Origin: Faecalibacterium sp. CAG:1138
GTDB lineage: Bacteria; Bacillota; Clostridia; Christensenellales; CAG-917
Assembly (NCBI GenBank): GCA_000434675.1
Contig: HF988637.1
Span: 106,141-170,140, forward strand
Direction of reading: 5' to 3'
DNA: 64,000 nt
Shown here: piece after piece, positions 1 through 64,000 of the stretch
Layout of the letters: every line of letters starts with the position of its first letter
Numbering within the stretch: position 1 is the first letter of the stretch
Notes under the pieces: model-generated
The model's database searches: none
Seen by the model: the letters and a program-made list of their open reading frames with translations, nothing else
Told to the model about the DNA's origin: nothing
Translations under genes and position numbers: made by a program

Positions 1-1
1 T

Positions 2-241
2 TTTGCTGTACGTTATAACAAAGTTGGGGCAATTTCTAATAGAGAATTGAAAAATATTTTCAATTCTTTTAATGAGGAAAACATTTCTTTCATAAAGAAA
101 AAATTGTTTGACAAATTAGATGTGTTTAAAGAGAAGTTGTTTCTTATTAACGAAGAAGAGTTAGGAAAAGAAATTATTAAGGAAAATATCGAAAAAGAAA
201 CAAATATAATTTGTTCCGTTTTGCAATTCTTTGGTGATTAA
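2..241 (+). CDS. 3' end of a gene truncated by the window edge (unknown function; Lys/Glu-rich helical tail)
   Basis: The reading frame of the 47..241 ORF stays open back to nt 2 with no stop. The TTG at 47 is therefore probably internal. Stop TAA 239-241 lies 1 nt before ATG 243 of the next gene, an operon-like junction. Confidence 0.4.
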   Translation, partial: FAVRYNKVGAISNRELKNIFNSFNEENISFIKKKLFDKLDVFKEKLFLINEEELGKEIIKENIEKETNIICSVLQFFGD

Positions 242-242
242 A

Positions 243-1712
243 ATGGATATAAAAATTGGGAAATTTACTTTAGAAACCTTGACTACCGGTATGTATGATA
301 GACCCAAAGATATATACCGAGAATATATTCAAAACGCGGTTGACTCTATAGATAATGCAATAGCTGAAGGTATATTACAACCGGGGAAAGATTGTATAGA
401 AATAAAAATAGATCGTTTAAATGGATGCATTACAATAATCGACAATGGAACAGGTGTTAGCTTATTAAAGGCACAAGACTATCTCCTTAACATAGGTGAT
501 TCCGTTAAGTTTAATACTAGTAATCGTGGCTTTCGAGGAATAGGTAGACTTGCGGGATTAGCGTATTGCGATGAGTTGATTTTTACAACAAGTTATTACG
601 GTGAAGAAACTAAGACGACCATTATATTTAATGCACATGAACTTAGAAAGAGTTTATACGCAATTGAGGACAATGGTTCGCTTGAAGAAGTTTTTACAAG
701 AGTAGTCTCTATTTCAAATGAACACGAAACCAAAAGCAAACACTATTTTTCAGTGACTTTGAGTGGGGTTTCTAACTCTGATGAAATATTAGATGATGTT
801 GAAGTTTATAAATATTTATCTCAAGTCGCACCAGCGCCATTTTCTCCTACTTTTAAGTGGAAAGATATCATTAATTCTAAACTTCTTTATAGGGGCTTAA
901 AAGTTAGCGAATACAATATTTTTATAGAGTCAGAAGAAAAGATTCAATTATATAAAAATTATAGTGATAGTTTTTTAGCTGATAGAGTGAGAAAATCTGA
1001 AGATAAAATTGAGGATATAGAAGAAAGAATCTTTAAAGATGACAATGATGAAATTTTGGCAATCTTATGGTTTGCTAAAACGGGTTATTCTGGTACTGTT
1101 CAAAATGATGCAGTAAAAGGTATAAGACTTAGGAAAGGAAATATCCAATTAGGAGAAAGATCGGTGTTAAATTCTTTCTTTAAAGATGAAAGATTTAATG
1201 GCTGGTTGATAGGAGAATTACATATTATTTCTCCAAATCTTATCCCTAATGCTCGTAGAGATAATTTGGAGAAAACGAATTCTTATTATAACCTTCAAGG
1301 ACAGTTGAGAGTATGGGCAGACGAGATTTCTGCAACTATTAGGAAAATATCCATTTCCAGAAATTCTGATAAAACAAATAAGAAATTAGAGAAAACGATT
1401 GAAGAAACACCTATTTCAGATATCACTATCGCAGACGTTGAAACCCTTCCTGAAATTATTATTAACGATAAACAAGAATATGACGACGTCGCTCACGCCG
1501 AGTTAATTAATCAATTGGATATCTTGATAAATAAAAAGCACGCTTGTACGAAATACAACGCATTAAATCTCCAAACCGGAATAACAATTGACGAAAAGAA
1601 GATTTTAGAGACGGTGCTTGATATTATACGGGAGAAATATCCAGATAAGGCAGACGGATTAATTTCGACGATTATAAAAGAATATAAATCAAAAGATTTA
1701 TCTAAGAGATGA
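243..1712 (+). CDS. GHKL-superfamily (HSP90/MORC/HATPase_c_3-like) ATPase
   Basis: Bergerat-fold motifs occur in order: N-box 'REYIQNAVDS', G1 'IIDNGTGV', G2 'GFRGIGRLAG'. RBS GGTGAT lies 4 nt upstream of ATG 243. The C-terminal ~300 aa carry no motif I recognise. Confidence 0.7.
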   Translation: MDIKIGKFTLETLTTGMYDRPKDIYREYIQNAVDSIDNAIAEGILQPGKDCIEIKIDRLNGCITIIDNGTGVSLLKAQDYLLNIGDSVKFNTSNRGFRGIGRLAGLAYCDELIFTTSYYGEETKTTIIFNAHELRKSLYAIEDNGSLEEVFTRVVSISNEHETKSKHYFSVTLSGVSNSDEILDDVEVYKYLSQVAPAPFSPTFKWKDIINSKLLYRGLKVSEYNIFIESEEKIQLYKNYSDSFLADRVRKSEDKIEDIEERIFKDDNDEILAILWFAKTGYSGTVQNDAVKGIRLRKGNIQLGERSVLNSFFKDERFNGWLIGELHIISPNLIPNARRDNLEKTNSYYNLQGQLRVWADEISATIRKISISRNSDKTNKKLEKTIEETPISDITIADVETLPEIIINDKQEYDDVAHAELINQLDILINKKHACTKYNALNLQTGITIDEKKILETVLDIIREKYPDKADGLISTIIKEYKSKDLSKR

Positions 1713-1718
1713 AATTTG

Positions 1719-1747
1719 TTGATTTTAACAAAACAAAATAGTATAAT
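1719..1747 (+). promoter_or_regulatory. sigma-70-type promoter for the riboswitch-controlled operon
   Basis: TTGATT (1719-1724), a 17-nt spacer, then TATAAT (1742-1747), immediately after the GHKL stop codon. Confidence 0.5.
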
Positions 1748-1769
1748 ATAACAAATATATATTTGACGC

Positions 1770-1955
1770 GAGTTGCAAGTAATTGCAGAAAGTAGGGGAA
1801 GAACGGTGAAAACCCGTCGCAACAGTCATTACGGTTATAGTCCGATTGCCTACCCGTTAAAGTAAGAATGTAAATTTTCTTGGGCAGTGAAGAAAAAGCA
1901 TTAAAGTCGAAAGACTATTTTTTGCGTGCTCGAAGAGTACGCAATTTTTATTTTA
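1770..1955 (+). promoter_or_regulatory. Cobalamin (B12) riboswitch, compact class-II/AdoCbl-variant-like aptamer plus terminator-type expression platform
   Basis: Aptamer core is 'GUAGGGGAAGAACGGUGAAAACCCGUCGCAACAGUCAUUACGGUUAUAGUCCGAUUGCCUAC' (1792-1853), closed by GUAGG/CCUAC. It contains the conserved GGGAA..GGUGAAAA..CC element and a B12-box-like 'AGUCCGAUUGCC'. An 8-bp hairpin GCGUGCUC-GAA-GAGUACGC (1924-1942) is followed by a U-rich tract just before the RBS AGGAGG. Confidence 0.7.
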
Positions 1956-1964
1956 GGAGGTTTT

Positions 1965-2396
1965 ATGAAAAAAGTTTTTAGTTTATTTGTTGGCGTATTA
2001 GTAATTGTGGTAGGATTGTTTTCTTTCGTAGGTTGTTCTCCCAAAGAGCCGTTAGTAATAAAAGAATCTGACACTTATATTGTAATAAACGTTTCTAATG
2101 AGCAAATGGACATTACAGATACTACGACTTTGGTTGATTATATGAATTCATTGAAGGACGATGGACAATTGACTTTTGAGATTAATAACGGAATGGTTAG
2201 TTCTGTAAATGGAATTGACAATCCAGCTGATTGGTCTAGTTGTTGGATGCTTTATACAAGCGATAGCGATAGTTCAAATACCGCATGGGGAACTATTGAG
2301 TACAATGGCAATGTTTATGGGTCTGCGGTGCTTGGTGCGGAATCTTTAATTATTAAAGATGGTTGTATGTATATTTGGGTTTTCCAATCTTTTTAG
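1965..2396 (+). CDS. Secreted lipoprotein with transcobalamin-like (DUF4430-type) C-terminal domain; putative B12-binding protein
   Basis: Signal peptide with lipobox 'SFVGC'. The C-terminus '..WMLY..G..YGSAVLGAESLIIKDGCMYIWVFQSF' fits the W-x-Y...G...DGD-x-I/Y-x-W pattern of DUF4430. It lies directly downstream of the B12 riboswitch. RBS AGGAGG precedes ATG 1965; the track start at 1926 is probably too far upstream. Confidence 0.55.
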   Translation: MKKVFSLFVGVLVIVVGLFSFVGCSPKEPLVIKESDTYIVINVSNEQMDITDTTTLVDYMNSLKDDGQLTFEINNGMVSSVNGIDNPADWSSCWMLYTSDSDSSNTAWGTIEYNGNVYGSAVLGAESLIIKDGCMYIWVFQSF

Positions 2397-2400
2397 TTAA

Positions 2401-2915
2401 ATGAATTCAGCAAAGAAAATAATATTGCCGGGAGTATTTACTGCATTACTTATCGGCGGACAATTAGCATTAAGTGGAATATCGGGTATAGAAGTTGTTA
2501 CGGTGCTTTTGTTGACGTTTGTTTACAAATATGGTATAGGGCAGGGGCTATTAGTTGCTAATTCTTTTTCATTACTTAGGTGTTTTATTTTTGGCTTTAT
2601 ACCAAACGTCATAGTATTATATTTAATTTATTATATTATAATATCTTTGTCCTTGTGTTTGGTTTTCTGGGAAAAGTATTTAGACACGAATATAGTATAA
2701 AAAAGCATATAATGGTGATTGTTGTCGCTGTTGTGATGACGGTTTTGTTTACTATAACAGATAACGTATTAACACCGTTAATATATGGTTTTACAGCGAA
2801 TACGGCTAAAGCATACTTCGTTGCTTCTTTATATACTGTAATCCCTCAAATTGTTTGTACATTTGCAACAGTATTAATAATCTTTCCGGGTTTGTTAAGA
2901 TTGTTAAAAGAATAA
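2401..2915 (+). pseudogene. Small polytopic membrane protein (ECF-transporter S-component-like, possibly CbrT-type) split by a 1-nt frameshift
   Basis: ORFs 2401..2700 and 2580..2915 are both all-TM and overlap. The hydrophobic reading continues across a frame change in the AT-rich stretch ~2630-2650. The combined length of ~170 aa with 5-6 TM segments is typical of S components. It is co-operonic with the riboswitch and lipoprotein. Confidence 0.4.
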
Positions 2916-3231
2916 ATGGCTAGGATTAAGGGTCTTAATTTTTTATTATTAAATTAATTTTTAACTAAACTAGCATAAAACCCTTGGTTAATGAAGTGTT
3001 CTGTGTTAAAACGGTTAAAATGACTAAATTGCGTTAAAGGCGTTAATATTTATTCGTAAATTACGTAATGTTGGTATAAGTTGATGTAAAATTTTTTACA
3101 AAGCGGTCAGATGTACCTAAACTTGGACATTTGACCGTTGCTATTTTTAGCGAAATTTTATATAATATATGACGTAAGTTGTCATATTTACTATGATATA
3201 ATAAGAGCAGACATTAGAAGGACTAGGAAAA

Positions 3232-5778
3232 ATGAAACAAGGGTATAGAATTATTTCAATTGAAGCGGCGGATATTTATCGTCACGAACAAGAAAACGGC
3301 GTTAGCGTTGGGTATAAAATGCCCGAAAGCAAAAGCGACGCATATTTTAAGTTGTTCAAAATCTATTTGGACAACTCGCTTGATTTGGTAGAACTTGAAA
3401 AGGCGTATACGCGCATTTGCCGTAAAAAGTTTTCTTTTCAAGATAAGAGCGAAAACGAATATACCCTTGCCGTAATAAATTTAAAGTTTAACTATACGTA
3501 CAAGCACCAAGATGGAAAGCCTATAAAAATAAAAGACTTGCGTGCGCATTTTTACGAAAATGGTTTTTATTTAGACGGCGTTCACTACGTAAGATATAAG
3601 CGTAGCGCGGGCAGTTCGCGTGAGGGTAAGTGCCTTTTTATAGACGAGCGTTTATATAAGGCAATGGATAAATGGAGTAGTTGTGGTTTGAAAGCGCAAA
3701 CTGACCTTGCTTCGTGGGAATCGTATAAGGCGTTATCCTTAAGTAGTATCAAATCAAATGTCAATATTCCGCTTGATGGAATACTTTTTGTTCCCGATTA
3801 TAAAAGCACGTTTACGGAAGAAGTAATATCAGTAGAACTTAAGGATGGCAAACTTGTAGCTGAACAAAAGCAAACGGAAATCACAAACGATATTTGGGAC
3901 GGCGAAAGCCTTTTGGACGAGAGTGTGTTTGAAAGCGGATATGCGGACAGACATATGTTACTGCTTCGTAACAAGTTCTTTAAGTCTTGTGCGTTCAGAA
4001 CGAAACTCCAAAAGTGGATAAAAGATAAAAATATTACACTTGACGACATAAAGAAAAGGGGATTTACGCTTGCAACAGACGTAAGCCAAATCGTAATGGT
4101 AACTACGCCTAACAGTTTGAAATACCTTAAATTTGCAGGTGGTCTTTCCGAGAAGAATATTCGCAAGTGGATAGAAAACGTAGATAATACTTTCGGCGTG
4201 GTGAAATGGGATAAAGACACGAGATTTTTTCACGGCGATATGGTGCAAAGCAGTTATCAACTTCTCAATACATTGGGCTTTGATAAAGCACAAGCGGAAG
4301 AATTATTAAAGCCGAGCTTTGATTATATTTCCCTTGTCCGTAACGACGTAGAATTTATGCGCTATCACTTTACCGATGCGTACGTAAGGGAGAAAGAAGA
4401 AAAAGAAAAGAAAGTTCCCGACGGACTTGCCGAGCGCGCCGACGTTATTTTTAGATTACTGTTTAGTTGTCCGTATTTTAACTGTACGGCTTTGTATGCT
4501 AATTTTAGAGATGACGTAGTAAGTGGACTTAAAAGTAATTTGCGCCGTGGACATGTTTTACTTAACGGAACGAACGCAACGTTGTTCGGTAATGGTCCTG
4601 AACTATTGAAATACATAGCAGGCGAAAGGGTAACAAGTGAATTAAAGAAAGGGCAAATATACTCTAAACGTTTTGCAAATGGCGCAAAACTTCTTTGCGT
4701 GCGCTCACCGCATATTACGATGGGCAATCTTTACTGCGTGGAAAATAATCTTAACGGCGATATTTGGAATTACTTTGATTTGGGTAAAAATATTGTGTGC
4801 GTAAACGCTATTGGAGAGAATATTCAACAGCGCCTAAACGGTTGTGATTACGACTCAGACGCTATGCTCATAACCGATGATAAGTTATTAGTAGAAGCAG
4901 CCGAGAAGCATAAAGAGAATTTCAAAGTGCCTGTTTGTAGTATTCCGTCTATGAGTAAAAACGGTCAAACCCTTGCCGAGCTTGACCACGATACGAGCGA
5001 AAATAAAATAGGTGAGATAGTAAACCTTTCGCAAAAGTTAAACAGTATTATATGGAACGAAATCCATCACGGCGCGCCCATAGAGAAAATCTTGGATATT
5101 TATAACGACGTTTGCAAACTTGCCGTTTTATCGGGATTGGAAATAGATAAGGCAAAGCGCGCTTACGACAACGTGAACGTCGGGAAAGAGCTTTCCGCCT
5201 TGCGTAAAAAGTATAATCGTCCTGCTCCTATTTTCTTTAAGGAGATAGACGAAAAAGGAAAAGAAAACGAGTACGCTTTTTACGATACTGCGATGGATTA
5301 TATTTATCAAGCCGTTAAAAAATTCAACTTCGTAAAATGCAAAAGGAAAAGAGTTAATTATATGCCTATCTCTTGGGTTGTGGGAGAAAATACAACTTCT
5401 GACAATGCTACCGATTATAGGCATAGAGATAAAATCATTGAAATTTGTGAAGAGTACAGAAAGAAAATTGACCGTTTGTATATGGAACTTCGTGTAGTGG
5501 ATAACCAAGAAAAAGAAGTTCTTTACGAAAGGATAGAAGAAGAAAAAGCCGAAAGAGATAAGCAAGTTTCCAAATGGCTAACGAGTAGAAACATTCTTAT
5601 ATTCGTGGCTCGTCATTATGAAAAGAATCGTCCGTCCGATTGGCGGATTTACGCGCCGATAGTTAATTCTCATCACTTTAAGGATTTTATGCTTAAAGGC
5701 GGTTCTCCCATAGGTTTCGTTGAAGAAAATGAAAATGGAAGTATTGTTGTATATGGCAAGAAATTCGCAAGAAAATGA
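3232..5778 (+). CDS. Putative single-subunit two-barrel RNA polymerase (YonO / eukaryotic-RdRP-like)
   Basis: 848 aa. 'LLCVRSPHITMGNLYCV' is followed ~40 aa later by 'LNGCDYDSDAMLITDD'. This is the h-R-x-P-x-h-x-x-G-[DN] strand plus the D-b-D-x-D metal loop of DPBB polymerases (beta' NADFDGD; RdRP DbDGD). The size matches the SPbeta YonO class. RBS GGACTAGGAAAA precedes ATG 3232. Confidence 0.5.
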   Translation: MKQGYRIISIEAADIYRHEQENGVSVGYKMPESKSDAYFKLFKIYLDNSLDLVELEKAYTRICRKKFSFQDKSENEYTLAVINLKFNYTYKHQDGKPIKIKDLRAHFYENGFYLDGVHYVRYKRSAGSSREGKCLFIDERLYKAMDKWSSCGLKAQTDLASWESYKALSLSSIKSNVNIPLDGILFVPDYKSTFTEEVISVELKDGKLVAEQKQTEITNDIWDGESLLDESVFESGYADRHMLLLRNKFFKSCAFRTKLQKWIKDKNITLDDIKKRGFTLATDVSQIVMVTTPNSLKYLKFAGGLSEKNIRKWIENVDNTFGVVKWDKDTRFFHGDMVQSSYQLLNTLGFDKAQAEELLKPSFDYISLVRNDVEFMRYHFTDAYVREKEEKEKKVPDGLAERADVIFRLLFSCPYFNCTALYANFRDDVVSGLKSNLRRGHVLLNGTNATLFGNGPELLKYIAGERVTSELKKGQIYSKRFANGAKLLCVRSPHITMGNLYCVENNLNGDIWNYFDLGKNIVCVNAIGENIQQRLNGCDYDSDAMLITDDKLLVEAAEKHKENFKVPVCSIPSMSKNGQTLAELDHDTSENKIGEIVNLSQKLNSIIWNEIHHGAPIEKILDIYNDVCKLAVLSGLEIDKAKRAYDNVNVGKELSALRKKYNRPAPIFFKEIDEKGKENEYAFYDTAMDYIYQAVKKFNFVKCKRKRVNYMPISWVVGENTTSDNATDYRHRDKIIEICEEYRKKIDRLYMELRVVDNQEKEVLYERIEEEKAERDKQVSKWLTSRNILIFVARHYEKNRPSDWRIYAPIVNSHHFKDFMLKGGSPIGFVEENENGSIVVYGKKFARK

Positions 5779-5927
5779 TAAAAAATGAAAGAGCTTGTCT
5801 TGAAAAGCGGATATAAAGAGAACAAAAATTAGCGGTTTTCCTTTCATAGAAAGGAAAAGGCTTGCCAAAAATTAAAAATGAGTAATCGGCGTAATAGAAC
5901 CCGTTTTTCAAAAGCGTGGAAATTAAG

Positions 5928-5957
5928 GCTCGACAGTGATAAACTGTCGGGCTTTTT
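5928..5957 (+). terminator. Rho-independent terminator after the polymerase-like gene
   Basis: GCTCGACAGT-gataa-ACTGTCGGGC followed by TTTTT. Confidence 0.65.
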
Positions 5958-6040
5958 CTAGGTCCAAAAGACAACTTAATATGGGGGGAATAGGTTGTTG
6001 TTGACGCTATAGCGAGGAACGTATTTGTCTTGCCAAATAC

Positions 6041-6078
6041 CGATTTTTCAAATCGCCTCGTTAGGGGACAACCCCTAA
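6041..6078 (+). promoter_or_regulatory. Candidate oriT region (two adjacent short inverted repeats upstream of mobC)
   Basis: CGATTT-ttc-AAATCG (6041-6055) and TTAGGGG-acaa-CCCCTAA (6061-6078) lie immediately 5' of the mobC/relaxase pair. I could not identify a nic consensus. Confidence 0.25.
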
Positions 6079-6112
6079 TACCCCGAAAACAAATAATAAA
6101 AAAGGAGGGAAG

Positions 6113-6430
6113 ATTATAGGAAACAGAACAAGAAAATTTGCCTACAATTTTAGGGCAAGCGAACAAGAGAAAAATTTAATAGATAGCGCAATAGCAAAAA
6201 GCGGACTTACGATAACGGACTTTGTAATTCGGGCAATTATTGATAAGCCTATTACCGTGATAGAAAACGGCAACGAGATTTTAGCCGAACTAAAACGGCA
6301 AGGCAACAACCTAAACCAAGTCGTTAGAAACAGTTATAACGGCTTGGTTACGGAAGAAGAAATAAAGGCGTGCATCAAAAGTCTGAAAGAACTATACCGC
6401 AAAATATCTATTGCAATCGGAGGTGGATAA
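6113..6430 (+). CDS. mobC: MobC-family relaxosome accessory protein (ORF absent from the supplied track; non-canonical start)
   Basis: The frame is open from 6065 and has no ATG/GTG/TTG. A strong RBS AAAGGAGGG (6101-6109) precedes ATT 6113 / ATA 6116. Translation '..RTRKFAYNFRASEQEKNLIDSAIAKSGLTITDFVIRAII....LAELKRQGNNLNQVVRNSYNG..' carries the MobC signature G-x-N-L-N-Q. Stop TAA 6428-6430 overlaps ATG 6430 of the relaxase (TAATG). Confidence 0.6.
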   Translation: MIGNRTRKFAYNFRASEQEKNLIDSAIAKSGLTITDFVIRAIIDKPITVIENGNEILAELKRQGNNLNQVVRNSYNGLVTEEEIKACIKSLKELYRKISIAIGGG

Positions 6431-7575
6431 TGCCACTTTTTAAGTGTAGTGCAAGCAAAGCAAAACCGAAAAACGGTATCGCGTATATCACCGACGAAAA
6501 GAAAGCAAAGATAGTGTCGGTTAGAAATCTTTTTGAAGACGAGGACTACGCACAGCAGTTTGACGAAACGGCAAGTCGGTTCGGCAAGGGGGATAAGTTT
6601 GAAGAGCGTAAATATTATCATTGTAAATTATCATGCGCACGTCAAGATAACGTTTCGCCTGAAAAGGCGCACGCTTACGCGGAAGAACTTACGGCAAAAT
6701 TATTTCAAAACTACGAGTGCGTAATCGCTACCCACACGGACACGCAAACGGTACATAGCCATATTATCGTAAACGCGGTGGACCCGATAACGGGTAAGAA
6801 ATTGCAGTTTAATAAACAAGACTACGTAAATATGAAAGACGAAGCGAATAGGATAGGGAAGAAATACGGGTTTAGCGAAACGGATTTTAGAAAGCGTGGT
6901 AAAAACAGCAGAACGGTAGTTGAGAAAAAGATAATGCTCAAAGGCGGTATTAGTTGGAAAGAAGAACTTAGAGAAGTAATTGCGGAAGCAACCAAAAACT
7001 CAACCACGCCTGACAACTTCAAGGATTATCTTGAAAAATGTTACGGCGTAAAAATCACAAGGGATGGAAAGGATTATTCTTACCTGCATCCCGACAAGCA
7101 AAAACCTATCCGAGGGGAAAAGCTCGGAACAAATTATACAAAAAAGGAGATTTTAAGGAAAATTGATGAACAAAATAACGGGCGAATATCCTCAGCCCAT
7201 AATCGAGGACCAACCGGTGGATATTTCAAGAAATCCGGCGATATTGGATTTACAAGAAGAAGCAAAAAGATTAACAGCAGAAGCGCGCGAGGCAATGTTT
7301 TTGCAAGCATTGGCGACATCGAGAGAGCAATGCAACGACTTGATTTTGACGCAAAATGTGCGAATCGCGGAACAGACGCAGCAAGTGAAGAACTTAGAAT
7401 GGAGCAACAAAAAGCTCGTGAACGAGCTGAGAGGAGACGTTTGGATGCTATCGAAAGAAGTCAAAGAGAGCAACAACCAATTGTCGAAGAGTCTCAACCA
7501 AACGCTGAGCAAGATATCGGAAACAGTAACGGACATCGAGCATCAAGTAAGTACAGCTACGGCAAAGGCGACTGA
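6430..7575 (+). CDS. Mobilisation relaxase (MobA/VirD2 relaxase family)
   Basis: N-terminal Tyr region 'NGIAYITDEKKA' and histidine-triad motif 'HTDTQTVHSHIIVNAV' (HxDx..HxH). The start is placed at ATG 6430, coupled to mobC. The track start at 6370 adds 20 unlikely residues. Confidence 0.8.
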   Translation: MPLFKCSASKAKPKNGIAYITDEKKAKIVSVRNLFEDEDYAQQFDETASRFGKGDKFEERKYYHCKLSCARQDNVSPEKAHAYAEELTAKLFQNYECVIATHTDTQTVHSHIIVNAVDPITGKKLQFNKQDYVNMKDEANRIGKKYGFSETDFRKRGKNSRTVVEKKIMLKGGISWKEELREVIAEATKNSTTPDNFKDYLEKCYGVKITRDGKDYSYLHPDKQKPIRGEKLGTNYTKKEILRKIDEQNNGRISSAHNRGPTGGYFKKSGDIGFTRRSKKINSRSARGNVFASIGDIERAMQRLDFDAKCANRGTDAASEELRMEQQKARERAERRRLDAIERSQREQQPIVEESQPNAEQDIGNSNGHRASSKYSYGKGD

Positions 7576-7810
7576 CGAAGCGGTAAGAGTGATGAAGCAA
7601 AGCATTACTAAAATGGCAGATAACGCCGTAATCGCTGTAAATGAAAGTGCCGGTAAGATGATGAGCGAGGTTAATAAAGCGAAGAAAGAAATTGAAAAAG
7701 CGAAAGACGGTATCCGTTTTGAAAGCGGTTTTAGAAAGTTTATGTTTTGGCTTTCACCCGTACTAGCGATTGCGCAAACCATTGCGCTTGCAATAGTGAT
7801 ATTTGGTTAA
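7166..7810 (+). CDS. Coiled-coil protein with C-terminal transmembrane anchor, nested out of frame in the relaxase 3' end
   Basis: It has its own RBS AAGGA (7155-7159) 6 nt before ATG 7166. It overlaps the relaxase by ~410 nt in another frame and is the only ORF covering 7576-7810. It ends in the TM segment 'FMFWLSPVLAIAQTIALAIVIFG'. Confidence 0.5.
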   Translation: MNKITGEYPQPIIEDQPVDISRNPAILDLQEEAKRLTAEAREAMFLQALATSREQCNDLILTQNVRIAEQTQQVKNLEWSNKKLVNELRGDVWMLSKEVKESNNQLSKSLNQTLSKISETVTDIEHQVSTATAKATDEAVRVMKQSITKMADNAVIAVNESAGKMMSEVNKAKKEIEKAKDGIRFESGFRKFMFWLSPVLAIAQTIALAIVIFG

Positions 7811-7840
7811 AAGAATTTTCTCAAAAGAATATAAAACAGC

Positions 7841-7869
7841 TTGACTATCTCGTGATATCACGGTATAAT
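7841..7869 (+). promoter_or_regulatory. Near-consensus sigma-70 promoter upstream of tnpV
   Basis: TTGACT (7841-7846), a 17-nt spacer, then TATAAT (7864-7869). Confidence 0.6.
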
Positions 7870-7899
7870 GTAGCTACAATAAATCTAAGGGAGGGTTTT

Positions 7900-8262
7900 A
7901 TGAACGTAGAAGAAATCATTAAAAAAGCGGAAAGAAACGAAGGGTTGACTGTGGAAGAAGTAAAAATCTATCAACAAGCAGTTAAACCTATAAAGCACGT
8001 TTACGGCAAGTATGGAACGCTTGCAAAACAGTATATTGAAGAGCATAACTTTGGTAAATTGTTAAGTTTAGCAGGGCAGTTGCCTGAATATTTGCACGGA
8101 GTAGATAAAGCCGCCGAAGAACTTTATGACGTTATGTGGGACAAACTTTCTAAAAGCGAACAGTATTGCCCTACGGGTAATTACTTGGAAGACGTTAAAA
8201 GAATTAACGCTATGAAACAAGTGATTGAAGAAGAGATTTTAAGCGAAATAGTTTATATTTAA
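7900..8262 (+). CDS. tnpV: TnpV-like transposon-encoded protein
   Basis: 'YGKYGTLAKQYIEEHNFGKLLSLAGQLPEYLHGVDKAAEELYD...INAMKQVIEEEILSEIVYI' resembles the TnpV family of Tn4451/Tn4453-type mobilisable transposons. RBS GGGAGGG precedes ATG 7900; the track start at 7747 overlaps the upstream gene. Confidence 0.6.
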   Translation: MNVEEIIKKAERNEGLTVEEVKIYQQAVKPIKHVYGKYGTLAKQYIEEHNFGKLLSLAGQLPEYLHGVDKAAEELYDVMWDKLSKSEQYCPTGNYLEDVKRINAMKQVIEEEILSEIVYI

Positions 8263-8274
8263 GGAGAAAATACA

Positions 8275-8493
8275 ATGGAAAAACAATTAACGCCGAAACA
8301 AAAGGCAAGAATTAAGTATGAAATCGTGCATAAGGAAGAGCGTGAGCAAGCAACAAGACAGTTTAACACGAGACTTCCTGTGAAAGAGCACGATGAAATA
8401 ATGGCTTTCTTAAAACAAAAAAGAATTTCAAAAGTAGATTTGATTAGATTAGGATATCAAACGCTAAGAAAAGAATTTGAAGAAAGCAAATAA
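8275..8493 (+). CDS. Small ribbon-helix-helix-like DNA-binding protein
   Basis: 72 aa. 'RQFNTRLPVKEHDEIMAFLKQKRISKVDLIRLGYQTL' has a strand-helix-helix pattern. RBS AAGGAGAAAA precedes the ATG. Confidence 0.4.
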   Translation: MEKQLTPKQKARIKYEIVHKEEREQATRQFNTRLPVKEHDEIMAFLKQKRISKVDLIRLGYQTLRKEFEESK

Positions 8494-8630
8494 CAGCGGG
8501 ACACTATATGTGCTTAATACACCCGTAATGTCGGGAATTAATAAGGAGAAAAATGATTGAATAGGGCATCCGTATTTATCTTTCCGTTAAAAGTGCGGAT
8601 ATCACCCTATAAAATAAAAATTAAGGAGAA

Positions 8631-8906
8631 TTGAATTATAAGGAATTAAATTTAAGAGAAGAAAAATTAAATAATGAAGTGGAAAATCAAGGTTGCTACA
8701 AAGCCCAAAACGTGGAGAAAATCGACAAGTCAAAAATAAATATGGAGGTGTTAAATAAGATTATCGCGTTTAAGATGTTAGAGATTATGCGTGATAACGA
8801 AATGATTGACGAGCGAGAATACGCCAAAATCGAAAAGAAGCGTTCTCAGTTTGGGGAAAGTGTAGTAAAGCAAAATAAATTATTTAAAGGAGGCGATTTA
8901 ACTTGA
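8631..8906 (+). CDS. Hypothetical protein upstream of and overlapping the serine recombinase start
   Basis: 91-aa ORF with TTG start after RBS AAGGAGAA. It overlaps the next gene by 4 nt. No motif recognised. Confidence 0.35.
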   Translation: MNYKELNLREEKLNNEVENQGCYKAQNVEKIDKSKINMEVLNKIIAFKMLEIMRDNEMIDEREYAKIEKKRSQFGESVVKQNKLFKGGDLT

Positions 8907-10678
8907 TTGAAAACGGAATGGTAATGCCCACTAACGTTAATTTTAACAGGGCAAGGCAAAGAAGAGTGGTTTTCTACGGACGAGTAAGCACGGAACACGA
9001 AGCGCAACTTTCGGCGTTAGAAAATCAGATGCAATGGTACGACGACGTGGCGGATAGAAATCCTAATTGGTATGTTATTAAGAAATATATCGACGAAGGG
9101 ATTACGGGAACGCAAGCGAAAAAGCGACCTGCATTTTTAAGGATGATACAAGACGCTAAACAAAAAAAGTTCGATTTAATCGTAACGAGAGAAGTGTGTA
9201 GATTTGCAAGAAACACGGTTGATACGCTTGTTGTTACGAGAGAGTTAAAAGAGTACGGCATCGAAGTCTATTTTGTGGAAGACAACATTTGGACGATGGA
9301 CGGAGACGGAGAATTAAGACTCACGATTATGGCAACGCTTGCGCAAGAAGAAAGCAGAAAAATTTCCGAACGTGTTCGAGCAGGGCAGAAAATCAGTAGA
9401 GACAAAGGCGTTTTGTATGGAAGTGGTAATATTCTTGGTTATGATAGGGACAAGGCAAAAGGAACTTACGTAATCAACGAAGAACAAGCCGAAACGGTGC
9501 GTATGATTTACGATATGTATTCGGCAGGCAAAGGAATATCTCAAATTCGTGACGAGATGATACGACTTAAAAGAAAAGATAGTTCGGGGTTAGTTAGATG
9601 GGAGAATGCGAAAGTATCACGAGTACTACATAACTCAACCTATAAAGGCTATCCTGCCTACTTAAAATCACGAAGAAATAATTTCCTTGACCAAAAAATT
9701 ATTTTAAACCGTGACGAAGATACCTATCTTTACGTAAAAGGCGATTTTGAGCCGATTATATCCGAAGAGCAATGGGATAGATGCAAGCAAATTAGAGAGC
9801 AACGTACAAGGTATAGAAAATTTCGCACGGAAAACGGGGAAGTTCTTCACAAAACGGGCATTCACGAAAGTAGCGACGTTTGGACGAAGAAATTAAAATG
9901 TAGATGCGGTTATAAAATGCGCAAAAACAAATGGCGTAAGAATAAAAACGGCGAAGTCACCTATGGATATAAATGCTATAACCAACTTAACTATGGTTCT
10001 AAGGATATTAGAATTGAAGCAGGGATTGACGATTCAAAAAGTTGTAATCTTAGAGAAATATGCGATTGGAAATTAGAAATGATGGCAAGGCATATTTTTG
10101 CAGGGTTATGGGGTAACAAGAAAGATATTCTAAATAACGTGTCCTCTTTATATCAAATCGGTGTGTTTCAAGAATATCAAAAAGCGGCGGAAATTAAGGC
10201 AACGGTTGATAAAGAGATAGCAAAGTTAGACGAAAAACTAAAACGCTTAACTCGTATGCGCTTGGAAGACGAAATTCCAAAAGAGTCTTACTTAGAACTC
10301 AAAAAGGAAATTGAGCAAGAGAAAATCGAACTTATAAACAAAAGGCGTATTCTTGATGCGGGGATGGTTCCAAACGAAGACGGGGAAGAAGAGCCTGCAA
10401 AAAAGGTGGAAGACTTCTTGTTGTCGAAAATGGATTTTACCGAACACTACGTAGATAGAGAAGTGATTAAACAGTTCGTTCATACCATTGTTCCCGTAAC
10501 GGAAACGTGCTTTAATTGGTATATGAACTTTGACTTAATTGACGTGCCAAACGACATGAAAAAGTTAGTATGGGAATTTACGATTGATTATAAATCGGCA
10601 AGGTCTTATAGAAAGGAAAAGAACGGTATGCTTAGACCAAATCAATGGCAAGATTTAACGGTAAAAGTGTTTATATAA
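8903..10678 (+). CDS. Large serine recombinase (TnpX/phage-integrase type)
   Basis: Resolvase catalytic domain: 'VVFYGRVSTEHEAQ' (catalytic Ser) and 'DLIVTREVCRFARN'. A recombinase domain follows, then the Cys-rich 'KCRCGYKMRKNKW...YKCYN' zinc ribbon and a C-terminal coiled coil. Total 591 aa. Confidence 0.9.
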   Translation: MIENGMVMPTNVNFNRARQRRVVFYGRVSTEHEAQLSALENQMQWYDDVADRNPNWYVIKKYIDEGITGTQAKKRPAFLRMIQDAKQKKFDLIVTREVCRFARNTVDTLVVTRELKEYGIEVYFVEDNIWTMDGDGELRLTIMATLAQEESRKISERVRAGQKISRDKGVLYGSGNILGYDRDKAKGTYVINEEQAETVRMIYDMYSAGKGISQIRDEMIRLKRKDSSGLVRWENAKVSRVLHNSTYKGYPAYLKSRRNNFLDQKIILNRDEDTYLYVKGDFEPIISEEQWDRCKQIREQRTRYRKFRTENGEVLHKTGIHESSDVWTKKLKCRCGYKMRKNKWRKNKNGEVTYGYKCYNQLNYGSKDIRIEAGIDDSKSCNLREICDWKLEMMARHIFAGLWGNKKDILNNVSSLYQIGVFQEYQKAAEIKATVDKEIAKLDEKLKRLTRMRLEDEIPKESYLELKKEIEQEKIELINKRRILDAGMVPNEDGEEEPAKKVEDFLLSKMDFTEHYVDREVIKQFVHTIVPVTETCFNWYMNFDLIDVPNDMKKLVWEFTIDYKSARSYRKEKNGMLRPNQWQDLTVKVFI

Positions 10679-10905
10679 CATAAGAATGATAAGGGAAAAA
10701 CTTAGAAAAAATTAAAACTGAATACAACCGCTACGGCGGATAAATATATGGATAATAGTATCGTGATAACAGCCTAAAACTAAACGGGCAATTTGTCGCT
10801 AAGGGCAAAAGATAACGAGCACAGGCGAACATCCGTAATCCGAGGGCGACCAAATAAGTCCGAAATCGGCTAAAAAACGCATAATTTATACTAAAACGCA
10901 CGAAA

Positions 10906-10940
10906 AGCAGTCATTCTTGCGAAAGAGTGACTGCTTTTTT
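10906..10940 (+). terminator. Rho-independent terminator downstream of the serine recombinase
   Basis: AGCAGTCA (10906-10913) pairs with TGACTGCT (10928-10935), followed by a T-run. Confidence 0.6.
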
Positions 10941-11061
10941 CTCTGCATTTAGTTCGTCAAAACTCGAAAAATACCCTAAAAAACGGGGGTGGTCAGAAAA
11001 ATGTTACACTTTCCCGTATATACGGATACAGGTAAAAGAGGGCGATAAAAGGAGCGTTTTT

Positions 11062-11616
11062 ATGGTAAAATATATACTTATGATAGAATATCTTTTGAAA
11101 AACAACAACTATTCTCAAGTTGCTACGCTATGCGGATGTTCGCGAATGACGGTATGGCGGGTCTTGCAGCGCATTGATTTTTTGAGTATTTCGCTTGACG
11201 AGATAAAGGAAATGAAGGAAGAAGAACTTCGCTTTTTACTGTTTCCCGAACGGATAAAAAAAGGTAACGGTTATTTGATACCCGACTTCAAATGGGAAGA
11301 ATTTCAAATGAGGAAACATCAATCTTCACTTCGGTTATGTTGGCGAAGATATTGCAAACGCGCTTTGAAACAAAATCTTAAAGCGTATAGTTGGGCAAGC
11401 TTTGTTTTCTTCTATGGTCAATTTCGTAAGCCGTGTTCTGATGAAGATGATCCAAAAGATAAAGTGAGAAACAAGTTGAAACATTATAATTTAATGCTGT
11501 CATATTGCAATCCAAACGGCGAGCAATATCAAAAGTTAAAGAAAGAAAAGGAAGAGTGGCTTAAATCACTACACCTTGACGAAAGCAAAATAGTAGACAA
11601 AACCTATGAGTTATAG
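11062..11616 (+). pseudogene. IS21-family transposase (IstA) N-terminal HTH fragment, lacking the DDE domain
   Basis: 'SQVATLCGCSRMTVWRVL', then '..LFPER.....YLIPDFKWEEFQMRKHQSSLRLCWRRY......AYSWASFVFFY', matches the IstA N-terminal layout (HTH, then LFP..PD...L.LLW.EY...YSYS.F). The ORF ends ~60 aa later with no catalytic domain and no istB. Confidence 0.5.
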
Positions 11617-11744
11617 GATAGTCAATAAATAAAAATGGAATTTATATATACAAAACGATAATAGAAAACACCATTTAAATGATTGCATAAACTCGGATAT
11701 TCGTAAAAGAACATTCGACTTTGTAATTTAATATAAGAAACATA

Positions 11745-11780
11745 AGAGAGAACAAGGATAAATGTTCTCTCTCTTTTTTA
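11745..11780 (+). terminator. Rho-independent terminator
   Basis: AGAGAGAACA-aggataaa-TGTTCTCTCT followed by CTTTTTT. Confidence 0.65.
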
Positions 11781-11856
11781 TGCCGTTTCGAGGGGTGATT
11801 TCCTATTTACGGTGAGAAAAATTATAATAATAACAGTAAATCGAAAGGAGTTTTCA

Positions 11857-12791
11857 ATGAAATACAAAGATTGGTTGGACGTATGGTTTGCGAACTACAT
11901 AGAGCCTTCGTCTAAAACGAAAACGTGCGAAAGATATTCGGAGATTATCGAAAAGCACTTGAAGGTAAAGTTGGGCGAGTACGAGCTTGAAGAACTGTCG
12001 CCCATCGTCATACAGAAGTATATTACCGAACTTATGCAGTCGGGCAATCTGACAACCGGAAAGGGGTTAGCGGCTAATTCCGTAAACAGGATTATTACGG
12101 TTATTCAGAATTCTCTGAAACTTGCGTATACGCTCGGAGAGCTAAAAGAGTACACGACAGACAAAATCAGACTACCGAAAACGAAAGAGAAAGAAGTATC
12201 CTGTTTTTCGCTTGCCGAACAGAAGAAGATAGAGCAGGCGGCGTTATCGAGTAAGAAGCGTAAATTCATCGGGATCGTGATTTGTCTTTATTCGGGTTGC
12301 GTATCGGAGAATTGCTTGCGCTTACTTGGGCAGATATTGATTTCACGAAAGGAACGCTTGCGGTGAACAAAACCTGCCACGACGGGCGAGATGAAAACGG
12401 GAATCTCTGCCGGATCACGGACTTGCCGAAAACAACTTCTTCCAAAAGAATGATTCCGCTTCCGAAGCAGTTGCTTCCCGTTCTGAAAGAATATAAGAGA
12501 AAAAGCATTTCGGAGTATGTTGTGGAATCGGAAAAGGGCGAGCCGCCTACGGTGCGATCTTATCAGAGAACCTTTGAACTTTTGCAAAAGCGTTTGCATA
12601 TTGAGCGTAAAGGTTTCCACTCGCTTCGGCATACGTTTGCTACACGCGCTTTGGAATGCGGGATGGACGTGAAAACATTGGCGGAGATATTGGGGCATAA
12701 AAACGCCACGGTAACGCTGAACAGATACGCCCATTCGCTTATGGAACACAAGCAGGATATGATGAATAAGCTCGGCAAAATTTTCAACTAA
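11857..12791 (+). pseudogene. Tyrosine site-specific recombinase (integrase/invertase family) interrupted by a 1-nt frameshift near 12297
   Basis: The N-terminal SAM-like domain (ORF 11857..12366) reads '..GIVICLYSG'. The text then continues in the next frame as 'LRIGELLALTWADIDF...' (ORF ..12791). The catalytic residues are in 'HSLRHTFATRALECG...LGHKNATVTLNRYAH'. The junction is at 'tcgggttgcg'. Confidence 0.8.
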
Positions 12792-12793
12792 AA

Positions 12794-12999
12794 AAGCCGT
12801 CTGTTAAAGCAATAGGTGAACAAAACCATAGACTTCGGACACCTATCGAGAGTATTTACGAATTTTATTATTTTTCTGACCGCGCGAAAGCACTGAACAT
12901 CGACTTTACTACCGTTTTATGGTATAATAAACATAATATTTGAGCCGTCTATTGCTTTAATAGGCGAACAAAATTCTGCGAGATAATTCACCTATCGGG
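12794..12999 (+). repeat. Module 1: ~57-nt structured repeat units R1 (12794-12850) and R2 (12942-12999) bracketing a promoter; candidate invertible promoter
   Basis: R1 core is CCGTCTGTT-AAAGC-AATAGGTG (12797-12818). R2 core is CCGTCTATT-GCTTT-AATAGGCG (12945-12966). The central pentamers are reverse complements, which gives a perfect 12-bp inverted repeat TTAAAGCAATAG (12804-12815 vs 12949-12960). Confidence 0.6.
12900..12928 (+). promoter_or_regulatory. Extended -10 promoter inside module 1, pointing at the SLOG gene
   Basis: TCGACT (12900-12905), a 17-nt spacer, then TGgTATAAT (12920-12928). Confidence 0.55.
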
Positions 13000-13009
13000 A
13001 GTCATTGAA

Positions 13010-13480
13010 TTGGATATTTTTCGGGTTTCATTTATAGGTCATAGAGTAGTGTACGAGTACCGGCAAGTCGAAGAAGAACTTGACGAAGTAATCGAATTAC
13101 TGCACCGTAAATATGGGTTTATAGACTTTAACGTGGGACGAAACGGCGAGTTTGACGAACTTGCCACACAAGCCGTCAGACGATTCCGAAGAGAATGGGA
13201 AGAGTGGTGCGAGCTTACGCTTGTCGAACCGTATCCCGTGGCGAACTTGGATATTATAGAGAAGTCTTATGATAGCGTTATTATCCCGACCGATAGGAAA
13301 TGCCATTACAAAGCGGCGATAGGAGAACGCAACAAATGGCTTGCCGAGAATTGCGATATGATGGTCGTCTATATCAAGCGTGATTATGGCGGTGCGTATA
13401 AATGCTATAAGTACGCACAGGAACTTGGTGTGCCGATTATGAATATAGCGGATAATATCAAAAATAATTACGAAAAGTAA
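13010..13480 (+). CDS. SLOG-superfamily / DUF1273-like (YpsA-type) protein
   Basis: 156 aa with TTG start after GGGAG. 'VSFIGHR' (compare the xTGHR start of DUF1273 proteins), 'VGRNGEFDELATQAV', '..ERNKWLAENCDMMVVYI...GGAYKCYKYAQELGVPIMNI' follow the Rossmann-like YpsA/DprA-LOG layout. Confidence 0.5.
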   Translation: MDIFRVSFIGHRVVYEYRQVEEELDEVIELLHRKYGFIDFNVGRNGEFDELATQAVRRFRREWEEWCELTLVEPYPVANLDIIEKSYDSVIIPTDRKCHYKAAIGERNKWLAENCDMMVVYIKRDYGGAYKCYKYAQELGVPIMNIADNIKNNYEK

Positions 13481-13535
13481 AAGTAGCGAAAGGTCGGATT
13501 TTTCAACCTTTTTCGCTTGGATAATGTTAGTTAAA

Positions 13536-13740
13536 AAGCCGTCTATTCGCATAATAGGCGAACAATCGAAAGAGTTGTGTTCACCTATCGAAAAGATTTA
13601 TGGAAAAACAAGAGATTTTCACTTGCGCAAAAAGGCTTTATATTGACCTTTCTTCTTTTTTATGGTATAATATAACATAGATTAAAGCCGCCTATTATGC
13701 GAATAGGCGAACAAAATAAAGTGTGTTTGTTCGTCTATCC
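13536..13740 (+). repeat. Module 2: repeat units R3 (13536-13592) and R4 (13685-13740) bracketing the hsdM promoter; candidate invertible promoter
   Basis: R3 core is CCGTCTATT-CGCAT-AATAGGCG (13539-13560). R4 core is CCGCCTATT-ATGCG-AATAGGCG (13688-13709). The pentamers are reverse complements, which gives a perfect 15-bp inverted repeat CTATTCGCATAATAG (13543-13557 vs 13692-13706). Confidence 0.6.
13643..13671 (+). promoter_or_regulatory. Near-consensus promoter inside module 2, pointing at hsdM
   Basis: TTGACC (13643-13648), a 17-nt spacer, then TATAAT (13666-13671), with TG at 13663-13664. Confidence 0.65.
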
Positions 13741-13788
13741 AAAGCAAGAAGCGGTAAATAAAAAGCCGAGAGCAGAGGATAAAGCACG

Positions 13789-15876
13789 ATGAGCGAAAAC
13801 AAGATACTTGATACAATGTGGGACGATAACCCGATAGACATCACGCAGGAAGCGAATTTTATATGGAGCATTGCCAACAAGTTGCGCGGCTCATATATGC
13901 CAGATAAATACGGCGACGTCGTAATTCCTATGACGATTCTGCGCCGTTTCGAGTGTGCGCTTGAAGCCACAAAGCAGGCGGTGTTAAAAGCCTATCAGTC
14001 AAACCCGAATTACCCGTCGAAAGCACTTTGCAAAATCGCGGGGTTTTCGTTCTATAACACGAGCGAGTACGACTTAAAAGAACTCTGCAACGATTCCAAG
14101 CATATTGCGGCGAACTTCAAAAATTATATCAGCGGTTTTTCGGCTAACGTAAAGGACATTTTTGCCGAACTTGAAATGGACAAGCATATCGACAAAATGG
14201 AAAAGGACGGCTGTCTGTATTCCGTTGTCGAGGCGTTTTCCGTGCTTGACCTATCCATAAAAACTTACGACAGTATCAAGATGGGATATATTTTTGAAAA
14301 CCTGATCGGCAGATTTTATCAGAACGTGGACGCCGGACAATTTTATACGGGCAGAGATATTATCAAATTGCTCGTAGAAATTTTGATGGCAGAAGGTTGC
14401 GACGATATTTTCGACAGCCACAAGGTTATTACCGTTCTCGACCAAGCCTGCGGAACGGGCGGTATGCTTTCCACGGCGTATACCTACATAAAACACTATA
14501 ATCCTACGGCGGAAGTCAAACTGTTCGGGCAGGAATTTATGGGGCAGTCTTACGCGGTAGGGCTTGCTGAAATGCTCATTAAAAATCAGGACTCGGATAA
14601 TTTCCGTCACGTCGATACGTTCAAAACCGATTGCTTTGCCGATACGAAAATGCGTTTCGTCATCGAAAACCCGCCGTTCGGCACACCGTGGTCGGGTAAA
14701 GACGCAAAGGACGGACAGGAGCAAGCCGTGCGCGACGAATACGCCAAAGGCGAAACGGGCAGATGGGGACACGGACTTCCGAGCGGTGGCGACTCACAAA
14801 TGATTTTCTTGCAGTCCGCCGTGGACAAAATGGACGACTTTTGCGGCAGAGCGGCGATTATCGAAAACGGCTCGCCGCTGTTTAACGGCGATACCGCTTC
14901 GGGTGAAAGTCAGATTCGCCGTTGGCTTTTGGAAAGCGACCTTATTGAAGCGATTATCGCTTTGCCGACCGATTTGTTCTACAACACGGGCATTCAGACC
15001 TACGTTTGGATTCTCTCGAAAAATAAGCGCAAAGAACGCAAAGGCAAAATACAACTCATCAACGCCGCCGAGATTTACCATAAACTGCGTAAAGCCGTCG
15101 GCAACAAGAAAAACGAAATTACGAGAGAGGACAGAAAGAGAATTACGCACCTTTACGCCGATTTCGTGCCGAGCGACCTTTGCAAGATTTACGATAACAC
15201 GGAGTTTCTTTACAAGGAATATGCCGTTATGCAACCGCTTCAACGCAGTTACGCTATCACGGAAGAGCGTATCGAGAAAATGCTGATGAAAGGCGCGCTT
15301 TCGGGCGTTTACGACGAAGCAAAGATTGCCGACTACGAAAGTCAGGGTGTTGCGCTTGCCGATAAGGATAAGAAAAAATACGAAGAAATGCTTGAAAGAA
15401 AGCCGTTATATGAGGACATTCTGCAAACGCTGAAAGAGCATATCTCGGACAAGGTGTATAAAGAACCGGAAAGTTTCATCAAGTGCCTTTCGGGAATTTT
15501 GTCGTGCGATAAAAAACTGACAGAGCGTATCGCGGACGGGCTTTCCGAGATGGACAAAACGGCGGAAATTCAGCGTGATAAAAAGGGCAATATTATTTAC
15601 GACAAAGAAACGCGCGACACCGAAATTGTGAAATATACCGAGGATATAGAAACCTATATGGCGCGTGAAGTGCTGCCTTACGTTCCGGACGCGAAATGGT
15701 TTTGGGAAGAAAATCTCGGCGCGAAAAAGCCCGTGATAAAAATCGGCGCAGAAATACCTTTTACAAGATATTTCTACAAGTACACTGAGCCTGAAAAGAG
15801 CGAAGTGTTGGAAGAAAAATTCCTAACGCTTGAAGAATCTGTTTCGGCTCGTATTGCCACATTATTCAAAAAGTGA
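13789..15876 (+). CDS. hsdM: Type I restriction-modification system, DNA methyltransferase subunit M (long form)
   Basis: SAM motif I 'VLDQACGTGGML' and catalytic motif IV 'VIENPPFG'. 695 aa. Followed directly by hsdS. Confidence 0.92.
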   Translation: MSENKILDTMWDDNPIDITQEANFIWSIANKLRGSYMPDKYGDVVIPMTILRRFECALEATKQAVLKAYQSNPNYPSKALCKIAGFSFYNTSEYDLKELCNDSKHIAANFKNYISGFSANVKDIFAELEMDKHIDKMEKDGCLYSVVEAFSVLDLSIKTYDSIKMGYIFENLIGRFYQNVDAGQFYTGRDIIKLLVEILMAEGCDDIFDSHKVITVLDQACGTGGMLSTAYTYIKHYNPTAEVKLFGQEFMGQSYAVGLAEMLIKNQDSDNFRHVDTFKTDCFADTKMRFVIENPPFGTPWSGKDAKDGQEQAVRDEYAKGETGRWGHGLPSGGDSQMIFLQSAVDKMDDFCGRAAIIENGSPLFNGDTASGESQIRRWLLESDLIEAIIALPTDLFYNTGIQTYVWILSKNKRKERKGKIQLINAAEIYHKLRKAVGNKKNEITREDRKRITHLYADFVPSDLCKIYDNTEFLYKEYAVMQPLQRSYAITEERIEKMLMKGALSGVYDEAKIADYESQGVALADKDKKKYEEMLERKPLYEDILQTLKEHISDKVYKEPESFIKCLSGILSCDKKLTERIADGLSEMDKTAEIQRDKKGNIIYDKETRDTEIVKYTEDIETYMAREVLPYVPDAKWFWEENLGAKKPVIKIGAEIPFTRYFYKYTEPEKSEVLEEKFLTLEESVSARIATLFKK

Positions 15877-15884
15877 GGTGCAAT

Positions 15885-17132
15885 ATGAGAGAGATGAAAG
15901 ACAGCGGAATATCTTGGGTAGGAGAGATACCCAAAGAGTGGAGTGTTTGGCGCAATAAATATATTTTTAAAATAACAAAGGATATTGTTTTGCCAAGCAA
16001 AAGTTACCAACTTTTATCGTTGACTACAACCGGAATAAAAGAAAAAGATGAAAACGATAATGGTGGAAAAGTGCCTGAAAATTATGATGGATATCAAATT
16101 GTTAAAGAAAATGATTTGGTAATGTGTCTATTTGATCTTGATTGTTCGGCAGTCTTTTCGGGTTTAAGCCCGTATAACGGTATGATTTCCCCGGCATACA
16201 AGGTCTTAAAAGTAAAGAAACGTATAGCAAACGAGCAGTATTATAGGTATTGGTTTAATTATGTTGGTTCAAAACGTTTTTATAAGCAATACTCTAAAAG
16301 TTTGAGATTCACGTTAAATGCTGATGAGTTTAATCGCTTATTTTCGCTTTTACCACCGCTTGACGAGCAACAGAGAATTGCGGAGTTTTTGGATAGGGAG
16401 TGCGGGAAGATTGACGGATTGAAAGCGGATATTCAGGCGCAGATTGATACGCTTGAACAATATAAGCGTTCCGTAATTACCGAAGCCGTTACTCACGGTC
16501 TGAATCCGTCCGCCCCGATGAAAGACAGCGGTATTCCGTGGGTGGGACAATTTCCAACTCATTGGACAAAGAAAAAGGGGAAGTATATTCTTCGTTATAT
16601 GTCTAAACCCGTAAAGCAAGATGACGGTGTTATAACCTGTTTCAGGGATGGAGAGGTTACGCTTCGCAGTAATCGCCGAGAAGATGGTTTTACGATGGCA
16701 GACAAAGAAATTGGTTATCAAGGCGTTGATGTGGGAGATTTGGTTGTTCACGGAATGGACGGTTTTGCCGGTGCTATCGGAATTTCGGATTCAAGAGGCA
16801 AAGCGTCACCTGTGCTAAACGTCTTAAATACAAAGCAAAATAAAAAATACATAATGTATTATTTGAGAAGTATGGCGTATGGGGATGTTTTTACGGCTTT
16901 ATCGACAGGAATCAGAGTACGTTCTTGCGATTTGAGGTGGAACAAACTTGCCGAATTGCTATATCCGTTGCCGCCGATAGATGAGCAAAATAATATTGTA
17001 AATTATATTGATGAGCAAATTGCTCGAACAAACGAGATTATCGCGGATAAAAAATCGCAAATCGAAACGCTTGACGGCTACAAAAAATCGCTCATTTACG
17101 AATATGTTACGGGCAAAAAGGAGGTGGGATAA
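15885..17132 (+). CDS. hsdS: Type I R-M specificity subunit S (two target-recognition domains)
   Basis: Duplicated conserved spacer regions 'LPPLDEQQRIAEFLDRECGKIDGL...LEQYKRSVITEAVTHGL' and 'LPPIDEQNNIVNYIDEQIARTNEII...LDGYKKSLIYEYVTGKK'. ATG 15885 follows RBS GAGGTG. Confidence 0.9.
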   Translation: MREMKDSGISWVGEIPKEWSVWRNKYIFKITKDIVLPSKSYQLLSLTTTGIKEKDENDNGGKVPENYDGYQIVKENDLVMCLFDLDCSAVFSGLSPYNGMISPAYKVLKVKKRIANEQYYRYWFNYVGSKRFYKQYSKSLRFTLNADEFNRLFSLLPPLDEQQRIAEFLDRECGKIDGLKADIQAQIDTLEQYKRSVITEAVTHGLNPSAPMKDSGIPWVGQFPTHWTKKKGKYILRYMSKPVKQDDGVITCFRDGEVTLRSNRREDGFTMADKEIGYQGVDVGDLVVHGMDGFAGAIGISDSRGKASPVLNVLNTKQNKKYIMYYLRSMAYGDVFTALSTGIRVRSCDLRWNKLAELLYPLPPIDEQNNIVNYIDEQIARTNEIIADKKSQIETLDGYKKSLIYEYVTGKKEVG

Positions 17133-17133
17133 A

Positions 17134-17484
17134 ATGGATATAAATTTAATGAGCGGTAATTTTTGTTCGGCTGAGCAGTATCATAGAGCCTTAGAAGAAG
17201 CCGAAAAAGAACAAAAACAGCAAAAAATCGAAGAAGAAAGAAAAATAGAAATATTAAATTCGCCGATTGTAGAACAATTGCGATCATTGGTTGAGCAAAG
17301 TAATAAACAAGTCAATGTTTTGCAAGAAGAAAACGAAATACGAAAACAGCAGGTGGCTAAACTTGAAGAAAGCGAAGAAAGAGCCAGAAAGGAAGCAAGA
17401 TCAGCGAAAAATCTCAGCATCATTTCATTTTGCGTGAGTACGGCAATAGCAATTGCTTCGGTGATTGTGTCGATAGTAAAATAA
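17134..17484 (+). CDS. Tail-anchored coiled-coil membrane protein (unknown function) embedded in the R-M operon
   Basis: ATG 17134 lies 1 nt after the hsdS stop (17130-17132). 116 aa: a Glu/Lys/Gln-rich heptad-like region, then the C-terminal TM 'LSIISFCVSTAIAIASVIVSIV'. The track's 17008 start overlaps hsdS and is rejected. Confidence 0.6.
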   Translation: MDINLMSGNFCSAEQYHRALEEAEKEQKQQKIEEERKIEILNSPIVEQLRSLVEQSNKQVNVLQEENEIRKQQVAKLEESEERARKEARSAKNLSIISFCVSTAIAIASVIVSIVK

Positions 17485-17505
17485 AATGAAAGGAGGGATA
17501 GAATA

Positions 17506-18438
17506 ATGTGGTGGGAATGGATGATATTTGCCATTGTGCTTGTGATTGTTCCATTTGGAGTAAAGGGTTTGAAAAAGCTTGCTTTTTCGGAAATTACACC
17601 GACAAAAGAACAAGAGCGTTATGCACGGAATAAAGCTGTTTTATATACGGCATTCTTTTGGCTCTGCGATTTGTTTGGCATGTCTTTTATCATAGACAAT
17701 ATCGCATGTCGCTTTGCGTTTGGCATTATGGTTATGATTTGTATCTTCGCAAATTTAGCAGTGCAACCTGTTGTTGGTGCAAAAGGTTTTTTGTCAAAAT
17801 TGGGGTTGATTGGTGACTTTTTGTGCGGTGTTGGATTTTCTATATATCTGATTTACATAATCCCAAACAAAGATTTGAGAACGGTTGTTTTGGCAATTGT
17901 CGCAGCGGTATATGGCGGAATGATGACTTTGGTCGGCGTTGCGTGGACAATAAAGAAAGGTGACAAAGATAGAAAAGAAGATTTACAGCGACTCGAAAAT
18001 GAACGAAAAGAAGAGGAACGTATAAAATATAGTCCTGTATTCAGCGTTGTGGAAAAAAACGCTGATCCTCAAAAACGAATATTAATTAATTTAAGCACGG
18101 TTGAAAACATAAATAAGATTACTACTAACAAAAAAAACAAGAACAACATCGAACTTTATCCAGTACTCATAGAAAATTCAAGCAAAATAGAGTTTTATGT
18201 GTACGGTTTTTTGTTCGATGGCGTTTTCTATGCGACACAAGAAAAATATCTCATAAAGAAAGATTATGGTTTTTGTGTTTATTTCGATGATGATTTGAGT
18301 TTTACATGCGAACATAAGATGGCTATTTGTGTAGAGGATTTGATAGAAAACAAATACGAGGCTGAATTAAATGGAATCGTTGAAAATAAAACTCTATACA
18401 TACGAGGAAATAAAAAATTGCAATTGATGGGAGCATAA
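17506..18438 (+). CDS. Polytopic membrane protein (about 5 N-terminal TM helices + ~140-aa soluble C-terminal domain), unknown function, embedded in the R-M operon
   Basis: RBS AAAGGAGGG (17489-17497) precedes ATG 17506. Stop 18436-18438 lies 1 nt before the hsdR ATG 18440. No recognisable catalytic motif. Visibly more AT-rich than flanking hsdM/hsdR. Confidence 0.6.
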   Translation: MWWEWMIFAIVLVIVPFGVKGLKKLAFSEITPTKEQERYARNKAVLYTAFFWLCDLFGMSFIIDNIACRFAFGIMVMICIFANLAVQPVVGAKGFLSKLGLIGDFLCGVGFSIYLIYIIPNKDLRTVVLAIVAAVYGGMMTLVGVAWTIKKGDKDRKEDLQRLENERKEEERIKYSPVFSVVEKNADPQKRILINLSTVENINKITTNKKNKNNIELYPVLIENSSKIEFYVYGFLFDGVFYATQEKYLIKKDYGFCVYFDDDLSFTCEHKMAICVEDLIENKYEAELNGIVENKTLYIRGNKKLQLMGA

Positions 18439-18439
18439 A

Positions 18440-21421
18440 ATGAATAATATACTCACAGAAAAAGAATATCAGCGGTTTATCATAGATAAGCTCGTTGCTG
18501 AAAACGGCTACGTAGAGCGGAAAAACGTGAAGTTCGACCGTAAGTTTGCTATCGACCGTGAAATGCTGTTCAAGTTTCTTGACGATACACAGCCCGAAGC
18601 GATGGCGCAGATTCGCAAGGTGTATAAAGACGTTACCGAAGATACGGTGGTGAACTTTATCAATACCGAAATCACGAAAGCGAAAAGCAGTCTGTTATCC
18701 GTATTAAAACACGGCGTGGAAATCGCGGGGTATAAGTTAGACCTTATGTATACCAAGCCCGCAACGACTTTCAATAAAGACTTGCTTATAAAATACAATA
18801 AAAATATCTTTTCCGTAATGGAAGAAGTGTGGGCGAGTGATACCGAGAGAATCGACCTTGTGGTTTTCCTGAACGGCTTTGCGATTATGTCGTTTGAACT
18901 CAAATGCAATTTTGCGGGGCAGAGCTATCAGGACGCGATTTTGCAATACCGCACGCAAAGAAACCCGAAAACGCGGTTGTTCTATTTCAAGGCGGGGTGT
19001 ATCGTCAACTTTGCAATGGACTTGGAAGAAGTGTATATGACGACGCGCCTTGCGAACGACGGCACGTTCTTTCTGCCGTTCAATATGGGTAGCGGCAACG
19101 GTATTGACGCGGGCAAGGGCAATCCCGTTTATCCCGACAAATATTCCGTCTATTATATGTGGGAAGATATACTCAAAAAAGATACGGTGTTAGACCTTAT
19201 CTCGGAGTTTATCTTTATCGAGCGCAAGGAAGAAACGGACGAAGTAACGGGCAAAACCACGGTAAAAGAAAAGGTGGTTTTTCCGCGCTATCATCAACTT
19301 GACGTGATCCGCAAAACGATAGCGGACGTGGAAGTCAACCGCACTTCGCAAAACTATCTGATACAGCACAGCGCGGGTTCGGGCAAAACGAATTCCATTG
19401 CGTGGCTTGCACACAGGCTTTCTTCGCTTCACGACGAAGAAAACAAAATCGTTTTTGATAATATCATCATCTGCACCGACCGCGTGGTGGTGGACAGGCA
19501 GTTGCAGGACGCGGTGCGCGGTATCGAACACAAGACGGGGCTTATTAAGGTGATGGACGATAAATGTTCGTCGGCAGACCTTGCTCTCGCGCTTCAAAGC
19601 AATATCAAGATTATCGGCACGACGATACAGAAATTTCCGTATATCGTGGACACGGTGAGAAATCTGAAAAACAAGACTTTTGCCGTGATTATCGACGAAG
19701 CGCATTCTTCCACCGCCGGAAAAGATATGGCGGCAATCACGATGACGCTCGGCGCGGGCGAAGTGGATTTTGAAGAAGGCGTTATCGATACGCAGGATAT
19801 GATTGCGGACGAAATCCGTCGCAACGGCAAGCAAAAGAACGTTTCTATGTTTGCCTTTACCGCAACACCGAAAGCGACTACTCTCGACTTGTTCGGCAGA
19901 TTGAACGCAAAAGGGCAGAAAGAAGCCTTCCACTTGTATTCGATGAAACAGGCGATAGAAGAAGGTTTTATTTTAGACGTGCTTGCCAACTTCACCGAAT
20001 ACAATACGTATTATCGGCTGAACAAAGAGATCTCGGAAGATCCGAAGTATAAGACGGCGGAAGCCAAAAAGCAAATCGCGCGGTTTGTGGAACTGCACGA
20101 AACGAATATCGCGCAAAGGGTGGAAGTGATTGTCGAACATTTCCGCACGACGGTTTTATCTGAACTCGGCGGAATGGCAAAGGCAATGGTGGTAACGGCT
20201 TCCCGCGCAAGTGCGGTGAAGTACCGACAGGCGTTTGAAGATTACGTTACCAAGAAAGGCTACGCGGGTATTCACGCGCTTGTGGCATTTTCGGGAAAAG
20301 TAAAACTGCCCGACGACGAAGCGGAATACACGGAAACGCTTCTGAACGGATTTTCGGAAGATAAACTGCCTAAAAAGTTTGATTCGGACGATTACAATGT
20401 TTTGCTTGTGGCGAACAAGTATCAGACGGGCTTCGACCAACCGAAACTTTGCGCAATGTACGTTTTGAAGAAGTTGCGCGGGGTGAACGCGGTGCAGACG
20501 TTGTCGCGCCTGAACCGTATCTGCCCGCCGTTTGAGAAAAAGACGTTTGTTCTCGATTTCGTGAATACATACGACGATATTGTCAAGGCGTTTGCGCCGT
20601 ATTATACCACGACGTTGCTTGCAAATTCGGTTACGCCGACGGCGGTATACGACTTGGAAGCGAAACTCGACGGATATATGATTTTAGATCCTTACGACTT
20701 GAATATGGCGGCAGAGATTATCTACAAAAAGATTATCGAATCAAAGGACAAAAATCAGTTGCGTTTCTATCTGCAACGCGCCGAGAAAAAGCTGAAAGAA
20801 TACGAATTGATGAAACAAATCGAGATAATGGCGGTCGTGCGGCATTTTATCCGGTTCTACGAGTTCCTGATACAGGTATCGTGTTTTGAGGACGTGGAGC
20901 TGCATAAAAAGTATTTGTTTTTGACTTATTTCGTGTCGTTCGTAAATATTTCTCAGCCGGGCGGCGGTTTCGATTTATCAGGCAAGATAAAAGCGGACAA
21001 CTTTATCCAAAAGAAAGGCGAAGAACATAAAACAACCAAAGTTACGCCCGATCCGATCGTAAAACTGCCGACGGCGGACGACTTTAATCTGAACGAGGAC
21101 AAAGTAAAACGCCTTTCGGAGATTATCGACGAAATCAACAGCAAAACGGGCAAAACCTACGATAACGACGTCGTAATCAAGGCAATGCTTCAAATCAAAG
21201 ACTTGATGATGAAGTCCGAAAAACTGCGCGAGAGTGCGAAAGCAAACACGGAAAGCGACTTTGCGTTTTCGTATTTCGACGGTATCGACGACGCGCTGAT
21301 CGAGGGACTTTCGCAAAATCAGGACTTTTTCTCGTTGCTTCTTTCTAACGACGAAATGAAGAAAGAGGTTCTTGGTATCTTCGTCAGCGAGATTTACAAG
21401 AGCTTGAGAGAAGATAAATAA
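18440..21421 (+). CDS. hsdR: Type I R-M restriction subunit R (nuclease + SF2 helicase/translocase)
   Basis: N-terminal PD-(D/E)xK-like 'RIDLVVFLNGFAIMSFELK'. Helicase motif I 'QHSAGSGKTNSIAW' and motif II 'VIIDEAHSS'. 993 aa. Confidence 0.92.
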   Translation: MNNILTEKEYQRFIIDKLVAENGYVERKNVKFDRKFAIDREMLFKFLDDTQPEAMAQIRKVYKDVTEDTVVNFINTEITKAKSSLLSVLKHGVEIAGYKLDLMYTKPATTFNKDLLIKYNKNIFSVMEEVWASDTERIDLVVFLNGFAIMSFELKCNFAGQSYQDAILQYRTQRNPKTRLFYFKAGCIVNFAMDLEEVYMTTRLANDGTFFLPFNMGSGNGIDAGKGNPVYPDKYSVYYMWEDILKKDTVLDLISEFIFIERKEETDEVTGKTTVKEKVVFPRYHQLDVIRKTIADVEVNRTSQNYLIQHSAGSGKTNSIAWLAHRLSSLHDEENKIVFDNIIICTDRVVVDRQLQDAVRGIEHKTGLIKVMDDKCSSADLALALQSNIKIIGTTIQKFPYIVDTVRNLKNKTFAVIIDEAHSSTAGKDMAAITMTLGAGEVDFEEGVIDTQDMIADEIRRNGKQKNVSMFAFTATPKATTLDLFGRLNAKGQKEAFHLYSMKQAIEEGFILDVLANFTEYNTYYRLNKEISEDPKYKTAEAKKQIARFVELHETNIAQRVEVIVEHFRTTVLSELGGMAKAMVVTASRASAVKYRQAFEDYVTKKGYAGIHALVAFSGKVKLPDDEAEYTETLLNGFSEDKLPKKFDSDDYNVLLVANKYQTGFDQPKLCAMYVLKKLRGVNAVQTLSRLNRICPPFEKKTFVLDFVNTYDDIVKAFAPYYTTTLLANSVTPTAVYDLEAKLDGYMILDPYDLNMAAEIIYKKIIESKDKNQLRFYLQRAEKKLKEYELMKQIEIMAVVRHFIRFYEFLIQVSCFEDVELHKKYLFLTYFVSFVNISQPGGGFDLSGKIKADNFIQKKGEEHKTTKVTPDPIVKLPTADDFNLNEDKVKRLSEIIDEINSKTGKTYDNDVVIKAMLQIKDLMMKSEKLRESAKANTESDFAFSYFDGIDDALIEGLSQNQDFFSLLLSNDEMKKEVLGIFVSEIYKSLREDK

Positions 21422-21509
21422 TTTCGGATATCGCAGCATTTTTTCGGCTGCCGAGTGCAAAAATATAATTAAAATGATTTGGAGGAAAATATGTCAAACC
21501 GAATAGCAA

Positions 21510-22361
21510 TTGTGTGGGATTTTGACAGGACCTTTATATGTTTCTGAACGGATGAAAGAAATACCGGAATTTCAGGAAAATCAAAAATTGCTAGATGAAC
21601 TTGGTATTGCAACCTATAATTATTTTAATGCTGTCTATGTTTTGAACAAAAAAATAGATTCAGATAGAAATAAATTCTTTTCAAAAAAATATATAGAAAA
21701 AATGGATGAATATGCAGATAAAGGACTGCTGCTTTATTTTCTTGAAACTCCGGATATTGATTTGCTTGATGAAGAATTGACGGAAAATTATTTAATTGAC
21801 ACTTATTTATATAATGATTGTCTTGGTTTCAAAATAATGCTTGATAGATATGTAAGCATACTTAATCCAAGCCCTATTATGCGAAGGAAGAGTGAAGATA
21901 TAATTGTAGCTATTAATCTTTTGAACGAAGGTTGTTACCGTTCAGCAGCCAGAAATATTTTTGCTTTATTAGAAAGTGAACACAAGCGTTGTGCAAATGC
22001 GTTTGAAGGATATTTTACAAAAAAGAAAGAGTATAGAAAGGGGCATGAGCGAGCAAATAAGATAAAAGATTTATTGGATAAAATCAGTATAGAATGGGAA
22101 CAGCATAGTTGGGAAAAAATTAATAATTACTATAAAAAGATTTTCGCTAATGACAAGATTGAAGATATTTGTTTTAGGAACGGTATTGTTCATGGAGATT
22201 ATTCAGAAGATGCCATTGATACTAACGCCGTGGAAGTCGGTAAGTTAGTTTTATTGTGGCTAAATTTAAGATTGTTAGCGGACAGTTTAAGTATTTTTGA
22301 AGATGGCTACAACAGTGTGCTTTCCTATTTAACGGGATGGGCAATAGACCAAGAATCTTAA
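21510..22361 (+). CDS. Putative HEPN-like protein (Rx4H motif); 5' end uncertain (possible frameshift or upstream mini-ORF)
   Basis: 'ICFRNGIVHGDY' gives R-x4-H near the C-terminus of a mostly helical protein. The only strong RBS (GGAGGAAAAT) serves ATG 21491, which opens an 18-codon ORF 'MSNRIAIVWDFDRTFICF' in another frame (21491-21547). Alternative in-frame start: ATG 21552. Confidence 0.4.
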   Translation: MCGILTGPLYVSERMKEIPEFQENQKLLDELGIATYNYFNAVYVLNKKIDSDRNKFFSKKYIEKMDEYADKGLLLYFLETPDIDLLDEELTENYLIDTYLYNDCLGFKIMLDRYVSILNPSPIMRRKSEDIIVAINLLNEGCYRSAARNIFALLESEHKRCANAFEGYFTKKKEYRKGHERANKIKDLLDKISIEWEQHSWEKINNYYKKIFANDKIEDICFRNGIVHGDYSEDAIDTNAVEVGKLVLLWLNLRLLADSLSIFEDGYNSVLSYLTGWAIDQES

Positions 22362-22589
22362 TTTAAGGAAAGAAAAAGAGATGAATGCCCCTATAAACGC
22401 CCCTGTAAAAAATATGCATTCAAAAAGTGGGTGACCCCTGAATACACACGGTGGTACATATATTGTTGCTAGGTATGTAACGAATTGCGGTTTAGATAAG
22501 CATCTAATAAATATAGACCCTAAATCTTACACATCAGTATGGTACGACTGTATTGCATTTTATAGACCCCCGTTTTGGACACACGGACA

Positions 22590-22624
22590 CAAGCGAACAT
22601 CAAAAACCCGGGGCTAAAGGGCTA
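22590..22624 (+). repeat. Direct repeat copy 1 (att-like) at the right edge of the accessory region
   Basis: CAAGCGAACATCAAAAACCCGGGGCTAAAGGGCTA; 32/35 identical to the copy at 22685-22719, 95 bp downstream. Confidence 0.8.
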
Positions 22625-22684
22625 TCGGTTTTGAAGAGAGCTTGAGACGCAAGATTGAGATATTACTATATCGCAATAAAGGCG

Positions 22685-22719
22685 CAAGCGAACATCAAAA
22701 ACCAGGGGCTAAAAGACTA
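22685..22719 (+). repeat. Direct repeat copy 2 (att-like)
   Basis: CAAGCGAACATCAAAAACCAGGGGCTAAAAGACTA. Confidence 0.8.
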
Positions 22720-22741
22720 AAAAACAAAACAACAATCAATT

Positions 22742-22768
22742 CAGCCGTCCGAAAGGGCGGCTGTTTTT
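22742..22768 (+). terminator. Rho-independent terminator closing the accessory region
   Basis: CAGCCGTCC-gaaa-GGGCGGCTG (9 bp, one G-U pair) followed by TTTTT. Confidence 0.75.
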
Positions 22769-22984
22769 GTGTGTGGAAAGTTTGACTTTATTTTATAGTA
22801 TTTATACATTACCTTATATAAAGACTGAAAACTATTATGACAAATGCGGGTAAAATAGAATACTTTGCACGAAAATCGCCGCAAAAGCAAAATATGACTG
22901 AATTCCACAGAAAAAGTTGAAAAATCGGGTAGGAGTTTTTGATTTTTTGTCGTAGTTAATATTAGCAAGATTTTCGAGGTAAGA

Positions 22985-24787
22985 ATGGCAAGAGAAGGAT
23001 ATCCTCTCGACTGGATGGCCGAACTTAAAAGCAAAAACGACATCGTTTCGGTTGTTTCGCGCTACGTCAGGTTGGACTACAAGGGCGGAAGATACTGGGG
23101 CTGTTGTCCGTTTCATCACGAAAAAACTCCTTCGTTCACGGTGAATCAGAGGGAGGGTTTTTACTATTGCTTCGGTTGCCACGCAGGGGGCGACGTCGTG
23201 AAATTCGTGCAGGAAATGGAGAACGTGGGGTTTCCGGAGGCTATCAAGCTGCTGGCGGACGCCGCGGGTATGCAGGTTCCCGAAACCGAAAAGAGCGAAG
23301 CTCTTCAGACGGAAAAGAAATACCGCGACAGGCTTTACGCCGCGCTCAAGGAGGCGGCAGGCCATTATTACAGAAACCTCGCAGACCCGGTCGTCGGGAA
23401 AAAGGTCAGAGAATATCTGGCAAAGCGCAAGATTCCGTCGGACGTGGTGGTTAGGTTCGGGCTTGGCTACAGCAAGGATTTTAATTCCGTCATAGACTAT
23501 CTTAGGGAAAAAGGCTTTTCCGACAAGGAGATTCTGGATTCGGGCGTCGGCACCAAAAACAAAAACGGTTCGCTTTACGACGCGCTTGCGGACAGGCTTA
23601 TAGTTCCGATTATAAACAGGGCCGACAAGGTGGTTGCTTTCGGCGGCAGAATTCTGGAGAAAAAGGACGGCGTCGCAAAATATCGCAACACCACGAACAC
23701 GCCCGTTTTTGAAAAAAACAAAACGCTTTTCGGTATAAATATCGCCAAAAAACAACGTCAGAAGGCGGGGATAACGGAGGTTATCATCGTCGAAGGATAT
23801 ATGGACGTCATCAGCCTCAACAAAGTGGGCATCGCAAACGCGGTTGCGGGCATGGGGACGGCTCTTTGCGACGGACAAGCCAGAGAGCTTAAGTATCTGT
23901 CCGACAGAGTTTACGTCTGCTACGACGGCGACGGCGCGGGGCAGAACGCCGCGGCAAAAAGTTTGGAAGTGCTGGAAAAAGCGGGGCTTGAAATTTTCGT
24001 CATAACGCTTACGGGCGGCATGGACCCTGACGACGTGGCAAATAAGCTTGGGCAAAAAGGCTTTTTCGACCTTATGGAAAAGGCGCTCCCGCTCACCGAT
24101 TACAAACTGAAGCTTGTGGAAGACAGGTGCAACATGGCGACTGCCAACGGCAGGGCGAAATATGCCACGGGCGCAATGGAGGTTTTGAGAGGGCTAAGTA
24201 ACCCTACGGAGAGGGACGTGTACGTCGGCGTGGTTTCGGAAAAGAGCAGGATACCGGACGAACAACTGAGGAAGTATTTTTCGGGCGAGCTGAAACTGAC
24301 GGCAGACGACGATAGCGAGCCGCCAAAGCCGCTTAAAGCCCCTGAAAACGACGAAACGAAAGAGGACAAGCCGTCCGCGCCGTACTTGAATTCTGCCGAA
24401 TACGTCTTAAAATGCCTGCTGTACGCAAAGCCGTTTGCGAAGCTTCAGGACGTGGCGGAAGAGTTTTTGACCTACGCGCCGCACAAAGAGGTTTACGCGT
24501 ATCTCAAAATGACGGACGAAAACGGCAAAACGCCGTCGCCCGGAATGCTGTTTGACTTTATGGACAGCACCGACGAAGTGCTCGGCATCATTCAGGGCGA
24601 TTTCGGAGTGCAGGACGAGCAGTCGCAAAAGAAAGTTTACACAGACTGTGTACGAAAACTCAAAAAAGAATATTACAACAAAATAATCAAGGACCTTTTG
24701 ACCGAATATTCGTCGGCGGACGACGAAAAAAAGGCCGAGATTGCGGAAAAAATCAAAGAATACCAAATTTTAATGAGAAAAAATTGA
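22985..24787 (+). CDS. dnaG: DNA primase
   Basis: CHC2 zinc finger 'CCPFHHEKTPSFTV..CFGCHAGG', Toprim 'IIVEGYMDV'. dnaG-rpoD synteny. Confidence 0.95.
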   Translation: MAREGYPLDWMAELKSKNDIVSVVSRYVRLDYKGGRYWGCCPFHHEKTPSFTVNQREGFYYCFGCHAGGDVVKFVQEMENVGFPEAIKLLADAAGMQVPETEKSEALQTEKKYRDRLYAALKEAAGHYYRNLADPVVGKKVREYLAKRKIPSDVVVRFGLGYSKDFNSVIDYLREKGFSDKEILDSGVGTKNKNGSLYDALADRLIVPIINRADKVVAFGGRILEKKDGVAKYRNTTNTPVFEKNKTLFGINIAKKQRQKAGITEVIIVEGYMDVISLNKVGIANAVAGMGTALCDGQARELKYLSDRVYVCYDGDGAGQNAAAKSLEVLEKAGLEIFVITLTGGMDPDDVANKLGQKGFFDLMEKALPLTDYKLKLVEDRCNMATANGRAKYATGAMEVLRGLSNPTERDVYVGVVSEKSRIPDEQLRKYFSGELKLTADDDSEPPKPLKAPENDETKEDKPSAPYLNSAEYVLKCLLYAKPFAKLQDVAEEFLTYAPHKEVYAYLKMTDENGKTPSPGMLFDFMDSTDEVLGIIQGDFGVQDEQSQKKVYTDCVRKLKKEYYNKIIKDLLTEYSSADDEKKAEIAEKIKEYQILMRKN

Positions 24788-24805
24788 ACGTCCGAGGAGG
24801 TTTAT

Positions 24806-25861
24806 ATGGACAACAAAACATCGCCGTTGCAGGTTGAAATAGACAAGCTGATAACCTTAGGCAAACAAAAGGGAATGGTGACAGAAGACGAAATCATGGC
24901 CAGACTGGAGCACCTTAATTCCTCTGCCGAAGATATGGAAGCCGTCTTCAAAGCCCTGGAAGCGGCGGGAGTGAAGATAAAAGAAGACGAACCCGTCAAC
25001 GACGCCGAGCTGGTTGAAAAAATCATGAGCGAGGCAAATGTCGACGACTCGGTGAAGGTTTATCTTAAAGACATAGGAAAGGTTCCGCTTCTCACCAAGG
25101 AGGAGGAAATCGAGCTTGCAAAACGCATGGAAGCCGGCGACGAAGAGGCAAAAGCAAAACTGTCGGAAGCCAACCTCAGACTGGTTGTCAACCTTGCCAA
25201 ACGCTACGTCGGACGCAACCTTCATTTCCTGGACCTCATTCAGGAAGGCAACATGGGACTTATGAAGGCGGTTGAAAAATTCGACTATACGAAAGGCTTC
25301 AAATTCAGCACCTACGCCACCTGGTGGATTCGTCAGGCGATAACGAGGGCCATTGCCGATCAGGGCAGAACCATTCGTATTCCGGTACATATGGTTGAAA
25401 CCATCAACAAGCAAGTTCGCGCAACCAGACAGCTTCTGCAAAAGCTCGGCCGCGAACCGACCCCTGCGGAAATCGCCGAATACCTCGGTTGCAGTGAAGA
25501 GAGAGTGCGTGAAATTCAGAAAATCGCGCAGGATCCCGTGTCGCTGGAAACCCCTATCGGCGAAGAGGAAGACAGTCATCTCGGCGATTTCGTCGAGGAC
25601 AGAGGCGCATTAAGCCCTGTGGAAGTTACCGAAAGTCAGCTTCTTAAGGAACAGCTTGTCAGAGTGCTTAACACTCTTACTCCGCGTGAAGAAAAGGTTC
25701 TGCGTCTGCGCTACGGCCTGGACGACGGACACCCGAGAACGCTTGAGGAAGTCGGCAAGGAATTTAACGTAACTCGTGAACGTATCCGTCAGATCGAGGC
25801 GAAAGCGCTCAGAAAGCTTCGCCATCCTAACCGCATCAAGCACCTCAAAGATTATCAATAA
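24806..25861 (+). CDS. rpoD: Primary RNA polymerase sigma factor (SigA/RpoD)
   Basis: Region 2 '[41 protein letters not shown]'. Region 4 '[28 protein letters not shown]'. Confidence 0.97.
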
Positions 25862-26499
25862 TGAACGGTTTGGACAAAAGACTTTCCGAAATAGTCTCTA
25901 ATCTAAAACCCGGCGACAGGGTGGCCGACGTCGGCTGCGACCACGGAAAAGTTGCGGTGGCGGCGGTGAAAATAACCGAAAACCGAGTGATTGCCACGGA
26001 TATTTCCGCGCCGAGCCTGAAAAAGGCGGTGGAGCTGGCGGACAGATCGGGCGTTTCGGATATGATAGATTTCAGAGTCGGCGACGGCGTTAGCGTGCTG
26101 AAAAACGGCGAGGCCGACACGTTGGTCGTTGCCGGTATGGGCGGCATCGAGATTGCAGGAATGATCGGGACGCTCGAATTTAAGAAATACGTTTTGTGTC
26201 CGCATTCTTCGGAAGAAGAGCTTCGCGAAAAAATCATAAGCGAAAAAATAGTCATTCAGCGCGATTATCCGGTGTTTTCCAAGGGTAAATTTTACCGCAT
26301 AATAGTTGCCGGCGAAGGCGAAAAAGCCGAAAACGACTATACCGAAGCCGAGCTTTTGTTCGGAAAGACCGACGAGGGCGACAGGGAAGAATACCTTTCC
26401 TTCGAAAAACAAAAGATTCAATCGGTCGAAAAAGTGGCTCGGGGCGAAAGAAAGGCGCAGCTTCAGAGAGAGCTGGCGCTTTTGGAGGAATTGAAATGA
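25861..26499 (+). CDS. trmK: tRNA (adenine22-N1)-methyltransferase TrmK-like
   Basis: SAM-MTase start 'RLSEIVSNLKPGDRVADVGCDHGK'. It holds the position after rpoD and before NIF3, as Bacillus yqfN does. ATG overlaps the rpoD stop by 1 nt. Confidence 0.75.
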   Translation: MNGLDKRLSEIVSNLKPGDRVADVGCDHGKVAVAAVKITENRVIATDISAPSLKKAVELADRSGVSDMIDFRVGDGVSVLKNGEADTLVVAGMGGIEIAGMIGTLEFKKYVLCPHSSEEELREKIISEKIVIQRDYPVFSKGKFYRIIVAGEGEKAENDYTEAELLFGKTDEGDREEYLSFEKQKIQSVEKVARGERKAQLQRELALLEELK

Positions 26500-27260
26500 A
26501 AGTAAGGGAACTTACGTACTTTATCGAATCTATGGCTCCCGTCGAATCGGCGTTGGGGTATGACAATCCGGGGCTTTTGATCGGAAGTCCCGACGACGAA
26601 GTGAAAAAAGTGCTCGTTACGTTGGACGTTACGTCCGAAGTGGTTGACGAAGCGGTGGAAAAGGGCTGTGATTTCATACTCAGTCACCATCCCGTCATCT
26701 GGGCGGGCATAAAAAAACTTACGCCGGAATATCCGACGGCAGATCCCGTCGTTAAGGCGATTCGCGCGGGCATAGACGTCTATGCGGCGCATACCAACGT
26801 CGACGCAATGGCCGGCAACATGAGCTGGGAGCTTTTGAAAGACCTCGGTTGCGACTCGGCAGAACCGCTTTTCGACAACGGTTTCGGGGCAGTGGGCGAC
26901 GTTAAGGAAATAAAATACCGCGATCTTGCGGCGAAAGTGGCGAAAATTTTGGACGAAAACGTCAGAACCATCGGAAATCTGGACGAAACCGTCAAAAGGG
27001 TGGCGACCGTTTCGGGAGCCGCCGGCGACACCGAAGACGTTAAACAAGCGCTAAGTAAGAGCGCGGACGTCTATATAACCGCAGAGCTTAAACACCACGT
27101 TGCGGTGGCGGCAAAATCGGCGGGCTTCAAAATCATCGAAGTCAGCCATTACGCAAGCGAATTCAGCTTCGTGAAAATTTTCGAAAGACTTTTGGACGGC
27201 GTCATCGAAACCGCTTGCGCCAAAAGTCAAAAAAATCCGTACAACAAGGAGATTTTGTAG
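26496..27260 (+). CDS. NIF3-family dinuclear metal-centre protein (YqfO-like)
   Basis: 'CDFILSHHPVIW' and C-terminal 'ITAELKHH..IEVSHYASE' metal-ligand motifs. Synteny with trmK. Confidence 0.85.
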   Translation: MKVRELTYFIESMAPVESALGYDNPGLLIGSPDDEVKKVLVTLDVTSEVVDEAVEKGCDFILSHHPVIWAGIKKLTPEYPTADPVVKAIRAGIDVYAAHTNVDAMAGNMSWELLKDLGCDSAEPLFDNGFGAVGDVKEIKYRDLAAKVAKILDENVRTIGNLDETVKRVATVSGAAGDTEDVKQALSKSADVYITAELKHHVAVAAKSAGFKIIEVSHYASEFSFVKIFERLLDGVIETACAKSQKNPYNKEIL

Positions 27261-27261
27261 A

Positions 27262-27966
27262 ATGAAACTTGACAGCATCTTGGCATATCAGGACGTGGAC
27301 ATGCGTCTTTACGCTTTGGAAAAAGAAGTCAGCGGCAGCGACGCCAGCAAGCTCGTTGCAAAGTACAGAGAGCTTATGAAGGAATATTCCGGCGGGCTTA
27401 TAAGGTCTAACGCCGAAATGGACGAGGCCGTCAAGCTTGCGAAACGTCAGGCGGACGAACTTGTCGCGCTGGAAGCGAAAATCGACGATATGGCTCACAT
27501 AAACATCGAGGACGCAGGCATAGAGGAACTTGAGCTTTACGAAAAGGAAGCGCAAAAGCTTGCCGCCGAAGCCGACGCTTTCAAACGCGCTATGGACGAA
27601 AACGAAGCGCAAATGAAGAAAATTTTGCAAAATTTTGACGAAAAAGTCAAACAATGCGCCGTTTGCAAGAAAAAACTTGACGAGGCAAACGCCGCCTTCA
27701 AGCAACTTATCGACAGCAAGGGCGAGGAAGTTACCGCCATCAAACGCCGTCTGGCCGAAATCAAAAAGGACGTTCCGGAGGACGTTATGGAGATGTATAT
27801 AAAACGCAGAAACGGCAAAAAAATGCCTGCGTTCGTGCCGCTCAATCCGGAATTCAAGGCGTGCAGATGCGGCGTTAAGCTTTTGGACAACGCCCTTAAA
27901 AATCTGCAAAATCCGGGCGACGTGGTGGAATGTCAGAGCTGCGGCAGATTGGTTTATATAAAATAA
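27262..27966 (+). CDS. COG1579-type coiled-coil zinc-ribbon protein
   Basis: Long coiled coil, then 'CRCGVKL....CQSCGRLVYI' C4 ribbon. The conserved partner of NIF3 genes. Confidence 0.7.
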   Translation: MKLDSILAYQDVDMRLYALEKEVSGSDASKLVAKYRELMKEYSGGLIRSNAEMDEAVKLAKRQADELVALEAKIDDMAHINIEDAGIEELELYEKEAQKLAAEADAFKRAMDENEAQMKKILQNFDEKVKQCAVCKKKLDEANAAFKQLIDSKGEEVTAIKRRLAEIKKDVPEDVMEMYIKRRNGKKMPAFVPLNPEFKACRCGVKLLDNALKNLQNPGDVVECQSCGRLVYIK

Positions 27967-31068
<3,102 letters not shown>

Positions 31069-31070
31069 AA

Positions 31071-31101
31071 AAAGGCCTCCCGAACGGGAGGCTTTGATTT
31101 T
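31071..31101. terminator. Bidirectional rho-independent terminator between convergent lacZ and galT
   Basis: AAAAAAA-GGCCTCCC-gaac-GGGAGGC-TTTGATTTTTT. Confidence 0.8.
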
Positions 31102-32646
31102 TTATTCTTCTTCGAAACCGCATTTTGACATAAAGCGGTCGAAGGCTTTTCGGCCTTTTTGATCGGCTTTGAAAACGGCGGTGGTTTCGAGGATTTTTAT
31201 GCAGGTTTTGTTGATATAGTCGGTGATAACGTCGCCGGCTTCGCCTTCGGACAGGTTGAGGCCGTTGTCGTTTGCAAGCTGCGCAATCATGCCGACGTGC
31301 TTGAAGAGCGGGTGCTCGGGATCGGAAAGTTCCTTGAAGTTAAGAGGTGTTTCGCCCGTAAGGTATTTTCTGATTTCCACGGCTTCTTTGGCAAGTCTGC
31401 CCGGAAGAATGAACAAGCCCATAACTTCGATTATGCCGATTGCTTCCTTTTTGATGTTGTGCATGTCTTCGGTCGGGTGGAAGATGCCGTAAGGGTGTTT
31501 TTCGTCGGTGCGGTTGTTGCGCAGAATGAGGTCGAAACGATAGTTTCCGTCGTCGGTTTTTTGCGCGACAGGGGTGACGGTGTTGTGTGGAGTTTCGTCC
31601 GTGAACGCCAGAATATCGACGGTTTTGTCGCTGTATGTCTTCCAGGTTTCGAAAATGTGATTTGTGAGAGCAATCACTTTTTCTGCGTCGGAGCCTTCGA
31701 TCCTGACGACGCTGTTGTACCAGTCGGCAATGCCTGCGGTTACGCCTTCAAAGTCCGGGTGACGGAACTTTTTGAGGTAAGCGGTTTTCATTTCAGGCAG
31801 AACCTTTGCGCCGCCTTGGTAGTGATCGTGCGCAAGAATGCTGCCGCCGACAATAGGAAGCGGAGCGTTGCTGCCGATGAAATAATGAGGGAAGGTATCC
31901 ACGAAATCGGCCATATGCTTAAATGAATTTACGTCCAGATGCATCGGGCGATGTTCGTCGGAAAAGCAGATGCAGTGATTGTCGAAATAAACGTACGGGC
32001 TGAATTGCAGCCACCATTTTTCGTCGTTCAAAAACAGCGGAACGGCCCTGAGGGTTTGCCTTGCGGGTTTTTGAAGATTGCCCCACCAGCCGACGTTTTC
32101 CACGCAGAGCGGGCACTTAGGGTAGTTGGTTTGCGGAGCTTTCGACGCCGCAAGCACGGCTTTCGGATCCTTTTCGGGTTTTGCGAGGTTTATGGTGATT
32201 TTGACGCTGCCTTTTTCGGTCGGAACTTCCCAGCCTATATTTTTGTCGATGTCAACCTTGCGGATATAATTGTTTGCCACGGAAAGGTCGAAAAGATATT
32301 TGGTGGCGGCTTTGACGCCGCTTTCCGCCGCTACGTCGTCGAAATTTTTGATAACGGCGCTCGGCATCGGCGTCAAAATGCCCATGATTTTGGTTTCAAA
32401 CAGCAGTTTTTCCTGTTCAGTGGTAAGCTTTTTTCGGACGGCGTAGTCGGTGATTTCGTCCAGAACGGTCTGAATCGGCCTGTAAGTTACGGCAGGTTCC
32501 GCAGGCTCTGGCACTTTAAGCTCGGCAAGCAGAAGGTTTCGGACGTAAACCCCGTCGTCGGGATTAAGAGACAGCTTTTTTTCGGCGTAAAGCATAAGCT
32601 CGGCCACACAATTTGCGATTTTGGCGACGTCGGTTTGTTTTGGCAT
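31102..32646 (-). CDS. galT: UDP-glucose--hexose-1-phosphate uridylyltransferase (type 2 GalT)
   Basis: 514 aa (Firmicutes long type). Active-site 'SILAHDHYQGG' (HxHxQ). Confidence 0.88.
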   Translation of the reverse strand: MPKQTDVAKIANCVAELMLYAEKKLSLNPDDGVYVRNLLLAELKVPEPAEPAVTYRPIQTVLDEITDYAVRKKLTTEQEKLLFETKIMGILTPMPSAVIKNFDDVAAESGVKAATKYLFDLSVANNYIRKVDIDKNIGWEVPTEKGSVKITINLAKPEKDPKAVLAASKAPQTNYPKCPLCVENVGWWGNLQKPARQTLRAVPLFLNDEKWWLQFSPYVYFDNHCICFSDEHRPMHLDVNSFKHMADFVDTFPHYFIGSNAPLPIVGGSILAHDHYQGGAKVLPEMKTAYLKKFRHPDFEGVTAGIADWYNSVVRIEGSDAEKVIALTNHIFETWKTYSDKTVDILAFTDETPHNTVTPVAQKTDDGNYRFDLILRNNRTDEKHPYGIFHPTEDMHNIKKEAIGIIEVMGLFILPGRLAKEAVEIRKYLTGETPLNFKELSDPEHPLFKHVGMIAQLANDNGLNLSEGEAGDVITDYINKTCIKILETTAVFKADQKGRKAFDRFMSKCGFEEE

Positions 32647-32745
32647 AAAAAACCTCTTTTAAAGTATTTGCAACGTTATTGTTGCTCTTTGAAAATATAT
32701 GTGTTATACTTTTACTATCAATAATTATACACTCGCGAGGCTATA

Positions 32746-34011
32746 ATGGCAATCAAATTCTTCGCAGAACTTGAAAACACCGACAAATTTTTGTCCGTCG
32801 TAGGCGGGCTTTACAGCCGTCATAATCTGGGCGCGCAGCAAAAGCGTTACGTCGATCTGTACCTTTCGCACAAAAACAATTTTTCCGTTTCGGATTGCGA
32901 CTTTTTCTCTTCGTCGGGAAGGATAGAAGTGCTCGGCAATCACACCGACCACAACAACGGCAAGGTTCTTGCCGCGGCGATAAGTCTGGACACTTTGGCC
33001 TGCGTGACCAAAACCGACGACAACTACATAAAAATACTCTCCGGCGGTTATCCTATTTTCATCGTCAACGTCGACAAGGTTCTCGCTTCCGAAAAGGAGC
33101 GCGGCACTTCCGTGGCGCTCGTCAAGGGCGTCTGCAACTGGTTTAAGGAAAACGACTACAAGGTGGGCGGGTTCGTGGCAACGATGGTGAGCGACGTCAT
33201 AAAGGGCGCGGGCGTTTCGTCGAGCGCGTCGTTCGAGGTGCTTATCGCCGAAATTCTCAACGTTTTGTATAACGACGGCAAAATGTCCGCAATAGAAAAA
33301 GCCGTCGCCTCCCAGTACGCCGAATATTTCTATTTCGGCAAGCCGTGCGGACTGCTGGATCAGTCGGCGATTGCACTGGGCGACGTCAGTTATATCGACT
33401 TTAAGGATCCGCTTAAAATGCAGGTGAAAAACTACGATCTGCCTTTCGACGATCTGGACATCGTTATCGCAAACGCCGGCGGCGACCACAGCGACCTCAC
33501 CGCAAACTACGCTGCAATCCGCTCGGAAATGGAAGAAGTCGCGGGGCTTTTTGGCAAAAAGGTTTTGAGAGAAGTGAACGAAGACGAGTTCTACGCTTCG
33601 ATAAAGGACCTGAAACAAAAAGTTTCGGGAAGGGCTATACTTCGCGCAATGCACTTTTTTGAGGAAAACAAACGCGTGGAAGACGCGGTGAAGGCTTTGG
33701 AAAAAGCCGACGAAGCGGCTTTTCTGAAAGCGGTGAACGACAGCGGCGAATCCAGCTACAAAATGCTTCAGAACTGCTATCCCGAAAACGACAAGGTGCA
33801 GTCGGTTCCGCTTGCGCTTGCGGTGGTGAAACGCCGTCCGGAGGTTAAGGCCTGCCGTATTCACGGCGGAGGCTTTGCCGGCACGATCATTTGTTTCGTC
33901 GAAAAATCGGGTTCCGAACGCTTTATCGAAGCGATAAAACCCGTTTTCGGAGAAAACAACATTTTCAATCTTGCAATAAGAAAAGTCGGCGCAACCAAAA
34001 TCGACTTCTGA
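32746..34011 (+). CDS. galK: Galactokinase-family GHMP kinase
   Basis: 'GRIEVLGNHTDHNNG' galactokinase signature, GHMP motif 'GAGVSSSASFEV'. Divergent from galT. Confidence 0.8.
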   Translation: MAIKFFAELENTDKFLSVVGGLYSRHNLGAQQKRYVDLYLSHKNNFSVSDCDFFSSSGRIEVLGNHTDHNNGKVLAAAISLDTLACVTKTDDNYIKILSGGYPIFIVNVDKVLASEKERGTSVALVKGVCNWFKENDYKVGGFVATMVSDVIKGAGVSSSASFEVLIAEILNVLYNDGKMSAIEKAVASQYAEYFYFGKPCGLLDQSAIALGDVSYIDFKDPLKMQVKNYDLPFDDLDIVIANAGGDHSDLTANYAAIRSEMEEVAGLFGKKVLREVNEDEFYASIKDLKQKVSGRAILRAMHFFEENKRVEDAVKALEKADEAAFLKAVNDSGESSYKMLQNCYPENDKVQSVPLALAVVKRRPEVKACRIHGGGFAGTIICFVEKSGSERFIEAIKPVFGENNIFNLAIRKVGATKIDF

Positions 34012-34019
34012 GGTGTCAA

Positions 34020-34943
34020 ATGAATTTATTAGGTTATTTGCTTTCGGCTCCTAACAACGTGGCTTTCACCATAGGCAGGCTTTCCGTGCAATGGTACGGC
34101 CTTATCCTTACTTCCGCCATGGTTCTGGGGCTTGTGTGCATAATTCTGCTGGGGAAAGAGCAAAAGATCAAGTCGGACGATATGATAACTTTGTTTTTGT
34201 ATATCATACCGCTGGCCGTCATTTTTGCAAGGCTGGTGTACGTTATCGTCAGGCCCGAGTATTTCCCGATAAAATCCATCGGCATAAAAGAATGGATCGA
34301 AAACGGCGGTATCGGCACCCCGACGCCCGAAAACAGCCTCATAAATCTTTTTGCAATATGGGAAGGAGGCATCACGATAGTCGGCGGCGTAATCGGCGGA
34401 CTTCTGGGCGGCTGGCTGTTTAGCAGAAAATACAAAATCAAATTCAGCACTCTGGCCGACATTTGCGTGCCCGTTCTTCTGATGTGTCAGGCAATCGGCC
34501 GTTGGGGCAACTATATGAATCAAGAGGCCTACGGCCTCGTCGTAACCGATCCTAAATGGCAATGGTTCCCTTTCGCCGTTTATATCGACGCGGTGGGCGA
34601 GTGGCATCTGGCAACCTTTTTCTATGCGTTCGTCATAAATCTTCTGGGCGCTTTGGCGATTTACCTTTGCACCAGAAAGAACAAAGTCAAAGGCTTGGCG
34701 GTGTTTATGTATCTTACGATATATTGCACCAAACGTTTCTTTATGGAATTTATTCGCCTTGACGCAGTTAAAACGGCCAGCGGAATCGGCGTTACGCAGA
34801 TAGCAATGCTTATCGGCGCTTTAATCGGCGTCGTGGGCGGTATATTATATTATAAACACGGCGTTCTCAATCTTAAGCGCGCCGAAATAAAAGAGGAGAT
34901 TGCCGCAGCCGAAGAAAAGGCGATAGCGGGCAAAAAATTATGA
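34020..34943 (+). CDS. lgt: Prolipoprotein diacylglyceryl transferase
   Basis: 'GRWGNYMNQEAYG' Lgt signature; polytopic. RBS GAGGTG precedes ATG 34020 (the track start at 33891 overlaps galK). Confidence 0.9.
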   Translation: MNLLGYLLSAPNNVAFTIGRLSVQWYGLILTSAMVLGLVCIILLGKEQKIKSDDMITLFLYIIPLAVIFARLVYVIVRPEYFPIKSIGIKEWIENGGIGTPTPENSLINLFAIWEGGITIVGGVIGGLLGGWLFSRKYKIKFSTLADICVPVLLMCQAIGRWGNYMNQEAYGLVVTDPKWQWFPFAVYIDAVGEWHLATFFYAFVINLLGALAIYLCTRKNKVKGLAVFMYLTIYCTKRFFMEFIRLDAVKTASGIGVTQIAMLIGALIGVVGGILYYKHGVLNLKRAEIKEEIAAAEEKAIAGKKL

Positions 34944-36370
34944 GAAACTTAACACTTCTTACCGACTTTTACCAACTCACCATGATGAACGGTTATCTTA
35001 AGTGCGGCACTGCCGACAGAGAGGCCGTTTTCGACGTTTTTTATCGCGGCGGAGCCGAACTCAGCTACGTCGTAACCGCAGGCCTCGAGCAGGTTGTGGA
35101 GTACATCGAAAATCTTCATTTCGAAGAAACGGACATCGAATATCTGAGAGGTCTTAAATGCTTTGACGAGGAATTTTTGACTGCGCTTAAAAACTTCAAA
35201 TTCACGGGCGACGTCTATTCCGTTCCGGAAGGCACGGTTATGTTCCCGTTCGAACCGCTTCTGACGGTCAAAGCGCCGCTGTTTCAGGCGCAACTGGTGG
35301 AAACGGCCATTCTTTGCATTTTGAATCACCAGACGCTCATCGCCACCAAGGCCGCAAGGCTTTCAAACGCCACCAAATCCACCATTTTGGAATTCGGATT
35401 AAGACGCGCGCAAGGCCCTGACGCAGGCATCTACGGTGCGAGAGCGGCCTATATCGGCGGTTGCAGAAGCACAAGCAACGTTCTTGCGGGACAAATGTTC
35501 GACATAGCCGTCAAAGGCACGCACGCGCACGCATGGGTTATGAGTTTCCCTGACGAACTGTCGGCTTTCAGGGCTTACGCGGAGCTTTATCCCGACAACT
35601 GCCTGCTTCTCGTGGACACTTACGACACCTTAAAGAGCGGCGTTCCAAACGCCATAAAGGTTTTTGACGAGCTGAAAGCGAAAGGCTACAAGCCGTCCGG
35701 CATCAGACTGGACAGCGGCGATCTGGCGTATCTGAGCAAACAGGCCAGAAAGATGCTTGACGCGGCAGGCCACGAGGACTGCAAAATTTTCGCGTCGGGC
35801 GACATCGACGAAGATGTTTTGTTGAGCTTGCAGATTCAGGGCGCGAAAATCGACATCTACGGCATCGGCACGAGGCTTATCACCAGCTATCGTCAACCGA
35901 GCCTCGGCGGCGTTTATAAGCTTGCCGCCATGGAAGACGAAAACGGCGTGCTGGTTCCGAAAATGAAGCTTTCGGACAGCAAGGTGAAAATGACCAATCC
36001 GGGGCTTAAAAAAGTCGTCAGGCTTTATAACGCGGACGGCATGGCCGAAGCGGACCTTATCTGTTTGAAGGAGGAAACCTTCGACACCACCAAACCGCTG
36101 ACCATCTATCATCCCGAAAAGCACTGGATTTCCAAAACCTTGGAAAACTTCACGGTAAAGGAATTGCAAATTACCGTTTTTGAAAAGGGCAAACAGGTTT
36201 ATAATCTTCCGAATCTTCACGAAATCGGCCGTCACGAAGACGAAAGCATGGCCGAATTCCACGAGGAATACAGAAGAACCTTGTATCCTGCCGAGTTCAA
36301 AGTCGATCTTTCCGACAAGCTTTACGACCTCAAAATGAGCATAATCAGAAAAAACGGCAAAAACATATAA
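34940..36370 (+). CDS. pncB: Nicotinate phosphoribosyltransferase
   Basis: 476 aa. N-terminal 'LLTDFYQLTMMNGY', '..GLRRAQGPDAG..' NAPRTase pattern. Confidence 0.88.
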   Translation: MRNLTLLTDFYQLTMMNGYLKCGTADREAVFDVFYRGGAELSYVVTAGLEQVVEYIENLHFEETDIEYLRGLKCFDEEFLTALKNFKFTGDVYSVPEGTVMFPFEPLLTVKAPLFQAQLVETAILCILNHQTLIATKAARLSNATKSTILEFGLRRAQGPDAGIYGARAAYIGGCRSTSNVLAGQMFDIAVKGTHAHAWVMSFPDELSAFRAYAELYPDNCLLLVDTYDTLKSGVPNAIKVFDELKAKGYKPSGIRLDSGDLAYLSKQARKMLDAAGHEDCKIFASGDIDEDVLLSLQIQGAKIDIYGIGTRLITSYRQPSLGGVYKLAAMEDENGVLVPKMKLSDSKVKMTNPGLKKVVRLYNADGMAEADLICLKEETFDTTKPLTIYHPEKHWISKTLENFTVKELQITVFEKGKQVYNLPNLHEIGRHEDESMAEFHEEYRRTLYPAEFKVDLSDKLYDLKMSIIRKNGKNI

Positions 36371-36537
36371 GGATTTTTGACACACATAACCGATTTTTTG
36401 ACACAGCCTTCGGAATTCGCGTTCGGAGGCGTGTTTTTTTTGTTAAAAATAAAAGTATAGAGAAAAATCGCTTGACAGAATCCGAAAAAAAAGATAAGAT
36501 ATCTGTAAAGGTTAAGGCCTTTACACCGAGGTGCGAT

Positions 36538-36870
36538 ATGATTGAATTTCAAAAAAACCTCTCCTATTCCGACCTGAACGCCGTTTACGGCAGTCTGCTC
36601 ACCGAAAAGCAGAGGGAGTTTTTGGAACTTTATTACGACTGCGACGTTTCCCTTAACGAAATTGCCGAGCAATACGGCATTTCCCGCCAGGCGGTGAGGG
36701 ACGCGATAGTCAGAGGCGAAAAAGCGCTTTCCGAATTCGAAGCGAAACTCGGACTTTTGAAGCGACGCGCCGAAACCGCAGATAAACTGAAAAAAGCGGT
36801 GGAACTTATCGACTCGGACAATCAAAAATCGGCGAAGGAAATCCTGACTTCGCTTATCGAGGAGGAATAA
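36538..36870 (+). CDS. ylxM: YlxM/UPF0122 HTH protein (SRP-operon associated)
   Basis: 'LLTEKQREFLELYYDCDVSLNEIAEQYGISRQAVRDAI'. Immediately upstream of ffh. Confidence 0.85.
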   Translation: MIEFQKNLSYSDLNAVYGSLLTEKQREFLELYYDCDVSLNEIAEQYGISRQAVRDAIVRGEKALSEFEAKLGLLKRRAETADKLKKAVELIDSDNQKSAKEILTSLIEEE

Positions 36871-36871
36871 T

Positions 36872-38203
36872 ATGGCTTTTGACAGCTTAAGCGACAAAAT
36901 CAACCACATTTTTTCCAAACTGAAGAATAAGGGCAAGGTTACGGAGCTGGAAATCAAGCAGACCATGCGCGAAATCAGAGTCGCGCTTCTGGAGGCCGAC
37001 GTAAACTACGCCGTCGCAAAGGACTTTTGCCAAAAGGTTTCCGACAAAGCGGTGGGCGAAGACGTCCTAAAAGGCCTGAATCCTGCCCAACAAATCATAA
37101 AAATCGTCAACGAAGAGCTTATAGCTCTTATGGGCAGCCAGAACGCCAAGCTTTCCGTGGCTTCCAAACCGCCTACGATCATAATGATGTGCGGTTTGCA
37201 GGGCGCGGGCAAAACCACCATGTGCGGCAAGCTTGCTTTGCACCTTAAAAAGCAGAACAAAAAAGTGCTTCTGGCGGCTTGCGATATCTACAGACCGGCC
37301 GCAATAAAACAGTTGCAGGTTGTGGGCGAAAAAGTCAAAACTCCGGTTTTCACGATGGGGCAGATAGATCCGGTGAAAATTGCGAAATGCGCCGTTGAAG
37401 AAGCGTTGAAGCAGGGCGCCGACACGCTTATCGTCGACACGGCGGGCAGGCTTCACATCGACGAAGCCTTGATGACCGAACTTCAGAACGTCAAAGCCGC
37501 GGTATCTCCGCAGGAGATATTGCTGGTCGTGGACAGCATGACGGGCCAGGACGCGGTAAACGTAGCCCAAACTTTCAACGAGAAACTGGACGTAACGGGC
37601 GTTATTCTTACCAAGCTCGACGGCGACACCCGCGGCGGTGCGGCGCTTTCGATAAAAGCCGTTACCGGCAAACCTATCAAGTTTTGCGGCATAGGCGAAA
37701 AACCCGAAGATCTGGAGCCGTTTTATCCGGACAGAATGGCGTCGAGGATTCTCGGCATGGGCGACGTGCTCACCCTCATAGAGAAGGCGCAGAACGCTTT
37801 TTCCGAAGAAGAGGCTCTTGCCCTTACCAAAAAACTTAAGGAAAAAACCTTCACGCTTCAGGACTATCTCAATCAGCTTGACAGCGTCAAAAAAATGGGC
37901 AACCTCAAAGATATGCTCAAATTGATTCCGGGCATGGGCAAACAGCTCGCCAACGCCGACATCGACGAATCGAAGATTGCAAGGACCAAAGCGATCATTC
38001 AGTCTATGACGCCGTACGAAAGGGCGCATCCGGAAATACTGAAGGCTTCCAGACGAAAGAGAATAGCGGCGGGAAGCGGCACCAGCATTCAGGAAGTCAA
38101 CCAGATGCTCAAGCAGTTCGAAATGTCCAGAGAAATGATGAAGCAAATGTCGGGCGGCGGCGCAAAACGTTTTATGCGCGGCGGCTTCCCGGGAATGAAA
38201 TAG
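36872..38203 (+). CDS. ffh: Signal recognition particle protein Ffh
   Basis: GTPase motifs 'GLQGAGKTT', 'DTAGR', 'TKLDGD'. Met-rich M domain. Confidence 0.97.
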   Translation: MAFDSLSDKINHIFSKLKNKGKVTELEIKQTMREIRVALLEADVNYAVAKDFCQKVSDKAVGEDVLKGLNPAQQIIKIVNEELIALMGSQNAKLSVASKPPTIIMMCGLQGAGKTTMCGKLALHLKKQNKKVLLAACDIYRPAAIKQLQVVGEKVKTPVFTMGQIDPVKIAKCAVEEALKQGADTLIVDTAGRLHIDEALMTELQNVKAAVSPQEILLVVDSMTGQDAVNVAQTFNEKLDVTGVILTKLDGDTRGGAALSIKAVTGKPIKFCGIGEKPEDLEPFYPDRMASRILGMGDVLTLIEKAQNAFSEEEALALTKKLKEKTFTLQDYLNQLDSVKKMGNLKDMLKLIPGMGKQLANADIDESKIARTKAIIQSMTPYERAHPEILKASRRKRIAAGSGTSIQEVNQMLKQFEMSREMMKQMSGGGAKRFMRGGFPGMK

Positions 38204-38276
38204 CAAACCTCAACCTTTAGGTTGAAACATATTAAAAAATACATTACAAAGGCTTAGGCCTAATAAGGAGAAAACA

Positions 38277-38528
38277 ATGGCAGTTAAACTCAGACTCACC
38301 CGTATGGGCGCAAAGAAAGCACCTTTCTATCGCATCGTCGTTATGGACGGCAGAAAAGCACGTGACGGTCAGTACATCGAACAAATCGGTTACTATGATC
38401 CGACCAAAGAACCGGCAGTCGTCAAAATCGACACCGAAATCGCCAAAAAATGGCTCGACAACGGCGCTCAACCTACCGAAACCGTACGTTCTTTGCTCAA
38501 GAGCGCGGGCGTTATCGAAAGCAAATAG
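38277..38528 (+). CDS. rpsP: 30S ribosomal protein S16
   Basis: '[22 protein letters not shown]'. Confidence 0.97.
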
Positions 38529-38546
38529 TTCGAGGCAGAGCAAGTA

Positions 38547-38780
38547 ATGCAGGATTTGGTTCAATTTATAGTAACAAACCTTGCTGACGACGCGGAAAAC
38601 ATCGACGTAGAGCTTATCGAAAACGACAATAATTCCGAGATAATCATCACCGCTCCGAAATCGGAAATCGGCAAGATTATCGGTAAGCAAGGACGCATTG
38701 CAAAAGCCATCAGAACGCTTGTTAAGGCGGGTGGCAGCAAGACCGGAAAACGTTACGTCGTTACCATCAACGAAAAATGA
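38547..38780 (+). CDS. khpA: KH-domain RNA-binding protein (YlqC/KhpA)
   Basis: 77 aa. 'IGKIIGKQGRIAKAIRTLV' GxxG KH motif. rpsP-khpA-rimM synteny. Confidence 0.9.
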   Translation: MQDLVQFIVTNLADDAENIDVELIENDNNSEIIITAPKSEIGKIIGKQGRIAKAIRTLVKAGGSKTGKRYVVTINEK

Positions 38781-39283
38781 CTGACTTTTTGACGGTTGGC
38801 AAAATTTTGAAGGCTCAAGGTATAAAGGGGGAAGTGAAAATCGTTCCTCTTACCGACGACCCTCAAAGATTCAAGAAGCTGAAAACGGTGTTTATAGGGC
38901 CGAACAAGCCCCTGAACATCGATTTTTTGCGTTTTGACGATCGTTTCGTCTATGTCAAATTTGCCGAGTGCAACAACAGAAACGACGCGGAAGCGCTTTC
39001 GGGGAAAGAGATTCTCGTCGAAAGAGCCGACGCCGTGAAGCTGCCGAAGGGCAGGTATTTCATCGTGGACGTCGTGGGCTGCGACGCGGTACTCGGCGGC
39101 AAGGTCATCGGCAAAGTTACCGACGTAAATCAGAATGCGCCGATTGACGTTTACGTTCTTGACGACGGCAAAATTATGTTCCCGTCCGCCGAAAACGTAC
39201 TTGAAAAAGTGGACGTAGAAAACAAAACGATCACCTTAAACGAAGAGGCCTTTTCGCGCCTTGCGGTGTATGATAACCTTTAA
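38777..39283 (+). CDS. rimM: 16S rRNA processing protein RimM
   Basis: 'VGKILKAQGIKGEVKI' PRC-barrel family start. Synteny. Confidence 0.92.
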   Translation: MTDFLTVGKILKAQGIKGEVKIVPLTDDPQRFKKLKTVFIGPNKPLNIDFLRFDDRFVYVKFAECNNRNDAEALSGKEILVERADAVKLPKGRYFIVDVVGCDAVLGGKVIGKVTDVNQNAPIDVYVLDDGKIMFPSAENVLEKVDVENKTITLNEEAFSRLAVYDNL

Positions 39284-39953
39284 GATTTTAACTCTGTTTC
39301 CCGAATTTTACTCATGCCTGAAAAGCGGCATAATCGGCAAGGCCATCGAGCGTGGCCTTTTCGGCGTGGAAATAGTGAATATCCGCGACTACAGCGAGGA
39401 CAAGCACAAGCGTTGCGACGACTATCCTTTCGGCGGAGGCGCGGGCATGGTTATGACGCCCGATCCTATTCACAAGGCAATTTGCGCCGTGGATCCGGAG
39501 CATAAGGCGAGAAGGATTTTTATGTCGCCGAGAGGGCAGGTGCTTACGCAAAAGAAGGTCAAAGAGCTTTCGTCGGGCGAGGAAATTCTGTTTTTGTGCG
39601 GCAGCTACGAGGGCGTCGATCAGCGAGTTGTGGACATGGACATCGACGAGGAATTGTCGATAGGCGACTACGTTCTGACGAGCGGCGATCCCGCGGCTCT
39701 CGTTACGCTTAATTCCGTCGTAAGATACGTTCCCGGCGTTCTGGGAAGCGAGCAGTCCACCGAGGAAGAGAGCTTCAGCACGAATTTGCTGGAATATCCG
39801 CAATACACGAGGCCGCAAAACTATATGGGCATGGAAGTGCCGGAGGTTCTCGTCAGCGGAAATCACGGGTTGGTTGACAAGTGGCGCTATGAAAAAGCTT
39901 TGGAAATCACCAAAAAGCGCCGTCCCGATCTTTTGGAAAAGGAGGGCGAGTGA
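39270..39953 (+). CDS. trmD: tRNA (guanine37-N1)-methyltransferase
   Basis: 'ILTLFPEF', 'DDYPFGGGAGMVM', 'SIGDYVLTSG'. Confidence 0.95.
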   Translation: MITFKILTLFPEFYSCLKSGIIGKAIERGLFGVEIVNIRDYSEDKHKRCDDYPFGGGAGMVMTPDPIHKAICAVDPEHKARRIFMSPRGQVLTQKKVKELSSGEEILFLCGSYEGVDQRVVDMDIDEELSIGDYVLTSGDPAALVTLNSVVRYVPGVLGSEQSTEEESFSTNLLEYPQYTRPQNYMGMEVPEVLVSGNHGLVDKWRYEKALEITKKRRPDLLEKEGE

Positions 39954-40798
39954 TGGGCGTCATTCAATGGTACCCGGGGCACATGACCAAGGCCACCAGA
40001 GAAATGGAGGAAAACGTCAAAAAATGCGACGTCATCGTCTATGTTCTGGACAGCAGGGCGATTTCCGCCTGCATAAACCCGAAATTTGACCAAATTATAA
40101 AAAACAAACCCGTGTTGTACGTTTTCAACAAGGCCGACACCGTCGAGCCGTTTATGCTTAAGCCTTGGTGCGACAAGTTCGAAAAAGAAGGCAAAACCTA
40201 CGTCAAAGCCAACAGCGTGGCGGGGAAGGAAAGCGGCCTTATTGTTGCAAAACTGAAAGAACTTTGCTTTGCAAAACTGGAAAACTATCGGAAAAAAGGC
40301 GTAAACGCTTCGATAAGGGCGATGGTTCTGGGGATACCTAACGGCGGAAAGTCCACGCTCATCAACAGCCTGTGCAGTGGCAAAAAAACCGTAACGGGCG
40401 ACCGGCCGGGCGTAACCAAAGGCCAGCAGTGGATTGCCGTGTCGAAGGGGATAGACCTGCTGGACACTCCGGGCACGCTTTGGCCGAGCTTCGAGGATCA
40501 GGAGACAGCAAAGCATCTCGTTTACATCGGAAGCATAAAGGACGACGTCGTGGACAAAAACGAAATCTGTCTGTTCTTTTTGGGCTTTATGCAGCAGCAC
40601 TATCCGAAAAATCTTTGCGAAAGGTACAATCTTTCTGTCCTTTCGGAAACGCCGATTGAAATTTACGAGCAGATCGCCCGCGCAAGAGGTTACGTCGTCA
40701 GAGGCGGCCAAATAGATTACGACCGCACCGCGGCCGCCGTTTTGGACGATTTCAGAAAACAACGCTTAGGCAAACTGATACTGGAATATCCCGACTGA
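39953..40798 (+). CDS. rbgA: Ribosome biogenesis GTPase A (YlqF/RbgA)
   Basis: 'IQWYPGHMTKA'. Circularly permuted GTPase: 'NKAD' precedes 'GIPNGGKST'. Confidence 0.93.
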   Translation: MGVIQWYPGHMTKATREMEENVKKCDVIVYVLDSRAISACINPKFDQIIKNKPVLYVFNKADTVEPFMLKPWCDKFEKEGKTYVKANSVAGKESGLIVAKLKELCFAKLENYRKKGVNASIRAMVLGIPNGGKSTLINSLCSGKKTVTGDRPGVTKGQQWIAVSKGIDLLDTPGTLWPSFEDQETAKHLVYIGSIKDDVVDKNEICLFFLGFMQQHYPKNLCERYNLSVLSETPIEIYEQIARARGYVVRGGQIDYDRTAAAVLDDFRKQRLGKLILEYPD

Positions 40799-40800
40799 AT

Positions 40801-41424
40801 ATGAAACAAAACACCGACGTTCAAAGTCTTCTGACTTACGAAAAATATTACCTCGAAAAAGGTTGCAGGTATATCTGCGGCGTGGACGAGGTCGGAAGAG
40901 GGCCGCTTGCGGGCCCCGTTACCGTGTGCGCGGTTATTATGGATTTGGATAAACTCGTTAGCGGCGTAAACGACAGCAAAAAGCTGACGGCAAAGAAAAG
41001 AGAGGCGCTCTACGACAAAATCATCGCCTCCGCAATCGACTACAAAATCGTCAGTCTGGACAACGACGTTATCGACCGAATCAACATTTTAGCGGCCACA
41101 AAAGAGGCAATGAAACAGGCGGTTTGCGGTTTGAAGGTGAAACCCGACGTCGTTCTGGTGGACGCGGTGAAGCTGGAAATTCCTTATTCCGTACATTCCA
41201 TAATCCACGGCGACGCGCTCAGCTATTCCATAGGCGCGGCGTCGATTCTGGCGAAGGTTTACCGCGACAGACTGATGGACGACTATGACAAAATTTTCCC
41301 CGAATACGGGTTTTCGTCCAACAAAGGTTACGGCAGCGCAAAGCATATCGCCGCCCTGAAAGAGTTCGGTCCCACGCCGATCCACAGAAAAACTTTCATT
41401 AAAAACTTTTGTTCGGAGGAGTAG
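40801..41424 (+). CDS. rnhB: Ribonuclease HII
   Basis: 'GVDEVGRGPLAGPV', '..DSKKL..'. Confidence 0.95.
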   Translation: MKQNTDVQSLLTYEKYYLEKGCRYICGVDEVGRGPLAGPVTVCAVIMDLDKLVSGVNDSKKLTAKKREALYDKIIASAIDYKIVSLDNDVIDRINILAATKEAMKQAVCGLKVKPDVVLVDAVKLEIPYSVHSIIHGDALSYSIGAASILAKVYRDRLMDDYDKIFPEYGFSSNKGYGSAKHIAALKEFGPTPIHRKTFIKNFCSEE

Positions 41425-41763
41425 ATGAATTCCAGAAAAGAGGGGGTATCGGGCGAGGAGCTTGCCATAGAATATCTCAAAAAACAAGGGCTTAAAGTGG
41501 TGGAGCAAAACGTCAGAATGACCGTCGGCGAAATAGACGTCGTGTGCTACGACGGGGACGTTCTGGTGTTTGTGGAAGTGAAAACCAGAAGCACGCTTGC
41601 TTTCGGCGATCCGTTGGAGGCCATCGACAGGCGCAAGGTGCAAAAGTACAGGAAAATGGCGGAAGAATACATCGTCAGACGTCGTTTGTTCGACAAAGAC
41701 GTTCGTTTCGACGCCGTGGGCATCGTGGGCGACTCGATAAACTACGTTCCCGACGCTTTTTGA
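41425..41763 (+). CDS. yraN: YraN-family (UPF0102) endonuclease-like protein
   Basis: 'GEIDVVCYDGDVLVFVEVKTR' PD-(D/E)xK core. Confidence 0.88.
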   Translation: MNSRKEGVSGEELAIEYLKKQGLKVVEQNVRMTVGEIDVVCYDGDVLVFVEVKTRSTLAFGDPLEAIDRRKVQKYRKMAEEYIVRRRLFDKDVRFDAVGIVGDSINYVPDAF

Positions 41764-41783
41764 TAAAAAAATATTTATTTTTT

Positions 41784-41817
41784 GCCGACAGGCCGCCAAA
41801 ACGCTTGTCGGCTTTTA
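41784..41817 (+). terminator. Probable terminator after yraN
   Basis: GCCGACA...TGTCGGC (15-nt loop) followed by TTTT. Confidence 0.45.
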
Positions 41818-41908
41818 TATTTTATGCTAAAATATTTGCATTATGACTTCGGGCGGTCCTCTGCCGGCGGGGCAAGAACGCTTAGTAAATTTTTGGAGGT
41901 AAAGTCAC

Positions 41909-42256
41909 ATGAGCAACATTATCGATTTAATTGAAAGCGAAGGTATTCGCAAGGATCTGCCTAACTTCAACGTAGGCGACACCGTCAAAGTTTTCGTCAA
42001 AGTCGTCGAAGGCAACAAAGAACGTCTTCAGGCTTACGAAGGCACCGTCATCGCAAGAAAGAACGGCGGCATTCGCGAAACTTTCACCGTTCGTCGTATC
42101 TGCTACGGCGTCGGCGTTGAAAGAACGTTCCCTTTGAACAGTCCGAAAATCGACAGAATCGAAATCGTAAGACGCGGTCGTGTTCGTCGCGCCAAGTTGT
42201 ACTACCTGCGTGATCGCAAGGGCAAGGCAGCTAAAGTCAAAGAAATCAAGAGATAA
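41909..42256 (+). CDS. rplS: 50S ribosomal protein L19
   Basis: '[37 protein letters not shown]'. Confidence 0.97.
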
Positions 42257-42261
42257 CGAAA

Positions 42262-44292
42262 ATGAAAAAATTTACCGCTGTTCTGCTGGTGTTGGTGATA
42301 GCGGGCATGATCATTTCGCTTGCCGGATGCGACAAAGACGTCGTGTATGGCGAGAAAAGCGAACTGATTCAATACGGCTCGTTCGAATCGAGCGTAGCGG
42401 AAAACCACTGGAAGAGCAAATATTCTTCCGCAACGGTTCAGAAGGTTACTCTCAGCGAATCCACCGACAGCACTCACAAAAACGTGGGCAAAATCACGGC
42501 CGCCAAGTCGGATTATGCCTACATGTATCAAACGATTGCGGTCAACAATTCCGCCATATATCGTTTGACGATCGACATTAAAGTCACAACGGTAACCTCT
42601 TCCAAAGAAGACGCTGTGTCCGTAAGGCTCAGCACCAACGTTCACAGTCCGCTCGTAAGCATCGGAAGCGGGGACAACCAGTGGCATACTTACGAAGTTT
42701 ATTTCAAGGTGGCCGACGGCGAAACCGCAGATTTGATGCTTTGTCTGGGCAGTGAAACGGCGAAAGCTTCCGGCGTGGCTATGTTCGACAACGTTTCCGT
42801 TCAGAGAGTCAAATCGGCTCCGTCCGGCGCGTCCGTTCTGAAAATCAAGCAGTATAAAGCCGAAGAAGCGGGCAAGAGCACCGCAGGCGTCTGGTACGAC
42901 GTTCTTCTTGCCGTGTTCACCGTGGTTCTTTGCGTGGCCGTTTACGTCGCAATGCGTCGTTTTTACGCCAAAGAAAGCGAATCGGGCGAAGACAAAGCGC
43001 TTTTCGGAAACTCCTACGTTACCTTGACGATCAGCCTCGTTGCGGCGTTTTTGGTAAGATTTTTGCTTTCCTACTTCGTGTTTGCGGACAGTCATCTTTC
43101 CGCGCACCTCGTCGAAACGATAAAGGAAGTCGGCAAAGTTTCGTTGGATAAGGTTTACACCACCGACGTAACCGCGGCTCCGGGCGGCATGTTCATTATG
43201 TGGGCGGTCGCAAAAGTCGCCGCGCTTCTGAAGGTCAACACGGTCGTCGGCATTGCTGTTCTCGCAAGCGCGCCTGCCGTTCTGGCCGAGGTCGTAACCG
43301 TTTACTGCATTTTCGTTCTGGCCAGAAAGTTCGGCAATGAAAAATCCGCGGGTCTGTATTCTTTGCTTTACGCGCTTCTGCCGCTCACGTTCACCGTTGC
43401 GGCGCAGAGCGGATACGAAATTTCCGTTCTGACGATGCTCGTCGTGTTGGTTGCGGTGATGCTTCTGGACAAAAAGTACGTCGGTATGTTCGTTTTCAGC
43501 ACCTTGGCGTTTTTGCTTACCGAAAAAGCAATCGTCATCGTTCCGTTCGTTCTGACTTACGCCGTCTATATGTCGGTGAAGGACAGGGAAGTGCTGAAAA
43601 AAGTCTGCATATCCGCCGCTTGCTCCTTGGCCGGCTGGTTTTTGCTCAGCTTGCCGCTCAACGTCAAAAATCCGCTTAACGTTTTCAAGGTTTACTGGGA
43701 TTTGACGTTCACGAGCCAGATTTGCGTGGACAACGCTTTCAACCTCTACGCAATTTTCGGACTTAACGACGGCAGAGCGGTGAACACCGCAGCTATGGTT
43801 TTGAACGCGCTGTTTATGGTGGCGTTCGGCGTGCTTGTCATTTGCCTGTATTTCAAAAACCGTCATCGTGCGGAATTTCTGATGCTTGCAGGCTTGTTTA
43901 TGATCGGCGTTTCGACGTGCTGCTTAAATCAAAGCGCAGTCAGCCTCGTTCCGGGCCTCGCTATGCTTCTCGTATATGCGATAGTTTCCGGCGACAAACG
44001 CTTCTACGCCTTGTTCGTTGCCTTTGCAACCTTGGGATTCGTGAACTACGCTTCGCTCCTCAACCTGCAATCGGCATTCGGCACGGCACACGTTGAGGTG
44101 GGCTTCGGCGCCAAAAACGCGCTGCTCATCGTCGGCAGCATCGTGGCGGTCGTCCTCACCGGCGTTTACGGCTGGTTGGCGTACAAAGTCACAATCAATG
44201 ACGATCACAGGGAAATCACCCCTCTCTACGACAGAACCGGCGTTGCTTTCAAAAACTGGGTTCTGAGAATGATGGGAAAAGAAGCTCTCTGA
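42262..44292 (+). CDS. Large membrane protein: lipobox signal, ~190-aa extracytoplasmic beta-rich (CBM-like) domain, polytopic C-terminal region (possibly GT-C-type glycosyltransferase)
   Basis: 'MIISLAGC' lipobox. 'YGSFES...W' resembles CBM4/9-like starts. At least 10 hydrophobic segments. 'DNAFNLYAIFG' resembles a loop motif of ALG6/ALG8-type GT-C enzymes. Function not established. Confidence 0.5.
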   Translation: MKKFTAVLLVLVIAGMIISLAGCDKDVVYGEKSELIQYGSFESSVAENHWKSKYSSATVQKVTLSESTDSTHKNVGKITAAKSDYAYMYQTIAVNNSAIYRLTIDIKVTTVTSSKEDAVSVRLSTNVHSPLVSIGSGDNQWHTYEVYFKVADGETADLMLCLGSETAKASGVAMFDNVSVQRVKSAPSGASVLKIKQYKAEEAGKSTAGVWYDVLLAVFTVVLCVAVYVAMRRFYAKESESGEDKALFGNSYVTLTISLVAAFLVRFLLSYFVFADSHLSAHLVETIKEVGKVSLDKVYTTDVTAAPGGMFIMWAVAKVAALLKVNTVVGIAVLASAPAVLAEVVTVYCIFVLARKFGNEKSAGLYSLLYALLPLTFTVAAQSGYEISVLTMLVVLVAVMLLDKKYVGMFVFSTLAFLLTEKAIVIVPFVLTYAVYMSVKDREVLKKVCISAACSLAGWFLLSLPLNVKNPLNVFKVYWDLTFTSQICVDNAFNLYAIFGLNDGRAVNTAAMVLNALFMVAFGVLVICLYFKNRHRAEFLMLAGLFMIGVSTCCLNQSAVSLVPGLAMLLVYAIVSGDKRFYALFVAFATLGFVNYASLLNLQSAFGTAHVEVGFGAKNALLIVGSIVAVVLTGVYGWLAYKVTINDDHREITPLYDRTGVAFKNWVLRMMGKEAL

Positions 44293-44307
44293 TAAACCGA
44301 TAAATTA

Positions 44308-44339
44308 CCCTCGCAGTCTGCGAGGGTTTTTTGTTTTTT
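44308..44339 (+). terminator. Rho-independent terminator
   Basis: CCCTCGCAG-t-CTGCGAGGG followed by TTTTTTGTTTTTT. Confidence 0.8.
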
Positions 44340-44510
44340 CCCGCACGACGTGCGTGCGAAGACAATACTTAAATATAATATGTGCTTATTTAAGTACATT
44401 ATTAAGTCGGCAAAAAAACGCCTTATTTTTCAAAAAAACGCATACAATTATATTGCATTTTCCGTCATAGTTTGCTACACTAAATGATAGTTATTCTATG
44501 GAGATTTGAA

Positions 44511-46043
44511 ATGCTTGCAAAAGTTAATACGTTCGCTCTTTCCGGCCTCGAAGGCTACAAGGTGGACGTGGAAGTCGATTTGAATCAAGGGTTGCCGGGC
44601 GTGGAAATGGTAGGGCTTGCCTCCGCCAGCGTCCGAGAAGCCAAAGAAAGGATACGAAGCGCCATAAAAAACGTCGGGTACACCTATCCCTTAAAAAGGA
44701 TAACCGTCAACCTTGCCCCAGCCGACACCAGAAAGGACGGCTCGACGTTCGACCTTCCGATAGCCGTCGGCATACTTGCCGCCAGCGAACAGATGGAACG
44801 CTCGGTTTATAAGGAATTTATAATTATGGGCGAGCTTTCCCTAAACGGCGAGCTGAGGAAAATCGACGGCGTTTTGCCGCTTATCATAAGCGCGTATCAG
44901 CAAGGATATTCGAAATTTATTCTTCCTGCGGACAACGCTGCGGAAGCCAGCTTTATCGAAGGCGTCAAGGTTTATGCGGCAAAAAGCCTCAGGGACGTGG
45001 TGGAATTTCTGAACGGGGACGAGGCTTTGGCTCCCGTTCCGCACAAAAAGTACGACGAAATGGTGAACGAAACGCAGTACGCCGTGGACTTTGCCGACGT
45101 AAAAGGGCAGACTACCGCAAAACGCGCTTTGGAAATCGCCGTTGCGGGAGGGCATAACGTTCTTCTTATAGGGCCGCCGGGCGCGGGCAAAACCATGCTT
45201 TCAAGATGCGTGCCGACGATTATGCCCGATATGAGCTTTGACGAAGCGATCGAGGTTACGAAGATTCATTCGGTTGCGGGCGTTTTAGACAGTCAGGTGG
45301 GGATAATCACCGTCAGGCCGTTCCGCGCGCCGCATCATACGGCAAGCTTGCCGTCGCTTGTGGGCGGAGGTTCCAACGCTATGCCGGGCGAAGTCAGTCT
45401 GGCGCACAACGGCGTGCTGTTTTTGGACGAAATGCCCGAATACGACAGAAAAAAACTGGAAAGTCTGAGAGGTCCGCTGGAGGACAAAACGGTTACTATC
45501 GCGCGCGCCGCAAGAACGGTGGAATATCCTGCGAACTTTATGCTTATCGCAAGTATGAATCCTTGTCCGTGTGGCAATTATGGCAGTAAGACGGCGGTGT
45601 GCAAATGCTCGCCGACGCAAATTCACAATTATCTTGCAAAAATCAGCGGTCCGCTTCTGGACAGAATAGATCTGCAAATCGAAGTCGACAGCGTCAGCTA
45701 CGGCGAACTTAGAGACAAAACCGCGCTGGAGTCGTCCGCCGACATAAAACGCCGCACCAACGCCGTCAGAAATCTTTGCCGCAGCCGCTTCAAGGGTACG
45801 GGCGTTCTCACCAACAGCCAGATGACCAACAGGCAGATAAAGGAATTTTGCGCTTTGGACGACAGATGCGAACAGCTTTTGGAAAAAGCGTTTCAGAAGC
45901 TCAATCTTTCCGCAAGGGCAACTTCGAGAGTGCTGAAGGTTGCAAGGACCATTGCCGACCTCGACGGCAGCGAAAACATCAGGCCGGAACATATCGCCGA
46001 AGCCGTGCAGTATCGGTCTTTGGACAGAAAATACAGAAACTGA
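44511..46043 (+). CDS. comM: YifB/ComM-family Mg-chelatase-like AAA+ ATPase
   Basis: 'MLAKVNTFALSGLEGYKVDVEVDL', Walker A 'GPPGAGKTM', 'VLFLDEMPE'. Confidence 0.92.
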   Translation: MLAKVNTFALSGLEGYKVDVEVDLNQGLPGVEMVGLASASVREAKERIRSAIKNVGYTYPLKRITVNLAPADTRKDGSTFDLPIAVGILAASEQMERSVYKEFIIMGELSLNGELRKIDGVLPLIISAYQQGYSKFILPADNAAEASFIEGVKVYAAKSLRDVVEFLNGDEALAPVPHKKYDEMVNETQYAVDFADVKGQTTAKRALEIAVAGGHNVLLIGPPGAGKTMLSRCVPTIMPDMSFDEAIEVTKIHSVAGVLDSQVGIITVRPFRAPHHTASLPSLVGGGSNAMPGEVSLAHNGVLFLDEMPEYDRKKLESLRGPLEDKTVTIARAARTVEYPANFMLIASMNPCPCGNYGSKTAVCKCSPTQIHNYLAKISGPLLDRIDLQIEVDSVSYGELRDKTALESSADIKRRTNAVRNLCRSRFKGTGVLTNSQMTNRQIKEFCALDDRCEQLLEKAFQKLNLSARATSRVLKVARTIADLDGSENIRPEHIAEAVQYRSLDRKYRN

Positions 46044-46044
46044 A

Positions 46045-47127
46045 ATGGAATTTAACAAAAACGTTCAGGCGCTTATCGCGCTGAACGGCTTGGAAATAGG
46101 TCTTTCCAGAAAACATAACGCGGTGTCGCTGTTCGAGCAGCCTGCCGACATGTTTACTGAAGCGGAGGACGCGCTCTTCGAGCTTAAAAAAGCCGTGGGC
46201 GAAGAAAACGCTTTGACTCTTTTGAAAAATCTGAAAAGCGACTACGTTTCCGACAGAGCGAAAGAAATGGAAAAAGAGGGCGTTTTTGCGGTGTCTTATC
46301 TCGACGGCGAGTACCCTGAAATTTTCGACGGGGTTTATCCGAAGCCGCTCTTGCTTTACGTCAAGGGGAACGTTTCGCTCTTAAAGTCGGAAACCGTGGC
46401 GGTTGCCGGGCCGAGAAAACCGACTCGCTATGCCGAAACGGTAACTTACGATTTCTGCACCGAATTTGCAAAAGCGGGGCTTACCGTCGTTTCGGGGCTT
46501 GCCGCGGGCATAGACGGCACGGCGCACAGGGCCGCGCTCGACGCGGGCGGAAAAACCGTTGCGGTGGTTGCCAACGGACTGGACGTAGTTTATCCGGCGG
46601 AGCACAGGGGACTTAGGGAGAGCATTCTTCTTAATGATGGTTTAATAATTTCGGAGTATAAATTAAAGACAAAACCGAATGCCTATCAGTTCCCCGAACG
46701 AAACAGACTTATATGCGGCCTGGCAAAAGCGTTGTTCGTTCCCGAAGCCGCGTCGAAAAGCGGAACGATGATAACTTTGAACCTTGCCGCCGAGCAGGGG
46801 AAAGAGGTTTTTATCACGCCGTCCAACATCAATAACCCCGAAGCCTCCGGCAGCAACAAATGCCTTCAACAGGGCGCGAGAATGGCGCTTTCGGCCTCGG
46901 ACGTTCTGGACTTTTACGATTTGTCCTTAGGCGCAAAATCAAAAGCGGTGCAGATAAGTTTGTCGGAACAAGTGATTCTGGACGTGCTGAAACAGGGCGA
47001 AATGCATTTCGAGGAAATTCTCGAAAAAAGCGAATTTAACGTCAACGAGCTTCAAAGTATCCTTGCGGAGATGGAAATCGACGACCTCGTCGTCAAATCC
47101 GACGGAAACTTTTACTCTTTGAGATAA
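46045..47127 (+). CDS. dprA: DNA-processing protein DprA (Smf)
   Basis: 'GLAAGIDGTAHRAAL', 'FPERNRLICGL'. ATG 46045 lies just after the comM stop. Confidence 0.92.
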   Translation: MEFNKNVQALIALNGLEIGLSRKHNAVSLFEQPADMFTEAEDALFELKKAVGEENALTLLKNLKSDYVSDRAKEMEKEGVFAVSYLDGEYPEIFDGVYPKPLLLYVKGNVSLLKSETVAVAGPRKPTRYAETVTYDFCTEFAKAGLTVVSGLAAGIDGTAHRAALDAGGKTVAVVANGLDVVYPAEHRGLRESILLNDGLIISEYKLKTKPNAYQFPERNRLICGLAKALFVPEAASKSGTMITLNLAAEQGKEVFITPSNINNPEASGSNKCLQQGARMALSASDVLDFYDLSLGAKSKAVQISLSEQVILDVLKQGEMHFEEILEKSEFNVNELQSILAEMEIDDLVVKSDGNFYSLR

Positions 47128-47137
47128 TGGAGAAGAA

Positions 47138-49279
47138 ATGAAAAAACTTTTTATAGTCGAATCGCCTAACAAGGCGAAAACAATTCAGAAATACCTCGGG
47201 AACGACTACGTCGTTATGGCGTCGAGCGGACACGTGAGGGATCTGAACCCGAAGGCCTTGAGTGTGGAAATCGAAAACAACTTCAAACCTATCTACGAAG
47301 TCAACGCCGACAAAAAGGAAATCATCAAAAAACTTAAGGCGGCGGTCAGACAATATCCCGAAGTTTATCTCGCAACCGACCCGGACCGCGAAGGCGAAGC
47401 CATAAGCTGGCATCTTCAGAAGGTTCTGGAGCTTCCGGAAGGGCAGAAAAACCGCATAACCTACAACGAAATCACCAAAAAAGCCATACTCGACGCAATC
47501 GAACATCCGCGCGAGATAGATATGAAACTGGTGGACGCGCAACAGGCGAGAAGGGTTCTGGACAGGCTCGTGGGGTTCAAAATTTCCCCGATTCTTTCAA
47601 ACAAAATCAAAACCGGCAGTTCGGCCCAAAAAGCGCAATCTGCGGGCAGAGTTCAATCGGTGGCTTTGGAAATGATTGTCACCAGAGAACGCGAAATAAG
47701 GGATTTTAAGCCTGAAGAGTACTGGACGGTTTCGGCAATGATGCTGAAAAACGGCCTTCCAAACCTCAAAAAGAACGTTGTCAAAACCACTTTCAACGAC
47801 GTTGACGGCAAAAAAGTTAAACTGCAAAACAAGGAACAAACCGACAAAATCGTGGCGCAGATTGCCTCCGCAAAGCGTTTTTGGGTGGACAGCGCCGTAA
47901 AGAGCGAAGCGAAAGGTCGTCCGCAGCCTCCGTTCACGACGTCCACTCTTCAACAGGACGCTTCGCAAAAGCTCAATATGCAGGCAACCGTAACCATGCG
48001 TCTCGCGCAACAACTTTACGAGGGCGTGGACATCGGCGGCGACACCGTTGCGCTGGTTACCTATATCCGTACCGACAGCGTCCGTATCAATCCGGAAATG
48101 CAGTTTGCAACCCTCAAATATATCCGCGAAAACTACGGCGAAGCCTACGCGCCTAAACGCCCTAACGTTTACAAAACCAAGGCCGACGCGCAGGACGCTC
48201 ACGAAGCCATAAGGCCTATTCACCTCGACAGAACGCCTGAAAGCCTGTCGGGAAAAATCGACAAAAACCTTTTGCGCCTCTACAAGCTTATTTACGACCG
48301 CTATCTAGCAAGTCAGATGTCCGACGCGGTTTACGACACTTTGAAGGTGCATATAAACGGCGACGGCGCCGACGGCAGGGAATACGGCTTCAAGCTGACG
48401 GGAAGGACCGTCAAATTCGACGGCTTCACCGTGCTTTACAACCAGACTTCCTCCGATGACGAAGAGGATGACACCGCAAAAACTCTCCCGAAAATCGAAG
48501 AGGGCGACGAGCTTACGGTCAAAGAAGTTTTGCCGGAGCAAAAATTCACCAAACCGCCTTCAAGATATAACGACGCAACCATCATCAAGGCTATGGAAGA
48601 AAACGGCATCGGCCGTCCGTCCACTTACGCGCAGATCGTGTCCAAGCTCGAAAAGCAGGCATACATCAAGCGCGAAAGCAAAGCTTTGGTTCCGACGGAA
48701 CTGGGGGAAGTTATATGCGACTATCTGGTGCTTCACTTCCCGCAGATTATGGACCTCAAGTTCACCGCGAAAATGGAAGGCGCTCTGGACAGAGTGGCCG
48801 AGGACGGAGTGGAATGGCAACGCGTCATCGCCAGCTTCTATCCTAAGTTCCACCAGCAGCTTATGGCTGCGGGCAGAAACGGCAACAAGGTTCACATGGA
48901 AGAAAAACAATCGGGCGTCAAATGCGAAAAATGCGGCGCTACGATGGTGATAAAAGAGGGCAAATACGGCAAATTCCTCGCTTGCCCGAACTACCCGAAG
49001 TGCAAAAACATCAAGTCGCTTTCCGAAGTGGTCGGCAAATGCCCGAAATGCGGAAAGGACGTTCTGAAACGCACTTCTCACAGCGGAAAAACTTTTTACG
49101 GCTGCAGCGGTTATCCTCAATGCGACTTCGTGTCGTGGGAGATTCCGGCGCCGTACTTCTGCCCGAAATGCGGCGGAGTGATGAAAGTTACCGAGCTTAA
49201 AAACGGAGTCAAATACACCTGCGTAAACAGAAACTGCGCGCATTCCGAAACTATCGTCAAAAAAGAGGAACATAATTGA
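47138..49279 (+). CDS. topA: DNA topoisomerase I
   Basis: Toprim 'LFIVESPNKAKTI', 'ATDPDREGE'. C-terminal repeated CxxC zinc ribbons. Confidence 0.96.
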   Translation: MKKLFIVESPNKAKTIQKYLGNDYVVMASSGHVRDLNPKALSVEIENNFKPIYEVNADKKEIIKKLKAAVRQYPEVYLATDPDREGEAISWHLQKVLELPEGQKNRITYNEITKKAILDAIEHPREIDMKLVDAQQARRVLDRLVGFKISPILSNKIKTGSSAQKAQSAGRVQSVALEMIVTREREIRDFKPEEYWTVSAMMLKNGLPNLKKNVVKTTFNDVDGKKVKLQNKEQTDKIVAQIASAKRFWVDSAVKSEAKGRPQPPFTTSTLQQDASQKLNMQATVTMRLAQQLYEGVDIGGDTVALVTYIRTDSVRINPEMQFATLKYIRENYGEAYAPKRPNVYKTKADAQDAHEAIRPIHLDRTPESLSGKIDKNLLRLYKLIYDRYLASQMSDAVYDTLKVHINGDGADGREYGFKLTGRTVKFDGFTVLYNQTSSDDEEDDTAKTLPKIEEGDELTVKEVLPEQKFTKPPSRYNDATIIKAMEENGIGRPSTYAQIVSKLEKQAYIKRESKALVPTELGEVICDYLVLHFPQIMDLKFTAKMEGALDRVAEDGVEWQRVIASFYPKFHQQLMAAGRNGNKVHMEEKQSGVKCEKCGATMVIKEGKYGKFLACPNYPKCKNIKSLSEVVGKCPKCGKDVLKRTSHSGKTFYGCSGYPQCDFVSWEIPAPYFCPKCGGVMKVTELKNGVKYTCVNRNCAHSETIVKKEEHN

Positions 49280-50571
49280 AAGTAAAAGTCGTCGGCGCAG
49301 GTCTTGCAGGCTCGGAAGCCGCCTATCAGCTTCTGAAAAGAGGAGCGGAGGTGGAACTGGTGGAAATGCGCCCTGAAAAATTCACTCCCGCACACAAAAC
49401 CGCGGGCTTTGCCGAGCTGGTTTGCAGCAACAGCCTTAAAAGCATGGATCCGGATACCTCGTCCGGCGCTTTGAAAACCGAGCTTGCCGCCTTGGACAGC
49501 CTTATTTTGCGATGCGCATACAGCGCAAAGGTGGAAGCCGGCGGCGCGCTTGCCGTGGACAGAGCGAAGTTTTCGGCTGCGGTGGAAAATGAACTGAGAA
49601 GTTTCCCGAACCTTACCGTAACCACCAAAGAAGAAGTCGAGCTTTCGGACGAAATGCCCGTCATCTATGCGACCGGCCCCTTGACTTCCGACAGGCTTTG
49701 CGACAGCATTTTTCAGAAAAACGGCAAAGATTTGCATTTTTTTGACGCAATCGCACCTATCGTTGACAAAAACAGCATCGATATGAGCAAAGCCTTTTAC
49801 GGCGGAAGATACAATAAGGGCGGCGACGACTATCTGAATCTTCCTATGAACAAGGAAGAATATCTCGCTTTTTACGACGCGCTTATATCCGCCAAAACCG
49901 TCGAGCTAAAAGACTTCGAGGGCACGGAGGTTTTCGAAGGCTGTATGCCTATCGAGGTTATGGCAAAGCGAGGCGCGGACACCATGCGCTTCGGGCCGCT
50001 TAAACCGGTGGGGCTTTTCGGACCGAACGGCGAAAAGTACTATGCGGTCGTTCAGCTGAGGAAAGAAACGAACGAAGGCGCGGCTTTCAATATGGTGGGA
50101 TTTCAGACCAACCTGACGTACGGGGAGCAGAAACGCGTTTTCGGCATGATTCCGGCGCTTAGAGAAGCGGAATTTCTGCGTTACGGCGTTATGCATCGCA
50201 ACACCTATCTGGACTCGCCGAGGGTTCTGGACGAAACTTTCAAACTTAAAAACAGCAAAAATATCTACTTTGCCGGTCAGATCACCGGGGTAGAGGGATA
50301 TATGGAGAGCGCTATGAGCGGACTTCTGGCGGCGATTTTCCTTTACAGGGAGCAGAGGGGGCTTGAAAAAGTCCTGCCGCCCCAAAGCACCGTTTGCGGC
50401 GCGCTTACCAACTACATAGCTCATTCGTCGGACAAAAATTTTCAGCCGATGAACAGCAACTTCGGCATATTGCCGGACATCGCCGTTCGCGACAAAAAGC
50501 TTAGAAAAAAGCTTTACGCCGAACGCAGCAAAAACGATATTGGGGTTTTTGCGGACATCGTCAACGTTTAG
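49276..50571 (+). CDS. trmFO: Methylenetetrahydrofolate--tRNA-(uracil54-C5)-methyltransferase TrmFO
   Basis: FAD motif 'VVGAGLAGSEAAYQL'. topA-trmFO-hslVU synteny. TTG start. Confidence 0.92.
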   Translation: MKVKVVGAGLAGSEAAYQLLKRGAEVELVEMRPEKFTPAHKTAGFAELVCSNSLKSMDPDTSSGALKTELAALDSLILRCAYSAKVEAGGALAVDRAKFSAAVENELRSFPNLTVTTKEEVELSDEMPVIYATGPLTSDRLCDSIFQKNGKDLHFFDAIAPIVDKNSIDMSKAFYGGRYNKGGDDYLNLPMNKEEYLAFYDALISAKTVELKDFEGTEVFEGCMPIEVMAKRGADTMRFGPLKPVGLFGPNGEKYYAVVQLRKETNEGAAFNMVGFQTNLTYGEQKRVFGMIPALREAEFLRYGVMHRNTYLDSPRVLDETFKLKNSKNIYFAGQITGVEGYMESAMSGLLAAIFLYREQRGLEKVLPPQSTVCGALTNYIAHSSDKNFQPMNSNFGILPDIAVRDKKLRKKLYAERSKNDIGVFADIVNV

Positions 50572-50589
50572 CGTTGAAAGGAGATTTAC

Positions 50590-51120
50590 ATGGAATTCAG
50601 AGGTACCACAATCTGCGCAGTCAAAAAAGGCGACAGCACCGTGATTGCCGGCGACGGACAGGTCACGATGGGCGAAAGCGTGATTTTCAAGGGCACTGCG
50701 AAAAAAGTCAAACGTATTTATAACGGCAAAGTCGTTTTGGGCTTTGCGGGAAGCGTGTCGGACGCTTTTGCGCTCAGCGAAAAATTCGAAGCCATGCTCA
50801 ACAAGTACGGCGGCAATCTGACGAGAAGCGCCGTCGAGCTGGTGGAGCTTTGGCGCAACGACAAAGCGAGAAAACTGGAGGCAATGATGATCGTTGCCGA
50901 TCACGACCACCTTCTCATAATTAACGGCGGCGGCGACGTAATCGAACCCGACGGCGGCGTCTGCGCTATAGGAAGCGGCGGCAACTACGCTTATTCCGCG
51001 GCGAAAGCGCTCATCGAAAACACCGATCTTTCCGCCGAAGAAATCGCAGTCAAGGCCATGCACATCGCGGCCGACATCTGCGTTTTCACAAATCACAACC
51101 TGACGGTTGAAAAGGTATAG
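50590..51120 (+). CDS. hslV: ATP-dependent protease subunit HslV
   Basis: '[10 protein letters not shown]' N-terminal Thr nucleophile region. Confidence 0.95.
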
Positions 51121-51130
51121 GAGGCAAGTT

Positions 51131-52447
51131 ATGGATTTGACACCTAAACAAACGGTTCAGGAACTGGACAGATACATCATCGGTCAGTCGTCTGCCAAAA
51201 AGGCGGTTGCCATAGCTCTCAGAAATCGTTACAGAAGAAGCAAGCTTCCCGAAGAACTCAGGGAAGAGATAACCCCGAAAAACATCATTATGAAAGGCCC
51301 TACCGGCGTCGGCAAGACGGAAATTGCAAGAAGGCTTGCGAAAATCGTCAAAGCGCCGTTCGTCAAGGTGGAAGCCACCAAGTTCACCGAAGTGGGCTAC
51401 GTCGGCCGCGACGTCGAATCCATGATAAGAGAGCTTGTGGAAGCCTCCATAAGAATGGTCAGGGAAGAAAAGATAAAAGAGGTTCAGCCTAAAGTTACCG
51501 AAATCGCCGAAAGAAAGGTGGTCGAAGCGGTGCTTCCGATAAGAAAGCAAAATGCCTCGGAAACGCCGGACGCACTTTTGAAGGAAGAAATTTTGCAGGA
51601 GCTTCGCCAAGGAAAACTCGACAATCTCGAGATTATGCTTGACGTGGTGGAGCAGCCGAAGCCTATTCAGCTCAATGCGCAGGAAACGCAGGAAATCGAC
51701 ATCGGCAGCATTTTCGGCGGCTTTATGGGAGGAAAACGCAAGAAAAAGCGCAAAGTTACCGTAAAACAGGCGATGGAAATCATTTCGTCCGATGAAGCGT
51801 CCAGGCTTATCGACGAAGACGCGATAAACACCGAAGCTCTTCGCCGCGCCGAGCAGGACGGCATCGTCTTTATCGACGAAATCGATAAGATCGCGGGTTC
51901 AGGCCGTCAGGGCGGTGGCCCGGACGTCAGCCGCGAGGGCGTGCAGAGAGATATTCTGCCGATCGTCGAAGGTTGTACCGTGAAAACCAAATACGGCAAC
52001 ATCAGAACCGATTATATGCTGTTTATCGCGGCGGGCGCATTCCACGTCAGCCAGATAACCGACCTAATTCCGGAGCTTTTGGGAAGATTCCCCGTGAAGG
52101 TGGAGCTTGACAACCTCACCAAGGACGACTTCGTCAAGATTCTGACGCAGGTCGACAACGCGCTTATCCGCCAGTACACCGAGCTTCTGAAGGTCGATCA
52201 CGTCGTGCTGAAATTCACCGACGACGCAGTGGACGAAATCGCAAAAATCACCGAAGCGGAAAACGAAACCATGGAAAATCTCGGCGCAAGAAGGCTGCAC
52301 ACCGTTATGGAACGCCTCATCGAAGACTTGAGCTTCAACGCCGGAGGCGACATGCCCGACACCGAGGTTACCATAGACAAGGACTACGTCGACAAAAATC
52401 TGGCGTCGAGTCTGGACGACACCAACTTCAGGAAATACATTTTATAG
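51131..52447 (+). CDS. hslU: ATP-dependent protease ATPase subunit HslU
   Basis: 'TPKQTVQELDRYIIGQ', Walker A 'GPTGVGKTEIARRLA'. Confidence 0.96.
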   Translation: MDLTPKQTVQELDRYIIGQSSAKKAVAIALRNRYRRSKLPEELREEITPKNIIMKGPTGVGKTEIARRLAKIVKAPFVKVEATKFTEVGYVGRDVESMIRELVEASIRMVREEKIKEVQPKVTEIAERKVVEAVLPIRKQNASETPDALLKEEILQELRQGKLDNLEIMLDVVEQPKPIQLNAQETQEIDIGSIFGGFMGGKRKKKRKVTVKQAMEIISSDEASRLIDEDAINTEALRRAEQDGIVFIDEIDKIAGSGRQGGGPDVSREGVQRDILPIVEGCTVKTKYGNIRTDYMLFIAAGAFHVSQITDLIPELLGRFPVKVELDNLTKDDFVKILTQVDNALIRQYTELLKVDHVVLKFTDDAVDEIAKITEAENETMENLGARRLHTVMERLIEDLSFNAGGDMPDTEVTIDKDYVDKNLASSLDDTNFRKYIL

Positions 52448-52456
52448 GAGAGGGAA

Positions 52457-53704
52457 ATGATAAACATTCCAAAAGGTACGAAAGACGTACTGCCGTCGGA
52501 AAGCTACAAGTGGCACTACGTTGAGGACGACATCAGAAAGGTGGCGGGGCTGTTCGGACTGTCCGAAATCCGCACTCCGACTTTCGAGCATACGGAACTG
52601 TTTTTGCGCGGCGTCGGCGACACCACCGACATCGTCAACAAAGAAATGTACACCTTCAACGACAAGGGCGGAAGAAGCATAACCCTTAAGCCCGAAGGCA
52701 CGGCGGGCGTTGCGAGAAGCTTTGTGGAAAACGGGCTTTCGAACTTGCCTATGCCGGTGAAAATGTATTATATAACTCCGGTCTTCCGCTACGAAAAACC
52801 GCAAGCGGGAAGGTATAGGGAGCATCACCAGTTCGGCGTTGAAATTTACGGCGCGGAAAGCTCGGCGGCGGACGTGGAGGCCATATCCATAGCAAAGACG
52901 CTGTTCGATACGGTGGGGCTTAAAAAGCTGGAGCTTAACCTCAACAGCATCGGTTGCAGAAATTGCAGAAAGGACTATAACGCGGCTCTCAGGAACTATC
53001 TTGCCGCCAACGTTTCGGAAATGTGCGCTTCCTGCAAAGAGCGTTTTGAAAAAAATCCGCTCAGGATTTTGGACTGCAAAGAAGAAAAATGCAAAAAAAT
53101 CACTTTAAATGCGCCGAAAACCATTGACTTTTTGTGCAACGAGTGCAAAAATCACTTTGAGGGCGTAAAAAAAGGTCTGGACCAAGTGGGCATACCTTAC
53201 GTCGTCAATCCGCAAATCGTGAGAGGGTTGGACTACTACACCCGCACGGTGTTTGAATTCGTCAGCACGGATATAGGCGCGCAGGGCACCGTATGCGGCG
53301 GCGGAAGATACAATCATCTCGTGGAAGAAGTGGGCGGAAAAGCTACGCCGGCGGTCGGATTCGGCATGGGCGTGGAACGACTTTTGAACGTTCTGGAAGC
53401 GCTGAATCTGCTGCCGGATAATCACGAGAGCGTCAAGGTTTACGTTGCGCCTATAGGCGAAGCGGCGGCGGACGCGGCGAGAGTTCTGGTTTCAAAGCTC
53501 AGAAAAGCCGGCATATCCGCAGACACCGATCTTATGGGAAGAAGCGTAAAAGCACAAATGAAATACGCCGACAAAATCGGAGCCAAATACACGCTCTGCT
53601 TGGGCGACGACGAAATACAGCGCGGGGTAGCCACTCTCAAAAACATGCTTTCCGGCGAAAGCGCGGAAGTGAACCTCGAAAGCCTTTCAACTTACAAATT
53701 TTAA
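52457..53704 (+). CDS. hisS: Histidine--tRNA ligase
   Basis: 'PKGTKDVLP', 'FRYEKPQAGRYREHHQFG' class II motif 2. Confidence 0.96.
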   Translation: MINIPKGTKDVLPSESYKWHYVEDDIRKVAGLFGLSEIRTPTFEHTELFLRGVGDTTDIVNKEMYTFNDKGGRSITLKPEGTAGVARSFVENGLSNLPMPVKMYYITPVFRYEKPQAGRYREHHQFGVEIYGAESSAADVEAISIAKTLFDTVGLKKLELNLNSIGCRNCRKDYNAALRNYLAANVSEMCASCKERFEKNPLRILDCKEEKCKKITLNAPKTIDFLCNECKNHFEGVKKGLDQVGIPYVVNPQIVRGLDYYTRTVFEFVSTDIGAQGTVCGGGRYNHLVEEVGGKATPAVGFGMGVERLLNVLEALNLLPDNHESVKVYVAPIGEAAADAARVLVSKLRKAGISADTDLMGRSVKAQMKYADKIGAKYTLCLGDDEIQRGVATLKNMLSGESAEVNLESLSTYKF

Positions 53705-53720
53705 CAAGAGGAATACATCT

Positions 53721-55538
53721 ATGGCAGAATTTATCAACGGTTTGAAAAGAACAAACATGTGCGGCGACCTGACCGCAAAAGACGAAGGCAAAAACGTGGT
53801 CGTCATGGGCTTTGCCGCAAAAGTCAGAAACCTCGGCAACCTCATCTTCATCGACCTGAGGGACAGAACCGGTCTTGTGCAGATTGCGTTTGACGGCTCG
53901 AAAAACGCAGACCTCTTCGAAAAAGCGGAAGCCGTCGGAAACGAATACGTTCTCGCGGTTGCCGGCGTCGTGCAGCTGAGAACCGGCAAAAACGTCAACC
54001 CTAACATGAAGACCGGCGAAGTGGAAATTTTGGCCACCGACGTCAGAATTCTGAACGAAGCGGAGAACCCTCCGTTCTTCATTCAGGACGACGTGAACAC
54101 CCGCGAAAGCCTGAGGCTTCAATATCGTTATCTCGACCTCAGACGTCCGTATCTTCAGAACCTTCTTATGCTCAGAAGTCAGATTGCGCACGTCACCAGA
54201 AACTATCTTGCCGAAAACGGTTTTTTGGAAATCGAAACTCCGTGCCTCGGCAAATCTTCTCCGGAAGGCGCGAGGGACTATCTCGTTCCTAGCCGCGTGC
54301 ACCCGGGCGCGTTCTATGCGCTTCCGCAAAGCCCGCAGCTTTACAAACAGCTTCTTATGGTGGCGGGTTACGACCGTTATTATCAGATTGCGCGTTGCTT
54401 CCGCGACGAGGATCTGAGGGCAAACCGTCAGCCTGAATTCACGCAAATCGACATCGAAATGAGCTACGTCGAACGCGACGAAGACGTTATGCAAATGGCC
54501 GAAGGCCTCATCAAACGTATCTTCAAGGAAGTCAAGGGCATAGACTTTGGGGACAAACCGTTCAGAAGAATGACCTGGCAAGAGAGTATGGACCGTTTCG
54601 GCAGCGACAAGCCTGACACTCGTTTCGGCCTCGAACTTCAAAACATCTCCGACGAAGTGAAGGACTGCGGATTTTCCGTGTTCACTTCTGCTTTGGAAAA
54701 CGGCAAACGCGGCAGCGTCAGGGCAATAGTGGTTCCGGGCGGCGCGGACAAGTTCACCAGAAAGGAAATCGACAAGCTTTCCGAATTCGTCAAGGATTAC
54801 GGCGCAAAAGGCCTTGCCTGGACGGCGCTTAAGGAAGGCGGCACCACCTCCAGCTTCTACAAGTTCCTCTCCGAGGACACGCAAAAAGCCATCGAAACCA
54901 AGCTCGGCGCAAAAACCGGCGACATCATCTTCGTGGTTGCTTCTCCGAAGAACAAAGTGGTTTACGACAGCCTCGGCGCGCTCAGGTTGGAGCTTGCTAA
55001 ACGTTTGGATCTCGTTCCGGACAGATACGACATTTTGTGGATCAAAGACTTCCCGCTTATGGAATACAGCGACGAAGACGGCCGCTACTACGCAACTCAC
55101 CACCCGTTCACAATGCCGAACATCGACGACTTGCCGCTTCTTGACAAGTTCGAAACAATCGGCGACGCAAGGGCGGTGGCCTACGACCTCGTCATCAACG
55201 GACAGGAAGCGGGCGGCGGTTCCATTCGTATCCACCATCAGGATTTGCAACATCGTATGTTCCAGCTTCTGGGACTTACCGAAGAAACCATCAAGGAGCG
55301 TTTCGGTTACTTCATCGAAGCGTTCAAATACGGCGCGCCTCCTCACGGCGGTCTCGCTTTCGGTCTGGACAGACTGGTTATGCTTCTCGGCGGCACCGAC
55401 AACATCAAAGACGTCATCGCTTTCCCGAAAGTGCAAAACGCCAGCTGCCTGATGAGCGGCGCTCCGGACTTCGTGGAAGATCAACAGCTTACGGATCTTT
55501 CCATCGCAGTCACCAAAAAAGAAAACAGAGAGGTATAA
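53721..55538 (+). CDS. aspS: Aspartate--tRNA ligase
   Basis: 'YQIARCFRDEDLRANRQPEFTQID', 'GGGSIRIH', 'PPHGGLAFGLDRL'. Confidence 0.97.
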   Translation: MAEFINGLKRTNMCGDLTAKDEGKNVVVMGFAAKVRNLGNLIFIDLRDRTGLVQIAFDGSKNADLFEKAEAVGNEYVLAVAGVVQLRTGKNVNPNMKTGEVEILATDVRILNEAENPPFFIQDDVNTRESLRLQYRYLDLRRPYLQNLLMLRSQIAHVTRNYLAENGFLEIETPCLGKSSPEGARDYLVPSRVHPGAFYALPQSPQLYKQLLMVAGYDRYYQIARCFRDEDLRANRQPEFTQIDIEMSYVERDEDVMQMAEGLIKRIFKEVKGIDFGDKPFRRMTWQESMDRFGSDKPDTRFGLELQNISDEVKDCGFSVFTSALENGKRGSVRAIVVPGGADKFTRKEIDKLSEFVKDYGAKGLAWTALKEGGTTSSFYKFLSEDTQKAIETKLGAKTGDIIFVVASPKNKVVYDSLGALRLELAKRLDLVPDRYDILWIKDFPLMEYSDEDGRYYATHHPFTMPNIDDLPLLDKFETIGDARAVAYDLVINGQEAGGGSIRIHHQDLQHRMFQLLGLTEETIKERFGYFIEAFKYGAPPHGGLAFGLDRLVMLLGGTDNIKDVIAFPKVQNASCLMSGAPDFVEDQQLTDLSIAVTKKENREV

Positions 55539-55541
55539 TGT

Positions 55542-55850
55542 ATGAAACTTTCATCCAAGGAACAATTTGACGCGCTTCTGGCAGGGAACAAACCCGTCGT
55601 GGTCGATTTCTTCGCCACCTGGTGCGGCCCGTGCAAAATGTTTGCGCCGACCTTCGAAGCCGCGGCCGAAAAGCACGCCGACATCGAATTTTTGAAGGTT
55701 GACGTCGACGAATTCGAGGACCTTGCCGTAAGCCTCGGCATCAGCTACGTCCCGACGATCATGCTCTTTAAGGGCGGCGAAAAGATAGACTATTTCGTCG
55801 GTCCTAAAAAAGAGGAGGACTTCGAAGCCTTCCTTAAACAAGCGTTATAA
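55542..55850 (+). CDS. trxA: Thioredoxin
   Basis: 'FFATWCGPCKM'. Confidence 0.95.
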   Translation: MKLSSKEQFDALLAGNKPVVVDFFATWCGPCKMFAPTFEAAAEKHADIEFLKVDVDEFEDLAVSLGISYVPTIMLFKGGEKIDYFVGPKKEEDFEAFLKQAL

Positions 55851-55864
55851 TTCAGCGTAAAACC

Positions 55865-55892
55865 AAAGCCACGCCGGACGGCGTGGCTTTTT
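55865..55892. terminator. Bidirectional terminator between trxA and the convergent small ORF
   Basis: AAAGCCACGCC-ggac-GGCGTGGCTTT followed by TT. Confidence 0.75.
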
Positions 55893-56235
55893 ACGTGTTT
55901 TTCTCCATAAGCTTTTTGAGGGCCTGATTTATTTCGTTGGGCACTGCGGAAGCGGGCTTCGTCTCGCTTTCAGAGGGCGGCGCGGGGACGGCTGCATCAG
56001 GCGTTTCGACGTTTGCGGTTTTTGCCGCGCCGAAAGACGCAATCATCTGAAACATAGCTTTGGTTTTGTCGTCCAGATTCAAGCCGTTAAAAAGGGCGGA
56101 AACGTCGCCCGATTTCAGCTTTTCAATCATTTCGGGGAGCTTGGAAACGTCAAAGCCGCCGCTTGGGGCGGTTTTTTGATTGCTTGAGCTGCCCTTTAAG
56201 GCAAGAAGAAGAGGAAGCACTGTCTGAAGATTCAT
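55891..56235 (-). CDS. Hypothetical small protein
   Basis: RBS AGGTGA precedes the ATG at 56235 (minus strand). N-terminal hydrophobic 'MNLQTVLPLLLALKG', Pro/Ala-rich middle. No motif recognised. Confidence 0.45.
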   Translation of the reverse strand: MNLQTVLPLLLALKGSSSNQKTAPSGGFDVSKLPEMIEKLKSGDVSALFNGLNLDDKTKAMFQMIASFGAAKTANVETPDAAVPAPPSESETKPASAVPNEINQALKKLMEKNT

Positions 56236-56295
56236 GGTTTCACCTATCACGTTCACAGTATATGCCGAATATAAATGATGAGTGCGGAGGTGAGT

Positions 56296-56583
56296 ATGGA
56301 TTTCAAAACCTTTTCAGAAGATCACAAGGTCGCAAAAAGCCCGAATAGCTCTGCGTCCCAAAGTGAAAAAATAACCGAAAGCAATGTCAGAGAAGCCTTG
56401 GACAGCGTAAAAGGAATGTCCGAAAACGAAATTATGTCCGAAATATTCAAGCGCGCGGCCAAGGGCAAGGCGGACGGAACCTTCAACCCCGAAGCTCTTA
56501 AAAAGGCCGCGGAAAACGTCAGGCCTATGCTGACGCCGGAGCAGTGCAAAAAACTTGACGACATTCTGGGGGCTCTGTTGTAG
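56296..56583 (+). CDS. Hypothetical small protein upstream of the S8 peptidase
   Basis: RBS GGAGGTGAG precedes ATG 56296. Its stop abuts the peptidase GTG start at 56584. Confidence 0.45.
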   Translation: MDFKTFSEDHKVAKSPNSSASQSEKITESNVREALDSVKGMSENEIMSEIFKRAAKGKADGTFNPEALKKAAENVRPMLTPEQCKKLDDILGALL

Positions 56584-57627
56584 GTGGGGAAGGACGTAAT
56601 CGTTTATCTTAAAAGCCTCGGCTACGTCAGGCATCTTCCGAGCGCTTTCGACGTAAAAAGGGTGTATCCGTTCCTGAGCGCCGTAGGAGCGACCGTGGCC
56701 GATGATTTTGAAACGGAAAATTTGCCCTACGTCGAACATATCGCAACGGGCGGCAGAGTGTTTGCGCTTGCCGCAAAAACGCGAAATATGCGCGATTTTC
56801 GTCCCAAAACCGTAGGAAGAAACCTCACGGGCAAAGGGGTGGGCCTTTGCGTCATCGACACGGGCATATCCGCGCACCCCGACTTTTGCATTCCCCGAAA
56901 CCGAATCGTTGCTTTCAAGGACGTTTACGGCGGCAAGGAAGAGGTTTACGACGACAACGGCCACGGCACGTTCGTTGCGGGGGTTGCGGCGGGCGGAGGA
57001 GTGGCTTCGGGAAAAGAGGTGTCGGGCGTGGCGAGCGAAGCGGATATCGTTGCCGTCAAGGCAATAGGAAAGAGCGGCGAGTGCGGACTTTTCAGCGTGC
57101 TTGACGCAATGCAGTGGGTTGTCGATAACAAGGATCGACACGGCATCAAAGTGGTTTGTATGTCGTTCGGGGCAAATCCCGTCGACTACGCGGATCCGTT
57201 GGAGCGCGGCGCGGACGTTTTGATAAAAAACGGCATAACCGTGGTTGCCTCGGCGGGGAACAGCGGTCAAGGGGGAGTGAAATCGCCCGGGACCGGAAAA
57301 AAAGTTTTGACAGTGGGGAGCGTCGATGATAATAATATTGTTGCTGGCTTTTCGTCTTATGGAGAAGTTGGTGGAAAATTTAAGCCGGAAATCTATGCGC
57401 CCGGCGTTGAGATAAAGGGCGTAGGACAGGCAAACGATCTTTACGTCAGGATGTCGGGAACTTCTGTTTCCGCGCCTTACGTTGCGGGCGCGGCCGCGCT
57501 TTTATACGAAAAATATCCCACGGCCACGCCTTGGCAAATCAAAAAGCTTTTGCTTTCGTTTTCTGACGAATTTGGCGGCGTACGGGTGCTTAACGCGTCA
57601 AAAATCGCCGAAAGTATTATGAAATAG
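56584..57627 (+). CDS. Subtilisin-like serine peptidase (S8 family)
   Basis: Catalytic triad contexts 'VIDTGI' (Asp), 'HGTFVAG' (His), 'GTSVSAPYVAGAAALL' (Ser). Confidence 0.9.
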   Translation: MGKDVIVYLKSLGYVRHLPSAFDVKRVYPFLSAVGATVADDFETENLPYVEHIATGGRVFALAAKTRNMRDFRPKTVGRNLTGKGVGLCVIDTGISAHPDFCIPRNRIVAFKDVYGGKEEVYDDNGHGTFVAGVAAGGGVASGKEVSGVASEADIVAVKAIGKSGECGLFSVLDAMQWVVDNKDRHGIKVVCMSFGANPVDYADPLERGADVLIKNGITVVASAGNSGQGGVKSPGTGKKVLTVGSVDDNNIVAGFSSYGEVGGKFKPEIYAPGVEIKGVGQANDLYVRMSGTSVSAPYVAGAAALLYEKYPTATPWQIKKLLLSFSDEFGGVRVLNASKIAESIMK

Positions 57628-57652
57628 CGGCTTTTTTAGAATTATCCGTCAT

Positions 57653-58789
57653 TTAACGGAATTTTGCCGCAATCGACTTTACGGCCGACAAAAGCTTGTC
57701 GGCCTCTTTTTCGGTGTTGTCCACGCCTATTCCCACGCGCACGGCGCCCACGTCCAAAGTTTCGTTTGCGTTGTGCACCAGCGGCGCGCAGTGAAGCCCC
57801 GCACGAACGGCAACGTGATATTTTTCGTTCAAAATGTCGCCGACCTCCGTGCTGTCGGCGCCTTTTACGTTGAAGCTTACGACGCCCGTAAAGCAGTCGT
57901 CTGCCGTGTAAAGCGTTACGCCGGGGATTTTTTTGAGGCCGTATATGATTTTTTCCGAAAGCTTTTCGATGTGCTTTCGTGAGGCTTCGGCGTGCTTGAA
58001 GCTCCATTTGGCGCCCTCCAAAAGCCCCGCGATGCCTGCGGCGTTAAGGGTGCCCGCTTCCAAGCTTTCGGGAGGGGACTTTGGCATATAAACGCTGTCG
58101 CTGTCGGTACCCGTTCCGCCTAAAAGAAGCGGTCTGACGTTCAGATTTCGCTTGAAAATCAGAAAGCCCGTTCCTTGCGGGCCGTGAAGGCCTTTGTGCC
58201 CGGGGGCGGCAAGCATGGATATATTCATTTCCTTGACGTTGATTTTCGTCAGCGGCACTGCCTGCGCGCCGTCTGCAAGCAGGGTAACGTTGTGGCCGGC
58301 GCATATTTTCCCGATTGCGGCAAGGTCCGTTGTCATACCCGTTACGTTGCTTTGTGCGGTAACGACGGCAAGGCGGGTGTCGTTTCCAAGCATACGTTCG
58401 AAGTGGGCGGGATTTATTTTTCCGAAGCGGTCGGGATTGAGAACCGATAGGGAGATTACGTTTTCGTCCTTAAGCTTAAAGAGCGGGCGGAGAACGCTGT
58501 TGTGCTCCAGAGCCGTGGTTACGACGTGCGTTTTGGGTATAACCGTTCCGAATATAGCAAGGTTCAGGGCCTCGGTGCAGTTTTTGGTGAAAACCAGTTC
58601 GTAGTCGTCGTCCGCGCCGAGCGCCGACAAAAGATAGGCGCGCGCGTTTTCCACCAGCATACTTGCGCGGATAGCGTCCCTGTGCGCTCCTCGGCCGGGA
58701 TTTGCGCTGTTTTTAAGTTCTTTTACGACGGCTTTTCGGACGGATTTTGGCTTAAAACGCGAAGTGGCCGCATTGTCGAAATAAATCAT
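57653..58789 (-). CDS. Cysteine desulfurase-family class V aminotransferase
   Basis: 'MIYFDNAATS'. PLP-lysine context 'AAPGHKGLHGPQGTGFL'. Confidence 0.88.
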   Translation of the reverse strand: MIYFDNAATSRFKPKSVRKAVVKELKNSANPGRGAHRDAIRASMLVENARAYLLSALGADDDYELVFTKNCTEALNLAIFGTVIPKTHVVTTALEHNSVLRPLFKLKDENVISLSVLNPDRFGKINPAHFERMLGNDTRLAVVTAQSNVTGMTTDLAAIGKICAGHNVTLLADGAQAVPLTKINVKEMNISMLAAPGHKGLHGPQGTGFLIFKRNLNVRPLLLGGTGTDSDSVYMPKSPPESLEAGTLNAAGIAGLLEGAKWSFKHAEASRKHIEKLSEKIIYGLKKIPGVTLYTADDCFTGVVSFNVKGADSTEVGDILNEKYHVAVRAGLHCAPLVHNANETLDVGAVRVGIGVDNTEKEADKLLSAVKSIAAKFR

Positions 58790-58906
58790 ATAACCTCCGT
58801 AACGCAGATTTTGTTTTTACAATATAATATATTAAAAAGCTCGGAGATAAATTCTAAGGCATATTCCGCCGAGACGAGTTTTCTACATAAAAAATCGAGG
58901 TGGGGT

Positions 58907-59167
58907 ATGGTTTATCTTCTGACGGCGTTCCGCTCGAGGGCGCATACTTTGAGATTTTACGATCTTTTGAGGTCCTACAAGGTTAATTGCAGGGTGGTGA
59001 ACACGCCCAAAGAGGCGAAGGTCGGCTGCGGAATTTCGGTGAAATGCGGGCCGGAGGCTTCGGGCTACGTCAATTTGTCTCTCCTGAAAACGGGGTTTCC
59101 GACATTCATCGGAGTTTTCAAGGTAACGGAGGAAGGCGGCAAAAAGAATTTTTTGAAGATTTTCTGA
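58907..59167 (+). CDS. DUF3343-like small protein (putative S/Se carrier partner of the desulfurase)
   Basis: 'LLTAFRSRAHTLRFYDLLRSYKVNCRVVNTPKEAKVGCGISVKC' fits the DUF3343 pattern (..P.P...s.CG.a.). Divergent from the desulfurase. ATG 58907 follows GAGGTGGGG. Confidence 0.55.
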   Translation: MVYLLTAFRSRAHTLRFYDLLRSYKVNCRVVNTPKEAKVGCGISVKCGPEASGYVNLSLLKTGFPTFIGVFKVTEEGGKKNFLKIF

Positions 59168-59394
59168 CAAAAACCAAAGGTCGGATAATGTCGCTTTGGC
59201 GAATAAAAATAATTTTTTTGAATTTATTTGATTTTTTTGTAAAAAATAAAAAAATCACAAAATTTGCTTAAAAATCGCCAAAAATTTCTCAAAATCAAAA
59301 ATAATCTTTTGAAATCAATAATTTTTGCCATTGACAGAAAGTTTATTTTTTGCTATCGTAGAACTCGTAAAAAAAAGGGGGAGAAATTTTTACG

Positions 59395-59736
59395 ATGGCA
59401 CAAAAATCAACTATATCGCAACTTGCAAACACGGCGAAGAACAGAATTCGCCAAGGCTACGGTTTCAGGGGTAACGCGGCTTTGAAAATAGATCCGAAAA
59501 GGATTTACTCGGCAGAGAGAACGACGGTGTTTTCCTCGGACGTCGTGGACTGCTACAGAATTTACGACGCCATTCTGCGCGCCGAAAAGAGCGTCGAAAG
59601 TCCGCTGAAGCTGCTTATCGACTACGACTATTTCGAAAGACTGGGGCAGGAAGAAAAACAACGCTACATTTTCAAATTGTCGGAAGCTTACATAAGCGTA
59701 AAACGGCAACTGGAGGACAAACGCGGCGTAAAATAG
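59395..59736 (+). CDS. Hypothetical protein
   Basis: 113-aa ORF downstream of the promoter-like TTGACA (59331-59336). No motif recognised. Confidence 0.45.
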   Translation: MAQKSTISQLANTAKNRIRQGYGFRGNAALKIDPKRIYSAERTTVFSSDVVDCYRIYDAILRAEKSVESPLKLLIDYDYFERLGQEEKQRYIFKLSEAYISVKRQLEDKRGVK

Positions 59737-59843
59737 AAAAAGATTTAGGGCGACGGGCCAAAATAGGCTCGGTCGCTCGTTTTTTTTGTTGCAGGCATTT
59801 GGAGATTTGGCTATAACGTGCTAAAATATATACGGAGATATTT

Positions 59844-62024
59844 ATGTACGATTTATCTATTGAACTCAACGAACAACAGATACGGGCCGTCGAAGACACC
59901 GACGGTCAGATTTTGGTTATCGCAGGTGCAGGCAGCGGCAAAACCCGCGTGCTTATTTCGAGGATAGCCTATCTCATAAAAAATTGCGGCGTTGATCCGT
60001 ACGAAATTCTGGCCATAACCTTCACTAACAAGGCGGCCAAGGAAATGCTGGAGAGGCTTCACGCCGCGGTGGGCGAGAACGCAAACGTGTGGGCAATGAC
60101 GTTCCACAGCTTTTGCGCGCGCATTCTGCGCCGCGACGCGGACAGGATAGGTTACACGTCTAACTACACGATTTACGACGAAAGCGACAGAGAAAAAACC
60201 ATAAAAAGGGTGTGCGCGGATCTCAAAATCGAGGATCAGAAGCAAAAGGAAAGGATCGTATGCTACATTTCGGACGCAAAATCCTTCGGAATGACTCCGC
60301 CAAAGTTCAGGCTGGAATACGCGCACCTCAAGGACGCCGACCTTGCCGCCACCGTTTACGAGCAGTATCAGGAAAAGCTTTTAGAGTCCAACGCAATGGA
60401 CTTCGACGATTTGCTTTTGAACGCCGTAAACTTGTTTTTGACGTGTCCGGACGTTCTGGAGAGGTATCAGAACCGCTTCCGCTACATAAACGTCGACGAA
60501 TTTCAGGATACGAACGCCACGCAGTATCTTCTCATAAAGCTGCTTGCGGGAAAGCACGGCAACATTTTTGCCGTCGGCGACGAGGATCAGAGCATATACA
60601 GCTGGCGCGGCGCGGAAATAAAGAACATTCTGGACTTCAAAAAGGAGTTTCCGGAAGTCAAAACCTATATGCTGGAGCGCAATTACCGCTCCACTTCGCA
60701 GATTCTTAACGCCGCAAACCGCCTTATCGCAAACAACAAACAGCGCCTTGCCGCCAAAAATCTTTGGACCGACAAGACCGACGGCGAGCAAATTGCCGTT
60801 TGCAGCGCAGGCTCCGACCGCGACGAAGCGGACTACGTCGTCAAACAGATAGACATGCTGCGCCGCACGGGCTATAAATATCGCGACATTGCGGTTTTGT
60901 CCCGCATAAACGCGCTCAGCCGCACCTTCGAAGAAAAATTCAACGCTTACGGCATACCGTACAAGGTTTACGGCGGCTTCAAGTTCTACGAAAGGAAGGA
61001 AGTCAAGGACGTTCTGGCCTATTTCAAGGTCGTAAGCAATCCGAAGGATGAGGAGAGCATACTCCGAATTATCAATTTTCCTAAACGCGGCATCGGCGAC
61101 GGGGCGATAAACGAAATTTCGGCTTTCTGCAAAAGCGAAGGGCTGGACCTTGTGGACGGCATTTTGGGGATAGATTCCGCCACCGTTTCGACGGGAACGA
61201 AGAAAAAGATTTCCGCATTCCGCGACGTTTTGTGCCGACTGATGCAAAACGAACAGACGATGTCCATGACCGACTACGCAAAAAGCGTGCTGGAAGTGTC
61301 GGGGCTTGAAAATTTCTACAAATCGTCCGAAGAGGAGGCCGACAGGCTGGAAAACGTCAACGAGCTTTTGTCGTCCATTGCCTATTTCGCTTCCGACAAC
61401 GAGGGCGCAACTATGTCCGACTTTTTGCAATCGGTTGCGCTGGTGTCCGACACAGACGACATTCTGGACGACGACTTCGTAACGCTGGCCACCGTGCACG
61501 CGGTGAAAGGCTTGGAGTTTGCCGCCGTGTTTATCGTGGGACTGGAGGAGAACATTTTCCCTCTCGAACGATGCGTCGACAAAGGCGAGCTGGAGGAGGA
61601 AAGACGGCTTATGTACGTTGCCGTTACGAGGGCCAGAAAAAAGCTGTTCTGCACTTATGCGGGGCGTCGTTTCAGGTTCAACTCCGTCGTTTACAACAGA
61701 AAAAGCCGTTTCATAGACGAAATGAAGGGCGCGTCGGCGGAAAAACCGCAGATTCCTGCGCGTCCGCAAAATCTTTTCGCACCGCAGCCTAAAACGCAAA
61801 AAGCCACCACGCCGCTTCTGGATCTTGCGGCAAAACCAAAAACCATAAGCACCGATTTTTCCGCGTTCAAGGTGGGAACCAAGGTGAAGCATAAAAAGTT
61901 TGGGGAAGGGGAAATAATTGCAGTGTTCGGCGACGGCATGGATATGGCCGCGCAAATCAAATTTCAGACGGTGGGCGTGAAAAAGCTGCTGCTTCTTATC
62001 GCAAACCTCGAAATCGTGGAGTAA
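59844..62024 (+). CDS. pcrA: ATP-dependent DNA helicase PcrA (UvrD family)
   Basis: Motif I 'AGAGSGKTRVL', motif II 'INVDEFQDTN', 'YRSTSQIL'. Confidence 0.95.
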   Translation: MYDLSIELNEQQIRAVEDTDGQILVIAGAGSGKTRVLISRIAYLIKNCGVDPYEILAITFTNKAAKEMLERLHAAVGENANVWAMTFHSFCARILRRDADRIGYTSNYTIYDESDREKTIKRVCADLKIEDQKQKERIVCYISDAKSFGMTPPKFRLEYAHLKDADLAATVYEQYQEKLLESNAMDFDDLLLNAVNLFLTCPDVLERYQNRFRYINVDEFQDTNATQYLLIKLLAGKHGNIFAVGDEDQSIYSWRGAEIKNILDFKKEFPEVKTYMLERNYRSTSQILNAANRLIANNKQRLAAKNLWTDKTDGEQIAVCSAGSDRDEADYVVKQIDMLRRTGYKYRDIAVLSRINALSRTFEEKFNAYGIPYKVYGGFKFYERKEVKDVLAYFKVVSNPKDEESILRIINFPKRGIGDGAINEISAFCKSEGLDLVDGILGIDSATVSTGTKKKISAFRDVLCRLMQNEQTMSMTDYAKSVLEVSGLENFYKSSEEEADRLENVNELLSSIAYFASDNEGATMSDFLQSVALVSDTDDILDDDFVTLATVHAVKGLEFAAVFIVGLEENIFPLERCVDKGELEEERRLMYVAVTRARKKLFCTYAGRRFRFNSVVYNRKSRFIDEMKGASAEKPQIPARPQNLFAPQPKTQKATTPLLDLAAKPKTISTDFSAFKVGTKVKHKKFGEGEIIAVFGDGMDMAAQIKFQTVGVKKLLLLIANLEIVE

Positions 62025-62027
62025 ATT

Positions 62028-63971
62028 ATGGACAGAATGAAAGAGCTGGTGGAGCTTATGAACCGCTACGCCGAAATGTATTACACCTACGACGCGCCGA
62101 TAATCGCCGACGCCGAGTACGACAAGCTCTACGACGAGCTTAAAGCCCTCGAGGAATTTACGGGGGTGGTTTTGCCGAATTCTCCGACGAGGCGCGTCGG
62201 CGGCGAAACGCTTAAGGAATTTAAGGAATATCGCCACAGCCACAAGCTTTACAGCCTTGACAAGTGCCAGTCGAAAGAGGAATTTGCCCTTTGGGCAAGC
62301 CGCACCGAAAAAACTTTGGGATATATGCCGGAGCTTACCGTGGAATACAAGTTCGACGGCCTTACGGTGAACCTCGTTTACGAAGGCGGCAATCTGATTT
62401 CCGCGGCAACGAGAGGCAACGGACTTGTGGGCGAGGACATCACGGCGCAGGCAAAAACCATCAAAAACGTTCCGCAAACGATAGATTACAAAGGGCACGT
62501 CGAAGTTCAGGGCGAGGGCATAATGCGCTTGTCGGTTTTGGAAAAATACAACAAAAAGTATCCCGACGACAGGCTTAAAAACGCGCGCAACGCCGCGGCG
62601 GGCGCCATCAGAAATCTCGATCCGAAAGTTACCGCCAAACGCAATCTGGACGTCATGTGCTACAACGCCGAAGGCGATCCCGACTTTTCCACGCAGGCCG
62701 AAATGCGTGATTTTATCATAAAAAACGGCTTCGGAACGGTGGATTATTTCAAAACCGTGAAGACCGTGAAAGACGCTTACGCACGGATGGACGAAATCGA
62801 AAAAGCTCGCCCGACGCTGGACTTTTTGATTGACGGAATAGTTTTCAAGGTCAACGACGTTTCGGCAAGAGAAACCTTGGGAGAAACGGAAAAATTTCCG
62901 AGATGGGCCGTTGCCTACAAATTCAAAGCAGAGGAGGCAACCACCGTTATGAAGGACGTGGTGTGGCAGGTTTCGAGAACCGGCAAACTGACTCCGCTTG
63001 CAGTGCTTGAGCCGGTGGACCTTTGCGGCACGACGGTCAGGCGCGCCACCTTGAACAACTACGGCGACATTATGAAAAAGAAAGTCAAAATCGGAAGCCG
63101 CGTTTTCATCAGGCGTTCCAACGACGTAATTCCCGAAATACTGGGAGTGGCGGAGGATTATCCTGATTCGAAACCCGTCGAAAAGCCGAAATTCTGCCCT
63201 GAATGCGGCAGTCCGGTGAGGGAAGAAAACGTGTTTTTGTATTGCACCAACGACGTCAGCTGCGCGCCGCAAATAGTTTCCAAAATCACGCACTTTGCCG
63301 AAAAGGCCGCAATGAACATCGAGGGCCTTTCGGACAGAACCGTGGAGCAGCTTTACAACGATTTGCAGGTCAAGGAGTTTTCCGACCTCTATCGCCTCAC
63401 TTTTGACGAGCTTATGACGCTTGACGGATTCAAGGACAAAAAGGCGCAGAATCTTTTGGATTCAATAGAAAAGAGCAAGGAAACCACTCTCCAAAGATTT
63501 TTGTACGCGCTGGGCATTCCGAACATCGGACAAAAGGCTGCAAAAGAGCTTGCCAAAAAGTTCGGAACGCTTGACGCCGTCAAATCGGCGACTGTGGAAG
63601 ATATTCAACAAATCGACGATTTCGGCGAAATTATGGCCAAATCGGTGGTAAATTACTTTGAAAAACCCGCTAATTCAGAACAGTTGCGGCTTTTGGAAGA
63701 GGCAGGAGTGCGGTTTGTCGATAGCGATAATTCGGCTGACGACAGCGGAAGCTTTGCGGGGCTTAGGGTGGTTCTTACGGGCACGCTTTCAAAGTTTAAG
63801 CGCAGCGAAGCGCAGAAGCTTATAGAGGACAGAGGCGGCGAAGTGCTGTCGGCGATTTCATCCAAGGTCAATCTGGTGGTTGCCGGAGAAGAGGCCGGAA
63901 GCAAACTGCAAAAGGCCTTGAAAGCGGGCATAAAAATCGTGGACGAAGCGGAATTTGAGAGTATGTTATAA
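62028..63971 (+). CDS. ligA: NAD-dependent DNA ligase
   Basis: Adenylation 'VEYKFDGLTV', zinc finger 'CPECGS..', HhH and C-terminal BRCT ('VVLTGTL..'). Confidence 0.96.
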   Translation: MDRMKELVELMNRYAEMYYTYDAPIIADAEYDKLYDELKALEEFTGVVLPNSPTRRVGGETLKEFKEYRHSHKLYSLDKCQSKEEFALWASRTEKTLGYMPELTVEYKFDGLTVNLVYEGGNLISAATRGNGLVGEDITAQAKTIKNVPQTIDYKGHVEVQGEGIMRLSVLEKYNKKYPDDRLKNARNAAAGAIRNLDPKVTAKRNLDVMCYNAEGDPDFSTQAEMRDFIIKNGFGTVDYFKTVKTVKDAYARMDEIEKARPTLDFLIDGIVFKVNDVSARETLGETEKFPRWAVAYKFKAEEATTVMKDVVWQVSRTGKLTPLAVLEPVDLCGTTVRRATLNNYGDIMKKKVKIGSRVFIRRSNDVIPEILGVAEDYPDSKPVEKPKFCPECGSPVREENVFLYCTNDVSCAPQIVSKITHFAEKAAMNIEGLSDRTVEQLYNDLQVKEFSDLYRLTFDELMTLDGFKDKKAQNLLDSIEKSKETTLQRFLYALGIPNIGQKAAKELAKKFGTLDAVKSATVEDIQQIDDFGEIMAKSVVNYFEKPANSEQLRLLEEAGVRFVDSDNSADDSGSFAGLRVVLTGTLSKFKRSEAQKLIEDRGGEVLSAISSKVNLVVAGEEAGSKLQKALKAGIKIVDEAEFESML

Positions 63972-64000
63972 AGGTTCGGGCGAAATTTGTCGCCCGAATT

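Follow-up and report, generated by a model that had tools for sequence, protein, structure and literature searches.

The 64,000-nucleotide stretch of DNA analysed here (hereafter the window) exhibits an operon with the gene order hsdM, hsdS, orfA (116 aa), orfB (310 aa) and hsdR. Gaps of only 1, 21 and 1 nt separate hsdS, orfA, orfB and hsdR. The hsdS TAA (17130-17132) is followed by the orfA ATG at 17134, the orfA stop (17482-17484) by the orfB ATG at 17506, and the orfB stop (18436-18438) by the hsdR ATG at 18440. The surrounding operon exhibits the expected features of a type I restriction-modification (R-M) system: HsdM is an N6-adenine methylase, HsdS matches PF01420 in two stretches, and HsdR combines a nuclease N-terminus with an SF2 translocase. 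The start of hsdS overlaps the stop of hsdM, so the hsdM-hsdS slot is empty in the window. Coordinates of all features are collected in Table 1.

Table 1. Features of the type I R-M operon and of its upstream flank in the window
Feature	Position	Strand	Basis
Mobile-element genes flanking the operon: relaxase, TnpV, serine recombinase (8903-10678), HTH protein	6370..13480	+	
Same flank: split tyrosine integrase; 156-aa protein	11812-12791; 13010-13480	+	
Candidate operon promoter, 118 nt 5' of hsdM	13643..13671	+	Best sigma-70-like match, TTGACC-17-TATAAT with TG, 11/12, consensus only
hsdM, methyltransferase subunit of type I R-M, 695 aa	13789..15876	+	PF12161, PF02384; PADLOC MTase_I 6e-228
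hsdS, specificity subunit, 419 aa	15873..17132	+	PF01420; PADLOC Specificity_I 5e-87
orfA, 116 aa, tail-anchored, facultative cassette	17134..17484	+	ORF reading, composition, homologue loci
Shine-Dalgarno AAAGGAGGG, 8 nt before orfB ATG	17489..17497	+	Direct sequence reading
orfB, conserved five-TM core, residues 1-149	17506..17952	+	AlphaFold helices, hydropathy, K/R counts, conservation
orfB, predicted cytoplasmic charged helix, residues 149-176, extends TM5, 68% charged	17950..18033	+	AlphaFold, composition
orfB, predicted cytoplasmic beta-sandwich, residues 177-310 and stop codon	18034..18438	+	Domain model, conservation
hsdR, restriction/translocase subunit, 993 aa	18440..21421	+	HSDR_N, SWI2_SNF2/ResIII, T1R_D3; PADLOC REase_I 1e-30
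Unannotated 283-aa ORF between hsdR and terminator	21510..22361	+	Family searches without match; GC 0.313
Candidate operon end: strongest terminator-like hairpin, 9 pairs, 7 GC, then T run	22742..22763	+	Consensus match only

The boundaries of the operon are only suggestive, because the consensus scans for promoters and terminators are not enriched over shuffled sequences; promoter-like sites in the region number 30, against 23.4 +/- 5 expected from the shuffles. The 283-aa ORF downstream of hsdR has no family match in the Pfam, NCBIfam, PADLOC and PHROGs searches. Possibly the operon carries it as one more variable passenger; the homology of the window to two other loci (L015 and L018) stops at 21537, inside this ORF. 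The operon is carried on integrative or conjugative elements with relaxase, TnpV, serine recombinases and PcfJ/K. Locus L166 (offset 7505) is the context of the window itself, and the assembly index has 98 blocks that list the exact window sequence.

A first-pass annotation of this DNA described OrfA as a charged coiled coil with a C-terminal transmembrane (TM) anchor, and OrfB as about five TM helices plus a beta-rich soluble domain. Both descriptions hold. Residues 1-89 of OrfA form a charged helical region (39% charged), predicted to be cytoplasmic, and its single TM segment is C-terminal (residues 93-116). OrfB exhibits five hydrophobic segments by hydropathy. Its AlphaFold model (pLDDT 81.5) contains helices at residues 2-27, 34-63, 66-90, 95-117 and 122-175, and a beta domain at 179-310; modelled separately, the C-terminal domain is an all-beta sandwich (pLDDT 91, pTM 0.86). 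Fifteen lysine and arginine residues of OrfB lie in loops 1 and 3 and the C-terminal tail, versus two on the opposite side. Variants of OrfB carry one or three extra N-terminal TM helices, always an odd number, preceded by a K/R-rich N-terminus. As the charge distribution and the odd-number additions agree, we place the beta domain in the cytoplasm and predict an N-out/C-in topology. The parts predicted to lie outside the membrane are then minimal, namely a two-residue N-terminus and outer loops of two and seven residues. Many OrfB homologues possess in-frame N-terminal extensions of 95-130 aa. A fused OrfA was considered and rejected for these extensions, which correspond to one or three TM helices and contain no OrfA coiled coil. 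The anatomy of both proteins and this predicted topology were read directly from the sequences and models.

Conservation of OrfB was computed over 140 representatives. Two membrane-embedded acidic residues are kept in nearly all of them (D55 in 91%, D/E104 in 95%). TM5 contains the conserved motif GGxxTLxGVAWTI, with a mean top-residue frequency of 0.75. The beta domain is highly divergent overall, its mean top-residue frequency being only 0.26, and five of its residues are near-invariant (P177, N224, D278, N282 and Y284). Near-invariant polar or aromatic positions of this kind are more in keeping with a conserved ligand or a contact within the molecule than with a hypervariable receptor of phage proteins. 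In a few relatives the C-terminal domain is swapped for helical or other domains. The only recognisable one, a beta-lactamase-like domain in cluster P0274, comes from a single representative and may be an artefact of assembly or gene calling.

The OrfB family comprises 820 clusters at 50% identity, nearly all of them from uncultured Clostridia of the gut and rumen (metagenome-assembled genomes, MAGs, and metagenome assemblies). We found no description of it in the literature searched. Neither OrfA nor OrfB has a match above threshold in Pfam, NCBIfam or PHROGs, or any PADLOC family at E <= 0.1; the PADLOC comparison covered 5027 models (PADLOC-DB v2.0.0, PDC families included). Weak matches to Claudin_2, SseC, DivIC, CD225 and an antiporter subunit F were treated as compositional, arising from TM or coiled-coil segments; the membrane-family ones are far below their cut-offs (Claudin_2, 18.7 bits versus 29.1; antiporter subunit F, 14.9 versus 136). 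A Foldseek search of the PDB with the full-length OrfB model returned nothing below E = 0.08. The same model matched two uncharacterised viral proteins in BFVD (E = 2e-5 and 2e-4), which are uninformative. The best E-value of the C-terminal domain against PDB folds is 0.13; TRAP, ApaG and Caf1M were discarded as its fold, being generic beta-sandwiches with TM-scores of at most 0.39. Against PDB sequences, the OrfB family profile reached E = 0.36 at best and OrfA was negative. The searches made thus revealed no homology or fold match of OrfB to known pores, channels or Abi effectors. The earlier concern that OrfA and OrfB might belong to a known transporter or housekeeping family finds no such match in Pfam, NCBIfam or PDB folds. 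Tblastn searches for the OrfB family gave no match among 50,697 phage and 72,556 plasmid records and a single one in IMG/VR.

The GC contents of orfA (0.356) and orfB (0.349; 0.306 in its C-terminal domain) are lower than those of hsdM (0.461), hsdR (0.459) and the whole window (0.463). The greater AT-richness of the two genes relative to hsdM and hsdR, pointed out previously, is thus real (about 0.35 versus 0.46 GC). It is not unique to them, as hsdS (0.395) and the ORF downstream of hsdR (0.313) share it.

The hsdS-hsdR junction was surveyed in metagenomic loci that share this R-M backbone (HsdR at least 70% identical), of which 75 were evaluable. In 28 of the 75 the slot is empty and hsdS abuts hsdR. 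A TIR protein occupies it in 11 loci (Pfam TIR_2, 1.4e-21; PADLOC PDC-S66, 1e-44; ThsB-like), an FRG protein in one (PADLOC PDC-S15, 4e-104), OrfA in three and OrfB in one; the remaining loci hold about eight other small cassettes. The backbone is nearly invariant, and the slot is either empty or filled with one of about a dozen alternative cassettes, several of no known identity. DNA homology between the window and an empty-slot locus (L085) ends at 17133 and restarts at 18440, so that the breaks coincide with the ORF limits. Over the 3' end of hsdS (17035-17133), nine of the 11 loci compared show 93-97% identity, whatever the slot contains, and the ribosome-binding site of whichever gene comes next lies inside this conserved end. 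OrfB homologues are 35-54% identical to that of the window versus 94-99% for HsdM and HsdR; hsdS varies too. By sequence comparison, OrfB is thus a mosaic piece within a nearly constant operon. The first-pass annotation had likened the position of orfA and orfB to that of prrC, and the idea of an accessory-gene slot is supported by this survey: the hsdS-hsdR junction is a polymorphic cassette slot, and the window holds two stacked cassettes.

The two cassettes are separable. Only ten close homologues of OrfA were found. OrfA occurs in the same slot without OrfB (L015-L021, and also L091, L100 and L109), OrfB occurs without OrfA (L001-L009), and the pair is found in about seven of 63 species (L022, L026, L034, L038, L042, L045 and L048). 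An obligate two-protein module is not supported by this distribution. OrfA is a facultative cassette, a companion of OrfB in some loci, where it may modulate OrfB.

In about 23 of 63 species the OrfB homologue occupies precisely the hsdS-hsdR junction, and the HsdR proteins of these loci are 36-99% identical to that of the window. About two-thirds of the OrfB loci have a DNA methylase or another R-M component as an adjacent gene, and the homologues are overwhelmingly found beside R-M or other defence genes; this association is a direct observation, as is the slot polymorphism. Some homologues lie directly 3' of a C5 methylase, in islands with HNH, GmrSD, AbiEii and YobI-ATPase genes. Others directly follow genes for ResIII, Eco57I, SLFN helicase, RES, DndB, Abi_2 or N6_N4 methylase. 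In about 14 of 60 species loci no neighbour is recognisable as a defence gene; a PPDK, hydrolase or DnaG-like gene, for instance, lies at position -1 or -2. One homologue, together with two HTH regulators, forms a moron on a siphovirus-like contig, flanked by the major tail gene and the tape-measure gene. No nucleotide cyclase or CD-NTase was identified in the per-locus neighbour tables, nor among the 25 Pfam and PADLOC families listed as most frequent across 118 neighbours.

Taken as a whole, the explanation that we prefer, at somewhat better than even confidence, is that OrfB is a putative self-contained defence cassette of a previously unannotated family, in which one polypeptide joins sensor and membrane effector, with OrfA as a facultative partner. 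OrfB is probably a new membrane-acting phage-defence protein, because the same slot holds known anti-phage genes elsewhere. That genes embedded in type I R-M loci usually serve in defence is a published principle (bioRxiv 10.1101/2024.01.29.577857; PMC11411939). The divergent cytoplasmic beta-sandwich of OrfB would sense an infection cue. Its five-helix membrane core would be the effector, perhaps oligomerising via the charged helix. Through this core, with its two conserved acidic residues embedded in the membrane, an ion leak or depolarisation might arise and arrest or kill the infected cell. Embedding in the operon would ensure co-transcription and co-transfer with the R-M system, and OrfB could therefore act as a second line against phages escaping restriction. 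We do not expect OrfB to need a physical interaction with HsdMSR. Several observations weigh against this explanation. They include the negative homology and fold searches against known pores, channels and Abi effectors, the loci devoid of defence neighbours, and the near-invariant residues of the beta domain. In addition, acidic residues conserved within the membrane would be just as expected of a transporter or an intramembrane enzyme, and OrfB is a rare occupant, seen in one of 75 loci when this backbone is sampled without bias.

According to the first-pass annotation, the R-M complex might guard the effector in the way that EcoprrI keeps PrrC latent. Binding to HsdMSR would then keep OrfB, with or without OrfA, inactive until a phage anti-restriction protein (Ocr, ArdA) disables the complex and membrane damage follows. 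The position of OrfB matches that of prrC, its gene is tightly coupled in translation to hsdS and hsdR, the slot is kept across type I lineages with HsdR only 36-39% identical, effector-type TIR and FRG proteins use it too, and most OrfB loci adjoin a methylase or R-M component. Nevertheless we regard such guarding as unlikely. The OrfB family also occurs beside unrelated systems and in a phage tail module, where HsdMSR is absent, and the divergence of OrfB is uncoupled from that of HsdM and HsdR; even HsdR proteins 97-99% identical to that of the window go with OrfB sequences of 35-54% identity. TgvAB, likewise embedded in a type I R-M operon, functions independently of the restriction activity of the surrounding R-M system (PMC11411939). 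These comparative data argue against a strict dependence of OrfB on the R-M complex, and the guard claim is not upheld. A broader form would make the hsdS-hsdR junction a general effector socket, with the R-M complex as shared sensor of anti-restriction or stalled restriction for TM, TIR and FRG cassettes. We consider it improbable as well; if true, it would make OrfB the first membrane-acting R-M guardian, of a depolarising type beside TIR and FRG.

OrfB might instead be a passenger of the mobile element, acting at the envelope in entry exclusion or superinfection exclusion, or as a non-defence membrane protein hitch-hiking in a recombination hot spot. The integrative and conjugative elements carrying the operon, the prophage moron and the loci devoid of defence neighbours all speak for a passenger. 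Yet very little of OrfB is predicted to protrude outside, and its variable domain is placed in the cytoplasm by the same prediction. The family is missing from the phage and plasmid records searched and nearly so from IMG/VR, and R-M and Abi genes, rather than transfer genes, dominate its neighbourhood; we hold a passenger to be quite unlikely. Least of all do we expect a non-killing R-M accessory, in which OrfB (with or without OrfA) would anchor the type I enzyme to the cytoplasmic membrane or position it there, close to the sites of DNA entry, or regulate its assembly. The orfB gene is embedded between, and co-translated with, subunit genes, and its cytoplasmic beta domain and charged helix could provide a docking surface. 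Membrane association has been reported for E. coli type I enzymes. However, the 28 empty slots in the same backbone indicate that the R-M system does not need an occupant, the TIR and FRG slot-mates are unrelated soluble proteins, and OrfB is present in loci with no type I system detected nearby. Moreover, conservation in OrfB is highest in the membrane core, where the buried acidic residues lie, and not in the domain that would do the docking.

If OrfB acts as a defence effector, the present analysis defines a sizeable and wholly unannotated family. Its members come from uncultured Clostridia of the gut and rumen, and RefSeq-based discovery has covered the phage defences of this group poorly. 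The locus is in addition a natural experiment, in which one R-M backbone comes with an empty slot or with one of about a dozen cassettes, so that candidates and controls are ready. With such a set one could ask whether embedded genes work by themselves or through a connection to the R-M complex. Conceptually the value is limited, since the link between embedding in R-M loci and defence has been published before; of practical use is a short list of constructs and point mutants.

The putative mode of action of OrfB recalls several known systems. RexAB of phage lambda combines RexB, a membrane ion channel of four helices, with the soluble sensor RexA. OrfB would similarly be a membrane protein encoded on a mobile element and causing depolarisation upon infection, and a second protein may take part. 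The two systems differ in having no sequence relationship, and OrfA is small, tail-anchored and dispensable in most OrfB loci. The Cap15-type effectors of CBASS (TM helices with a beta-barrel), the TM effectors of Pycsar and Cam1 of type III CRISPR systems combine TM helices with a cytoplasmic ligand-binding domain, and lead to membrane disruption and abortive infection. OrfB exhibits the same TM-plus-cytoplasmic-domain architecture, its cytoplasmic domain being the presumed sensor. Unlike them, it possesses at least five TM helices rather than two, and it has no PADLOC, Pfam or PDB fold match; its C-terminal domain matched no cyclic-nucleotide-binding fold (best E = 0.13).

In the E. coli prr locus, the gene order is prrA-B-C-D, with prrC between hsdS and hsdR. 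OrfB occupies the same position in the window and in the about 23 species loci described above, and we propose for it a second-line role like that of PrrC, which responds when restriction fails. PrrC is an accessory gene embedded in a type IC R-M locus, EcoprrI (PMC12707154), and resides almost exclusively inside type I R-M loci (bioRxiv 10.1101/2024.01.29.577857), whereas OrfB is found with many other systems. PrrC is a soluble NTPase with an anticodon nuclease; OrfA and OrfB are membrane proteins. Neither exhibits a match to a P-loop family or to the N-terminal ABC-type NTPase of PrrC/RloC (Pfam, NCBIfam and PADLOC, E <= 0.1), nor any match to their C-terminal HEPN-type anticodon nuclease or other nucleases, the C-terminal domain of OrfB being all-beta. 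Further parallels are TgvAB and the HEC/PDC families identified by "guilt-by-embedding" (Payne et al. 2024), which are also nested in type I R-M operons and are actual or predicted independent anti-phage systems. TgvAB, from the type I R-M operon of Vibrio cholerae VPI-2, is a GmrSD-like nuclease pair and not a membrane protein. The HEC/PDC families were drawn from RefSeq genomes, in contrast to the OrfB family, found here almost exclusively in uncultured MAGs and in metagenome assemblies from gut and rumen. Two of them, PDC-S66 (TIR) and PDC-S15 (FRG), are occupants of the very slot of OrfB in sister loci.

The two membrane-protein genes orfA and orfB are located between hsdS and hsdR in a five-gene type I R-M operon (see the table below), and family profile searches identified the defining type I R-M domains in all three Hsd proteins. 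A direct check of the sequence gave the same gene junctions as the first-pass annotation: the hsdS-orfA and orfB-hsdR junctions both read TAA-A-ATG, and the 21-nt orfA-orfB spacer contains AAAGGAGGG ahead of orfB. A good promoter-like site (consensus match only) lies 118 nt 5' of hsdM. The AT-richness of orfA and orfB relative to hsdM and hsdR was also seen (GC 0.356 and 0.349, respectively, versus 0.46 in hsdM, hsdR and the whole window), but it is not unique to them, being shared by hsdS (0.395) and by a 283-aa ORF (0.313) between hsdR and a terminator-like hairpin. This ORF exhibits no match in Pfam, NCBIfam, PADLOC or PHROGs. Its position holds different genes in sister loci, so that the operon may have a third variable position here.

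Features of the operon and its surroundings in the window
Feature	Position	Strand	Remark
Mobile element	6370-12791		
Serine recombinase	8903-10678		within the mobile element
Tyrosine integrase, ORF 1	11812-12366		within the mobile element
Tyrosine integrase, ORF 2	12282-12791		within the mobile element
156-aa protein	13010-13480		directly 5' of hsdM
hsdM-hsdS-orfA-orfB-hsdR	13789-21421	+	five-gene operon
hsdM		+	695 aa
hsdS		+	419 aa
orfA	17134-17484	+	116 aa
orfB	17506-18438	+	310 aa
hsdR		+	993 aa
283-aa ORF	21510-22361		
Hairpin	22742-22763		strongest terminator-like; consensus match only
dnaG	22985-24787		adjoins the mobile element

The operon lies at the edge of a mobile element encoding a relaxase, TnpV, a serine recombinase, an HTH protein and a tyrosine integrase split in two ORFs; the element adjoins dnaG and rpoD. 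Three other loci (L167-L169) carry the same orfA-orfB pair in the same R-M backbone on a different element (PcfJ/K, REP_ORF2-G2P and serine recombinases). The 156-aa protein has only a weak PHROG match (phrog_289), and relatives about 30% identical to it recur a few kb from OrfB homologues in unrelated contexts (L006-L008, L010-L012, L023-L025, L033, L078).

The hsdS-hsdR junction was sampled independently of OrfB, through a metagenome search with the HsdR N-terminus that returned 80 loci (L085-L164), 75 of them evaluable. This slot is empty in 28 of the 75, with an hsdS-to-hsdR gap of 3-9 nt. About a dozen cassettes, one per locus, account for the filled slots: a TIR protein (PDC-S66/ThsB-like; 11 loci), proteins without annotation of 137-145 aa (11 loci), 327-336 aa (6 loci) and 122-145 aa (5 loci), a 212-aa single-TM protein (3 loci), OrfA (3 loci), a 228-aa protein with an N-terminal TM segment and a beta-rich part (2 loci), a 189-aa protein (2 loci), and, in one locus each, OrfB, an FRG protein (PDC-S15), a DarG-C-like protein and a 148-aa protein. 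The unannotated 228-aa and 212-aa cassettes (L102:2113-2799, L111 and L119:1267-1905) are membrane-anchored, and membrane proteins are thus a recurring class of slot occupant. One of the unannotated cassettes of 122-336 aa carries an RNDVMH motif, which might be HEPN-like by sequence, without Pfam confirmation.

Compared with an empty-slot locus (L085) whose hsdS stop and hsdR start overlap, nucleotide homology of the window ends at 17133 and restarts at 18440. Whichever slot gene comes next takes its RBS from the conserved 3' end of hsdS. OrfB is only 35-54% identical where HsdM and HsdR are 94-99% identical, and hsdS is variable too, indicating that a variable block is shuffled against a constant frame. 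The proposed positional analogy with prrC, the anticodon nuclease gene embedded in an E. coli type I R-M locus, is well supported. A second slot exists between hsdM and hsdS (equivalent to 15873-15876), holding DUF4145, KAP_NTPase, AbiJ_NTD4/Abi_C or a 181-aa protein in sister loci (L001-L021, L167-L168); in the window, the hsdM stop and the hsdS start overlap and leave it empty.

An obligate module of OrfA and OrfB is not supported, since each is found alone: OrfB lacks OrfA in most loci, and OrfA occurs without OrfB in ten (L015-L021, L091, L100 and L109). Both are present in the window lineage and about seven species, among them systems whose HsdR is only 36-37% identical and one locus that is not in a type I operon. 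This pattern indicates separable cassettes that sometimes move together, and a functional link between them is possible but not required. Only 10 relatives of OrfA are detectable, all close, and versions 33-53% identical adjoin some OrfB genes (tblastn).

The predicted anatomy of both proteins agrees with the first reading of them. In OrfA, 39% of residues 1-89 are charged, and a single TM segment lies at the C-terminal end (93-116); by sequence OrfA is thus a tail-anchored protein. OrfB has five hydrophobic segments, and its AlphaFold model (53 homologues as input, pLDDT 81.5) exhibits five helices, the fifth extended to residue 175 by a 68% charged stretch, followed by a beta domain (179-310) that reaches pLDDT 91 and pTM 0.86 when modelled by itself. 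Loop 1, loop 3 and the C-terminal tail lie on a side with 15 lysine and arginine residues, versus 2 on the opposite side, and relatives with extra TM helices have one or three, always an odd number, behind a lysine-rich N-terminus. These features point to an N-out, C-in topology with the beta domain predicted to be cytoplasmic and almost none of OrfB exposed outside the membrane.

Neither protein exhibits any match above threshold in Pfam, NCBIfam, PHROGs or PADLOC, or any sequence relative in the PDB, and no PDB fold matches OrfB (best E = 0.08 for the full length, 0.13 for the beta domain). OrfB homologues number 455 in a 90%-clustered collection, none of them named, and a profile search of 1.84 billion representatives returned 820 clusters at E <= 1e-3, 248 of these at E <= 1e-30. 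A one-genome-per-species scan found 63 OrfB loci, all in metagenome-derived (uncultured) genomes, most of them from Clostridia of the gut or rumen (Christensenellaceae, Eubacteriales and Acutalibacteraceae among others), alongside a few Bacilli, one Acholeplasmatales and a single bin labelled Parasutterella. The index lists the exact sequence of the window in 98 blocks. No OrfB match came from the collections of isolate phages and plasmids. The sole viral match, in IMG/VR, is a 454-aa homologue of 3+5 TM form on a siphovirus-like contig (L165:5079-8333), inserted together with two HTH regulators between the major tail protein (phrog_88) and tape-measure (phrog_1272) genes, a classic moron position.

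In an alignment of 140 representatives, the conserved part of OrfB is the membrane core. TM5, with the motif GGxxTLxGVAWTI, has a mean top-residue frequency of 0.75; D55 in TM2 is kept in 91% of sequences, and TM4 has an aspartate or glutamate at position 104 in 95%. The beta domain, with a mean of 0.26, forms the variable part, with P177, N224, D278, N282 and Y284 retained in 81-98%. These near-invariant polar residues hint that the domain has a conserved ligand or a contact within the protein, rather than being a hypervariable receptor for phage proteins. A few relatives have helical or other domains instead of the beta domain. In one representative (P0274), a class-A beta-lactamase-like domain with an STTK motif, which would be cytoplasmic by the predicted topology, directly follows the charged helix in the beta-sandwich's place; either a true domain swap or an error of assembly or gene calling could account for this.

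Homologues 54%, 51% and 39% identical to OrfB each stand alone between hsdS and hsdR. This exact placement is found in about 23 of the 63 species, with HsdR 36-99% identical to that of the window, so that two or more type I lineages that diverged deeply have this arrangement in common. In a further five loci, type I genes adjoin OrfB in other orders. Elsewhere, OrfB directly follows a 311-aa C5 methylase, in islands with HNH_2, GmrSD, AbiEii, DUF4062 and YobI-ATPase, or directly follows ResIII, Eco57I+ResIII, an N6_N4 methylase, an SLFN-type helicase, RES, DndB, Abi_2, DUF2971 or DUF3800. By our count, an R-M component adjoins OrfB in roughly two-thirds of the species loci, and about 14 have no recognisable defence neighbour. 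When 118 neighbours in the loci without type I genes are scanned together against Pfam and PADLOC, R-M and Abi families come first. Homologues mostly in non-defence contexts, which the first-pass annotation had named as evidence against its proposal, are thus not what we observed.

That annotation also suggested an effector guarded by the R-M complex. The slot position speaks for such a PrrC-type arrangement, but the wide range of partner systems, the phage moron and the lack of co-variation with HsdR or HsdM speak against strict dependence. The best-supported reading, with a mechanism drawn from architecture only, is that OrfB is a self-contained sensor-effector protein. The cytoplasmic beta-sandwich would sense a cue, and the conserved five-helix core with its buried acidic residues would act as the membrane effector. 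OrfB would be expressed and transferred together with the R-M system, adding a second line of defence.

Accessory defence genes inside type I R-M operons are known as a kind; no description of the OrfB family, its membrane nature or its restriction to uncultured gut Clostridia was found in the libraries or literature searched. Our reading of OrfB accords with the already published "guilt-by-embedding" principle (bioRxiv 10.1101/2024.01.29.577857). OrfB resembles PrrC in its slot position and differs from it in its wide range of partner systems. It is also like TgvAB, a cassette inside a type I R-M operon that protects without the restriction activity of the surrounding R-M system (PMC11411939), an independence that we propose for OrfB.
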